Origin: Cirrosporium novae-zelandiae
Lineage: Eukaryota
Assembly: GCA_026023565.1 (NCBI GenBank)
Contig: JAPETS010000012.1
Coordinates: forward strand, 620,001 to 684,000
Direction of reading: 5' to 3'
Length of the DNA stretch: 64,000 bases
Each line of letters starts with the position of its first letter. Position 1 is the stretch's first letter. The position numbers and the translations under genes were made by a program. Below the pieces are notes generated by a model, which saw only the letters and a list, made by a program, of their open reading frames with translations, had not been told where the DNA came from and did no database searches. Shown here in pieces: positions 1 to 64,000 of this stretch.

Positions 1-947
1 GATTACGATCACGAACTACGTGAGCTCTCGGAGCAGGACATGCTCATTACTTCTTCCATTGTTCTCGGGTTCTCATTGTCGAAGCACAACTGGATGTCTT
101 TTCGAATCAGTGACCTGTCACAAATTAAATGGTCCGACAATGCGATCGAGAGTTTGGTAATGGATACATCTCAGAAAAAGGTTATCCTCAGTTTAGTCAC
201 ATCTCCAATCTTTCTTAAGGGCCTTTCTACCGACGTAATTGGATGGAAAGCCAAAGGGCTCGTAGTTCTTCTTCACGGGTCGCCAGGTACTGGAAAAACG
301 TTGACAGCGGAGTGTGTCTGCGAGAAATTACATCGCCCGCTCTATAACGCGAGCGGTGGAGAACTAGGGTCTACTCCGGCCGGTCTAGAAGCGGCTCTCA
401 AAGACATCCTTGAGTTGTCGGCTCGCTGGAATGCCATTATCTTAATCGACGAGGCCGATGTCTTTTTAGAGCAACGGACTGCAGCTGATATTCACCGGAA
501 CAGTCTAGTGTCAAGTATGTAAGCTCAACATCAAAGTATTGAATAGTATATGCTAATCCTGGAATGTTAGTCTTTCTACGTCAGCTAGAGTACTTTGAAG
601 GAATGTTATTCCTTACCACGAACCGAGTAGAGCGATTTGACAAGGCGTTTACTTCTCGAATACACCTTGCCCTGAATTTTCCTGATCTTAGTCCGGATAT
701 GAGGCGGGAGATCTGGGTTAATTCACTTAAGCGCCTACCAGCGGAGGATGTTGACATCGACTATGACGAACTATCATCCCCGTTGAATTCCCTAGTCGAA
801 GCAAAGCTAAACGGTCGTGTTATAACCTACGCTGTCCGGACAGCAAAGGCGTTGGCGGAAGCGGATAAAGAAAAGTTGACGGTCAAACATTTGCGGGACG
901 TAGTTGATGTGTATCAAAAGTTCTTGGCGACTCTTCCGTATCGATGA
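1..947 (+). CDS. Fungal AAA+ ATPase, 3' part (gene starts upstream of the window); intron 515-570
   Basis: Walker A GSPGTGKT, Walker B ILIDEAD, and LEYFEGMLFLTTNR...FTSRIH. Intron GTATGT...GCTAAT...TTAG joins ORFs 40-522 and 564-947 (RNSLVS|IFLRQLEY). Confidence 0.9.
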
Positions 948-1978
948 ATTTTCCGACAAAAAATGGTTAGAAAAAAAGCTCAATACAAGTCATGTAGAAG
1001 GTAATACTTGATAAGATAGTTCATTAAATCCACCTCACTATTCCTTTAAGACTACATACAAAAATAAGCGATCCATTTAACCGCCTACACTAAAATATCT
1101 AACCTTAATCGATCCCACATAAGCGCAAGCAACACCCGCTTACTTTATAACCCTTATCCCCAACAAGAAGGTAGTTAGTTTTTATTAATTATGTATACAT
1201 AGGCTAGGCTAGTTCCGGATTCGTGTACTGTACTCGAGTAAGAAAGAAAGAAGGATGGTTTGGTTTGGTTTGGTTTGGTTTTATTTATTCATCCTCTACT
1301 CGCTTATATTATGCAAGCGGTAAAAACTCTAACTTGCATAATTAATTACTCGAGTAGTACGTACGGTCAGGGCTTTGGACCAAAACTGCAATGGTGTACA
1401 AGTAGCTTTCTTATCTTCTCTCCCTTATCCATGGTTTATCTTCTCCGCCTTGTCACACCTTACCTTACTTACACTACCCTACTGTTTGGGCCTGAAGGCT
1501 ACTATGTACTTGTATGGCTTAGCCGTTCCTTTCTCCTATACTACGCTTATCCAATCTCTGGTTTCATTGCAAGATACCTAGGTAGATAGGAAGTAAGCAC
1601 TGTGAACCCCGATGCTTATTCCGATGGCCTTTTCTATATGACTGTAAGGTACCTAGGTAAGGTAGGACTTTGGGGACTTGGGGGGGGGGGGGATTGTGTT
1701 GTTATCGATTCATTTGATAGGGTAGGATACGATGGGATGGGATGTGTGATATGATGATTGATGCTGCTGATGATGATGATTAACTGTGATTATTGTTATA
1801 TATGTATATGTATATATAATAATAGCTTCTACTTTTTTTCTTTCTTTCTCTTCTTAATTAATTTATACCTTCCTTGGTCCCTTTTCTCTCCTCCTCTCTC
1901 TTCGTCCTCCTTTGATTAATTAATTATCTCCCCCCCCCCCCTAAATCGCGGACATCCATCCTTATCACCACCACCATC

Positions 1979-4097
1979 ATGTCCGAAGAAAAAGAAAAAT
2001 CCCCCACCGTTTCCCAAGACACAAAAACACCAACAGAAGAATCCCCCACCACTATCTCCCCCGGCACCATAATCCTAGACGAAAAAAACGAAAATGAATT
2101 CGAAGTGTTTAAAAAACCTACAGATGGAGATGGGGTTGATTTTCGGACTGTTGGGTGGCCGAGGGCTAGCGTTATTTTTCTTAAAAGTATTTGGATTTTT
2201 TTTTTTTGGATGGGGATGTGTATATATGATTGCGATGGATTTAGTCTAACGTGTTATGTGTGGTGGTTGTTGTGGTTATATAGTTATTTTCGCCACCGGT
2301 GTTCTTAGTATTCCTACTGCTATGTATTCGCTTGGTAAGTAAGGAGAATATCCTGGTGGTGCTGCTGCTACGGTTGAGATTCCATCGTCCTCTTCTTCCT
2401 CCCCCCTCTCCCTCATTTCCATCTACTTATTCTTCTTGGGTCTACCCTCTAGGTGCCATCGGCGGTGCGTTTTCAGTAATCGGATGGGGAGCTCTCAATA
2501 CGTGTGAGTTTTTTCCAAAAAGAAAGAATTGATTGATTGATTAATAAGCCCAACATGGGATTTACTTATGCTTATACAACCACGCTCATTCCTAATTAGA
2601 TACCGCCGTGATCCAAGGAGACTTCAGGAACAATCATGCCGGATGCCATAGCATTGCAGATATGGCCGAGGTGTTAGGAGGAGTAGTGCTGAAGGAGATT
2701 GTGGGATTCATTTTTCTTGTCGCGTGAGCATTCATTCATTTCGTCTGCTACTCATTCCCTTGGTTGGTATGTATGAGAATCTGATGTGGCGTCTATCTTG
2801 CGTATGGTAAAGCTATGTACTGTGCACCGGATCTGGAATCCTAGGGGTATCGATAGGTTTGAATGCTCTTTCGGAGCATGCCGCATGCACCGTCTGGTGG
2901 TCGTTCATTGCTACTGTTGTGATTGCCGCCACTGCTAGTATTCACAAATTCCACACCATTGGATGGCTCACTTGGGCTGGGTTTATATCCATTTTCACTG
3001 CTGTGTTTATTGTCGTGTGGGTATCCCATCCCATCCCATCCCATGCGCTCTCACAAGCCTAAAGCATTAAAGGGGAAGGGAGGTAATCACTAACCATGAA
3101 CCCTCCCCCCTCTAGCGTCGCCGTCACAACTCTAGACCGCCCAGCCGCAGCCCCTCAAACCGGCGACTACGAACTCGGCTACCACGCAATCGCACATCCC
3201 ACATTCGTAGCCGGCATAACAGCATCCGCAACGATCTTCGTATCCTCCGCCGGCACCTCCGCCTTCCTCCCCGTGATCTCAGAAATGCGAAAGCCAAAAG
3301 ATTTCCGAAAGGCTCTGTACACGTGCATGGGTTTCGTGACCGCTGCATACCTCAGTCTGAGTCTGGTCGTCTACCGTTGGTGCGGTCAATGGGTTGCGAG
3401 TCCTTCGCTGGGGAGCGCTGGAACCACGATCAAGAAGGTTGCTTATGGGGTTGGGCTTGTTGGTTTGATCGTTAGTGCGTGTTTGTACCTTCATGTAAGA
3501 ACCTGACACCCCCACCGTCCTCCCCACCTCCCAACCTCCGGGATCCCGTATGAAAGCTTGTTTGAATGGTTCTAAACTCTGCCATGCGATTCAATAGGTC
3601 GCTGCCAAGTATCTCATGGTTCGCATTCTACGACACACCAAGCACCTACAAGACAACACCCTCATCCACTGGGGAACCTGGCTGTAAGTCCCCCTCCCAA
3701 TCAATCCCATTCACATCTCTCACATAATCCACCACTCCACTAACACCTCCCCCTCCCCTATAGCGGCAGCACCACATCCCTCGCCGCCATATCCTTCCTC
3801 CTCGCCGAAGCAATCCCAATCTTCAACTACCTGATCGCCCTCACAGGCAGCATCTGCTTCGCCCCGCTTGCCATCGCCCTTCCCGGCTTCCTCTGGCTGC
3901 ACGACCACAAGTCCTGGCGTCTGGATGGGTCTGTCTCACAAAAGCTCGTGTATTGGGCTCACTGGTTTCTGCCGCTGTTGGGATCGTTTTTCTTGGTTGG
4001 GGGCACGTATGGGGTTGTGGAGGAGATTGTGGCTGCGTATGCGAGTGGGGAGATTGGGGGCGCGTTTCAGTGTGCGGATAATTCGGGGTCGGGGTGA
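1979..4097 (+). CDS. Amino acid transporter (Aa_trans / Mtr-like neutral amino acid permease), multi-exon
   Basis: Exons encode VDFRTVGWPRAS, FATGVLSIP, GDFRNNHAGCHSIADMA, SSAGTSAFLPVISEMRKP and IPIFNYLIALTGS, ending AFQCADNSGSG-TGA at 4095-4097. Several GT-AG introns. Confidence 0.9.
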
Positions 4098-4848
4098 TGT
4101 GAGTGAGTGAGTGGGTGGGTAGGTAGGTGAGAGCAGTTATAATGTAGATAGTATGGTTATTTACCTCACTCGGGGAGAAGGATGATATAATGAGTCTTGC
4201 CGGTGTTGGAATGATTTAGAAGGCCTTTTGGAGAGGGAAATAGAGAAGACCTTAATGTCTCTATGCTGCACTGCTGAATATATGTATCTCCTCTAGCGCA
4301 CGCTCTGGTTGAATTTCCACACTATACACAAAAGGGATCGATAGAGAGTAACAACCTTGTACTCTCTCACTTATAACTTACCTGCTAAACACTCAACATA
4401 TGACCCATCTCTCAACCGCATTTTCCTAACAATCAGCTTACTAGATACAGTGAGCGTGTGAATATACTGCATTAAAGGAAAACCTAAACACCTAGAATTC
4501 AAATCGCAAAGAAGTAGTAGTAGTCTGTGATATGGGGGGGAAGACCAACAACATCCTCCCCCCCCCTCCCCCTACCACCAAAATTACCCGAAACGGAAGA
4601 CTAAACAGAGGTAATTAATTGTCGTCTGGGAAACGACTAAGGTCCATCGACAAATTCCAGTCAAACTCCATACCATTGCATAAGCATGCTCCTGAACTCC
4701 TTGAGCGGGACCCAAGATTTGTTTCTTTACACCAGACATAGTAGGATCTCAAATTGATATGGTCGTTTACACGGGTTCCTGATGATCTCGCTCTTTTGTG
4801 AATGTATTTTTAGATAGATTTCAATCGACAAAATATCGGTGATCAGGC

Positions 4849-7800
4849 CTATATCTTCCCTCGTAACTTAAGGCCCAAGAGTCGCATCCTTCCTTGCCAT
4901 AGTTCATACCTATGACCATGTAACAAAGGTGGGTTCTTCAAACGAGAATCGATATCAGTAACCTCCCTACCGACTTTCTGAATGAAGAGCATCCAAATTT
5001 GTTTCCCTGCGCGAGTAACACAGCCTCCGTGATCTAAAAAGAAGATGATAACCTCGTAGGCGTCGAGTTCGGATAAGCCAGCCATGCGTTCGAATAAACC
5101 AGCGGGGGGATCGGGTAAGGTAGCCCCGCCACCGGCACGTATTATTGATCTCAGTATACTATCAAGTGGAGTCCTCCCCATGTCATCCAACGCGTTGATA
5201 TCAGCGCCAAACTTGATAAGCGTTTCAATCAGCCCCTTATTGGGTACATGTAATGCTGTGCAATGATATATGGGTGTAGGCCTGCGCAGTAATAGCGGAA
5301 CGGTAATTTTCGTATTTGGGTTCTGACCATGCTCTAGCAGTGAACGCGCCAAGTAGACTTGATTCGGATTTATAAAATCACCCCTAGGAAAAAGCGACGC
5401 TCTACCTAGTTGATAAAAAATCGTTTGAAATGGGCACTGTCCTTTCCAGAGTTTGTCCTTAGAAGCTCCATGATTTATGAGCAGAGAGACCATGCTGGCA
5501 TAATTCCACATTTCATATGAGCGTTTAGTTAACTCTGAACCGCTTCTCAGGGGTTGAATATTTGAAGAAATCGCGAGACAATGGAGGGCCTGCTGGTGGG
5601 GGTCTATTTCTGCATAAGAATTTGATTGCAACTTTTCTCTCATGTATCTTTTGAGATTCGCCATCACAGCAAATCCGACGATTGAATTTATGAGTAGTTC
5701 CTTGGTATTTATATACTCATTTAAACTTAGGTCTAAACCACAACCATCTTCTGGAAATGAATCAAAGAAGATGCGCTGACTTGAACCAGTTGTCGATTCA
5801 GCCAAAAAAGCATATTGCATACATCTCAAGAATCCCTGGGGTTTTTCGTCATAAGTTAACTTGGTGAGAGCATATTTGCACATAAATGAATAGCCATTGC
5901 TCACTGTTAGAAAGCAGCTGTGTTTAAGAATACGTTGCCCGAACCCTAGTTTGCTTACGAAGTCTTTGGCACTCTGGTGCATGAATTGAACGATCGGATT
6001 TTTCGGTCGATGTAATATCTCTATTAGCCCCCCACATGGATCCAATAAGCTTTGTAGATGGTCATTATTTCCTGCATATATGAATGCATTCGAAGAGAAT
6101 ACGGCCTGACAATCGTCAAATGTATCACAATCAGCACATTCTGTAGCCTTAATGAACTCGTAGATATCTAGTTCTTCGCTAGAGCGCAGTACGATTTCAA
6201 GCATACTGTATGCTGTGGCTCGATGCCCCTCAGGTATTCTGTCCACGATTCGCTCATAGAGCTGCTCAAGGTCTCCGGGGAGTGATTTCAGAGTCTCCAG
6301 GAGTTGTTGTGGCGAAGCATTTTTCGCTGAAGCTTTAGTAAGCTCCTGAATAACCAGCTTTACCCATAAAAAAACACCTTGCGCCTTCTCGATGATTTCG
6401 AGAACCAGGAGGTTCTTCTGATGATCTCTTTGAGCCTCGGATACCGCCATGTAGGACTGGCTCAAAGATGATTTTTCCATCATTTTGCCCCCAACATAAT
6501 TCCAGATATCTTGACGGGTAAACTCGTGAATTTTAAAACCTGGGCAAGTTTCAAAATTCCTCATGAAAATATCCCATGGGCGGCTAGAAAAACATATGCG
6601 GAGACGTGTAGAAGCGCTCGCAGCAAGTTTAGTTGCACGTTGAACGAAAGCTACAATTATCTCTTTCGGACCATCAAACTCGTCTAAAGCATCCAAAAAT
6701 AGATGTATATTCACAGGCCGCTCGTCTTGCTGAAGGACACGGTCGAAACAGGCTTCCAGATCATCCAATGTCCAGTATGACCTTAAACGGTCCTCTTGCT
6801 GCAAATAGATTGGTAACACAAACTTGCGAAGCATTGGTGCACCAGAAAGAACCTGATAGAGTATGCTGCGTAGTAAACCTTCGAATGATTTCTGCAAATG
6901 TGGCCCACGATCATGGAAGAAGAATTCAGCACACAAATACAACGGGTAACCAGTGCACTGAACCCTGGCACTTTGACAGTTTCGGCCTATGTCGTGTTGG
7001 TATACTCTTGAGCAAACACGGTTTGGGGTCAATTAGCCTTGAGTAAAAGGATACTTACAAACAGGTGTTCCTCCATCACAACCCTTCCCACCCAGTCTAC
7101 AATCAAGGCATCCTATTTCCAATCTCTTATTCTCAGACCAGTCGTGCAATAATCGCGAGGTTTGCTGATTTTTGACAATTGACTTCATCAAAGTCGATTT
7201 ACCAGAGCCTGGTTTGCCACTAATCCAGAAAATTCCTCTACCATTTCTCAACCACTCCGCGAGCCCAGCTTTGGGATCATTAAAGATCCATTGTTGAGTT
7301 GAGTGATATGCATCGTCAATATCTTCGAATCGAGATCTCAGCTCAGCAAGAGAGAGACTTTTCATCATTTTGTTCTCTAGCGATCTTTATTAGCCACATT
7401 AACTTAATATTTGTCAGTGTACTTTACCAAGCTCGGCCTACTTCTCCTTCCGTTCAGCTGGTTGCTCCGAAGGAGCAGCATTTAGTCTTTTGAGGGAAAG
7501 ATTATTATCATGACCTAAGTCATATTCCTAATTGATTTTTAGTCGTCAGCTTCGTCAAACTTTAGCCCCGTCTGGCCCTTGAAAAATGCGTACCCCTTCA
7601 GCAATATTACACAAACTACATAGATAACTCATGATGGCTTTATAATTGGCATCGTCCTCTGCAAATTTAACCATGTCTGAATGATTCTCGTTTATAGGAA
7701 AGTGGTCCTGTTGATTTGACTGTTGTTGTATTGCTGACTCGCGGTTTACAAGAACTTCCAAACGTCCGGTTCTTGACCATGTTCCCGAAGGTGATAGCTA

Positions 7801-8810
7801 GTAAGTCAGTGATCTGAGATATGCGGGGGGGGGGTTGAAGGGTTCCTACCTGTGTTATATGTGAAAGTTTTGTCTCATACACGGAAATAACTCGTATGTC
7901 TTGTAAAAGTGTGATACCATTAAACTGGTTATCTAGTTCAGACAGATAACCTGAATCTCGACAAAGTGGCTCAACCAATACTGTATTAGGCTGCCCTTCC
8001 ACCATCGACATCAAGTGAGACATTTCCATGCCCTTGTTTGGGACTCCAAAAAATATTATGCCTTGGATTTCATGCAGAATTGCTCTCTCCAGGTCAGTGC
8101 CATTTGCCAATAAGACAAGAGCTTGTTTCAAAATGATCCCACCAAGACTGTGTGCCAGGAGGACTACTGGCTTCGCCGAGTCCAGTGAACGACCACTAGA
8201 CTTAAGTTTGACGATGAATGATATCGCTAAGTCATTAATGGTTTGAAATGACTGGCTCATCACAAGTTGGGTATCATAGCCGTATATAATATTTCGGGTT
8301 TGTGGTAAATCGCGAGGGAGTTGATCTCTGAGCCACATAAACGTTGAGTCTTTACTGCGATGTTTCCATGAGCCAAATGGATGGCTTGCTAGGCCAGAAA
8401 TGGCAATGCAGCTATTGAAAAATCATGGATTAGCTTCTAAACAAATATAAATGGAAGTTTGTATTTACATACTCAAATGTATGAAGGTGCTTCCCCACAT
8501 CATTTAGTGCTGTAAAGCCCAGGAAATGTAGATCAATGATAACGTTATGCTGAAGGCCCACATCCTGAGTAGGCAGAACCCATTCTTGCCTGTCCGGGGG
8601 CAACGCTTGCGGCCGCCTCATGAACTCTGCTGTTGCTGTCTTGGTCGGAGGTCTTTCATAAGGGTTAAGACTGGATGCCAAACATAGGGTTTTGATATTT
8701 TCCAACGGTCCAAGGCCAAGGCTAACAAGTAACTTTATGACTTCGAGTTTATCCATATAGTGTGGAAGTTTGCGAACCCGATACGTAAGCCCCTCGCAGT
8801 TCCTGTCCAT
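4849..8810 (-). CDS. Fungal NLR: SesB-like alpha/beta-hydrolase + NACHT (with inserted Zn2Cys6 cluster) + helical domain + degenerate ankyrin repeats; possible premature TAG at 7438-7440
   Basis: Hydrolase motifs ISGLASHPFGSW, MWLRDQLP, AHSLGG, FFGVPN and NHSDMVKF. NACHT motifs WISGKPGSGKST, FFFHDRG, LFLDALDE, CFSSRP and AQGVFLWVKLV. Ankyrin-like LIKFGADINALDDMGRTPL. Inferred introns about 8413-8472, about 7798-7849, 7528-7593, 7377-7427 and 6987-7058. Confidence 0.88.
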
Positions 8811-9533
8811 TTTTAATGCTGTAATTTTGCAGCATATTCATATTGTGGTATAGAGAAGATGATATCCCCCCAGAGCCTCGTTGGCAAAAATAGCATCGTG
8901 CCAGCCTTGCAAGATGCACTGTCCTAGCCCACCAATAAATAACTATCATTAAGGCATGTAAAGACAGGTACCTACCGGCCTTCTAGCCAGATTTATAAGC
9001 CAATCAGGTCAAATTTCTGAGACATTGAGTCACCATCTAGATGAGTAAGTATATTGGATGCTGCAGTGCCACACCATAATAATCCAACAACCCAGAAATT
9101 GCAGAAGACATAGCCTTCATCTACTAGATGCAACCTCTTCTCCTCTTTTTGTTCCAAATTCAATGGTCGGCGGCTGTGATAGCAGCCACATTCTTTTACA
9201 GAATTAGAAATTAAGAAACCTTTACAGGTACAGAAGTGATAGATAGAAAGTAGAAAGTAAACGACTAATAATTGGATCTCGCCTGGACGCGCTTTTTTAG
9301 CGTCGGGATATCCTTTCGAAAACACCCGACACTCCTGTGTATATCGCGGCCTTCTGGCGTGCTTCTCGCGCTGCATAACCAAGTAGTATTATGCGATCTG
9401 GAAGAACGTGTGGATAGCTAGGCCTTGACGTTATTGAAGATGCGATTGAAATTTCTGTGCCCACCATCAAGGTTTTGATAGTGGGGAGTCTTGAAGCCTG
9501 TCCATCATTTCCGATCATTTCTCTTCCCCACCA

Positions 9534-10367
9534 CTAATAATAACCATTATTATTGTCATGGCTACGACTCACATCCCATAGATATTGTTGCCATGCAAGC
9601 TCCTCTGGATCTAGCGAGGGGCTTCGTTCCCGGTCCCGTTCCCATTCCCGTTCCCGTTCCCGCTCCCATTCCCGCTCCCATTCCCGCTCCCGCTGCTCCT
9701 GCTCCCGCTGCTCCTGCTCCTGACGAGTAAGATCCTCATCGCACTCCTCACAGCAATTATCGAATTCCTGACACACCTCGGCCCCGAACTTAAAAGAGGC
9801 GCAGAACTCACAAAACACGGCAGGATAGTCATCGGGAAAGGGTAAAAGAAAGCCGACACGAATCTCGGGGCATCCAGTACTAGGATTCTTACCCGCTCTA
9901 GGGTATTTAGTCATGCATATGATGCATACCCGTCCGTAGGCGTTGTCGCATCCCTTTTTCTTGCTCCGCTCTCGTGTTACGAAGCAGTCTTGGGGCTGTC
10001 TAGAAAGACAAATGTAGCAGGTGAGTTCTCCTTTTTCCTTCTCTGCTGAAGTCTCGGGACATTCTTCCTCCCAACGGAGGTATTCTGCAATCTGCTGACG
10101 GTCGAGATGTTGTGTTCGAGGGGCAATGAGGCTATGGAATTGGCGATTGACTTGTTTGAGGCAAAGAAGAGCGGTCGTCGGGAGATAGGATATGATTCGG
10201 TTGATGTCTTCTGATTTCGCATTGAGCAGATAACTCACGGGGTGTTCAGAGGCGATTTTAAGGATAGATGTTCCTGGTGCTGAAGTTCTCTCGAGTGAAG
10301 AACCAGGGGGGCGATGAGATGCTGGTGAGCTTGCCGACTTTTCAGATGAATGGACTTGAGATGACAT
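9534..10367 (-). CDS. F-box-like protein with Cys-rich region and charged C-terminal repeats
   Basis: 277-aa ORF. F-box-like segment IISYLPTTALLCLKQVNRQFHSLI; CYIC, CIIC, CEFC and CEEC motifs; REQE/REWE repeats. Confidence 0.6.
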   Translation of the reverse strand: MSSQVHSSEKSASSPASHRPPGSSLERTSAPGTSILKIASEHPVSYLLNAKSEDINRIISYLPTTALLCLKQVNRQFHSLIAPRTQHLDRQQIAEYLRWEEECPETSAEKEKGELTCYICLSRQPQDCFVTRERSKKKGCDNAYGRVCIICMTKYPRAGKNPSTGCPEIRVGFLLPFPDDYPAVFCEFCASFKFGAEVCQEFDNCCEECDEDLTRQEQEQREQEQREREWEREWEREREREWERDRERSPSLDPEELAWQQYLWDVSRSHDNNNGYY

Positions 10368-11031
10368 CTTATTTCAGAGGCGACAGAAGAATATTCAAGA
10401 GACCCAGTATATGGATAGATAATTGGACTGAGTACTGTTGAGGTAATGATAACCCAGGTGAGGTAAGTTTGTTCGAGGAAAGACTAAGAGGGGAAGTGGA
10501 AAATATTTCAAAAGACAAGAGAAAGCTCCGACGCGATAAATGAAAGGATCTGATGAGTGAATGCAAGTTCTTCTCGGTGATAACATATTCATTACAAAAC
10601 CTCCAACGACGATGTTAATCTCCGTACAATACAGAAAACCAGTATCCTCACAGGCAAGTCCCAGACTCTTTCGGATTCACACATCATGTATATAGACCCT
10701 ACTGCATTTTCGTGAACGTTTCGTGAACGTCCTATATGCCAGCAGATTCCACTCCAGTATCCAACATGTGACTAAGGCGCCCAACTCCTTTGAAAGGTCA
10801 GTCCCTACTAGCTATTACTTATGTAAAAATTTCTCAATTCCACGCATTAAACATGCTCAGATGCAATGACACTTTACTAGGGAGAAAGTAGCAGAAAGAA
10901 AGGCCGAGCCGAAATTGATCGCTCCCTATGGACAAGTCACGGATGGGCTTATTAAAGCATTCTCACATTGATACTTGAGTAATTCATGCAACAGCCAGAT
11001 TTCTATATTTGATATCTCCCAAGCAAGCCTG

Positions 11032-12100
11032 TCAAGCTTGGGAGGCAATACTAACAGTTGACTTCTTCCTGTTTCTGAAGGCCCACGAAAGATGCCAACC
11101 AAGAACAATGGATGGGGTTACGAGCAAAAGACCCAAATCAAGCCTGAAAACACCAAGATCATGACCGAGAAAATCCAAAACGGACGCCCCATTGCCTGGA
11201 GCCTGACATCTTCTAGTTTCGCAAACCCAAGTCCATCTAACGGTATGCTAGGGCCACTTGCATGTACGACAGAACAATTGAAATAACAGAAAAAACAAAC
11301 ACCCAGGCACCTTTAACCCATTGGATCCATGAATCTGGAGACCAATATGCTGTGGCTCTGCTCTGGGGCCAAAAAATAGGGCTGGCCAAGATCAAGTGCC
11401 AACGACAGAGCTGCCCATAGCTGTACCATTTTGCTACCTGAGCATCTTCAATGCGACGGATTTTAGAGATGAATGCAGACCACTTGATCCACTCAATATT
11501 GTCAGGAACAAGGTGATATTTACGAGCAAGAATCAGGTCTGAATGATGCTGTATAAGGAAAGCATAGGATCGCAGGAATCCAAGTGCAATTCCACGATCA
11601 AAGTATTCGGCACCGGGGCCATCTATTCCGTTCTCAGCATTACTTGTCGCTGACATTGAGGGTTTGATTGAAGAGAGGTATTGGGCCCAAAAATAATAGT
11701 TGAACAAGCAGATGGGTATCGGCTTCAGGTATATTTTGTTATGACACCAGACAAGATGAAACTTGGGATCCTCAGTAAGAACGACCTGTCTTCCTATCAT
11801 GATCTGTCTATGAAGAGGGTCAATGTTGCTGCCTGAATTCCTATAAAATCGCTCAAGTCTTGGGCAAAGCTCATCCAAGATGGGGTTGTCAAGCTCTCTG
11901 ATGAGAAATTTATGGACTTCGTTCGCTTTCAGATCTATATCAGGTTCGCCAGGCACATGAGGAATTGACCCCTTCGGGTTCTCGGGCGAGTTCAGGCAGG
12001 GTAGTAATAGACATTCGGCTGAAGGATGACAATGAAGGCGTTGATTGTTTAATGCGTTTGCCCCAGAAAAAGGGACGTCAAAATCACGAGAAGCAGCCAT
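11032..12100 (-). pseudogene. DUF6601-family membrane protein gene with two apparent 1-bp deletions near the 3' end
   Basis: Family motifs IDPLHRQ, LTEDPKFHLVW, IYLKPIPICL, ALGFLRSYAFLIQHHSD, YSYGQL and MQVAL. A hydrophobic tail continues in shifted frames after about 11246 and about 11125 to TGA at 11032-11034. Confidence 0.65.
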
Positions 12101-12984
12101 CCAGATACAATAACCTTTTAAAACGTTAAACTAGAAGTGTTTTTCTTTCCAAGGGAATTTTGGTAAATTTACAAAAGACGGTAGATCTTATGGGTAAGGT
12201 TATTAACGACATTCATGGCAATTCAAGTACAAGAGGCAAGTACGTACAGTACAGGGATACACTCGAGTTCCAGCCTCAAACTTGACCGCCCGCCCAGGCT
12301 GACTTCTCCATACGAAAGAACTTGTTTGAACTTTCTCTCACGATCTTCGGCAAGATATTCAAAATATTTCAATTCTAGCTCCCGCCACTGTCATAACATT
12401 ATACATAAAACAAAGCCATGGATTGGACCATGATCATTTTATATTTTTTTATTTTTTTGGTCTCACTGGCGTTCCTTGATGATCAGGCTACGAGAGGGAT
12501 CTCATCGCGCCAACGAGCCGATCATCGCCCGAAATCCGAATTTGGTCTTGTCCCTGTGGATGGATTTGACTCACAGGTTACTTCTAATGGAGTAGGTAGG
12601 GCTGCAATAATGTCTATTCACCCACCCATCTCTCTCTCTCTCTTGGAAAGGGATTCGGAGGGGAGGCAATGATTAAATCCCCATTTAAAAGCAGCTAAGG
12701 TAGGTACTATAGGTACATAGCTTTTAGTCCTTGGTTCATTTTATATGACCGACCCTTCTACCCCTCCACCCTCTAACTAAAGACTAATATAATGCATAGA
12801 TAGATAATAAACCCCTTAGTTGTATTATTATTATTAAAATAGTCACGAATAACTCTTTTTCCGTTATCGATCGTATCCCTTTTTTTCTTTTTTTCCTGGT
12901 TGTGTTACCTCCCCTCGACCCCCCCCCACCCAAAGCCGTAGAGCGTAAAGAAAATCCAGACAACAAGATTAACTAAACTTAGTC

Positions 12985-13902
12985 TCAAGTGTAAAAACTA
13001 GAAGACTGAACCTCCTTCTGCCACACCTCCCACGCAATCTCCAATATCATCGAATTATCATCCATCAACATACTATCCGCAGCTTCCTGAGCCGACAAGT
13101 ACTTTATACCGTTATCCATAAAATTCTCCCCGCTTCCGTAAGCGGCAGCATGGATAGTCAGCGCCGTCGACTGAACTTCGGCGTCTCGTTGGGTGTAGAT
13201 TGCCCGATAGACAGCTTCTTCAAGGCTGGTTCCGAGGGTGGTGAAGCCGTGGCCGCGTTGCAGGACAACCGTGTAGTCTGGTGATGGATCTGTTCCTGGA
13301 TCTGTTCCATTTTTTGAATCAAAATAAGAAGCCAGAATTCTTCCCAGGCGGATGCTGTTGATGAGCATATTGTGTAAGTTACCTGGCAGGTAATAGTCTG
13401 CGATGTCGAAAACGGGGACTTTTGTGCCTGTGCAAAAGTAAAAAAACTCCCTTTAGCTTGTTGAAATACTGTTGGGTGTGCTCCTGGGAGTACTGCTGGG
13501 AGTAACTGCTGGGAGAGATATCTACTCACCAAGAAACCCCGTCATGTGATATGTTGGGCGGAGTGGAACATGGCTATCGGCATAAGGTATCACGGCTTCC
13601 GAGTGGCTATGCACTGCATTGTTGATGTCCGGATACCGTTTAAAAATCTCACCGTGGATATAATGCTCTGAAAACCATGAGCTTGGAGGGGCGTTCGGAT
13701 CAACGAGCGTCGAGTTTTCTACGTAGTATTCCGTGGGCGAGGCACCAACCCTCTTGTATTGGACTAGATAGGTGTTTGGATTCTCGGGATTCCGTACAGA
13801 GACATGGCCAAAGCCATCGTATATCACGTTGTGAAAGCTGAGGATGTTCGCAGCGGTAATCAATGCAAGGTAAACTTGCGATAGAGTTGAATTTGAAGTC
13901 AT
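12985..13902 (-). CDS. Class II aldolase/adducin-domain protein; intron 13428-13529
   Basis: DGFGHVSVRNP, SEHYIHGEIF, HSHS, VLQRGHGF and EEAVYRAIYT. Intron GTGAGT...CACAG joins the two ORFs. Confidence 0.9.
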
Positions 13903-15666
13903 CACGTTTCAGGAGTTATGAGGGTTTAGAAATAATGTTTAGATCAAGGGCATTGAGATTGTTCTTATAAGATTCATAGCCAGGTTACTCAGTATTAGGA
14001 AGCACATCAAGTAGATATACATGTAAGATAGCACAAAGATGGAGAACAAAAATTTAGCTGCAGGATCTAGAGAATATGGCTTTTCAGCTGTTAGCACAAC
14101 ATATTTCACGACCAAGATAGACTTGGCATTATTCGATATATTCTTAATTCATAAATAAAAGAAACATGTCCGCCATAACCCAAAGGCGGCATGCAGACAA
14201 TAAAATGAATCATCATCATAAATAAAAGAAAATCCTTTCCCATTACTCTATGATCTTCCAAGCATGATCTTGACCACTGATTCATTGTTAGGTCAGTAGT
14301 GATATATCACCGACATGATTCTTAATCAGCACAGCCTCAGGCAGAGGATGGTCCAAGTCGGTACCTGAGGATAACAGTAAAAGTGCAGAAATCACACAGC
14401 TCGCTTTACCTACACTTGAAAGCAGTCACGGGATCAGATGCTGGATACCAAGTAACTAAAAAAATATCTGAAAAGCAATGCTATACTTCAGGCGTTTATG
14501 TTCAGAAAGGCTCCTAGGAAATATAATACAACTTTACCCTTGAATTGCGCGTTCCATCGTGTTACATATATGGCTGAGACGATCAATTCGTCGGTGATTG
14601 CGTACATGGCTAGCAGCCATTCTGCCCTTGAATGATATTAATCAAACAAGGTTTGCGGGATGCAGCTGGGCTTTCCTCGGGGATGGGTCCACTGGCAAGC
14701 ATCCAAGGATTGCGTAAATTGAGATGTGCTGGCATCCAGAATAGCGTAAGGGCCATACCTCGTCACAAAAAGCAACTTTGCGGATCACTGGGGAATCCAC
14801 CACAATCAAAATATACATGTCTTCGAAATAGATTACCACAATTAATCAAATTAAACACTGTAATCGGTTGGACCTTGGAAATAGACGCTTAGAAACTCTG
14901 GGCCGATGATCTTCAGTCTTGTTGACCATTCGGATATTGATGGCCTAACTAATATATGAACTAGTTTAGATGAAGTCGTATTCGTGATGGGTGGAATTGA
15001 GATGCAAGAGTTTTGACCAAGCTATCGTTGTCATTTATTGATTCAGGCATGAATGATGAAGAGGGGTGGGCATGCAGGTTGACCAGGGGTTCTACCGAGC
15101 AATTGTAGTGGTACACGCCCACCCATGATGATACGGCACAACAACTTGAGGAATCTGCAGTGGGCGGGTTTCTGTTGTCGAATTGTCCATCTATTATATT
15201 CCAGGCTTCGGGGGTTGACCCGCAGTGTCTGAAGTGATTGTTGTTGTGGTGGAGTACCCGCAGCCACCGATGAAATGCAGAAAGTTAACTCAGACACCAT
15301 TCACCAGAAGCAAACATGACCCACCTGGAAGTTGACACCTTGAAAACAAGGCTATCGATTCAAAATTCATAATTCATCTTTACTTTTTCGGAAACTAGTG
15401 TTGGCACAAAATTATGAAGCAAAAGAAAAGTTCTTTATTTTATCTATCGCACTGACTAATTCGAATTTCGCACCAAGGTCTAGTTGGAAATTTTAATCAC
15501 AGCGCCATCAATCATAAGCTGACTGAAAGGGAGTAAATGAAAAGATATTCTATCATTGACGACCGTTGACCCAGCTTATGCATGTAACACTCCCTGTAAA
15601 AACGAAACATTCCTAAATACCGACACAACACCCCCCAGAATCCGTAACCAGCCCTATGCGAGGCGT

Positions 15667-18084
15667 TTAGTAAGGCCAGCTCCAGTTGCGGAGCTCAACC
15701 GGGTCGATACCGTGCTCATGAGCCCAGTGACGGGCCTTGATTTGAGAGTTGAGGAGCTTCTCGCGAGCACCAGCGGCCTTGATGTGTTGAGTGGGCATCC
15801 GGTCAATGGCATCAATGGCAAGCGAGTATCGATCGGTCTGGTTCTGGATAGCAAGTTCCAGAGGGGTATTGATGTTACCCTTCTCCTTGTATCCACGAAC
15901 GTGGAGGTTCTCCTGTCCAGGTCTCTTGTAGGTAAGACGATGGATCATCCATGGGTATGAGTGGAAGTTGAAGATGATAGGCTTGTTGTGGGTGAAGAGG
16001 GCAGTGTATTCCCGATCGGTCATACCGTGAGGATGGTCAACGTGGGAGATGAGCTTGAAGAGATCGACCACGTTGATGAATCTCACCTTGATTTCAGGAA
16101 GATATTCGCGGAGGAGAGCAGTGGCAGCAAGAGCTTCCATGGTTGGAACATCACCGCAAGAAGCCATGACAACATCAGGCTCCTCGCCGTGGTCGTTGGA
16201 GGCCCAGTCCCAGATACCAACACCCTTGGTGGAGTGCTCGACGGCAGCGTCCATGTCGAGGAATTGGAGATGGTCTTGCTTGTCGGCAACAATGACGTTG
16301 ACGTAGTTGTTGCTTCGGAAGCAATGGTCCATGCAGGAAAGCAGGCAGTTCCCGTCAGGTGGGAGGTAGATACGGACAACTTCGGGGCTCTTGTTGGCAA
16401 CAACATCCAAGAAACCGGGGTCTTGATGGGTGAAACCGTTGTGATCTTGTCTCCAGACAGTGGCTGTCAGGAGGATGTTGAGGGAGGCGATCTTGACACG
16501 CCATTCGACTTCGTTACATTTCTCGATCCACTTGCAATGTTGGTTGACCATAGAGTCAATAATGTGGATGAAGGGTTCGTAGGAGTTGAGCATTCCATGT
16601 CGGCCAGTAAGGAGGTATCCTTCTAACCAACCCTCAATGGTATGTTCAGAGAGGATTTCCATCACACGACCAGCGGGGGCAAGGTTGCCGCCATCTGAAT
16701 CTTCTTCAAAGTTCTCAGCCATCCACACCTTCTTTCCTGCCTTGTAGACTTCACCCATCTTGTTAGATTCAGTCTCGTCAGGGCCGAACAGACGGAAGTT
16801 GGTCTGGTTGGCGGCGACGATTTCACGGAGGAAGATAGCCATGTTGCTCATGCTGGGGGCGTTGGTGACACCGGGGTGGGGGACAGCGATCTTGAAGTTT
16901 CGGAAGTCGGGCATCCGTAGAGGCTTCTTGAGGGCACCACCGTTGGCAACGGGGTTGGCACTCATACGGCGGTTGCCAGTGGGAGGGAGAGCCCTCAATT
17001 CAGGAATGAGCTGTCCATCCTCGGTGAAGACCTTGTCTGGGCCATAGCTTCGCATCCATGCGTCCAGGAGCTTGAGATGTGCGGGGTTTGTGGCAACATC
17101 GGCGCAGGGGATTTGATGTGCACGCCAGTAACCTTCTTGGTTGTGGTTATCGATCTTGCGGGGACCGGTCCAACCCTTGGGGGATCGGAGAATGATCATG
17201 GGCCAGTGAGGGCGGAAGGCCTTGCCAGATTCACGGGCTTGCTTCTGGTATTGTTTGATTTCCTTGACACATCGCTCGACGGTGGCAGCCATGGCTTGAT
17301 GCATGGTTTCTGGGTCGCTACCTTCGACGAAGTATGGTTGCCATCCGTAGCCGTAGAAAAGGGCTTCGATTTCCTTGTGGCTGATACGAGCCAACAGGGT
17401 GGGGTTGTTGATCTTGTAACCGTTCAGATGGAGGACGGGGAGGACAGCACCATCGACGATGGGGTTGAGGAATTTGGTGCTGTGCCATGAGGTGGCGAGA
17501 GGACCGGTTTCGGCCTCACCGTCACCGACCATGGTGACGGCAATGAGATTTGGGTTGTCGAAGACGGAGCCGAAGGCGTGGGAGATGGAGTAACCAAGTT
17601 CACCACCTTCGTGGATGGAACCTGGGGTTTCGGGGGTGGCATGAGAACCGATACCGCCGGGGAAGGAGAATTGCTTGAAGAATTTCCTCATGCCCTCAAC
17701 ATCCTCGGAGATATCTGGGTAGACCTCAGAGTAGGTACCCTCGAGGTACGCCTGAGAAAGGACGGCTGGAGCACCGTGTCCGGGTCCAGAGACGAAGTAG
17801 GCATCGAGGTCGTACTTCTTGATCATCCGGTTGAAATGAATGTAGGTGAAGATCTGACCAGCGTCGGATCCCCAATGACCCAAAAGACGAGACTTGAGGT
17901 CTTCAACCTTGAGGGGTTCCTTGAGCAATGGGTTCTGCTTCAGGTAAAGCATACCCATGCAAAGGTACAGACTGGCCCGGAAGTACTGGTCAGTCAACCG
18001 AAGCTCCTCATCGGAGAGAGGGTGCTCTGGCTTGACGGTAGAGCGCGCTGGCCCGAATGGGGAGATGCTTTCGACCTCTGCCAT
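15667..18084 (-). CDS. xpkA: Xylulose-5-phosphate/fructose-6-phosphate phosphoketolase
   Basis: 805-aa intronless ORF with LLGHWG, GPGHG, HEGGELGYS, the TPP-binding GDGEAETGP motif, LHLNGYKI, ILSEH and WRQDHNGFTHQDPG. Confidence 0.97.
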   Translation of the reverse strand: MAEVESISPFGPARSTVKPEHPLSDEELRLTDQYFRASLYLCMGMLYLKQNPLLKEPLKVEDLKSRLLGHWGSDAGQIFTYIHFNRMIKKYDLDAYFVSGPGHGAPAVLSQAYLEGTYSEVYPDISEDVEGMRKFFKQFSFPGGIGSHATPETPGSIHEGGELGYSISHAFGSVFDNPNLIAVTMVGDGEAETGPLATSWHSTKFLNPIVDGAVLPVLHLNGYKINNPTLLARISHKEIEALFYGYGWQPYFVEGSDPETMHQAMAATVERCVKEIKQYQKQARESGKAFRPHWPMIILRSPKGWTGPRKIDNHNQEGYWRAHQIPCADVATNPAHLKLLDAWMRSYGPDKVFTEDGQLIPELRALPPTGNRRMSANPVANGGALKKPLRMPDFRNFKIAVPHPGVTNAPSMSNMAIFLREIVAANQTNFRLFGPDETESNKMGEVYKAGKKVWMAENFEEDSDGGNLAPAGRVMEILSEHTIEGWLEGYLLTGRHGMLNSYEPFIHIIDSMVNQHCKWIEKCNEVEWRVKIASLNILLTATVWRQDHNGFTHQDPGFLDVVANKSPEVVRIYLPPDGNCLLSCMDHCFRSNNYVNVIVADKQDHLQFLDMDAAVEHSTKGVGIWDWASNDHGEEPDVVMASCGDVPTMEALAATALLREYLPEIKVRFINVVDLFKLISHVDHPHGMTDREYTALFTHNKPIIFNFHSYPWMIHRLTYKRPGQENLHVRGYKEKGNINTPLELAIQNQTDRYSLAIDAIDRMPTQHIKAAGAREKLLNSQIKARHWAHEHGIDPVELRNWSWPY

Positions 18085-18094
18085 GATTGTTGAT

Positions 18095-18205
18095 CTATAT
18101 TTTCAGTATTGTCAGTACGATCGATATGAGAAGTGAGGGGTAACTAGAAGGGAGGGGGTTTCGAGGAGAGGGGGGGTTGGAGGGGTACCAAGAGGGATGG
18201 CTTAC
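18095..18205 (-). other. 5'-UTR intron of the phosphoketolase gene
   Basis: On the minus strand GTAAGC...TACTGAC...ATATAG, ending 10 nt before the ATG. Confidence 0.7.
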
Positions 18206-21200
18206 AAGACAGCTGTTCTGCTGTTCTGTGTTGATCTTTGTCTGTTGATCGGATTGTGAGTTGATGGAGAGCTGATTATGCTGGGCAGAAGCGTCTCTTT
18301 TTCAACTCGATGGAAATGAGAAATTTTCCTCACCTGGACCCATTGTTACCTAGGTATTCCAACCTATGGAAGGTGAGGCCGCTCAGTTCTGCTACAGAAG
18401 GTGGGATGATAATGACAGAGCCAGATCTTCGATCATCAGATAGAGATGTCTGATGTGTCTGTTCCGATACTCAACCGACAGATCCTATCATCCTACAACG
18501 GAAAAGGCCTTCCTCCGGCAACCAAACTGTGTCTTGTCCACCGCCAATACTCGCCAATGTTCACCAATAAGAGAATTCCTAGGCATGAGCAAGGCTCTGC
18601 TTTGACCCCTCTATAGTATAACATGGATGCGAATGATAGGCGACAGGCATGGGTGGGGGATAGCTTCCAAACAGTAATTTTCACCAATTGCTTCGAGGAC
18701 TATCATCACGCCGAGTCAGTCGAAGGAGGCCAGTGGACAGAACGAGACAGGATGGATGGGCAGGAGGGGCAGGAGGGCAAGACGAAGCAGGGCGATGCAA
18801 GACGGATGCAAAGACGAGACAGAACGATGGCAAGTTAATTTTGGGTAAGTTCAGGGTAAGCAGTACCACAGTAGCGAACCTAGTCGGACCTACGAACTGT
18901 ACTTGTCACTACTGTGGCAGCACTTGTGGCAGACTGGCAGTTCACTTTGGCCCAAAGGCACCACCCCATCGGATCCTACCCCCCCCAAGATAATTACAGG
19001 CAGGAATTGCATTAAGCCCAGTCAGCCGCTGCCCGCCGTCCAGCATACCGCTTATTACCGATAATTACATCCTGGATGCCCCATTTCCCATAGATTCGGA
19101 TTTTCCGACCGGTAATTACCACGTAATCAAACTTTACTTTTTTGCTTTACTAAGCGGCAAACTCTAATCCTCAAAGATTCCGAGTGTCCGGCTAAGGAAA
19201 TCTCAGATTGACAGAATGACAGATGGGTGTCATGTATCGAATAGGTATTCTTTTGAGATAACGTATACTTTTAGGTTGTGGAACATGAATCGACAAAGAA
19301 TTTCGAGATGAAAGAGAAAAGAAAAAAAAACAGGAAAAAAACAAGAAAAACAAAGACGATAAAAAAATATCATCATGTTAGATGACACCTTACACCTTAC
19401 CTCGATTGGCAGTAAAAATAAAATTTTCTCATTCAGAGTAGTACTTCTAGTATCTGGCGTGCCTGGTTATGGCTGTCCGGGACTATTCCACCGTTCATCC
19501 AGCGGAGATTTATGGCCAGTTGGCAGTTTGAGAAGACAGTTGGGCCGTGGCTGGAGAGAAACTATGCTCTGACCTTTGGTCACCTTAGGTATGTTCTGGA
19601 TGTATGGATGGAGGTATGGATGTGTATTTGGGTATTTGGGTATTTGGCTGCATTAAACTATGCCACTATGCCCAGACTGTGTGTGAAAGAGTGCCTGGTT
19701 AATAATAAAGCTTTTACTGTACGTGTACCTTGTCAGCAAGCAATCCATGACAGTAATTTGGGCATATCCTGTCAGCGGAAACATCCCCGGTCCTCTCCGG
19801 CCAATAAGGTTGACTTAGCTGACTTACCTCAGAGTCCCATGCGCTCTGTGCTCGAATTAGCTAAGCACGTCCCGTAAACTCAAGGTTGCACACTTTCCTC
19901 GACTTGAAATCACCCGGAAAATAACAAATCTCCACCACCCCTCCACCTCCCTCCGCCATGAGTCCATCACACCTACGAGTCTACAAGGAGAGACGACTAC
20001 CAAGGCTTGACCGATTTCATCCATCCATATGATCCTGGTAGGATTAAGACCTGTGGGCCTCCCTGTGGATCATTGAGATATTCTGGAATGAGGTCGCTGC
20101 AACTTGATGGAGCCACAACATTTTATCAACTTGACCATATTATGGGTCATGGACTCATGGGCTCATCAAGACTCGGTGACCTAGTTAATCAACCAGCACT
20201 GACCATGCTGCTTCTCATACATTCGTAATAGTGATTAAGCGATACGAAACACACTAAAGAAGTGAATAACGATGAATCCGATATGCATGTAATATTAATA
20301 TAATATTGATATCGTAAAGCGCATCAAAAAAAGGACTCTATATTTGGGATGTGATTTGGTGTAACCAAACGGTGGTTGATTCAAGTATCATCGTCAGCGG
20401 CAATTTGTCGAAAAAGCAACGAAAGCATTGTAACACTTGCACCCGGTGGCTCAGTTTGATATTGAGATCTGTCCCCTGTACTCGGGCGGTTCCTGGATAC
20501 TTGACGGAATAAGCGCTACTGGTAATGCGGAGAAGGCTGACGGGAGGCTCCCGCAAGACAGTAGGCTTTTATTTTGTAGATTTCCTTATGAGATGGTGTG
20601 GACTGGCCTTGTAGATCTTTGATGTTTCGGTCGAGAGATACTCCACTGCTTGTCGTACTTCGATAAGCTTTCGAGAACAAAGTATTTTTTCGTTGAGCTC
20701 ACGTGATTATGGTCTGATCAACTCGTCAAATTCCAAATTCGTGAAACCATGGAACCCTCAACTCAGCCCTGACTTGAGCCTCTTCGGGTCTGGCCACCCT
20801 TGAAAACCTTTTTTTTTATCTTTTTGCAGTCCTGGCCTACGCCGTTCACCGTCCCCCTTGAACCTTTCGTTGTCGCCTTCACCTTGGTTGCCCAGTATCA
20901 GAATCACAGCTATTGACCTGACCCTCTGTTCCTCACTATCTTCTCATCTTAGAGTATTGTTCTTGTCTGTTTGATTTGCTACAACTCATTATGTGATCTG
21001 TCCGTGGTTGGTTCTCTTCAATGGAAATTTTGTCCTAGGTCATTTTGGCATTGTGTAATCTCTACGAGTACGAGGGGATAGTGAAGCTCTGTAGAGATTA
21101 TTCTTTAACACCCTAGTTTACAGCTTCAGAATGCTAATCTTGGAAATCAGAGAACGAATCAATCATCACTCCCCTTTATTCGAGAGGAAACCTTCGCTAT

Positions 21201-22009
21201 ATCCTACTAGATAGGTTCCCAGAGATACATTTTTGAGGCGTGGAGAGCTCAAGACCACAGGACGAATTCGATCGACTTGAGACCATTTTTCATTATTCCT
21301 TTACTGCCTTGAACAACATGCAATATTTGACCGTATCTTCGTACGAGAAAATAAAGTCACACCCTCTTTTCCTATCCGCATAATGACCCCGAAAGATTGA
21401 TTATGAATGGACTCTTTCACCTGTTTGTTTAACTGGTATAGCTACTGAGGTTCTATGAATTTGGCTACGATTACTACTACTTCATACTTTCTACTGAAAT
21501 AAACCCCTTGGCTCTGTTGTCATGCAAATTCTTTTGGCCCTCTAGCCTCAAGGCTGAGCTATTTTATCATTTTGGTTCAGGTTTTCTACCCTTACAATAA
21601 AGTATTGAAGTATTGAAGGGTCTGCATATACTTGATTACTATTGTTGACGTTTGCTTTCATAGTATAAAGTGTATCTGATTTATTGTGGAAACATTAACC
21701 TGTGACGACCAGGTAAGGAGCTTCTTATCATGCCCTTGGTCACTGTTTACAGTTACTACTAATCTTTCAAACCTAGCTTTTGAAAAAAATCAAAACATTA
21801 GATGAACAATTGTTGATACCCTGCATGTATTTCCTCATGTTGATCCAATTGGAGCGATTTCATACCCAATCAAATCTAACCAGAAAACACAGGGAACAAT
21901 GCAACTTATGTTGCACCGACAAGGCCCTAGATGCAACACTTCTGCGGGTCCTGGCCGATAGCTAGCTCCCATTCTCCTATTCATTCTATTGGGTTACCCA
22001 TAATACATC

Positions 22010-23945
22010 AGATCAGATCCGAAGCCACACTTGTGGCTTCCTGAAGTCCGGATCCTGCCTGTACCTTATTAATGTTAGCAGAATCTGTGGTCTGATCTTC
22101 CCGACCGCGATCCCTCTTAACCTCATTGAGGCACGCTTTCCCCACGTTACACGATCATGACTTGCGCTCGGTCCCAAAGGACTTATGCACCTGTGCGCAG
22201 GAACCACCTTTGTTGATCTTTGGATGACATGCATGATGGCGAGCAGATGCCGCTTAACCCTAATTCAACCTCGCAGTTTGAGATTTTTGTGGATAGTTTG
22301 AAGTTTCTACCTAGGTGAGACCCATGTTTCAATACCAGAGAATCCTTTCGGAGAATATTACCTCCCCGAAAATTAGGTCCTGGTATTTTCCCGCTTTCAC
22401 CGTGGGGGCAGGAAAATATATTTCCGAGCCCTTGCTCGGGAAATGGATAATGCTAAGATAGCTTATTATATTAATGGACGTTTGCAGTTCTGCCTCTTCG
22501 TATTGTCTGTCAGCATGTTTTCGTTGGTTCGGTCGTGTTTCCCTCCACAGCCGATCCAGCCCAGACTCATATCCCAAAATCATTAGCCCAGACCACCCTT
22601 CATGTCCTTGTGCTCTCTAACGAGTCGAGTTTGAATTGTGATGACGGCTACTTCCCAAACTTTAATTTCCTTCGGCTTTACCCCGTAACAAATTTCTCTC
22701 GCTGCCCTCTTGACCTGGATGCCGAGAGGGTGTGGATGGTGCCTGGCTCTCGGTACCATGGTCATTTCGGCCTCAACCGAGTTTGGAGGGTTACTCCTTT
22801 GTAGTTCACTCTTGCCGGAAACTCCCCGGTAGTAAATTCAATCCTTCCCAACAGCATCACCTTCCTAGAGCTACCAGGACCAGACACGCCTATCCCATCT
22901 CATCCTATTTTTATTACTATCACTCCTATTTTTTTTAAAAAAAATACCAAAACCCCTTCCAACAAAGTAATCATCCATACCTAGATACCTACCTAGTCAT
23001 CGTTTAAAATTCAATGAAACATAAACCAACCGGTATCAAGCATTAAAAAAAATCCCCACATCTTTATGCATCTATACAGTAATTAATAAACCTCTCTCTA
23101 ACCAAGAACCAAAAAAATAAAAAAATAAAAACTCAGTATCCTACCAGACCAACCTTGCCCTTCCCCTTTCCCTCACCACCACCACCACCAAAACCCCTTC
23201 CTATATACCTACCCATCTTACTCCCTAAGAAACCTCTCTCTCTCTCTTTCTCTCTCTCTCCTAAACAGTCATAAAAATCCATAACAAATCATAAAAAAAA
23301 AAAAAAATTTCTTCTTCCTCCCCTACTATATAATCCTTTATAAGAAATAGAAATTAAGAAATATAAAAATGAGGATTAAGAAAGGGAAGGAGTAGGTTAA
23401 GAGAATAGATGATTAAAGAAAAGAGAAAAAATAAAAAAGGATTTCCGAATTAAATCGGGATCCTCTTGTTTTTTTTTTTGCTAATTATAATTACCTATAA
23501 AAATCCATATCTATAACTATAACGATAACTAACTTTATTATTTATTATCATTTATATTCATACTTACTTACCCCCTTCCCTTCATATCCCTTCCCTTTCT
23601 TCCCTCACCCCCCCCTCCTTTCCCCCATAGGTATATTACTCATCAACCCCTCATTCCCCATTCCTCATTCCCCATTCCACCACCACAATACCATTAAATA
23701 TTACATTATTTCCATCTTTATTCTAGCTTATACCTAACCCTCCCCAGCCTAAGCCCAGCCTAACTAAGAAGTTTATCGATAAAAAAGGGGTAAAAAAATA
23801 AATAAATGTTTTCGTTCGTGTCAGGGGACCTAGGGTCATGGAATGATTGACTAGGTCTGACTAGGGTGTGGAGGCCTTTACCTTATAGAGGTGAGTTTAG
23901 GGGTATATCTATGTCCTAATGGTCTAACTTAATAGGGGAACTGGA
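22010..23945 (+). ncRNA. TER1: Candidate telomerase RNA (template/pseudoknot core; 5' and 3' ends not defined)
   Basis: Template TAACCCTAA at 22255-22263. Hairpin TGGC/GCCG at 22237-22252 just 5' of it. Core-enclosing helix 22225-22236 with 23812-23823. Pseudoknot stems 22632-22651 with 22801-22840 and 22791-22800 with 23784-23793. Many G-U-containing hairpins on the + strand and no credible ORF. Confidence 0.7.
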
Positions 23946-24093
23946 ACAGTTCGTTCGTTCGTTCGTTCGTTTTTTTTTTTTTTTTTTTTTGTGAATTACT
24001 GTAAACTATATAAAAGCTAGAAGAAGAAAAAGAAGGTAACTTGGAAGAGGGGTAGGTAAGGGTAAAGGGGTAAGGAAGAAATAAAATGTACAG

Positions 24094-24095
<2 letters not shown>

Positions 24096-24127
<32 letters not shown>
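24096..24127. repeat. (GT)n microsatellite
   Basis: Perfect dinucleotide run. Confidence 0.95.
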
Positions 24128-24132
<5 letters not shown>

Positions 24133-25481
24133 GTCTGCTCTCTACTGTAATAGTAGTATAGTACAAGTACAGTAAAATATTATATTTGGTTATTCGGTTC
24201 TTTTGTATATCATTTTTTTCGATATAATTATATACTTTCTTTTTTTTTTTTTGGTTGGTCTGGTAGGCGTAGGGTAAGTGCATAGGGATACCTTGTATGT
24301 GTATATATTTCTTTCGATATTGGGGGGGAGGGAGTTGATTATAACTATAAGTATAAAACTTGGAATAAGAAGGTATTGGCATACCTATCTCCTCCTTCTC
24401 CTTCTCCTCCTCCCCCTTTCCATCCCACCCATCCACCCATCCACCCATCCCTCACATCCCCCTCACATACTTAACCTCCCCCCCCCCCCCTCCACATCCC
24501 TTTCTCCTTTCCCTCCGGCCCCCCAAAAAAAATTATCATCCTTTTTTATTTATTTACAGTTTTTCATATTTATAATCCTATTATTCTTATTATCCCCCTT
24601 CACTCCCTTTCCCCTCTTCCCCTCATCCCCTCTCCCTTCTCTATCTTATATTCTTATTTATTATTTCTCATATATTTATAGAGTTAACCCTCATTTTTTT
24701 AAATTTTTTTTTTAATTGTGCCATTTGCAGTTGGATTTTATATTTATTTATAGACTAGAAGTAAATATAAATAAAGAGAGAAAAAAAAATTTAACTTTGT
24801 TGGTTTTCTTGGTTTTAGCGTTCTAGTGATAGAAAGAGGGAGGGTTTGGTAGGATGTAATATGTATTTTTTTGTCTAGGGCTTGATCGTATAATTGAATA
24901 ATAATAATAATATAAGCCAGGAATGGGAATAAGGAAGGTATGGCTATTACGAATCTTCTCCTCTCTCTTTTCCTTTTCCTTTTATTCAAATATTCAGATC
25001 CAGGTCCAAGTCCAAGTCCAAGTCCATTCATTCCCCCTACCTAATTAAACCCCACCCCCCCTTCCAAAAAAGAAAAAGAAAAAACAAAATCACCATCCTT
25101 TTTTATTATTATTATTGTGAGATTGAGATAAAGCGATAAAGTGATGGAGCATCTCCATTCCAATGCCGAATGCCCTCCCGAACTCCATCCTTCCCATATC
25201 CCGCCCACCGACTCCCCTTCCGAACGCCTAAAACGCCCAATGCCGAACACACCTTTTCCAGGAAATATTAATCTGATCCAACTAATAGGGATAGGGTTAT
25301 GTGAAACTTGTTCTCTCCGAAGAAGATAGAAGAAAAAAGAAAACGCATATTCCAACTTTTTAGTATCTTTGATCCTCAATACCAATACATCCCCTCCTAA
25401 AAAACCAAAGCCTCTCTGCACAATCACAATCACAGCCACAATCTCAGTCTCAACTCTCCTGATTTCCCATCATCATTATAA

Positions 25482-26570
25482 TCAAGCCCAAGCGCTCTCA
25501 TTCTCACGCGTAGTCGTCCAAACATTCATACGAGTCAGCGTACTAGTCATCGTAATGGTAATGGTAGCCCTCTCTGTCTGAGGCATCGGCGTAGGCATAG
25601 TTGGAAAGTCCTCATGGTCCTCATAGTCGCACCGCCGGCCAACGGGGGCGGGAGTTGGGTTGTAGTTGCAGTTGGGCGTAGAAGGGGAGGTCAAGTAAAC
25701 CAATTTGAATGTATAGCTCGAGGAGGCATCTGTAACGGTGGGGTATGGGACTTTTCCAATTATGGCAGGGGGGTAGCCTGGGACGTGGCCGGCTGGTAGG
25801 AGGGGAGGTTGTTGTGGTTGTTCTTGTTCTTGGCGGGGTTGTTGTTGTTGTTGCTGTTTTTCTTGGCGGTAAACTCGTTTGCCGAATGGTTGTGGTGGCA
25901 ATGGGGATGGTGCGTGTAGGAGGATTTCGTCGCGGTCGACTACGCGGGTGGTGTGATTTGCGTCTACGAGGGGATGACCGTAGATTCCTTGGAAGAATAG
26001 TGGTCGCGGCATCGTGGATGCTGCTCGCGGGAGGATTATGCTGGTGGTGTGGTTTGGAAACGGGGCTTGGGTATTGGTAGTAGTGTGTCCGTTTGCGTTC
26101 ACGAGAGAGGGGAGTGGGACCCGTTGGTTTGATTGGAGCAGTGGTGGTCGTGGTATTGGAGATGCTTCTCGTGGGAGGATTATACTGGTGATATGTGGTC
26201 GTGGCATCGGGGATGCTTCTCGTGGGAGATTTTTGTGAATGTCGATCACGTGGGTGGTGTGGTGTCGGAGCGGGGTTTCAGTATTAATAGTAGAGTGACC
26301 GTTTGCATTTACGAGGGGGTGGGTGTGGACTCGTTGGCCTGGTAGGAAAAATGGTGGTCGTGGCACCGGGGATGCTACTCGTGGGAGGATTCCACGGGCC
26401 AAGGCTGGCATCGAATAGTTAGTGGGGGGGAAGAGAGATGCGAAGGTGGCGGATGGAACATCGGCGGGTAGAGTGGGTGTAGGCCAGATCCTACGAGGGA
26501 GTGCAACAGCGGAGGGGATGGTGAGAGCTAGGAGGGTGAGCCCCTGCAGGGCGGTGGTGGGAACACGCAT
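25482..26570 (-). CDS. Secreted Pro/His/Thr-rich repeat protein, putative Kex2-processed peptide precursor
   Basis: Signal peptide MRVPTTALQGLTLLALTIPSAVA. Four LPR-(V/E/A)A-S(P/T)-xP-RP repeats and repeated LV(N/D)AN(G)H(S/T)T blocks. Confidence 0.65.
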   Translation of the reverse strand: MRVPTTALQGLTLLALTIPSAVALPRRIWPTPTLPADVPSATFASLFPPTNYSMPALARGILPRVASPVPRPPFFLPGQRVHTHPLVNANGHSTINTETPLRHHTTHVIDIHKNLPREASPMPRPHITSIILPREASPIPRPPLLQSNQRVPLPSLVNANGHTTTNTQAPFPNHTTSIILPRAASTMPRPLFFQGIYGHPLVDANHTTRVVDRDEILLHAPSPLPPQPFGKRVYRQEKQQQQQQPRQEQEQPQQPPLLPAGHVPGYPPAIIGKVPYPTVTDASSSYTFKLVYLTSPSTPNCNYNPTPAPVGRRCDYEDHEDFPTMPTPMPQTERATITITMTSTLTRMNVWTTTRENESAWA

Positions 26571-27594
26571 TTTGTTTTTTGGTGTGTTGTGAGAGATGCT
26601 TAGATGGAGGAGATGTGGGTTTGTGTCGGGCGTAGATGTGGTTTGTGTGTCTAGTGTAGATGTGGTTTGTGTATCTAGCTGAGAAAATATTTGCTTCTAA
26701 CGGGAGAAAGGTGGGAAGATGGGGCCTTTATAAAGAAATTTCGGTAGAGCCTTGTGGGTTGTTGAGGGGCTTGGGCGCTGGTATGTGGGATTGTGCGGTG
26801 GTCAAAACAACACCTTCTTGGAAGAAGAGTTCGGGATTGGTACGATGCTCCGAGACAAGGTAGGATGATTAAAGAGTTAAATCATTCAAAGCAAGCGGAC
26901 ACGCCGGATTTGTGTGATGTTGAGATGCTGATATATAATTTTTTTAATCTCGGCGGCGAGTAATGTTATATTTGAACACTCATTTTGCCAGAGATATATA
27001 GACAACGTCATTAGCTAGCTTCGACGAAATCCCTATGAGACACCTTAAAGTGGTTCTTTCAATGACCGACAAGAAGGAGAGACAAGACTAGTACGGACTT
27101 GGTAGAAAACCTTCTCGGTGATGGGTAGAAATGAAAATGATCAGACCTTATAAAAACCTTCAAGAACGCTCTGAACCATGCCCTAACTTTACCAGGTCTC
27201 ACCAAAATCTTAAAAGCAAAAATTATTTTCAACCTGTCACTCTGACTCAAGGATTAGGCGGGAAGCTAGAGGAATTAGAGAAATAAGGTAAATAACTATA
27301 CTTTATAGAGGTATTCAAAAGTGAGCTGGAGAACAAAAAATTATCGAGAGAAAGGGGGATATTTGTAGTGATAACCATCCGAGTGGTCTGAATGTATTGC
27401 TTGTTGAATAAAATTTCAGAAATAGACCAATGCCTAATCTCGACACCTACTCTTCAACAATTTGGCTTTAGAGCTGCAAAGGCTCTGATGACTCTCATAA
27501 GTGAACATTCTGTCACCGAACCAGGTATTATGCCTCAAGTGATTTATTAGTAGAACATTTTCCATCGTAGTCAATACTCATCCATTGTATTGAC

Positions 27595-28670
27595 CTAGTT
27601 TCCATTTGCTTTAATCCTGTCAAAGACTTCCAGGGTATGTTCCCAAATTTTCTGGCCTTTCCCTTCATCCATTGCCTTCTTCAACACCTCTTTTGTTGGC
27701 GCAGCTTCGCAATCCCAGTCTACCAGATATGCGCCACTTCCCTTATTACCATTAGATCCTACTAAAATCTCGGCGTCGTCTGGGGGAGGAACACCAGCTG
27801 ATGTAGTAGTCTTTGCTGGAGGATAACGCGCCGATGTAGCGACGAACAAATGTCTTTCTCCGGCATCCTTAATAGGAATTGTTATAGGGGTAAGTAGCGG
27901 GATCACAATCCACCTCATTACGAAAGCAACCGGAGCCGAGAATCCAGCCTGCAGAATGTTCGTTTTCACAACCCCAGGATAGGTATGAATAAAACTGATT
28001 GTCGGGTATCGCCTAGAGAGTTCTTCCATGAAGAGACTCGTCATAGTAGTTGGTTGGTTTGCAGCGTTAATTAGGGAATACTTTTCACGGAGTTCCAGGT
28101 CAGGCTCAATCAATGCTTGCTCTCTGCCAGCAGCGCAGACGGAGATAACACGTGGGGATGATGATAACGTAAGTAGGGGTAAAAGGTTAACTATGAACCG
28201 CATACGCATGTAATAACGAACGGCCAGAAGATTATCCAAGCCATTGGCATTTTCTATTCAAATATTAGCCAAGGAAATTATTGATGCCATATAAATAGTG
28301 ACTACTGACCAGTTCTTCCGGAAAATGTCAAGTATCCAATACTCACAACTAGCAGGTCTAGTCTCTTCGTCTGCTGCTTAATCTCATCGCATACTCTATC
28401 CACATTCTGTAGTAAGGAAACATCAGCTTTGACAAATCTATATGTTCCTTGTGGGTTTAGTTTGCGTAGGCGGTCCTGGAGTTTGGATGCCGATGTCTCG
28501 TTTCGACCAACAAGATATGCAGTTGGCTTGTTTGTATATTGGGCAAATTGTTCAACCGTAGTCATCCCAATGCCACTTGTTGCGCCAACAAAAACAGCTG
28601 TGGGCTCTTGGCCAATGGGGGAAGAGTGAATCTTCGCGTTAGAGGCGCGGACGGTGTCAATTTGAACCAT
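27595..28670 (-). CDS. Short-chain dehydrogenase/reductase, two exons
   Basis: AVFVGATSGIG Rossmann motif, GLDNLLAVRYYMRMRF, SFIHTYPGVVKT and GERHLFVATSARYP. Intron GTCAGT...GCTAAT...AATAG at about 28254-28308. Confidence 0.9.
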
Positions 28671-29575
28671 GGTGTATTACATGTATTTGGGGAGTAGATG
28701 TTGATATGATTTGTTAATGGAAAAGAGCGCAATGTCAGGTATGGAGACGGAAACAGAAACGCGATGGTAACGGTATATATAGCCCTAGAAGACTTATACC
28801 ATCAATCACGCAATACAATAAAGAGTACCTAGGAAAGAAGAGAATGATACAGGCCATGCGATATTCGAGATTACGCATAAACGGCGATTGAATCGTCCGG
28901 AGGCAGAGATATTATGTAAGGCCGAGTCCGAACCTCCGAACCTCCGAACCTCCGAGGAGGATTTTGTGGGTTCAAACACAAGAAATGTTCAATATAGAAC
29001 AATATATAGGCTGGTTGATAGATTATCGCATCGCCTTTCACCTGATCCAAGGCTCGGCCGGAGGTTTATTTAGGCCGACCTTATCTGACGATAAGTAAAG
29101 TACAAAAGCTCCAGTGCGTGCCTCTAGACCATAATATTACATCAGATAAAGTTGTTGGAAAAAATACTCTAATCTCCAACAGCCGAGAGATCCACATCAA
29201 TTACGCGCTTCACACAGTTCCCACGGCTAAGTCTAACTTGGAAATATCCATTACAGTGAATTAATATTATAATCTATCGATATACAGTGAGAATATCAAG
29301 ACCCGAGATTTTAGATATCGAGCTCTTCTATTTTTCATGATACGAAGCCGAAAACCATACAGCGTACTCAGCTAGACATTAGAACTAGGAACTTTGCGAG
29401 GGACATGGCACGTCCAACAGGTTTCATATGAAGATTACATTGTAGCAGCCACCGTAACGTCCTCTCGTTGCTATCTTCACCCCTCCTTCAACCATCTATT
29501 AGTAAACAAAAATAGGCATGATAACTAGACCGCCGCATCCCCAACACCCATCACTTCATCCTCCTTCAAATAAAT

Positions 29576-30510
29576 TTATGCGAAGAGTGCAATGGCACCC
29601 ATGACCATGGCAGTCAGAGCAGATGAGACCTGGATAGCGGAAGCACCGCTGTCACTAGGGCTAGCGGTGGAGCTAGCACTGGAGCTGGCAGATGCACTTC
29701 CAGTGCTGGAAGCATCGGAAGAAGCATTGGCGGTCTTGGAGGAGCCGGTCTTGGTCGCAGTGGACATGGTCGAAGCACCGGAAGAGGTAGCGGTGCTCTT
29801 GGATGAAGCAGAGGAAGTAGCAGAGCCTACAAATAATAGTTGTTAGTTAACAGCATCGCAAAGAGTTTATATAGGCGTACCCGAGCTAGCGGAAGCCGAA
29901 GAAGCAGACGAAGCCGTCGAACTGGCGGAGGAAGTACCTGTGGAAGAAGCTGATGCGGATGAAGAAGACGAAGAAGAGCCGGAGACGGTGAATTTCTCAG
30001 ACTGGGCGAGAATGCCATCATTGTCGACATTGACGAGGTTGACTTGGTAGTTGTCACTGTAGAAATGGATATCAGCATTTGGGGCTTTCCATGTCAGCAA
30101 TTGAACAAAAAACATACCCAGAGGTTACGTCTGAGAGGCCAGAAACGGTGTAAGAACCATCGGAGGTGGAAACACCAGAGGCGATAGTCTTGCTGACTGT
30201 TGGGTAGACATTCATATTAACAAGAACAATGTCGACAGTCGATGGGTCGGAGCTATGGAAAGATTAGAACAATGCACCTCAGATGACCAAATACTAGGGG
30301 CAATTCCTACCTAACAGAGTCCCATTTGATAGTCTGCTTGCTGGAGAAATCCCATGAATCATCCTCGCTGGGGGATTCGACCTCAAGGGCTGGTTGAACA
30401 AGTTAGAAAATGTTTGCGATTCCAATGGGGACGGTGGCGAGCAAAATTCAACACATACCAATAACGGAGGCCACGAGGGCAAGAGTAGGGAAGATGAATG
30501 CGGCCTTCAT
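29576..30510 (-). CDS. GPI-anchored Ser/Thr-rich cell-wall protein with Kre9/Knh1-like N-terminal domain, multi-exon
   Basis: Signal MKAAFIFPTLALVASVI, then IKWDSVSSDPSTVDIVLVN and YQVNLVN...GILAQSEKFTV, a Ser/Thr tract and a hydrophobic GPI tail SALTAMVMGAIALFA. Confidence 0.85.
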
Positions 30511-32012
30511 ATTGATTGATTACTAGAAAGATTGTGTAGGTGGGTAAAAGCGAGAGTGGATTATTGAGCGAATGTAAAAAATTAATAGACAAAAGAATGA
30601 TGTCTTGGATGATTCAAAGTGTGTCTTGAAGAGAATGGAATGATTTGAAGGTAAGAAGAAAAAAAAAGAAACAAGATATCAGCAGGCAGAATAGATATTA
30701 AATGATAGTTTGATCAGACAGGGCATGAGATGACGGTGGGCAAGGACCCAGTTATTTTGGGAGGACGAGGGGGACGAGGGGAAGCGATTTCAAGCGAAGA
30801 GCAAACTGTGTTGGACGCCGGTCCATTCCCATAGTCTGTTTCCCTTCAGCCCCTATCTCCTAGGGCTGGTTAGGTGTTGACTAGGACTACATTTGGTAAA
30901 GGTCAAGTAGCTAATTGATCATTAGAAACTATTTAGTCAAGACCTTGACCAGACCTTAATGAGATGAATATGGACAAGGATCGCCATAAGGAGCCAATTC
31001 AATACATTCAATACCATTCCATACCATTTCCACCCAGAAATAGCAGAAATAGCAGAAATCGCAGAAATTATTACATAGGGACAATCCCCATATCGCCCTG
31101 CTTCTACTCGCCCTACCTGAAACTAACAACCTTAACGCCAAGACCTCGAGTTTTCCATAGCGGACCACATGGATACGAGAAAGTAGTCAACTAACTACTT
31201 CGGTAGCCATTACAGCTTGACCCAACTGCCAGCATCATAGTTAAAATATCCTCTCTTACCATACTCCTCAAATAGAAATCCATCATCACTTTTAAATAAC
31301 GGTGTGTACGGGCGAGCACCTATTTAGACAGACAGAAGATAGGGCATTTTCGAATATAGCATCCGAAATGACTGGTCTAAGTTAGCATCAACTGTTCGCC
31401 TTACACGGCACCTTTCAGATCTGCAACACATCCATGTTTCATGCACAAAATCATGCACACCCAACTCACCATATCAAGTTATCCTGAATCTCCTTCGGAT
31501 AATGGCCAGGCTTGGAATTATTCGTTAATCTCTGCCATCTATGTCATGTAGGTCATGTAGGTCATGTAGGTCATGTAGAGTCATCGGCAAGGAAAAGACG
31601 GGAAAGGGCATGCACCTTTAGCTTTTTCTCTTTATCCCGGTGCAGGTACCAAATTGGATCCTTCAAGGTCCAAAAGTTAATCCCAGTCAAGTTTTCATCT
31701 TGGTCAGCCCTCGCTTTGATGCTCAATCAGGGGAGAGGAACGAGCAAAAGCATCCCCAAGGCATTTCCTGTTCCTAACAGGACTCAGCCGCCAAGTTCCA
31801 AGTTACTAAAGGGTAAAAACAAGGCCAATCGAAATCAAGTAAATGCTTCTAGAATTGATTCGGTGGGAAATCGGACCTTGAATGGTCTGTCCATTCTCGT
31901 ATTCACCAACCGTTTGTTGCACCAGGGGTGGCCAAAGGAACGGGGAGACCACTTTCCAAAAATTAAAAAGATCCTTGTCGTGCTTTGGGAATATTAATAT
32001 TCCACTCCGAAG

Positions 32013-32039
32013 CCCTAACCCTACTATCGACTCACGTGA
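32013..32039 (+). promoter_or_regulatory. Telobox-like CCCTAACCCTA plus E-box TCACGTGA in the zuotin promoter
   Basis: Both motifs lie 174-200 bp upstream of the zuotin ATG. Confidence 0.45.
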
Positions 32040-32212
32040 TGATATCGGTGGTCGGAGTAAGAAATCGAATCAACCAATAACATTTCGAGCCACTAAAAGA
32101 TCTAAATCTACATGACAACAATTTTTCGAAACACAATCGGAAATCCACCAGCATTCACTCTTCCACCTACCATCTTCCCCACCTTTAATCCCCAAGATTA
32201 AAGTACCTCGAG

Positions 32213-33611
32213 ATGGCAGCAGCAGCGCATGTGGTTCTTCCATTACCTCCTCTTCCCTCGGGTTGGACTGGAGGTGATCGTGATTTCAAGGCTGTAGATG
32301 CCCTCTCCTCAGCCTCCAATCGTAGTCTTGAGCCCGTAGGCCCTCACTTCCTCGCTCATGCAAGAAGAGTAAGATGATCCACGATCCCTCACATCTCCCT
32401 GTCTGGCCCGCTGACTTCCCAAACAGAAGCGTCATCATCGTACTTTCTCCGAGGATGATCGTATCGAAGCCCTGAAGCATACCCGCAAGACCGAAGACAC
32501 TCCCGATGCCTCGGACTCCGAGGAAGAAGATCCTCTGATGCTCCAACGGGATGCCAAAGATTGGAAATCACAAGATCATTATGCTGTATTAGGTCTATCC
32601 AAATATCGCTACAAGGCTACCGATGAGCAGATTAAACGGGCACATCGCAAGAAGGTCCTGAAGCATCACCCCGACAAACGTGCCGCTCACGGTGAAGGAG
32701 ATGATGACTCTTTCTTCAAATGCATCCAAAAAGCCACCGAGATTCTATTAGACCCTGTCAGACGTCGCCAGTGGGACAGTGTCGATCCAGCTGCTGATGT
32801 TGACCCACCCTCGAAAAAGCAAACTCAGAAAGGAAACTTCTACAAGCTCTGGGGTCCTGTGTTTGCATCAGAAGGACGCTTTTCAAAAATACAACCAGTT
32901 CCTAAGCTCGGGAATGAGAAAAGTACCCGCGAAGAGGTGGAAGAATTCTACAATTTCTGGTACAATTTTGACAGTTGGCGTACGTTCGAATATCAAGATG
33001 AAGATGTACCCGATGATAATGAAAACCGTGACCACAAACGACATATTGAGCGTAAGAACGCAAATGCCCGACGCAAGAAGAAGACCGAAGATACTACCCG
33101 TCTAAGAGAATTAGTGACCAAGGCTCAAGATCTCGACGGACGTATCAAGCAATTCAGGGAGCAGGAGAAGGCAGCTAAGAACAAGAGGAGACTAGAGAGA
33201 GAAGCCGAGGCCAAGAAAGAAGCCGAAGAAAAGGCCAAGGCCAAAGCGGAGGCGGAGAAATTACAGAAGGAGAAGGATGAAGCGGAGAAAGCCCAAAAGG
33301 CCGAGGGCAAGAAAGCTAAGGAGGCAGCGAAGAATGCCGCAAAGAAGAACAAGCGTGTCTTGAGAGGGAGTGTGAAAGACGTCAATTACTTTGCTGATGG
33401 TACAGCAAGTCCGGGTCAGATCGAAGCCGTGCTCACAGATGTTGACCATCTCATCGCCAAGATCGATAACGAGGAATTAGCCAGCTTTGCGGCAGAGTTG
33501 AATGGAAAAAAGGATCCCGCTGTTGTAAAGCAGGTTTATGCAGACGGGGTGAAGAGGCTTATTGGAGAAGGAAAGCTGAAGGAGGGAGAGATCAAAGTTC
33601 TAACGACTTGA
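32213..33611 (+). CDS. ZUO1: Zuotin, ribosome-associated J-domain chaperone; one intron at about 32369-32426
   Basis: EPVGPHFLAHARR, QDHYAVLGLSKYRY, J-domain HPD (HHPDK), FWYNFDSWRTFEY and a charged middle domain. Confidence 0.97.
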
Positions 33612-34472
33612 ACGACACAAGATAGACTTGTATGATAAATGCTCTCTGGATTCCTCGGTTTAATGATAGACTTTTGAATCTTTCCAATTACGATGCTTCC
33701 GGTTGATATTCTAAATTACAAATTTTTCAATACCACATTTCTCAAGCGCAAGGTGCTTTATAACAAATGACAGAAACCAACCCGGAGGAACCTGTGATTG
33801 CTGAAAAATGGTTCAGACGAGACTACGATCCATGGACAAAGGGATATCTTATAGCTGCTTGCTTTTATTGTCATCGATGTATAAAACTGCGCCTGGTCGA
33901 TGGTGATGGGGGTTTCATTCCAACATGCTATCAGAGATGTGCTTACTAGAAACGCTTCATAAGTTAGCAATAGCACTATAACTAGCCAAGAATTTTTCCC
34001 TTGAAATATTTAGGTCTTTTTAGCCAACGCTCTCCTAATTGCTATTATTTAATAACCCACTGCTTCTATCATTTGCTTAGCTTGCTCCTACTCGGTCGGT
34101 CTTGTAGTAGTACTCGTATTGTTTTTTATATTCACCGCAAGTTGACAGCGCATATGTGTAAGTAAACCAATCATTGAATCATTGACTCCAAACATCATGA
34201 AACTTTACGGCAATTCCATACCACCGAGGTAATGTCATGGCTAGAATCTTACAGGTGAAAGAAAGCGAGCCTTCCTATTCACTCATTCGTGAAGAATCGT
34301 AACGTTTTTTGTGAAACCAGCAACACGACGGTCCCTGCATCTACCACTACATCAATTGAATGAGCTCTCACGACCTTAGCTCCAGGTGCTCTCATCAACG
34401 CGACCAAGGGGATTCCGTGAAAAAAAAAATCTGCTCAGGATTCTTGTTTCTCCAAATTGAGACCCTCTCATC

Positions 34473-34619
34473 ATGCCAATCCAAATCTCCTTGGAGGCCT
34501 CGGCTCAAGACTCTGCTTCAACAACTAAAATATCCCAAGCACATTTCCCATTCCTCTCTCTCTCGCCAGAACTCCGAAATGAAGTCTACAAGCATATTGT
34601 CGGAGATATCCTACCATAG
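34473..34619 (+). pseudogene. Relic of an F-box-like protein gene
   Basis: ATG-initiated 48-aa frame containing FPFLSLSPELRNEVYKHI, then TAG and stop-ridden downstream sequence. Confidence 0.45.
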
Positions 34620-36059
34620 AATCCATCTTGTGCAAGGCTCAAGCATAGAGTGCAATGCCGTGAGGACCGCAAAGGATAAGATCGCACCCATGTCATGAAC
34701 TTTCTCTGCTCCTTGATTTAGGAAGATTGATCGATTGAGACGGTAGCACTGGGATGAAAGCTGGTATGCATTATGAAGGTATTGTCATGGGAACAATAGA
34801 CTACCATGACAACTTATAATATCCATGGATTGTTTGACAAATAGATTCTCAAAGAATGATGTCTGGGGGGGTTGCTAGCTTTTCAAATAGTAGCATCAAA
34901 ATCTCCGAAATTATGATAAAGGGCCTCTGTATGTAACCGAACTGATATCTGATGATCTGAAGCAAGCACTGGATCCAAAACATCCCGAGAATGTTTCAAA
35001 ACTTACCCATTTCCAATACGATGGTAAAGAGGAGTTCGGATAAATGCAGAGAAAAAGGTCACATAATTAATCAAAATATAGCAGTCACTTCGTTTGAAAT
35101 ATTTCTTTAATCCCGAGGTTAATTAATACTATTCAAATTTATAGATGGTTAGGATTACCTCTAACTTCCCCTAACTATGAACTCCGGACCGAACTAATAT
35201 ACTAACACACTTGAATAAATAAGGATGTGAGACCTGGGTGACTTAATTGAATATCTGGATCAGTACATGCATGAAATTCTGTGGATTACCTAGTTGGACC
35301 GAGAGATTCTTTACACGGTAGTGTTAGGGTGCGAGCCCCAATGGCCCGTGCTCTCACCCACTGTGTAGCAAAGGAGAAAACTCTCCCTCCTTCTCCTTCT
35401 CCACTTTGAGCTCTTGTCACCTCATCATCCTTTATCTCACATGCAAAAGAAAGGGTTCAAATCCTTTTGGATACATCTTGAAGGTTCTCCTTAATACTAA
35501 CATTCCCATTTCTCAGACCTTGGATGAAATCAACATTTCTAAAACCCATTTCTTCAAAATGCTACCTTCTTTCTGGATTACTGCTGTTGGCTATAGGCCC
35601 ATGAGTTACTGCTAAAAGAAATAGGAGTAGGATTTACTTTTCCTGAGAAACCTCACTACCTTTCAATAGTGCGAAGATGATGATTCGAACCAGTGGCTCC
35701 TATGGACAATACCATCACTGGATGTTACCTACAGTAGCATAACAAAAACTTCTACGGTCGGACTTCGATGATTGCTCTAATAAACATTTCATTCTGTGTG
35801 ATGCAGCAACGCTATATAATACGTATGCGATTAACAATATAGGTAAGGATCAACGCCTAGGTGGCCGTGTGGTGCTCTGGATTACACCGATGGTAGCCCT
35901 CAAATACGCCTTGCCAGGAAATGAACAAATACCGATACCCATGAAAGCATTATCCCTCGTGTGGTATCGCTCGACCAGTCCCTGCAGCAAAATACGAAGG
36001 AAAAGAGCCTAGGTAGGCTTGGTGCAGTCTAGTCGCCCAAATACCTTAACTTGCAACCA

Positions 36060-36660
36060 TTAAAAGACCAACTCGAAGTCGTCCTCATCAGCAGTATAGC
36101 CATCGGTCTCACTGTCAACATCTTTCGTGATGACTTCATATTCTTCCTTGATCAATTTCTCAGTTTGTTTCTTCTCAAATCTGTCAACAGCTTCTGCAAC
36201 AGCTGTGCTCAGGATCTGACTTCCCCTTCCAGGACCTTGAGCAGCATCAAATGAATACATTATGCCTGCATCGGGTTCTGGAGCTGCGCTCGCTTCATTG
36301 ATATCCTCGTCAGTGGAGGTATCGGATGAAGTTACTTCGGCGATATCACCCTCGATAGTCAAGCGGTTACCATGGTTGGCCTTGTTGGGTTTGGAACGCA
36401 TGCTTCGCTTTATTGCCTTCTTGCTATATTCACAGGATACATTAGCATGTTGTTGGATGCTTACAACTCATCAAAGTAACTTACACTGAAGCGCTTTCGG
36501 GTTTCATAGGTCTTACAGTATCAGGAATCTCGTTCCAATACTGTCGTCCTGGCATAGGACGTTCTCCAAGACCCCATTTAGTCTTGGCATCACGGTCTCT
36601 CTTGGCTTCTTTGGCTGCCTTGCGAATTTCCAAGACAGACATAGTGGCTTTAGATGGCAT
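36060..36660 (-). CDS. Conserved fungal hypothetical protein, two exons (start uncertain)
   Basis: Intron GTAAGT...GCTAAT...TATAG joins ...ESASV|KKAIKRSMRSK.... C-terminal YSFDAAQGPGRGSQILSTAVAEAVDRFEKKQTEKLIKEEYEVI. Confidence 0.7.
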
Positions 36661-37949
36661 ATCCGAAAGATTAACCAAGGGATCTAACTCGAAGAGCGTT
36701 GTCGACTTGCCGACTTTTAGTCGGGGAGTTGATGGGTTGATGCTGAGTTCAGCAATGATGGATGTTCGGTTATCGACGTTATCCGGCAAATGGGTGCCAG
36801 GAGGATGTTTCGATACACTTGGATACGTTTGGATGTTGATTCACAAGAAAGAGATATTTGTTATTTGGGTATTCTAGCTGCCACAGCAAGCTATGAGGTC
36901 TTATGGGATGTCTGATGGCAATAGGATTGATATGCGTGCAAGTGGAACAAAGACAGACAATGACGGGTGAGTCAAGGGTCAGGGGGAAAGTCGCGTGGCT
37001 TTGGCCCTACCAAAAAAAGAGAAGGCGCAAGGCTACGGATGGCTGATGACTGATTTAATGACGTGAGGCGGCTGTGACTCTTATTCTATGGCGGACGGAA
37101 ATGATCGGTTGATGGAGGGGTTTAGAAGGTTAATGGAAGTACGAAGATTTATATCTACTTAAATTGAAACAATACGAGCGGGTGTGAACAGTGAAGGATA
37201 CTTTGCCTATGGCGGTGGGTCAAACACAGGTTGATGGATTGAAGGCACTGGATAATGAACGTGGTAGTCACACATGTCAGTCGGCCTCTCGGGGCTGTCC
37301 CTGACCACACCCTGGTCCGGGTGTTAGTAAGATGAGAATGAATAGTAAATTGAAATAATTTACATTATCTGGAAGATGAAAGAACAATAATCAAATTCAA
37401 TTAATGAATAATGTTGCCATTACCATTATTCTATTGGAAATGGGTTGATTTATTCCTATCGATGCTTTGTAAGTGTGGTGTTGAATGAAAGCAGCCAGGC
37501 ATCGAGACGTACTCTCAAAGTCTTTCTTTGTTCAGTTGATTTATCAGTTGATTTAACCTCTCAGCTGGCCGGAAGCAGGAATGTGCCAGATTCCAGTGCC
37601 CCCATCATTCCAGTAATTACCTCCCTCCATCCAAGGCTCCGTTCCCATGACGTAGTGTTTGGACCAAAAGGTGTGCTGCATCTCTCACTTTATCAACACC
37701 CGAGGCACAAACAATACAACCACTAATCATGCAAGCCATGTTATGGCAAATATATGATTGTCCTATTATTGTTGTTTGTATTGGCCTTTGACATGGTATT
37801 CGTTGTTGTCTCGACCACATCAATCTCCCCCCTTACGCGCTAATGGGTCAAGATAAGGCCATTCGGCCTGCTTATCTAGGAAGCCAGATTGCTGTGCACC
37901 ATCTTGTCCCAGCCGTGTTGAGTTTATGCTTCTGCCCTGGGCTGACTCC

Positions 37950-38557
37950 TCATCTGCCTTCCCCCCGCTCTCCATCTTCATCCTCCTCGGATTCCTCACC
38001 TGGCAAATGATTCGGAAACCATCCATAAACCGCCAGATCCACTTTCAACTCTCCCAAATTCCCCCTTTCTACCTGAACGCCTTCTCTCCTCAAAGCCTCA
38101 GCCTGTCGTGTTGCTCCATCTGGTCCTCTTATCGCCGTCAGCATTCGATGTGATCCTTGTGGTGGAAGATACACACACCGAGGAGAAATGATTCCTTTTG
38201 AGTTGATGACTCGCTGCCAAGGAACATTCTCATTATGAAAATAGTGGTCAGATGTAGGAGAGTTTGCTGGAAGATATTTTAAACAGTTGCCGACCTGTCG
38301 TGGACATTCAGCTATGCCACGGTATTGTTATCAATATATCCAAAAATGTCTTTTGGGGAAAGAGTTTGTTCTCAAAATACATACGTCTCCCCAAAAGTTG
38401 AGCAATATGCCCATAGCTTGTTACATGTCCAACGGGAATCTCCTTGGCAGTCGATTTCCAATTAGCACTCGAAGATTGCATCTAGAGGGTCAAATACCTG
38501 CACAGCTTCGTAGACGGCCGCGTACCATGCCTCAGCTTCTTCTGTTCGTGGAGCCAT
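37950..38557 (-). CDS. atl1: Alkyltransferase-like (ATL, MGMT-family) DNA damage recognition protein, four exons
   Basis: Spliced product MAPRTEEAEAWYAAVYEAVQ|EIPVGHVTSYGHIAQLLGR|PECPRQVGNCLKYLP...NVPWQRVINSKGIISPR|GPDGATRQAEALRREGV...YGWFP. PWQRV replaces the MGMT PCHRV motif. Confidence 0.92.
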
Positions 38558-38958
38558 GGGGAAAGTAAACCAATGTTCTTCAAACGATGATTTGCATAGT
38601 AAAATTTAAATATGACTGGACAATTGGTTTTTAATCCTTTGAAAGTATATACGATGGGTGAGTCAACTGGTAGGGCTCAGAGTCAAACAGTAGGGCTCAT
38701 TATCAACACGGATGCACAGGGACAGACTTTACTGCCGGCTGACTGGGCGACGAGCTACCAGGAATGACTAGGAAGTGCCCCGCAATGACAACCCCGGGCT
38801 TGGCTGGGAGAGCTTCAAGCTCCAAGCTCTAGGCACCTCAGCATCTCAGATCTCAGCACCCTGGCACCTCAGTACCTCAATACCTCAATACCTCAATACC
38901 TCAATACCTCAGCAACCACCTTATTAGAGTCCTCAAACCCAACACTAAAGTACAAATC

Positions 38959-40600
38959 ATGTATGACTCAGGTTCCCTCGTCCAGCGCCCTTCGAAGCAC
39001 GATTTGCCCACTACAGAGTACTTTCATCACTCCAGTGCTCCTCGGGTTTCCACTGATGCTGTGATTGTTGGGGCCATCAAAGCCCAGTATCCTAACCTTC
39101 ACCTAACCATCACCCCCGAAGCAAGCTGCAACCTTTTGAGGTATGCCTCTGCAGGTCATGCACTTGTAACACCTGTCGATGATGCAGGAGGCTCGGAACT
39201 CACTTCATTAAAATGGCGTCAATATATTCCTCCGGCCAAACGGCTCGACAAGGAAGCTGGTGTGCTGGCTGACCATATACTATTTGGAAAATACATATAT
39301 GTCTGGAATGACTATGAATATATCCTTTATGTTGTTGACGGAAGAGATGGCTCAAGTTACTATCCTAGAGTTCGGAACTGCTTTATCCTGAGCAAATCCG
39401 AAGATGCAACCAATGGGCTCATCATTGCTGCATCACGATTCCATGCTGAACTACATAACGAAGTTTGGGTCTTCGATGGTGGAATGTGGCAGAAAAGTTC
39501 CGAACTCTGGAAGAGTGTGCAAAAGGCTTCTTGGGATGATGTGATATTAGATGCAGATATGAAGAAAACCATCATTACAGATGTTCAGAAATTCTTTGAC
39601 TCCAGGGAGACTTATACGAAGCTCAAGGTACCTTGGAAAAGGGGGGTAATATACCATGGTAAATATAACAGCTGCACATTATGAGAATTACCTCTTGATA
39701 AAGTACAGGCCCACCTGGTAACGGCAAAACCATATCCATCAAAGCGATGATGCACGCACTCTACGAAAGACAAGACCCTGTCCCAACTCTCTACGTACGA
39801 AGCCTCACAAGGTAAGTCTATATATTTAACATCTCCATCCCATCTTCTCACCCGGCCCTAGTTTCGGCGGCCCCGAATACGCTCTGAGCGAGATATTCAC
39901 CAAAGCACGCCAAAGCGCCCCCTGCTACCTCGTCTTCGAAGACCTAGACAGCATTGTCACGGACAGCGTACGCAGCTACTTTCTCAACGAAGTCGACGGC
40001 CTCCAAAGCAACGACGGGATCCTCATGGTGGGCAGCACCAACCACCTAGACCGTCTCGACCCCGGAATCTCCAAGCGCCCCAGCCGCTTCGACCGCAAGT
40101 TCTTCTTCCCAGACCCCAACCACGACGAGCGCGTCAAATACTGCGAATTCTGGCAGCACAAACTCGCCGACAACAAAGACATCGACTTCCCAGACAAACT
40201 ATGCGCCGCCATCGCTAAAATCACCGACGGCTTCAGCTTCGCATACATGCAGGAAGCATTCATAGCAGCTTTGCTGGCTATCGCCGCTTACAACGACCAA
40301 CCGGATCCCGAATGCTGGAACCCCTCCAAACAAATCCTCATGTGGCAGTCCGCCGCCCAGAACTACGTCCGAAACGACGCAACGGATGACGAGGACGGCA
40401 GCCTCGACAGCCTATTCCTGTGGCGGGAAATCAAGAAGCAGATTAAGCTCCTGCGCGAGGAGATGGACCGGGATGAATCTAAGAAGGCTTTTTTTAGCTG
40501 TCGGGAGGACCTGGATGTCGTTCATGGGGAGCGGTTGCTACTGAAACTAAGGGGGGAGAAAGATGTCATGCGATCTGGACGTGACGAGCGAGACCACTAA
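38959..40600 (+). CDS. Fungal AAA+ ATPase, three exons
   Basis: VPWKRGVIYH|GPPGNGKT (Walker A across an intron), VFEDLDS, SYFLNEVDG, GSTNHLDRLDPGISKRPSRFDRK and FSFAYMQEAF. Confidence 0.92.
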
Positions 40601-40750
40601 TAAATTTAAATCCGATTTTTAAGCAGAGGAGGAATAGATTAAAGCCGAGATAGAGAATTAAAGATAGAATGGGTGGAATATGATATGCATATGCATGTGA
40701 CCCTCTTGTCCTGTCTTGTCTTGCCATTTTAAATAAATCAAAACCGTCTT

Positions 40751-40914
40751 CCTACTCCTACTCCTACTCCTACTCCTACTCCTACTCCTACTCCTACTCC
40801 TAATTACCCATCTACAATACATCCCCCCCCCCAAAAAACACTTTCACAACAAAACTAAATGTTTTTGTTTTTTTTCTGTCCAACGTAGTAACGTAACTTA
40901 ATCTGTTCTTACAC

Positions 40915-40945
<31 letters not shown>

Positions 40946-40964
40946 TGTATGTATGTATGTATGT
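40751..40964. repeat. (CCTACT)n and (TATG)n microsatellites
   Basis: Hexamer run 40751-40802 and tetramer run about 40916-40964. Confidence 0.9.
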
Positions 40965-41190
40965 ATATATGGATGTATGGGGCAGGGGTATCAGTATCAG
41001 TATCGGTATCAAAATCATAGCCCCCCCCCAAATCACAATGCAAAACCAGAAAGCACAATAAATCAGATATAAACGTTTCCCCCTTTCCCTATCCCTATTC
41101 CCGACTCCGAACCCAGCCAGCCAGTTTTGAAAACGCCAGCTTTGAAACGCCATACTCCTCTCCCTCTACCCTCCCCCCCCCACCCTACTC

Positions 41191-42315
41191 TCACTCATCC
41201 ATCTGCCACGCATATTCCAACTCCCCCAAATCCCTCTTCCGATTCCTAGCCTCAAACCACAACCTCTCGAACCCATTCCCGCGATCCACCCCATCCCACC
41301 TCCACCCCGGTCTAACCCCATACCGATTCGGAACCACCGCTCCCTGATAAAGCGGCTTCCCACTCTTACTTTTACTCTTCTTCTTCTTACTTAGAAACTG
41401 CATCGCAGGATCATTCCACCGTTCCTGTTCTTTTAGTTCCGTGTTTAGGTCCTCATCATCACGCCCACGGGCAACGGTCATGAATTTCGCGGAGCGGAGT
41501 TTTGATTTTCGGTCGAGGGCTTCACGGCGCTGGACGTCGCCTAGCAGGGCTTCCTTTGCGGCGGCTTCTTTGGCGGCAGCTTCTTCGGCGCGTTTGCGTG
41601 CTTCTGCGCGTGCCATGGCAATGTTGATTATACGGCCGCTGGCGTCGCGGTAGATTGTTTCGGCGTCTTTGCCCGAGTATGCTGTGCCGAGGTTGGCCAT
41701 CCGCGCGCGCTCTTCGGAGCGTTTTTGGTTCATCATTGCGGTGGTTTGGGCTGCGGTTTGGAGGCCGGCTGTGGCGCCGTTTTCCATGCGGAGATTTGAG
41801 TCTGCGTTGGCGATGGTGGGGGCTTCGTCATCTGGGAGGGCATGGGCGGCGTTTTCGGTGGCGGTCGCGGCTAGGATTGCGTCTGCGGTTGCTTGGTCTG
41901 AGGAGGTGGGGGGAGTGGGGCCGACGGTTTTCCAGGTTTGGGTTTTGGATTTTTTGAAGGTGGTCGTTTGGGAGGTAACTGTGCTTGGGGAGAGGGGGGT
42001 TTAGTGAGAGCTGAAGATGGAGGGGGGGGGGGGGGGTTTGTAGGAGAGCAGGGGTTGGGGGGGGATTGGATGTGATAACTGAGGTTAGATATATGTAGGA
42101 CAGATAGACGTACCCATCATCGGTGCATCTTCATCTTCTTGTGCTCCTCCATTCGTGGACGCGTTCCAACCTGAGGCATCATCTTCGGTGATTACGAGGC
42201 CCTGGCCTTCTTTATCTCCCGTGTGGTGCTGCTTCCTCTTTCTTTTCTTGGACTTTTTTTCCGGTGCTGGATCTGCTGTGAGATAGTTCTTTGCGAGATA
42301 GGCTGCTAGAGACAT
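41191..42315 (-). CDS. BUD13: Pre-mRNA splicing RES complex subunit Bud13/Cwc26, two exons
   Basis: MSLAAYLAKNYLTAD, ETIYRDASGRII, ERWNDPAMQFL and PNRYGVRPGWRWDGVDRGNGFE. Confidence 0.95.
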
Positions 42316-44379
42316 GGTATGGGGGTTTCGTTGTGGAGGGTAGGTTGGAGGAGGGTTTGTTTTCGAGGTTGAGAAGGTGGAAGTTTGGGTGCTTGGGTCT
42401 TGGCGAAGAGCTGAGGTAAGTTTGTCGGCCGAGAAGATTGGGGTTTTTGTTTTCAGATTTAGATATTCTATATGGGCATCTATCCCCTTTCTATACTTCT
42501 TCTACCTTTTGGAGTAAATGTATGTAGAGGTAAGAGTAGGATTGGTGCTATCGTTATATTGGCCTTGAATTTGAATGAGCCTTAAGAGGCTCATTTTGTC
42601 ATCATTCAACCCCCGATTAATTTAATATCTACATCTTAAACCACCTCTCTACACCTCCCAGCTAACCAACCTGGCCCAGCGAAGAGGGAGATAATACTTC
42701 AACTTACAACAAAGTTGAAAAAAAAAACCCCTTGAGATGAGAGTGTTTCTCAACTTTTTTTTGTTTAATAATCTCTGAACTCAACCGTATTTAGTTATAT
42801 CGTGCTTACCCTCCCCCCTTTTTTTTCATACACATATGCTCTGAACTACTTTTTTTCTTCTTCTTTTTCTCTAGCTCATGCAAAAATGATATAGCAACAT
42901 GGATCCTTTAAAAGTAAGTGATATTCTGTGACATTATTGTGAATAACTTGTTTATTTGGTATCATATCGAACAAGCTTGGGCTCTAAGGCTCTTCCTTGT
43001 CCACAGCACATCGATCAGAGCCATTCAAATCTCCCACAATACCCCCCCCCCCCCATCAACAGTTTTATCCATTCAAAGGTTGCATTTCACCACTCCGCTA
43101 GCCCTCTTCCCCCTTTCCCCGACGTATTCCCCAACTATTCAGCAAGGCTCTAAAATTCCTTCTGTTGACTCTGTCTTCTCCTCCTTCGGTTATGTAGCTT
43201 CGGAAACATGTGCGCTTTGGGGCTTGTTTGAGGTATTTAGGGAATTGCTCGATTGTCACTATTGTCTCAGGTACATGTGCTGTGACCAATGTTCGAAATT
43301 CTGGTCTGATGGAAAGACATTGTGGCGAAATTCACAGGCAGGTGAGAAATTGTTGAAACTATAAACTACCAAGATGAGGTTCCAAGATAGAACATTGCTG
43401 CATATCAGCTTACAATAGATGTGAGAGCCCTGGAACCTAGAAGTAAGGTTCTCACTCTGTGGCCCTGGAAACAAATAACCCGAAAGCACTGCCCTTTTTT
43501 GATTCTATTTTTTTTGATTATTTTATTTTGGTAGACAATTGTGAGAATTCATTGGTGTTGGAACCTTCCTTCGGCCCCTCATTTACTCCTCGCACCTTTG
43601 CAGGGTAAAAACCCACGATAAATCAATATCACAAGTTTGGAATGCTGAGAGATTCTCATTCGTCGGGTAGATTAGCGAATCATCAGAAATATCAACAGAT
43701 TTCTCTCCAACACCAAAATCAAATGGTCAATTACGGCGATGATCCCAATCTGAAAAATTTAGATGGCCGTTGGGTTAAAGTTCCGCTGTCATTACCGCCT
43801 TCAGCGAGGAATTTGACTCAAATGTGATGAATTCTTTCCTAGTATTTTTCCTAGTTTTTTTAAGTGGCCGCAGTAGAGATAAGGGCTGATCGATGGCTGA
43901 TCGATAGCTGGACTATGGCTGGCCTATGGCTGGTCTATGGCTCGTTATGGCTCGCTATGAAGATTGAGGGGTCGTATGTCCCCATTTGATGCTAAGCGCT
44001 GTAGGACAAGAATTCCGTCGCCCTCTGTCTGTCTGTCCTGGTTTGAGCTGAGAACAAGACAGCCAGACTAAGGCAGCCATTAGATATCAGCCTCACCTAC
44101 CTACCTATCCAGCTCCCCGAACCCCCCCCCCCCCACCCCCAAATCCTTTGACTCTTGAATTCTTGCTAATCTTTTGTTTGCTCCCTCTAGAATGTCTTTT
44201 GATTACCGAAGTCATCAGTCCAAGATTCGGATCCTATTGAGTTTCCATCCATATTAATTCTCCATCATCACTTTTCCACACATTGCAATCTATCTATTTT
44301 TTCTTAATACCCTACTAAATATATTTGCCGAAAGGCTCGGTGACGTCTACTGTATCAGCACCCAGAGACAATCGTCAAA

Positions 44380-46251
44380 ATGTCTGGTGCTGAGGTGATT
44401 GCTGTGGTTGCATGTGTTGCTGGTGTCATTAGCGCTTTCAATGATGGTTGGTATACCTATTTCATTTTATCATTCAACTGCACCATCTGGTCCCTTGGAT
44501 ATGACGTTCATTTGCTGACCATCTGACAAAGGTAGCAAGCTCTTAGCTAAGATCAAAGACAAGAGGCGAGCCCAGGCGGCTATGCGAGATGAGCAGACAA
44601 AGAGTCTTGAAGAGAGCCTTGCCCTTGGTCCACCGACTATAAGGACTGAATATGATCGAGACGTTAGACGATTTGGTTCACAGTTTGCTGAGGGTGATAG
44701 TGAGAATCCTCTTGGAAGACCTAGACCATGTCCAGCCTTGTCTGACTGATACTAGATATTGCAAGAGAAGCTCTGAAAGATATTATCATTGAGCTACAGG
44801 CTAGTATTCTGGTGCACTTGAAAAACTCATGGACACAAGATATTGCAGTTTGCAACTTTCACTCTCTGGAGCTGGTGAGCGATGATAGTCGGGTCAACAC
44901 CGTTGTTGCTCTAGGCCAGCTCTACCAGCGAATGGCTGCACGTGCATCGATTCCGAGCAGTCCCCCATCTAGAAATATTTTTAGGAGGTCTTCAAGAGCA
45001 ACCAGAACTTTATCTACCGCAACTACCGTTCGTGAAAGTCGAGACTCAGGTATGTTCGGCTCACTGCCTTCACCCATGTCTTCACTGTCGGATGAGAAGC
45101 TTGGAAGTGCACGCCTCACCTGTGTGCCATGGGATCAGTCGATCCCAGAGATCACTGGCATGTATCCAGAAAATTCGGAAAATACGAAAGATGAGAGCTT
45201 GATGCCACTACCTTTGCGGACGCAAGAATCTCCTCCAGGTGAAGGGGAGAAAAGACTAGAAAGAAAACCCCAAGCCGAGGGTTCCCTCCGCTCACATCAC
45301 TCCCACCACTCCCAGCAGAGCCGTGGCTCTCACAGAAGTGTCTCGTCAAGTAATGCAGGGAGTTCCATGTACTCGCCTAACTCCCTCTGGGAAAATCCAT
45401 GGGGTGGCTCCTCCGACGGTCGCCGAAGCTCAGAAACCATCCCTGGTGTCAACATTGTCTCCCGCGCTGACTCCCAAGCAAGCGCCAGCTCGGGAACTAT
45501 GCCTGACATCGACCTCAATATTGTACAACGGCATCCCGAACTCCCCAACCGAAATCCTCCCCCAAGATCGTTCTCAAACCCAGTTATCGCAAGACCCTCC
45601 TCAAGCGTAATCGCAGCCCGCTCCTCTTCTGCCAGTCAAACATCAACCTCGCCCTCCCTCGCGCGCTCCTCGCCCATACTCCCCCAAGATGCCTTCTCCC
45701 ACGTGCCCCACCGCCTCACGCTCCCCAGCGAATCCAACGACTTCGCCGGCTTCTGCAAAGGCGCCTGGAAACTCCAAATCGGCGCCTCCAAAAAAGCCCT
45801 AAAGCTCGAATACCGCCCCCAGGGAATGTACAACCGAATCCCTTACTGGCGGTGCTCGAAATGCTCATTCGAAGGCCCAGCCATGACACCTCCCGGTCCC
45901 GGAAAAGCAAAGGACAAGGACATCGCCATCGAAACCCGCATCCGCCGTGCGCAGGGGATCCTGTACCGCTGGGCCTTCCTCGCTAAATGTCACGTCAAGA
46001 CCAAGAACTTCGACTCCACCTCCCCGGACGCCGGAACCTTTGGATGCATTTTTTGCTGCGCCGAGGGTAGGGGCACGCCCGTGTACGGGAATGTTAAAGA
46101 GTTCATGCAGCACCTGCAGCAACATCGACTGCGACTACCCAGTGCCGAGTTGGCGGGCCGGACGAACTGTGTCGCCGGTCGATACGCGGATCCTACCAAG
46201 GAGAGTTTCGATATTTGTTTGTTGCCGCTTGTGGTTGAGGATAAAATTTAA
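44380..46251 (+). CDS. Conserved fungal protein: N-terminal helical domain, Ser-rich linker, Cys/His-rich C-terminal domain; three exons
   Basis: MSGAEVIAVVACVAGVISAFNDG|...LEESLALGPPTIRTEYDRDVRRFGSQFAEGD| joins ORF 44812-46251. C-terminal FCKGAWKLQ, CSKCSFEG, FLAKCH, CIFCC and HLQQH. Confidence 0.8.
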
Positions 46252-47182
46252 TGATGCCTTAGGGGGTGTGGGGTTGGAGTTTTTTTCGGGATACGTACTG
46301 ATAATGACGTTTTTTTTCTAATGCTTTTTTAATGTATTGGGTTTTGCTTGCTTGGCTTTTGTTTAAACTGTAGATACCCTTTGTTTGCTTTAGCGATACA
46401 AACGAAACGAAACGGGATGATGGGACTACCCCCATGATTATATATAATGCGTGTTCTGAAGAAGAAGTAATAGAAAGAAATACCCAAGAGAAAGAGAGAA
46501 GAAATCCTCTCTTCCTAATATGATATATATAAGTTTTACCTCTTTCTTTTCTTTGTTTCTCATTTAACAATATTTCTTTCCATTTTATATTTTTTTCGGG
46601 AAAAAAAAAGGGAAAGTAAAGGCTTTCTTCACTCTCTCAATTCATTATCAATTCATCACACATCGTCATTATCATCATTATCATTCGAATGATGGGATTG
46701 ACGTTCTTTTTTCTTTATATATCCAATGATAGATAGTTAATAAAGAGAAAGGAAAGAAAAGGAAAGGGGAAAAGGGAAGGAGGTACATATTAGGGGGTGC
46801 CTCCCCTTCCCCCTCCCCCGCCAACGCCTGCATGCCATATCATACCAGATCACACCCCTCCCCCCTTCTCCTCTCCTCTCTCCAGGACTGGGCTAGAAAG
46901 AAGGGGCAAATAAAGTTCATTCTTCATCCTAGCTTTCATCCTCATAGTCAATCAATCAATAAAAGCAACCCAGTCCCACAGACCCACACAATTAAAAAAA
47001 CAAAGGAAAATATTTCGTTCAAAAAAGGAAATAAATATATACCCTCAACTTGGGCTTGCTTGCTTTCTTCTTTCACTCCGTAAGCGCCGGCTAGTATTTG
47101 TATTTGGCAAGATGGGGATGGATAGGGGGGGGGGGGCCTTTCTCTCTCTTTGTTTTTTAACGATGTTGTTGTGAGTACATGT

Positions 47183-48233
47183 TTACATGAGTATGCAGCA
47201 AGAGTTTTGCTTTTTGGCTTGCGTGTAGAACATTTTGCCTGTGAGGGTTGGGAGGGGGTGGTTAGTTACGCTTTTATTATTGGTAGGGGATTATGGATAG
47301 AGTGTATGGTGTGCACGTTGGTATTGGGGTGGTCATACTCTGTGCCGATAATCCATCTGATTTTTCCACAAGACTATCTATTTTCTCGCCGCGCTCGAGG
47401 ACAGATTCGATTGTTTTGTGAAGGACGATTTTGGTTTCGTCGAGTTCTCTCTCTGGGATCGGAGGAAGGGTTAGTATGTATAGTATGTGTGTATGATCGA
47501 TGTGCAACAGGGGGGTGAGTCGGAGGGTTGCTCACGTATTTTCATGATCGAATCGGCTTGCTGAGGGTCTTGGTATTTGACAATGTATTCCTTGAGCTGT
47601 GGGAATGCTAGGGTGTTTGCGGCTGTTGTATTCATGAAGGCGGTACGGGGATCTATTTAGTATATTAGTTTCGGTTTAAGGATCTGAGGATAGACTTCCA
47701 GATTGAGCTGGATCTTCGTACATTTGGATAGGAACTCATCGACGACTTTGCCGAGGAGTTGATGCGCTACCAAGGCGGGGTAGTCATGGTCGCTGATTAT
47801 TATACCAGCGACGCCCTCGGTGCGAGCATAGGCATGGAAGGTGTATGCTAGGAGGGGTATCGTGGTTAGTATGTAGTAGTTTGCCTGGTAGAATTTGGGA
47901 CCAACATTTCTCTTCGATGTCTTGTCGCTGTCCAGGACGAGTCCGCTCAGCGACGGTTTTGGAGAAGAGGGTCATGAATTCCCCATAGCTAAATGATAAC
48001 AAAGAGGCCATGTTAGCCAGTGGTCTTCGGGTTCCGATGACAGGAGCATAATGGGTGGCTTGGGAATGTTGTACCTGTCTCGCGTGAATCTAGAGTAGGC
48101 AGAGAGATCTTTCTCATGGCAAAGCTCCACGGCGGGCTTTGTTTCGTTTTTCAAGACCTAGGTGCGCCTATCAGTGAGGGGTGGCTTAGGTGGAGGATAG
48201 AGAGTAACTGACACCGATATAGTAGATCTTCAT
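47183..48233 (-). CDS. YKT6: R-SNARE Ykt6, multi-exon
   Basis: [70 protein letters not shown] and the prenylation tail NSCCILM. Confidence 0.96.
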
Positions 48234-48709
48234 GTTTGCGTTTAGATCAACGACAAGTTTTAAGAAATTTACAATAATTTGAAATAAGGTAAAAAGCTGT
48301 AGCTAGGAGGAGGTAGAAAGGCAGCAGCTAGGATTTGTACTGTACTATAGTTAGATGGTTGGGATTTGGTTTCGACCTTGGGATGTTGGTTCAGTTGTGT
48401 ATTCTCCCGCCAAGCTAAGTCGGCGCCTCAAACTCACCGCCTCCGATGTCAACCAATCGATAAGAGGACGGCGCTGGAATCTGCCGTTGAAAATCCCAGG
48501 TCAGAGAGAGGGCAGAGAGAGGGCAGAGAGAGGGCGGTATTTACATCTCATCCCAATATTATCCTTTTCGCAAGTCTTCTGTTCCGCTGTTTAGATTCCT
48601 TTAGACGGGTTTTCAGTAGATAGATCTCTGAAATACATCATTTTTCCCTTTCATCTCTCCCGAACCCCTGAACTTAATCAACTTGATCCTTTAAACGTGG
48701 TACCTCAAT

Positions 48710-51700
48710 ATGTCGCCCGCCCTAGAGTCTGCAGAGTCACAATGGCTCAGCCAACTCAAAGAGATGCGAGATGCTATCGCAGAGCTGAAGCTAAATAAAG
48801 ATCCAAGGATTCAAGAGGCTACCGACCTTGAGGACCCTGATGATGATTTTTCTAGCGGTAGCGGGGTCGACGATATCTGGGACCTCATAAGCGGCTCAGA
48901 AGAAACATATACTAGCGAAGATGCATTAGATGGCGTGGATACGAATTCGGTTCAAGACTATAATGGCATAAGGCATGATAGGGAATGGCTACAGAGCATG
49001 TGTGTTGAATTCGCTAGTAGGAGGCCAGGACTCAGTGAGGTGGAGCTGCAGGAGCAGATAATGGCTCTCTTGACTTCTGACCTAGGCAACGATGAACTGC
49101 AAATTTCTCTTGCAGACATGTTGGGTTTTGATGACCTTGATCTCGTCATTGAAATCATAACTCACCGCCAACAAATATGTTCCGCGGGAGGAATTGTTGA
49201 AGCCGAGGAAATTATGAACCACCTACAAACGAGAGAAGAACGTGAAGCAGCTCTCAGACAACAAGATTACGAACACAAGCATACCATTCTGGCGCCGGCC
49301 ATGGAGCGTGGCGAGCCCAAGTATCCACATGTGTATAAGGCGCACAGTGCTGGAAATACCCTATCGTCCATAGGGAAAAAATATTTATTGCCGGCGGGAA
49401 GTGAACGGAAGGAACATGAGAAGTATGAAGAGTATTCAATTCCAGCTATGAAAGTTGGTCGATTAGGAAAAGGACGGAAACTGGTTGAAATCAAAGAAAT
49501 GGACGGACTGTGCAGAAACACCTTCAAGGGTTATAAGACATTAAATAGGATGCAGAGCTTGGTATATCCAGTTGCCTATGGAACAAATGAGAATATGCTC
49601 ATTTGTGCCCCAACCGGCGCGGGAAAGACTGATGCTGCTATGCTAACAATCTTAAATGTTATAGCCCATAATGCTACACCTAATCCCATGGAGGATTCCT
49701 CTGTTCAGGACTTTGATGTTGAAGTTGACGATTTCAAAATTGTCTACGTCGCTCCTATGAAGGCTTTGGCAGCTGAAATTACCGAAAAACTTGGGAAACG
49801 TCTGGCCTGGCTGGGTATCCAGGCCCGTGAGCTGACTGGTGACATGCAACTCACGAAGAAAGAGATTCAGAAGACCCAGATTATAATTACAACACCCGAG
49901 AAATGGGATGTTGTTACAAGAAAGAGCACCGGAGATACTGAGCTCGTCCAAAAAGTTAGACTCCTAATTATTGATGAGGTGCATATGCTACATGATGAGA
50001 GAGGCGCTGTCATCGAATCCCTAGTTGCGAGAACGCAGAGGCAGGTTGAGAGTACCCAATCACTAATCCGAATTGTTGGATTAAGTGCTACTTTGCCAAA
50101 CTACATTGATGTTGCCGATTTCCTCAAGGTCAACAGGATGGCCGGACTGTTCTACTTCGATGGCTCTTTTCGTCCTGTACCTTTAGAGCAGCATTTTATT
50201 GGAGTTAGAGGGAAACCTGGTAGTCGGATCTCTAGAGAGAACCTCGAGAATACTGCATTTGAGAAAGTGAAAGACATGTTGGAACGTGGACATCAAGTCA
50301 TGGTCTTCGTGCACTCGAGGAAAGATACAGTCATTACTGCTAGGAAATTCCACCAGATGGCTATGGACCAAGGATGCGACGATCTATTTTCCCCCTCAGA
50401 ACATCCGAATTACGACAACGCCTTGAGAAGAATGAAGAATGCTAAAAGTCGAGAGCTGAAAGATCTCCTACCCAAAGGCTTTGGAACCCACAACGCTGGT
50501 ATGGCAAGAGCCGATCGAAATCTCACCGAACAACTCTTTGCCGAGGGTGTAATAAAAGTTCTCTGCTGTACAGCAACTCTGGCTTGGGGTGTCAACTTAC
50601 CTGCAGCCGCAGTCGTTATCAAAGGAACGCAACTCTACAGCGCCCAAGAGGGTAAATTTGTCGATCTTGGAATATTAGATGTGCTTCAAATCTTCGGTCG
50701 AGCAGGTCGCCCCCAGTTCGAAGACACAGGCATAGGTTTTATTTGCACTACCCATGATAAGCTCCAACATTACCTCGAAGCTGTCACTCAACAACAGCCG
50801 ATTGAATCCAAGTTTTCAAGGAAACTAGTAGATAACCTCAATGCTGAGATTGGTCTGGGTACAGTGACTTCAGTTGCCGAAGCTGTACAGTGGATAGGGT
50901 ATTCTTATATGTTTGTTCGAATGAAGCGAAACCCTCTCATTTATGGCATAGATTGGAAAGAGATATCCGACGATCCTAACCTTGTTGAAAGAAGGAGAAA
51001 ATTAGTCATTGATGCGGCTCGAATCCTACAACGCAGTCAAATGATCATTTTCAATGACAGCACGGAAGAGCTTCGTGCCAAGGACGTTGGCCGTATTGCT
51101 AGTCAATATTATATTCTTCAATCCAGTGTTGAAATATTTAATACCATGATGAGGCCAAAGGCTACAGAGGCAGATTTGCTAAAGATGATAAGTATGAGCG
51201 GAGAGTTCGATAACATTCAATCGCGGGATAACGAGTCCAATGAGCTTCAACGGCTTCGAGAGGAAGCAGTAGTTACTGAAGTTGACGGGGGCAATGATTC
51301 TGCTACTGCCAAAACAAACATCCTCCTGCAATCACATATATCACGGGCTCGTCTTGAAGATTTTGCTCTTGTTTCTGACAGTGCATATGTAGCGCAGAAT
51401 TCAGCGAGAATATGCCGAGCGTTATTCATGATTGCCCTCAATCGCAGATGGGGATATCAATGTCTGGTACTGCTCACTATGTGCAAATCTATCGAAAAAC
51501 AAATTTGGCCTTTCCAGCACCCTTTCCGCCAATTTGACCTCCCTGCTCCAATCATCAGAAATCTCGAAGATAGACAAGCTTTATCGACAATTGAAGCCTT
51601 ACGTGACCTTGAGCCAGCTGAAATTGGTCAGCTTGTTCACAACAACAGTATGGGAAAGAACATTACAAGACTATTAGACAACTTTCCAACCCTTAGCATA

Positions 51701-54700
51701 GAGGCTGAAATAGCACCACTTAATAGGGATGTGCTACGCATCAAGTTGTATGTCACGCCCGACTTCCGTTGGAATGATCGATTCAACGGGACTTCAGAGC
51801 CATACTGGATATGGGTAGAGAACTCTGAGACATCTGAGATATACCATCACGAATTCTTCATCTTAAGTAGGAGAAAAATGCATGATGATCATGAGTTGAA
51901 CTTTACTATCCCCCTATCTGATCCTCTACCAGAGCAAATTTATGTTCGCGCGGTTTCAGATCGATGGCTCGGAGCGGAAACAGTGACGCCCATCTCATTC
52001 CAGCATTTGATTCGGCCAGATACCGAAAGTGTTTATACTGATTTGCTAGATCTTCAACCATTATCCGTCTCAGCATTGCAAAATCCGCTCCTCGAAGAAA
52101 TTTATCGCAAGCGCTTTCAATTTTTCAATCCTATGCAAACTCAGATCTTCCACACCTTGTATCATACCGCAGCAAACGTTCTTCTAGGCTCTCCTACTGG
52201 TAGCGGGAAGACTGTTGCTGCAGAACTCGCAATGTGGTGGGCGTTTCGGGAACATCCAGGTTCCAAGGTCGTTTATATTGCACCAATGAAGGCTCTTGTC
52301 CGCGAACGGGTCCAGGATTGGAGGGGACGGCTGGCTTCACAAATGGGTCTGAAGCTGGTGGAATTAACCGGTGACAATACTCCCGATACACGTTCAATTA
52401 GAGACGCCGATGTTATTATTACCACTCCCGAGAAATGGGACGGTATTTCTCGAAGCTGGCAGACGAGAAGTTATGTTCGCCAGGTTAGTCTGGTAATCAT
52501 CGATGAAATCCATCTCCTTGGTGGAGATCGAGGACCGATTCTTGAAATTATTGTTTCAAGAATGAATTATATTGCATCACAATCCAAAGGAGCTGTTAGG
52601 TTGCTAGGCATGTCAACAGCATGTGCAAATGCAACAGATCTGGGTAATTGGCTCGGAGTGAAGGAGGGACGGGGGCTCTTCAACTTCCGGCATTCTGTTC
52701 GCCCTGTTCCTCTCGAGATACTTATCGATGGATTCCCCGAGCAGCGTGGTTTCTGCCCGTTGATGCAATCCATGAACCGGCCGACCTTTCTCGCCATCAA
52801 AACGCATTCTCCAGAGAAACCTGTCATCGTTTTTGTTGCATCTAGAAGGCAGACCAGACTAACTGCAAAAGATCTCATCAACTTTTGTGGCATGGAGGAT
52901 AATCCTCGACGTTTCGTACGTATGTCTGAAGACGACCTGCAGATGAACTTGACGAGAGTCAAGGACGAATCTCTTCGAGAGGCGCTAAGCTTTGGTATCG
53001 GTCTTCACCATGCCGGTCTCATCGAGTCAGATCGGCAAATGGCTGAAGAGTTGTTCGCTAATAACAAAATTCAAGTCCTCGTGGCGACTAGCACCCTTGC
53101 CTGGGGTGTGAATCTGCCAGCCCATCTGGTAGTTGTTAAAGGCACTCAATTTTTCGATGCCAAAATCGAAGGCTACAAAGATATGGACCTTACTGATGTC
53201 CTTCAAATGCTTGGTCGAGCTGGTCGGCCTCAGTTCGACGACTCTGGGATCGCTCGAATCTTTACACAGGATTCAAAGAAGGCTTTCTACAAGCATTTCT
53301 TACATACTGGGTTTCCAGTTGAATCCTCCTTGCATAAAGTCCTCGATGACCATTTAGGTGCCGAGGTGTCCTCAGGCACAATCACAACCAAACAAGATGC
53401 CCTAGACTACTTAACTTGGACCTTCTTTTTCCGACGCCTGCATAAAAATCCGTCCTATTACGGTCTCGAAATCCCAGTAGATGACAGCAATACCACCGTC
53501 GCCCAAGCCCTCGCCAATGAGTTTATGGTCGAAATGGTTGACAAATCCTTGGGCGCCCTAGCAGAATCAAGCTGTGTGGTCGTGCATTCGAACGGCGATG
53601 TCGATCCGACACCCTACGGCAAGATCATGAGTTACTACTACCTATCGCACAAAACCATCCGCCACGTCTTGAAATTCGCCAAACGAAATCCATCTTTCGC
53701 CGATGCCCTTGCATGGATGAGCTGTGCTAGCGAATTCGATGAGCTTCCTGTTCGTCACAATGAAGACTTAATCAATGTCGAGCTCTCCAACAACCTCCCC
53801 CTCAAAGGAGATGTACTGAATCTCCCAATGTGGGATCCACACGTCAAGGCGTTTCTTCTTCTCCAGGCATATATGTCACGAATTGATCTACCTATATCCG
53901 ATTACGTCGGAGACCAGAACTCGGTTCTCGACCAGAGCATCCGTATCCTACAAGCATGCATAGATTTGCTTGCCGAACTCGGATATTTTTCCGCAACCCT
54001 TATGATGCTAACTCTCCTCCAGTGCATCAAATCAGCCCGCTGGCCAACCGACAACCCCCTTTCAATTCTCCCCAACGTTTCACCCGAACTCACCCCACCA
54101 ACAGCAAACGGCAAATCCCCTGCCGCCGCAATTCCGCATTCTCTCAACGAACTCGTCCTCCTCCCTCCTCAACAGCTCTCCTCCCTCCCATCCAAACTCT
54201 TCATCCCTCTCACTCAAGAAGCCGCATTCAAAAAGGCAGCATCTCATCTCCCATCCCTTAACCTATCTCTGCCTTCCCCGCCAACAGCTCTAAACATCCC
54301 ACTCTCACTCCGCCGCATAAACCCCCTCCTCAACTCCTCCGCCCACATCTACGCGCCCAAATACCCCAAACGGCAATCAGAAGGCTACTTTGTCATCGTC
54401 CACGAATCCGGCTCAGATGACATCCTAGCCCTAAAACGCGTAAATTGGCCAACCGAAGATAAAAATCCTAATAGATGGAAAGGGAAGGGGAGGGGTAGGG
54501 GAGGAGGAGGAAGAGGAGGAGGAGAAGGAAGAGGGGGAGGGGAAGCAGGAACAGAAACAAGAGGAGAAAGACAAAACATACGAAGGAACGTAAACGCACG
54601 ATGCGTAATCAAAGTGCAAGGAGAGGAGCGGGAACGGAAAGTAGATATCGAAGTCGTAAGCGACGCGTACGTGGGAATGGGGTGGCGCCTGGAGGGAATC

Positions 54701-54802
54701 GAAATACCTTCCGTTCCGGTGGGGGTGGATGAAGGAAAGAAGAAGGGGGAGAAGGGTGATCCCACCCCTGATGCCGGGGAAGCTGGGGGATCGACCAGTT
54801 AG
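48710..54802 (+). CDS. SLH1: Slh1/Rqt2 (ASCC3/Mug81-like) double-cassette Ski2-like helicase with Sec63 domains
   Basis: 2030-aa intronless ORF. Two helicase cassettes (APTGAGKT/DEVH and SPTGSGKT/DEIH, with QIFGRAGRPQF and QMLGRAGRPQF) and an N-terminal KYPHVY segment. Confidence 0.93.
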   Translation: MSPALESAESQWLSQLKEMRDAIAELKLNKDPRIQEATDLEDPDDDFSSGSGVDDIWDLISGSEETYTSEDALDGVDTNSVQDYNGIRHDREWLQSMCVEFASRRPGLSEVELQEQIMALLTSDLGNDELQISLADMLGFDDLDLVIEIITHRQQICSAGGIVEAEEIMNHLQTREEREAALRQQDYEHKHTILAPAMERGEPKYPHVYKAHSAGNTLSSIGKKYLLPAGSERKEHEKYEEYSIPAMKVGRLGKGRKLVEIKEMDGLCRNTFKGYKTLNRMQSLVYPVAYGTNENMLICAPTGAGKTDAAMLTILNVIAHNATPNPMEDSSVQDFDVEVDDFKIVYVAPMKALAAEITEKLGKRLAWLGIQARELTGDMQLTKKEIQKTQIIITTPEKWDVVTRKSTGDTELVQKVRLLIIDEVHMLHDERGAVIESLVARTQRQVESTQSLIRIVGLSATLPNYIDVADFLKVNRMAGLFYFDGSFRPVPLEQHFIGVRGKPGSRISRENLENTAFEKVKDMLERGHQVMVFVHSRKDTVITARKFHQMAMDQGCDDLFSPSEHPNYDNALRRMKNAKSRELKDLLPKGFGTHNAGMARADRNLTEQLFAEGVIKVLCCTATLAWGVNLPAAAVVIKGTQLYSAQEGKFVDLGILDVLQIFGRAGRPQFEDTGIGFICTTHDKLQHYLEAVTQQQPIESKFSRKLVDNLNAEIGLGTVTSVAEAVQWIGYSYMFVRMKRNPLIYGIDWKEISDDPNLVERRRKLVIDAARILQRSQMIIFNDSTEELRAKDVGRIASQYYILQSSVEIFNTMMRPKATEADLLKMISMSGEFDNIQSRDNESNELQRLREEAVVTEVDGGNDSATAKTNILLQSHISRARLEDFALVSDSAYVAQNSARICRALFMIALNRRWGYQCLVLLTMCKSIEKQIWPFQHPFRQFDLPAPIIRNLEDRQALSTIEALRDLEPAEIGQLVHNNSMGKNITRLLDNFPTLSIEAEIAPLNRDVLRIKLYVTPDFRWNDRFNGTSEPYWIWVENSETSEIYHHEFFILSRRKMHDDHELNFTIPLSDPLPEQIYVRAVSDRWLGAETVTPISFQHLIRPDTESVYTDLLDLQPLSVSALQNPLLEEIYRKRFQFFNPMQTQIFHTLYHTAANVLLGSPTGSGKTVAAELAMWWAFREHPGSKVVYIAPMKALVRERVQDWRGRLASQMGLKLVELTGDNTPDTRSIRDADVIITTPEKWDGISRSWQTRSYVRQVSLVIIDEIHLLGGDRGPILEIIVSRMNYIASQSKGAVRLLGMSTACANATDLGNWLGVKEGRGLFNFRHSVRPVPLEILIDGFPEQRGFCPLMQSMNRPTFLAIKTHSPEKPVIVFVASRRQTRLTAKDLINFCGMEDNPRRFVRMSEDDLQMNLTRVKDESLREALSFGIGLHHAGLIESDRQMAEELFANNKIQVLVATSTLAWGVNLPAHLVVVKGTQFFDAKIEGYKDMDLTDVLQMLGRAGRPQFDDSGIARIFTQDSKKAFYKHFLHTGFPVESSLHKVLDDHLGAEVSSGTITTKQDALDYLTWTFFFRRLHKNPSYYGLEIPVDDSNTTVAQALANEFMVEMVDKSLGALAESSCVVVHSNGDVDPTPYGKIMSYYYLSHKTIRHVLKFAKRNPSFADALAWMSCASEFDELPVRHNEDLINVELSNNLPLKGDVLNLPMWDPHVKAFLLLQAYMSRIDLPISDYVGDQNSVLDQSIRILQACIDLLAELGYFSATLMMLTLLQCIKSARWPTDNPLSILPNVSPELTPPTANGKSPAAAIPHSLNELVLLPPQQLSSLPSKLFIPLTQEAAFKKAASHLPSLNLSLPSPPTALNIPLSLRRINPLLNSSAHIYAPKYPKRQSEGYFVIVHESGSDDILALKRVNWPTEDKNPNRWKGKGRGRGGGGRGGGEGRGGGEAGTETRGERQNIRRNVNARCVIKVQGEERERKVDIEVVSDAYVGMGWRLEGIEIPSVPVGVDEGKKKGEKGDPTPDAGEAGGSTS

Positions 54803-55683
54803 TTAAATCTTAGTAGCTTTTTTTCTCTAGTGTTAAATGAACTATCCATCCATCCATCTATCCATGCCAATACCAATACTAATACCAAATTAAATCAGAT
54901 TAACCACACAAATAAAGTAGATACCTAGGTAGGTACTTGTAGTAACACAGATCATATATCTATCTATACATCCACAAAGCCAGACACCATCATCACCACC
55001 ACCACTCTAACAGAATGAAGTCAATCACTGGCTGACTGACTGACTCACTCACTCACTCACTCACTCACTCACGCGAGCATAAGCTTTTCCAATATTCCGT
55101 ACCCATAAGTACTACTAATATTCCCACATAGCCAATAGCTAATAGCTAATACCCAATCATCAACATCAACATCAACACCACCAGCACCAGCGCTCCTCTC
55201 CTTTGCATTTTGGGTATCATGCTGTGTCACGTTCTGCTATAAATGGCGCAAATGCAAACCAATAGACTTTTTCTTTTCTTTTTTTTCTTTTTTTTTTTTC
55301 CCCTTCGGGATCAGGAAGGGCTAGGCTAGGCTAGGCAGCCATAACTACAACTACAATACACTATAGCTTTACTTTGCTTTGTTTGTTTGTTTTGTTTGTT
55401 TGTTATCGCGTCATCTCATCCATGCATCCATCTATTTATATATATCCATTCTCTAGGTGCCTAATATTGGTTCCTGTCCCCTCCCCTCCCCTAGTCCTGG
55501 TGACATATGTGACCCACCACACACACACATAACTAGGTAGAAAAAGTCACATCTCATAGCTGGAATAATTTAAACAATTATCATTTTTAATTTATATCAC
55601 TTCAGCCCCAATCCCAAAATACCTTATAACAAGCCCACAAGACCGCCACCAGTCCACAAAATATCACTATACACTACATCACC

Positions 55684-56771
55684 TCAACGAGACCCCTCCC
55701 CAATAACAGTAACACCCTCCCGAATCCCCTCCAACTTCTCCCCCAATTCCTCCCAAAACCTCTTCTGTAGCTCCGCACCCTTTTTCCCCTTGGTAAGTCC
55801 CACCGTCGTCGTGATCTTGCAGTCCGGCACGTACTGCCCGTGGGATTCGGCACCGATGCTGGCGCCGTAAACGAGTGTGCGGGCTCCGACTTCGGGGGGG
55901 CGGGCGAGGAGCTTTGTGAGGGTGCGTACGACGGCATTGTCATAGTCGCGGTTTAGGGCGCTTTGGCAGAATCTGTGGGAGGTGGGTTAGTTAAGTGGTT
56001 TGGTTGGGGGCTAACTAGATATATGCGGATTTTTTTTTTTTTTTTTTTCACAGGGGGGGGGACTTACCCAGGGGCTACACAGTTTACGATGACACCACTA
56101 GAGTTGACGGGGGATAGGGCGGCGATTTGTTTGACAACGAAGATGGACAGCAGCTTTGAGACATTGTAGCGGTCGAACATGTTAGCCTTGCTTTTATCGT
56201 TGAGGGTCTCGAAAAGTTGGCCGGCCGGCGCGGTGCGTTCCTTAAACTTGGCGACCTCGTAGAGCTCCGACGCAGTCACGGTGATATGGGTTTGTGTGTT
56301 GTATTTCGCGGCCGTCTCGTGGAGCTTAGGGTGAAGGAGGAGCGCGAGCAGGGCCATGGACACAACGTTGGTGGTAATGGTCTCCTCGTTACCTTCCGTC
56401 ATTCGCCACTTCCCCGTCGCTACGCCGGCGTTGGCGAGGAGTACGTCAACGCGTGGTAGTTCGGCCTTGACTCGGTCGGAAAAGGCTTGCACGGAAGCAT
56501 ACGAGCTCATGTCGAGTTGCCATACTCGGAGGGTGTTGGATGGACACGAAGTCGTTGCTTGGATATCCTTTGCCACGGCCTTTGCCTTGTCGACATTCCG
56601 ACAAGCAAGAATGACTTGCGATGCTCCGAGGCGAACCAGCAAGCGGCAGGCTTCCAAACCCAGACCCGAGCTGGCGCCCGTGACGATGGCGGTTTTGCCT
56701 TCAAAGGATGCCTCCGGGACAGGCGGCGAGTGGATGAATTGACGGTAGATGAAAGCCGCGAGGAGAGACAT
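55684..56771 (-). CDS. Short-chain dehydrogenase/reductase (retinol-dehydrogenase-like), two exons
   Basis: TAIVTGASSGLG, LANAG, catalytic YNVSK, and VNCVAPG|FCQSAL...ARPPEVGARTLV, ending TGA at 55684-55686. Confidence 0.92.
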
Positions 56772-56954
56772 TGTTGAACAGCGCAACCTCTTAGCAAAGC
56801 ACTGTAGGTGTGTTATTTTGTTTTCCTAGGTCGAGTCAACTGTGGTATATATAGCGTGGTGTGGTGTAGTGCGATTATTTAATTAGAGAGCAGCAATGGG
56901 AGAAGTGGAAGGAGAAGCAAAGAAGAGCAGATAATTATTATCGGTCGGCAGCAA

Positions 56955-57177
56955 AGGCTCTTTAATACTTCATCTTCCAAAAGTCTTCCCCAGAGATACA
57001 TTCCCTCTTCTCTCCAAAATTATTTACCGTCGAAATGCATACCGGAAGTGGCATAGCGCTATATCAGGCTCCTTAATTGTCATAGCCAAATCCTTCATCT
57101 TCCAAAGTCTCCCAAGAAATACACTCCCTCTTATCTCCGAATTGATTTACCGTCGAAAAGCATACCGCAAATGGCAT
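56955..57177. repeat. Imperfect tandem duplication (about 100-110 bp x2) in the SDR promoter
   Basis: Both copies read CTTCATCTTCCAAA...TCCCTCTT...ATTTACCGTCGAAAnGCATACCG...TGGCAT (56968-57054 and 57093-57177). Confidence 0.85.
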
Positions 57178-57409
57178 TCATAGAGTAAAGTAGGGTAAGA
57201 ACCTAAAGGTTAACAGTTGCGACGGTTATCACGATATGAAGTGAGGAATAAATCCCTACACTAAGCCTGGGCGTCACATGGCCATGGGTTTCCTTGTGAT
57301 TTCTAACAGGGATATTGATGTTCCGGCATATTCCGTGCTAAGACCAGATAGTAGATGGTATATTTTTCATAGATTTAATTCAACATCCTTACACAAAATA
57401 ATAACACCA

Positions 57410-58974
57410 TCAAGCGTTGAATGCGTAGCTGCCAAGCATGGCAAATACCTCCCAAGGGCAGGCATCTATTTCTCGTTCGAGCATTTGAGCGACGATTTCA
57501 GCATTCCGAATGTAAAAGTGACTACCTATGTAATGTAATTGTTTAATGGCCCAGGGCTTAACGTCTGGAACGACCTTGGATCTTCCCGCGGCATAAAGTG
57601 GGAGAATAAGTGTGTAACAGTCTGCTCGGTGGTAGGGCGTATGGAGATGGCCAGCTCCCACAGGGCCACGATCCGGGGCCTGATCCGGGGTCTGATCTGG
57701 AAACTCCGACTTCTCTGATGCTGACAGTCTCTGTCGAGCTGCGCCATCGCAGTCCACATATTGCGGCACACACGCACATATTTCGCCCGCCAGTACCTTA
57801 ATGTTGTCATGCGCTGCTGTTATCAGTGCCAAGTGCTTGTCATCTATTGGCGACGCCGAATATTGTTCAATTAAAGATTCATTGAGAAGGATTCTGACAA
57901 GTCGGAGAAAATTCCATGCTTGACATATGTTTCGATGGGGGTAGGAATCAAAGTAAAGATCAAAGGCCCTGTCCGACTTGTGGTCCAGAATTGTGGTTGA
58001 GTATCGCCAAGATGGTGGCATATCGAGGTCTAGTACTTGTAGTTTTATTTCAAGCTCCAGAGACACTCTAATGTATTCGTCGTTGGACAAGATGCCCCTT
58101 CGAATTCCGCTACGTAGATTCGCATATTGAACCATCACGTCTGATATTTGCAACGTGTAATCTTGAACATTCAGAATTTTTCCAACGTAATTTCGAACTG
58201 CGATCAATTCATCGGGAACTGGTGAGCCACTAGCAACACAGCTAATCATGTAGTGGTTGCTGAGACGTACTAGAACTGGAAATTCGGAAGGGTCCTGGAA
58301 TTGGTCCAGGCCACGAAGTCTGACAAGAGCAAGGGCCCCATTGACATGACTTATCCACGACTTGTTATTTCGAGGTTTGCTATCCGTGATCTTTTCAAAG
58401 AGATCAAGAAGAAGCGACGCCAACAATGTAGTATATTTAGTTGCTTCCTTAGGATATTTCAGAGTTTTGTTTGTCATCCGCAAGGCTAAAATATATTTCT
58501 CCCTAGCAGTCGCTAGTGCAGCATCAGAGTAAACTTGGTGCCAGAAATACGCCAAGCTGACGGCCTCAATCGCTAATGTTAGGTGATCTGGGGAGTCCAT
58601 CGGGTGATAGTATCGTTTCAGGAAGACCCAGCATCTCGAGGTGTTAGTAACGTAGTAGGAAAAGAATGCATCTCGAGCTTGCAAGTCTATCGACAGGGGA
58701 AGAGACGGAGGCTTGGAAGGAGGTGCATTTTTCAAAACTCTCCTCATAACAGACTGACTCTCGTTTTGAATCCGAAGTTGTTGTACATCCCGGTATCCTG
58801 AACAAGGTACACTAGCTCTGACACATTGGCCACAAGCGCCACTGTGAAGGTCGCACTACATCTAAAGTTAAACATCAACTCCAGAGAGGGGCGATTGCTG
58901 GATTTAGGACTTACCCTTAGTCTCCGGGCTCTGCATCTTTCGCAAGCCTTTGATGGCTTCCCACGGAATACCAT
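57410..58974 (-). CDS. Zn(II)2Cys6 transcription factor, two exons
   Basis: MVFRGKPSKACERCRARRLR|CDLHSGACGQCVRASVPCSGYRD, followed by a fungal TF middle region (LLLDLFE...SHVNGALALVRLRG). Confidence 0.92.
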
Positions 58975-59548
58975 GATGAGCTCCTAGGCTCACTGTTGTA
59001 GGGAAGACCTCCGATTGATAAGGCTGAGCCCCTAACCAAATAGACGGTCTGACCTAGGCCATCTATAGGCCTTAGATCGGCCAGACCAAGCTTTTTGGTA
59101 GATCAATTAGCATATGACGGCTTAAGCTTTATTTGGTTTATATAAATGCGAATTATAAGATGGGGAGGAGATTTTATGGTGTAAAGGCTTGTAGGGGAGC
59201 CTCGAGGGGCATTAAATCTTGAGTTTAACTTAGAGCTAGATACTGTAAGACTACGGCTGTAGTTTTGCGGTTGTGGGCTACGTGTGAGAGGAGAATTGCC
59301 ATGCGAGCAAGCTAGGGTATAAGATATGCAATATATTGCCACTGAAGGGTTTCATCTTGCAAAAGAGAGCCGCAGTTATAAAGTTCTTGCGTAGTGCTTG
59401 GCGCAAGCCGGAACTACTATTATCCGCAGCTTGAGTCGTAAGGTTTTTATCAAGCCCTTAAGTAATGTCCGTCAGAGCTAGCCCAAGGGCAATATATAAA
59501 CAATAAATTGAATCGTCATCACTATTGCCTAAAGGCTATATATTTTTT

Positions 59549-61667
59549 TTATAATATGATGAGCCATTTTCCTTTCAAAGAACTTGCCCTTTCGATAGCA
59601 CAGTCCGCGCAACAATCTCTGTGCCGTAACATCACTCTCCGCTCCAGCGAGTCGGGAGCGGAAATCGATTCGGTATTTAGGTCACTCAAAATACTGGCCA
59701 CAGCCAACCATCGGGCGCGTGCATCTCCCTTGACAAGACTGATACAGATCCTATATTTGATAGTATCACCAAGAGGTTCATTTAGCCAGCAAAAGCCTTG
59801 CACAGCAGCGCAGCCGAGGTCGAGGGTCGGTTTTGTATTTTCCCTATCCGTGTGGGGGCAAGAGTTTGTTTTCACTACCCCGAAAAGCGCCTGCTGCATC
59901 TGGGTGTATGATATGTAAATAGAATACTGAGAGTGTTGGCCTTTTATAAGTTTAGTGGCGAATTCGTCGACGACGTCGTGGCGGATTGCTAGCCAGAATT
60001 CTGAGCCTCTACTGCTGTAGTATTCTGTTCTTTTTGTGACGGGTGACATGCATCGGGGAGTATACACCCTTCCTTCATTAATTATCTTTAATGGACGATA
60101 AGATGGACGGATGCGTGGCGCATCCATGATTATGTGTTTGTGTTCGCCCGTCGCCATGTTGAAGGGAACGCCTCTCTTGATACAAAGAAACTCGCATTTT
60201 ACTTCCGCTGGATCCCTATCTCCTACAATGCTGTAGTATAGGCTCCAGAGTAAAGGCAGGCCTCTACAGGTCGAGATATCTATCACATGTGAAAAGATGA
60301 GCAGAATGGAGCTCAGAGATTTTAGATGGTTGCTATTGAGTTCCTTAGAATTACGAAGGCTCGGGGGCAATCGCATGTCTTTGATATGGTTGCCCCGTAG
60401 CTCCTCAACGTATTGATTGATGATATCTCGGTCGAAATTGATACCTTCAAAGAGAAGATTGCTTGTAGTGATAACCTGCCATTGCTCAATCCAGGCTGAA
60501 CATTCGGAGGGAATTTCACAATTAACATTTAATTTAGCACCATCCTCTGGCACGCGCTGCAGCTTTTCACCAGCAATAATTGCCAACGCAGTAACGAACT
60601 GGGCGCATTCCTGATACCTAGGGTCATCATCATCGATCAAAGAGTGTTTATTGAAAATTCTCCAGAGGCAGGTAGTCCCATAACCTTCAATGCGAAGTCT
60701 TTCCTGGCCTTCAATATCCGTAACTTGGTTGTCATCTGGTAAAGTCTTGAGTACAACAGCCATCTGTGCATCTAGAAGAAACATACATGGGATGGGTGGA
60801 TCCGCTGTCTCTTCGTGCCAATTATTTTGTCCAACTGTCCAAGAATTATCCCAGTTAATGATTACTTGGGTTGGTCGTGAATTCCCAAATGTTATGTCGC
60901 CATCGGGCGAATTCTGGACCAGGACGTTCAATCCCAATATATGATGAGCCCATATTATCATGGGTACAAGGCCTATTTGATTATCCAATACCATGATACG
61001 GTCATCAGGTAGACTTTGGACCAGGAAAAGATAGTCCATAGCGGCCCCCAAAACATTAGTTGGAAGACGCTTTAACGGCGAATTATTAAGCCAGAGCCAT
61101 TTTCTCGATTGCTGAAACTTCTTCTCAACCTGTTGGACCAGATGCTCCCAGGGGTAAGCCACGGTCTGGGAGGCACAAGCTTGTAACATGGAAGAAATGC
61201 CAACGTAGTCGGGATCTGGAGTAGCACCAGAAACGCCCTGTTTGTGGCGTTTGATCATAGACTGGACAAGGCCTGTGGATAGTGAAGTTTGTTCGTACAT
61301 CCAAGCAAGAAAGGAGAGTTGTATTACTGTTGCCAGGTACAGGCGGTCCTTGAGTGCTCGTTGAACCGTTGGCCCAGGCTCCTTATCCAAAATTATGTCG
61401 CTGTTGTCGCTGTTGCCGCTGCTTGAATGTAGAGGGGAAAAACCACCAATTCTAACGCAGTTCTTGAATTGGGTCTCCAACGATGGTACAACCTTGCCTC
61501 TTCCAAATATTGTTACTAGATCCTCCTCCACAATGATATCAGAACCACCTCGTTTCAGCCGACGAGCAAGTGCCACAATTTCGTTGGTCGTGTACGAGAT
61601 GGCTGCTTTCACGGGGGGGGGTCTTTGCAACCTCCAACGAGAGGGAGAAATGTACAGGAAACGCCAT
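59549..61667 (-). CDS. Fungal hypothetical protein (about 700 aa); start separated from the main ORF by a +1 frameshift in a C9 run
   Basis: 693-aa open frame without an ATG at its start. The ATG at 61667 (MAFPVHFSLSLEVAK) joins in frame if C9 at 61613-61621 is C8. Confidence 0.7.
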
Positions 61668-63296
61668 GGTTATTGTGTTTTCTGAGAGACGATCGAGTTA
61701 AAGGCTCCCATGATAGCTACCCCTCGTCTTTATGAAGGAGCCTTTCGAATTTTCAGCCTTGCGCGTGTTCGATTCATGAATGCCACTGGTGTCGTTTGTG
61801 TAACAACAAATTCAGAGCCTTATTTGTGTTTAGCCTTGCGAATAATACGAACCTCCCCCCCCCAATTTATTAAAAGATGACGCTAGCGTTAATATGCATG
61901 GCAAGCATTCTCTTAAACGTTGAAATATGATAGTATATAGCTGTTGAACATTGCTATCACAGACATGCGTGTTTATGTGTCATGTGCCATGTAGGTATAT
62001 ATATAAAGTTGATAGATAGCAGCAAGCATGCCCCCTTTTAGGGAGATCGCCTGAGCCAACCAAGCTATTTACAGTAATGAGTAGGGACTGTTGGGATAAC
62101 ATCCACATTCCTATCCCTCTAGGAAATACAACACAACACCATACGATGCACTCCTATATAATATCTAAGCGTAACGCACTATGTATGTGCCTTGCCAAGT
62201 AGTGAAATAATTAAGGTCTAAAGTGGAGAGGAACTGGAAAATAATCTGCTTTATCCTCAGCTCCACCCCCTTTTTTAAACTAATCCAAACCCACTGTTTC
62301 ACTCATTTATACATTTAACCACGGTAACGATAGCTTCTTTCTTTTTGCCTACTCAAGAGATAAAATAATATCACCGAATTAAAAAAAATAGTACTTTAAT
62401 GTAATACTCATGTCACATTTGTATTTCTTGATAGCAAAATCATATATATATATATACTAGGGTTGTATTATATATTATGAGTAAGTTAACATTTCTCCCC
62501 CCCTCCCCCCCTTCCCTCCCTTCCTCCCTCCATCTATTACTCACTTTATCCACCCATACTCCTCCCTCTCCTCCTCCCTCTTCCTCACCATCAAGATCAA
62601 ATAATCCAATTCGATTCCTCACAAAACACTCAAAAAAAGGCAAAGAAACAGAAGGTAATGTCAAGAAAAGAAAAAAGGTAAAGAAAAGGGGAAAGAAGAG
62701 TAGAAGGAGAAAGGAAATCAAGAAGAAAAGCCTAAGCGGAATAAAATAATCCAACTACACACCAAGAACTTATTTTTCCCCCTTTGGACCAGCCGCTTTG
62801 CTTTGCTTTATCCATCCAGTCTTCATTGTTATCCTCGTCCTCATCCAGCCCTTACCCTTTCCCTTCTCCACGAAAAATCAAAAATCAAAAATCAAAAATC
62901 AAAAACCAAAAATAAAAAAAAAACAGGAAGCGAATGCTCGTTATCTAGCCGATTAAACTAATTGGCATATTTGTGTGTATATATTCATCAATTTCCTAAA
63001 CAGAGACAAGAAATAATTCGGTGCTTTCAAAACGTCGTTTGTACTCCAAGATTTAAGAAACAAAAAAACAATCTAATCCAACAAGAAAAGAAAAAGTAAA
63101 AGAAAAGAGTGAATGATATCCTAGCTTCGAGCAGGTTTAGTATTAAGTAAAAAAAAAAGGCAAATTGTTGGTGGCCATGCACACATCCCCTATGTTAGAT
63201 CCAAGACGTAGAGAGTAAGGTTATAGAAAGGATCGCTAAAACACGAACAACATCTCATTGCGGAAATTAGATGTTGTAGGTGAGTGAGTGAGTACC

Positions 63297-64000
63297 TCAG
63301 GCCGTTTCTATCACACAATAGCTGCTCTTTCTGCCGCCACCACCTCTCATTTCTGTTACCTTGGGTGTCAAGGGTTGGTGATCAGCGACAACGCGTTCCA
63401 GTTTCGGGATAATGGGGACAAGAAGCTGTCTTTGTCGCTGAGACATGGAAATCTGACGCTGAATTGATTTTTCGGCGGCATCTTTGATGAGATTCTCGGC
63501 TAAGGGCGGGGAAAAAAGTTAACGTCTATTACTTTTTTCTGGAAAGATTGTAGGTAGCTTACCTTGATTAATAGGGCTGATGGCATGGTGATGATGAGAT
63601 ACTGTTGCGGACATTGGAGTGCTGGGGTTTGAAGTTGTCGGGTTTTTGTTTGGATGCGGCGATTCTGTAGAAACTGAGGTCTGGACTTTTAATGATGGTC
63701 TGAGGCTGGATTTAGGTGGAATTCGGGGTTGCTGCTTGTGCAAGTCGTGTCCAGGAATAGAAGCATTATCGGGGCCAGCATTTACCACTGTGTGAGAGCT
63801 TAGTGGGCCGGATTTGAGAACTGGCCAATTATTATTGGTTTCTCGACGTGGAGAGTCTGTATTAGAATTTATAGTGGTAGAGGAAGCTACCGGTGGTCGC
63901 TGCCCTCTTGCCCTAGAAGTAGCTCGATGCCTCCTATCCGGGGTCCTACGGGGAGAATTGCTCATGCCAACACCATCAGGAGTCTTAGGGGTGATTGGAA
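63297..64000 (-). CDS. 3' end of a fungal hypothetical protein gene (starts beyond the window)
   Basis: Ser/Pro-rich open frame, intron GTAAGC...CTTAG, and a last exon AENLIKDAAEKSIQRQISMSQRQRQLLVPI...IETA-TGA. Confidence 0.7.

Follow-up and report, generated by a model that had tools for sequence, protein, structure and literature searches.

The 64-kb stretch of DNA analysed here (the window) carries at 8810..4849 a gene for an NLR, probably of the alpha/beta-hydrolase (sesB-like)/NACHT/ankyrin type; this gene and all features described for it lie on the minus strand. It comprises six predicted exons (8810-8473, 8411-7850, 7797-7594, 7527-7442, 7384-7059, and 6986-4852) followed by a TAG stop at 4851-4849. 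Joining the exons gives exactly the 1217-aa public protein P0001, which was recovered by protein search at 100% identity, and the reading frame runs uninterrupted through all 1217 codons. The putative N-terminal hydrolase domain has the motif AHSLGG (8138..8155), a match to the GxSxG nucleophile elbow. Pfam matches to the hydrolase region (ORF 7667-8422) stayed below the cut-off (PGAP1, E 0.0064; Abhydrolase_6, E 0.015; DUF676, E 0.053), and one relative, P0107, has PF05057, PF12697, and PF07819 together with PF24883. In the C-terminal sensor region, the top-scoring ankyrin repeat is encoded at 5161..5265 (aa 1080-1114). The Ank_4 and Ank matches of P0001 (E 3e-4 to 2e-3) lie slightly under the Pfam cut-off, and P0002, the closest relative among the matches listed (42% identity), has Ank_4 above it. 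The N-terminal start of P0002 coincides exactly with the insertion point described below.

The NACHT domain contains the Walker A motif (P-loop) GKPGSGKST at 7192..7218 (aa 453-461), the Walker B motif LFLDALDEFDG at 6670..6702 (aa 601-611), and the downstream Arg motif CFSSRPW. In an alignment of 60 sequences, P0001 and 59 relatives (hereafter A1), D604, D607, and E608 of Walker B are invariant, and P0001 retains 16 of the 16 invariant columns, including G59, P61, D210, D213, E214, and R247 in the numbering of the structural model. The AlphaFold model of the NACHT region has a mean pLDDT of 89.6, and Foldseek matched it to NRC3, CED-4, and ORC/Cdc6 with E values of 1e-5 to 1e-3 and TM-scores of only 0.25-0.40; as modelled, the core of P0001 matches the STAND/AAA+ fold. 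In a Pfam scan, the NPHP3_N profile (PF24883) scored 83 bits on P0001, in two stretches, with profile positions 2-49 matching upstream and positions 53-164 downstream of an inserted segment.

A Zn2Cys6-type segment within the NACHT domain

The inserted segment occupies 180 nt at 6934..7113, made up of 36 codons (G488-L523, 108 nt) and a 72-nt intron, and falls in the loop joining the Walker A helix (alpha1) and strand beta2 of the NACHT domain. It is preceded by the native end of helix alpha1 and its loop, HDWSENKRLEI (7114..7146; aa 477-487), which aligns with the loop of the relatives in A1, and it is followed by strand beta2, CAEFFFHDRG (6904..6933; aa 524-533; model residues 127-134). The initial annotation of this DNA had located the segment after the Walker A helix and before the FFFHDRG strand, and this is where the NPHP3_N profile is interrupted. 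In the AlphaFold model, the insert departs after helix 76-88 and the chain rejoins at strand 127-134, with a pLDDT of ~96 flanking it on both sides and of ~47-51 within it, where only 3-residue helical turns appear, at Cys1-Cys2 and Cys4-Cys5.

After splicing, the insert reads GCLDCRLGGKGCDGGTPVCRNCQSARVQCTGY, with the spacing C-x2-C-x6-C-x6-C-x2-C-x6-C, which fits the family pattern C-x2-C-x6-C-x5-12-C-x2-C-x6-8-C, and cysteines at residues 489, 492, 499, 506, 509, and 516. Its coding sequence comes in two parts, one that starts with Cys1 and ends on the opening base of the Cys4 codon (7059..7110) and one from the remainder of that codon to Cys6 (6955..6986), so that the six-cysteine GAL4-type core previously reported at 6955..7110 was recovered to the nucleotide. 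Across the window, read unspliced in all six frames, the full six-cysteine pattern does not occur, and the four-cysteine half-pattern occurs once, at the insert; these counts and the profile match described next make a chance pattern unlikely. A profile check of the spliced protein, as proposed in the initial annotation, was positive for Zn_clus (PF00172) as well as for NACHT: Zn_clus matches residues 488-520 (profile positions 2-33 of 39; E 2.2e-5) with 24.9 bits, which exceeds the Pfam gathering cut-off of 21 by only 3.9 bits. The view of the insert as an integrated domain is thus supported, as both the Pfam scan and A1 place Zn_clus within the NACHT domain of an otherwise complete NLR.

The same cysteine spacing is found in the GAL4/PPR1/PUT3-type domains (PF00172; PDB 1pyi, 1ajy, 1zme, and 6o19), modules that are normally confined to fungal transcription factors. 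All six cysteines align with those of PPR1, and the insert shares with these domains the Arg after Cys2, the Asp after Cys3, and the Pro two residues before Cys4. The similarity to any solved Zn2Cys6 domain is nevertheless weak, with E values of 0.4 or higher; as the best of these is not significant alone, the alignment was used for residue-by-residue comparison only, not as proof of homology. Single-sequence AlphaFold prediction of the 44-aa insert alone gave a pLDDT of 47, and a search of the insert against the ESM Atlas gave no usable match. The six cysteines would bind two zinc ions and form a compact knob.

The intron and the gene model

A predicted phase-1 intron of 72 nt (6987..7058) lies in the Cys4 codon, which is joined as T|GC. 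It has the donor GTAAGT and the acceptor TAG, and it is also part of the P0001 model, whose public record carries both PF00172 and PF24883. An in-frame TAA (7035..7033) falls within it, and the stop-to-stop ORFs around it are 7033..7386 and 4849..7032. Reading the minus strand over 7125..6931 bore out the earlier description of an intron that spans this TAA, from GTAAGT at 7058 to the AG ending at 6987. GTAAGT at 7058 is the best donor among the five introns of the gene. A TACCAAC branch-like site is found close to the 3' end, and a canonical CTAAT is 50 nt away from the 3' splice site, compared with 9-33 nt in the other four introns.

There are 20 GT..AG pairs that keep both Walker A and FFFHDRG in frame. 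Only one of them, 7058->6987, yields the six-cysteine spacing, and none removes the whole insert with restoration of the ancestral loop. The whole insert as a single intron was ruled out because the stretch from Cys6 to the FFF strand lacks an AG; the closest alternative, 7138->6965 (donor GTCTGA), would remove the native loop residues SENKRLEI instead.

The source genome is a metagenome-assembled genome, and the public model P0001 may be purely ab initio. According to one study, gene models are frequently wrong in Zn-cluster coding regions (PMC8396895). The Logan assembly of the probable source run, the only one of three runs listed that contains this stretch, includes an 11-kb contig that is identical over 6700-7400 (701 bases), free of joints and loose ends, and that may come from the same reads as the GenBank contig. 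Judged at the level of sequence, the insert, the frame, and the splice signals tip the balance slightly towards a real coding domain made by the predicted splice.

Comparison with relatives

In each of two protein searches, one of the 120 matches listed carries PF00172, namely P0001 itself, and the HMMER matches listed other than P0001 (149 of 149) are split around query positions 73-108. The columns of A1 that hold the insert contain at most four residues in 57 of the 59 relatives, in agreement with the earlier remark that this loop is normally short. The two exceptions, P0203 with ~61 residues and P0241 with ~8, are both unrelated to the Zn cluster. Among the matches listed, the identity of the relatives to P0001 is 27-42% across the C-terminal 727 aa; within the NACHT region, it is 31-47%.

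The same comparison was made at the DNA level. Walker A and FFF are 270 nt apart in this gene as opposed to 72-96 nt in all 50 metagenome loci measured. As the strict-motif scan caught 50 of 80 loci, the loops were compared by means of tblastn anchors, which covered 76 of the 80; the other four, each with one anchor missing, were omitted. Coding DNA in the alpha1-beta2 loop was found in none of these 76 loci. Extra DNA between the anchors was present in 12 of them, as nine helical inserts after beta2 and three plain introns, one in the loop (L038), one after beta2 (L043), and one in the P-loop (L066). Seven of the nine helical-insert loci were read, while L019 and L037 share anchor coordinates with L018 and L035. 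This check of 76 loci led us to reject the idea that the insert is masked by an intron in the relatives and broken by metagenome gene callers.

Members of the sesB-like/NACHT/ANK class of fungal NLRs have a tripartite architecture, as described by Dyrka et al. 2014 (PMC4986451), and P0001 shares with them the NPHP3_N-type NACHT domain, the motifs GKPGSGKST, FFFHxRG, and LFLDALDE, and probably this layout. Unlike P0001, the relatives of this class that were examined have nothing Zn-cluster-like in the alpha1-beta2 loop. The insert looks unique to this gene among the relatives examined. It is a singleton, known from a single metagenome-assembled genome whose lineage is isolated and has no close sequenced relatives. 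None of the homologs examined retains it, a point that the initial annotation had also raised.

Origin and possible roles of the insert

The explanation we favour, by a small degree, is domain capture, together with an intron, into the NACHT loop of an otherwise ordinary NLR. A genomic fragment encoding no more than the Zn2Cys6 module of a transcription-factor-type gene from a fungus, along with a spliceosomal intron, would have entered the NACHT ATPase at the surface loop that links alpha1 to beta2 and become fixed there, the recipient being in other respects a common sesB-like/NACHT/ankyrin NLR. The zinc knob would protrude on the side of the nucleotide-binding domain that faces away from the ATP site, close to the junction with the N-terminal effector domain. 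If active at all, the module would serve as an added protein-contact surface, either as a sensor or bait or as an autoregulatory latch on the switch. The remaining protein would work as in other fungal NLRs, with the ankyrin repeats sensing the ligand, the NACHT domain oligomerising, and the hydrolase acting as the effector. A stronger proposal, that P0001 is the first fungal NLR with a transcription-factor zinc module in its nucleotide-binding switch and that selection keeps this module, either as a bait for antagonist factors directed at Zn-cluster regulators or as a latch responsive to zinc or redox state, is rather improbable. In the latch variant of this proposal, the knob, seated at the foot of the ATPase, would unfold when zinc is lost or the six cysteines are oxidised, thereby releasing or blocking oligomerisation.

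The window has no second copy of the insert, the contigs of the source run have no copy at 80% identity or above, and a search by 5-residue words common with the insert gave no sufficient match besides P0001 among 5.8 billion protein clusters. These results speak against a fresh copy, yet all six cysteines and the Pro two residues before Cys4 are retained. A neighbouring Zn-cluster gene, with its cluster at 58944-58915 and 58855-58793 and a 59-nt intron before Cys3, was rejected as the donor because only 12 of 31 residues are identical, six of them being the cysteines, and because its intron is placed differently.

The insert could instead be a neutral or mildly harmful passenger, accidentally captured in a family of fast turnover and carried either because the loop tolerates the fragment or because the gene is decaying; the intron may then often be retained, giving a truncated protein. 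Its occurrence as a singleton would suit this reading, as would the unrelated extra residues in the same loop of two of the 59 relatives (P0203 and P0241) and the atypically distant canonical branch-like site. Other relatives have long inserts elsewhere in their NACHT domains, and insertions are therefore evidently tolerated. Against it, the 1217-codon frame is open across six exons, with all invariant NACHT residues retained and the six cysteines, the Pro, and the splice signals intact. Moreover, an intact module that lacks a detectable close donor is unexpected whether the insert is old and unconstrained or very recent. On the whole, we consider the passenger reading unlikely.

Another rival reading, the one offered in the initial annotation, is a strict integrated decoy, in which the module would mimic the DNA-binding domain of Zn-cluster factors attacked by the effector of some antagonist, and this effector would trip the NLR by binding to it. 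Such decoys have precedents in plants, where they are built from WRKY, BED, and HMA domains. P0001 and the plant NLRs with integrated domains (RRS1-WRKY, RGA5-HMA, and the BED-NLRs) have in common an NLR with an embedded transcription-factor-derived module. The plant domains are mostly located at the protein termini or in the regions between domains, their guardee families are identifiable, and the WRKY domain of RRS1 retains DNA-binding features. The decoy reading draws on this analogy and on the presence in P0001 of a non-canonical domain of transcription-factor origin within an otherwise complete NLR. Among fungi, a survey of Sordariales NLRs, which cites the integrated-decoy concept, has proposed that some of their domains, protein kinases in particular, are putative integrated decoys (PMC12258605); these proteins resemble P0001 in combining a complete NLR with an extra binding-type domain.

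Several points speak against a decoy. No paralogous guardee or donor was detected in the window, the source-run contigs, or the protein clusters, and the neighbouring Zn-cluster gene, at the low identity given above, is a poor candidate for either role. Plant NLRs with integrated domains often occur in head-to-head sensor/helper pairs, as noted in the available part of the same survey (PMC12258605), whereas the 22 large ORFs scanned in the window gave no NACHT or NB-ARC match and thus no second NLR. In the Sordariales proteins, as far as the available part of that survey describes them, the non-canonical domains lie in N- or C-terminal regions and the extra fingers are of the C2H2 or treble-clef type (ZZ, C1, FYVE, and TRASH), in contrast to a Zn_clus module inside the ATPase domain of P0001 (PMC12258605). 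Furthermore, the insert is conserved in no relative examined, and the basic surface expected of a mimic is reduced; having lost that surface, a bait imitates its model less faithfully. The decoy is accordingly quite improbable, and use of the term for this insert would be a guess by analogy.

The initial annotation had also offered a DNA-sensing NLR. In such a protein, the cluster would bind CGG-type sites, and oligomerisation would replace the multivalency provided by a coiled coil in GAL4-type factors. The GAL4-type spacing and the Pfam score above the cut-off are in line with this idea, and so is the persistence of the Arg after Cys2 and of one Lys between Cys2 and Cys3. Basic residues between Cys2 and Cys3 contact DNA, and GAL4, like PPR1, has Lys-Lys there. 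In the insert, the stretch from Cys2 to Cys3 reads CRLGGKGC as opposed to CRLKKIKC in PPR1, so that, as first pointed out in the initial annotation, RLGGKG replaces the usual basic stretch; the two Lys positions of PPR1 (Lys-Lys after Cys2+2) are occupied by Gly-Gly, and only two of the six residues between the cysteines are basic. Over its 36 residues, the insert has four K+R and two D+E. GAL4-type clusters are located near the protein N-terminus and are followed by a linker and a coiled coil, elements typical of the factors and not part of the Pfam domain, whereas the insert is embedded in another domain. Only seven residues past Cys6, its chain is back in strand beta2, too soon for a linker or dimerisation element to fit. 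Because of this re-entry and the change from Lys-Lys to Gly-Gly, the zinc module, as far as its residues can tell, most likely no longer reads DNA, and a DNA-binding or DNA-sensing NLR has become very improbable. Least credible is an artefact, whether from mis-assembly, from a chimera, or from faulty annotation of a domain that is never translated. In spite of the metagenomic source of the assembly, the Logan contig, which may share its reads, is identical over 701 bases. The insert is in frame at both ends, and no in-frame GT..AG pair removes it whole.

Implications

Fungal NLRs number in the thousands, and the sensed ligands are known for very few of them. In plants, integrated domains have been the main clue to such ligands. 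If the bait or latch reading is true, sensing in P0001 would be a task of the NOD and not of the repeat domain. If the insert folds, it would show that the NACHT switch itself can accept foreign sensor modules, and it would offer a testable handle through cysteine mutants, zinc content, and interaction screens. The finding is limited to one gene in one uncultured-genome assembly; it would be a clean natural case of a domain captured as DNA along with its intron.

The initial annotation knew of no described example, and this agrees with the searched text of the fungal-NLR surveys, in which the Zn cluster is not mentioned. In the survey of Sordariales NLRs, 12 of the 17 supplementary files were covered, and these contain no Zn_clus entry (PMC12258605). 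Fungal integrated domains reported so far are situated at protein ends, according to the available part of this survey, and one Sordariales NLR in it lists Fungal_trans along with CFEM (PMC12258605).

The zinc cluster and its predicted splice

The best-supported reading of this locus is that an intact NLR acquired a Zn2Cys6 module in one of its surface loops, a capture specific to this lineage. A protein search with the minus-strand gene recovered the public model P0001 at 100% identity (1217 aa; source name 'MAG: hypothetical protein M1834_001211 [Cirrosporium novae-zelandiae]'), which is reproduced exactly by exons 8810-8473, 8411-7850, 7797-7594, 7527-7442, 7384-7059, and 6986-4852. In Pfam, NPHP3_N, the NACHT-type family of fungal NLRs, matches P0001 in two stretches (83 bits), and the ankyrin matches are weak; the N-terminal ORF contains an AHSLGG motif, with alpha/beta-hydrolase matches below threshold. 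Dyrka et al. 2014 (PMC4986451) described the sesB-like/NACHT/ANK architecture to which these matches correspond.

On the minus strand the DNA reads AAG AGA TTG GAA ATA GGA TGC CTT GAT TGT ... CCT GTT T/GTAAGT...ACATAG/GC CGA AAC TGT, the slashes marking the intron ends. A TAA at 7035..7033 divides the stop-to-stop ORFs 7033..7386 and 4849..7032, and excision of 7058..6987 (72 nt), an intron also present in the public P0001 model, fuses T and GC into a Cys codon. The predicted spliced peptide is GCLDCRLGGKGCDGGTPVCRNCQSARVQCTGY, with the spacing C-x2-C-x6-C-x6-C-x2-C-x6-C. The six-Cys core occupies 7110..6955, exactly where the initial annotation had placed a GAL4-type cluster, and its identity is supported by a Zn_clus profile match over residues 488-520 of P0001 (Pfam; 24.9 bits, cut-off 21, E 2.2e-5).

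When 120 GT..AG combinations were enumerated, 20 preserved the reading frame at both the Walker A motif and FFFHDRG; among these, 7058 to 6987 is the sole pair that yields six Cys, and no pair takes out the insert in full. The nearest to doing so, 7138 to 6965 (donor GTCTGA), would instead cost the native loop residues SENKRLEI. The GTAAGT donor of 7058..6987 is the best among the NLR's five introns, and its TAG acceptor is shared by three of the four others. A CTAAT site lies 50 nt from its 3' end, compared with 9-33 nt in the other introns, and TACCAAC occurs near the acceptor. Retention of the intron would end translation at the TAA, soon after Cys4 and upstream of strand beta2. According to PMC8396895, roughly 30% of the gene models for transcription factors in A. 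nidulans need re-annotation, frequently at introns near Zn-cluster coding regions, which calls for caution over a predicted splice.

Among the public runs listed, this stretch was found in one, probably the assembly's own source, and in no RNA run. The underlying DNA is identical over 6700-7400 to a Logan contig of that run without joints or loose ends, the single contig there at 80% or greater likeness. Homopolymers and long G/C runs are usual trouble spots in short-read assemblies; a run of ten C lies in NLR intron 2 (7849..7798, minus strand), and long G/C runs lie just past the stop codon (about 4560..4590).

Position within the NACHT domain

The inserted DNA spans 7113..6934 on the minus strand (180 nt: 108 coding nt and the 72-nt intron). 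Ahead of this segment the protein matches positions 2-49 of the NACHT profile, and beyond it positions 53-164. Together with an alignment of the NACHT region of this protein and 59 relatives, this split match bears out the earlier placement of the cluster inside the NACHT, between the Walker A helix and FFFHDRG. The relatives' consensus is GKPGSGKSTLMKFIxxDxRTxxxLxxxxxxxxxIxAxFFFHxRG; here, LLHDWSENKRLEI is followed by 36 residues and then by CAEFFFHDRG. The insert columns hold three residues in 55 of the 59 relatives, four in two, 11 in P0241, and 64 in P0203 (1038 aa). The extra residues of P0203 (about 61) are low-complexity and Pro/Ser/Glu-rich, and could reflect either a genuine disordered insert or an intron left unspliced in the gene model. 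The called ORF of P0002 (698 aa), the closest relative at 42% identity, opens with MSASFFFHDRG, exactly where the insert ends in this NLR.

The host ATPase domain retains all 16 invariant alignment columns. An AlphaFold model of residues 395-830 (mean pLDDT 89.6, pTM 0.85) has blocks of about 96 on both sides of the insert, the chain leaving helix 76-88 and returning at strand 127-134 (model numbering). The insert itself (model residues 94-129, pLDDT about 47-51) shows secondary structure limited to three-residue helical turns at Cys1-x2-Cys2 and Cys4-x2-Cys5. Foldseek neighbours of the model are the STAND/AAA+ structures NRC3, CED-4, and ORC/Cdc6 (E 1e-5 to 1e-3, TM 0.25-0.40). Helix alpha1 of P-loop folds of this class points away from where the nucleotide binds, and beta2 is an edge strand. 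From this topology, the loop should lie on the opposite face from the ATP site and adjoin the entry to strand beta1, the point at which the effector domain is attached.

Occurrence among relatives and origin

Word-based searches found PF00172 only in the gene itself, both with the C-terminal 727 aa (1 of the best 120 of 331 matches) and with residues 425-560 (1 of the best 120 of 941), the score of the latter dropping from 314 to 103 bits between self and the next match. With residues 416-611 as query, HMMER gave 10,323 matches among 1.84 billion representatives; of the best 150, P0001 alone matched as a single stretch and the 149 others in two or three, with no best stretch ending past query position 74 or beginning before 98 (the insert being 73-108).

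Since ORFs called in metagenomes are interrupted at introns, the DNA of 80 relatives was also compared. A motif scan measured 50 of the 80 loci, with 72-96 nt from Walker A to FFF, compared with 270 nt here. With tblastn anchors, 76 of the 80 were measurable: the extra length is -18 to +21 nt in 64 of them and at least 49 nt in the other 12. Coding material in the alpha1-beta2 loop was found in none of the 76. Nine of the 12 (L018, L019, L028, L035, L037, L040, L052, L075, and L078) have a canonical loop and a long, helical-looking, Cys-poor, in-frame insert between beta2/alpha2 and Walker B (roughly locus positions 1750-2400, 219-483 nt by anchor measure); seven of these were read directly, and the remaining two, near-duplicates, were assigned by their identical coordinates. 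In this NPHP3_N-type family the switch domain thus has a second site that tolerates large insertions. Locus L038 carries a short stop-containing intron (1770-1852) in the same alpha1-beta2 loop, between SWSG and DAKLVFARFFF; the insertion point in this NLR is a few residues further downstream. Plain introns occur after beta2 in L043 and in the P-loop in L066.

The 195-nt region is present only once in the window, and the source run gave no other contig at 80% or greater. Against 5.8 billion protein clusters, this organism's NCBI proteins included, the only word-sharing candidate for the 44-aa insert was P0001. Another Zn-cluster gene, a Zn2Cys6/Fungal_trans_2 transcription factor (58974..57410, minus strand; Fungal_trans_2 ORF 57410-58855), encodes its cluster in 58944-58915 and 58855-58793, split just before Cys3 by a 59-nt GTAAGT...TAG intron, so that a one-frame scan misses it. 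It was rejected as donor, with 12 of 31 residues identical, six of them the Cys, and the intron elsewhere. The presence of an intron in the insert favours genomic DNA over a processed transcript as the captured material, unless that intron is a later gain. As Cirrosporium novae-zelandiae belongs to an isolated lineage of Pezizomycotina (PMC6712537) and the 42% identity of P0002 is the closest among the matches listed, failure to see the insert elsewhere is a poor guide to how old it is.

Possible function and genomic setting

All six Cys align with those of the transcription factor PPR1 (1pyi), although the best PDB E-value, 0.4, is not significant alone. In GAL4-type complexes, a Lys pair contacts the CGG bases. 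The usually basic loop is indeed altered, as first proposed, reading CRLGGKGC here and CRLKKIKC in PPR1; Cys2 and Cys3 are separated by six residues, two of them basic, and the 36-aa insert has four K+R and two D+E. Strand beta2 is reached seven residues after Cys6, which leaves no linker or coiled coil. Specific DNA binding by the module is unlikely. A protein-contact role, in which the module would act as bait, sensor or latch, is possible, and its persistence as a tolerated passenger is a serious rival.

The Zn_clus match and the 36-residue insert in the NACHT alignment uphold the integrated-domain architecture of the initial annotation. No paper found in full-text searches describes, in its title or abstract, a Zn2Cys6 module within a NACHT domain. 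In a survey of Sordariales (PMC12258605), 8% of NLRs have non-canonical domains, which lie in N- or C-terminal regions; the zinc fingers there are of C2H2 and treble-clef types, and protein kinase domains are put forward as putative integrated decoys. Across 12 of its 17 supplementary files, Zn_clus, PF00172 and binuclear are absent, and Fungal_trans appears for one NLR. The main texts of PMC9815663 and PMC4986451 make no mention of zinc, Zn2, Zn_clus or transcription factor.

The NLR lies next to housekeeping genes (9534..64000) rather than in an NLR cluster. Genes in the window include those for DUF6601 (11237-12130), phosphoketolase (15667-18102), zuotin (32415-33611), Bud13 (41191-42000), a Brr2/SNRNP200-type helicase (48695-54802), and a short-chain dehydrogenase (56064-56825), together with AAA ATPase fragments at 1-947 and 39830-40600.
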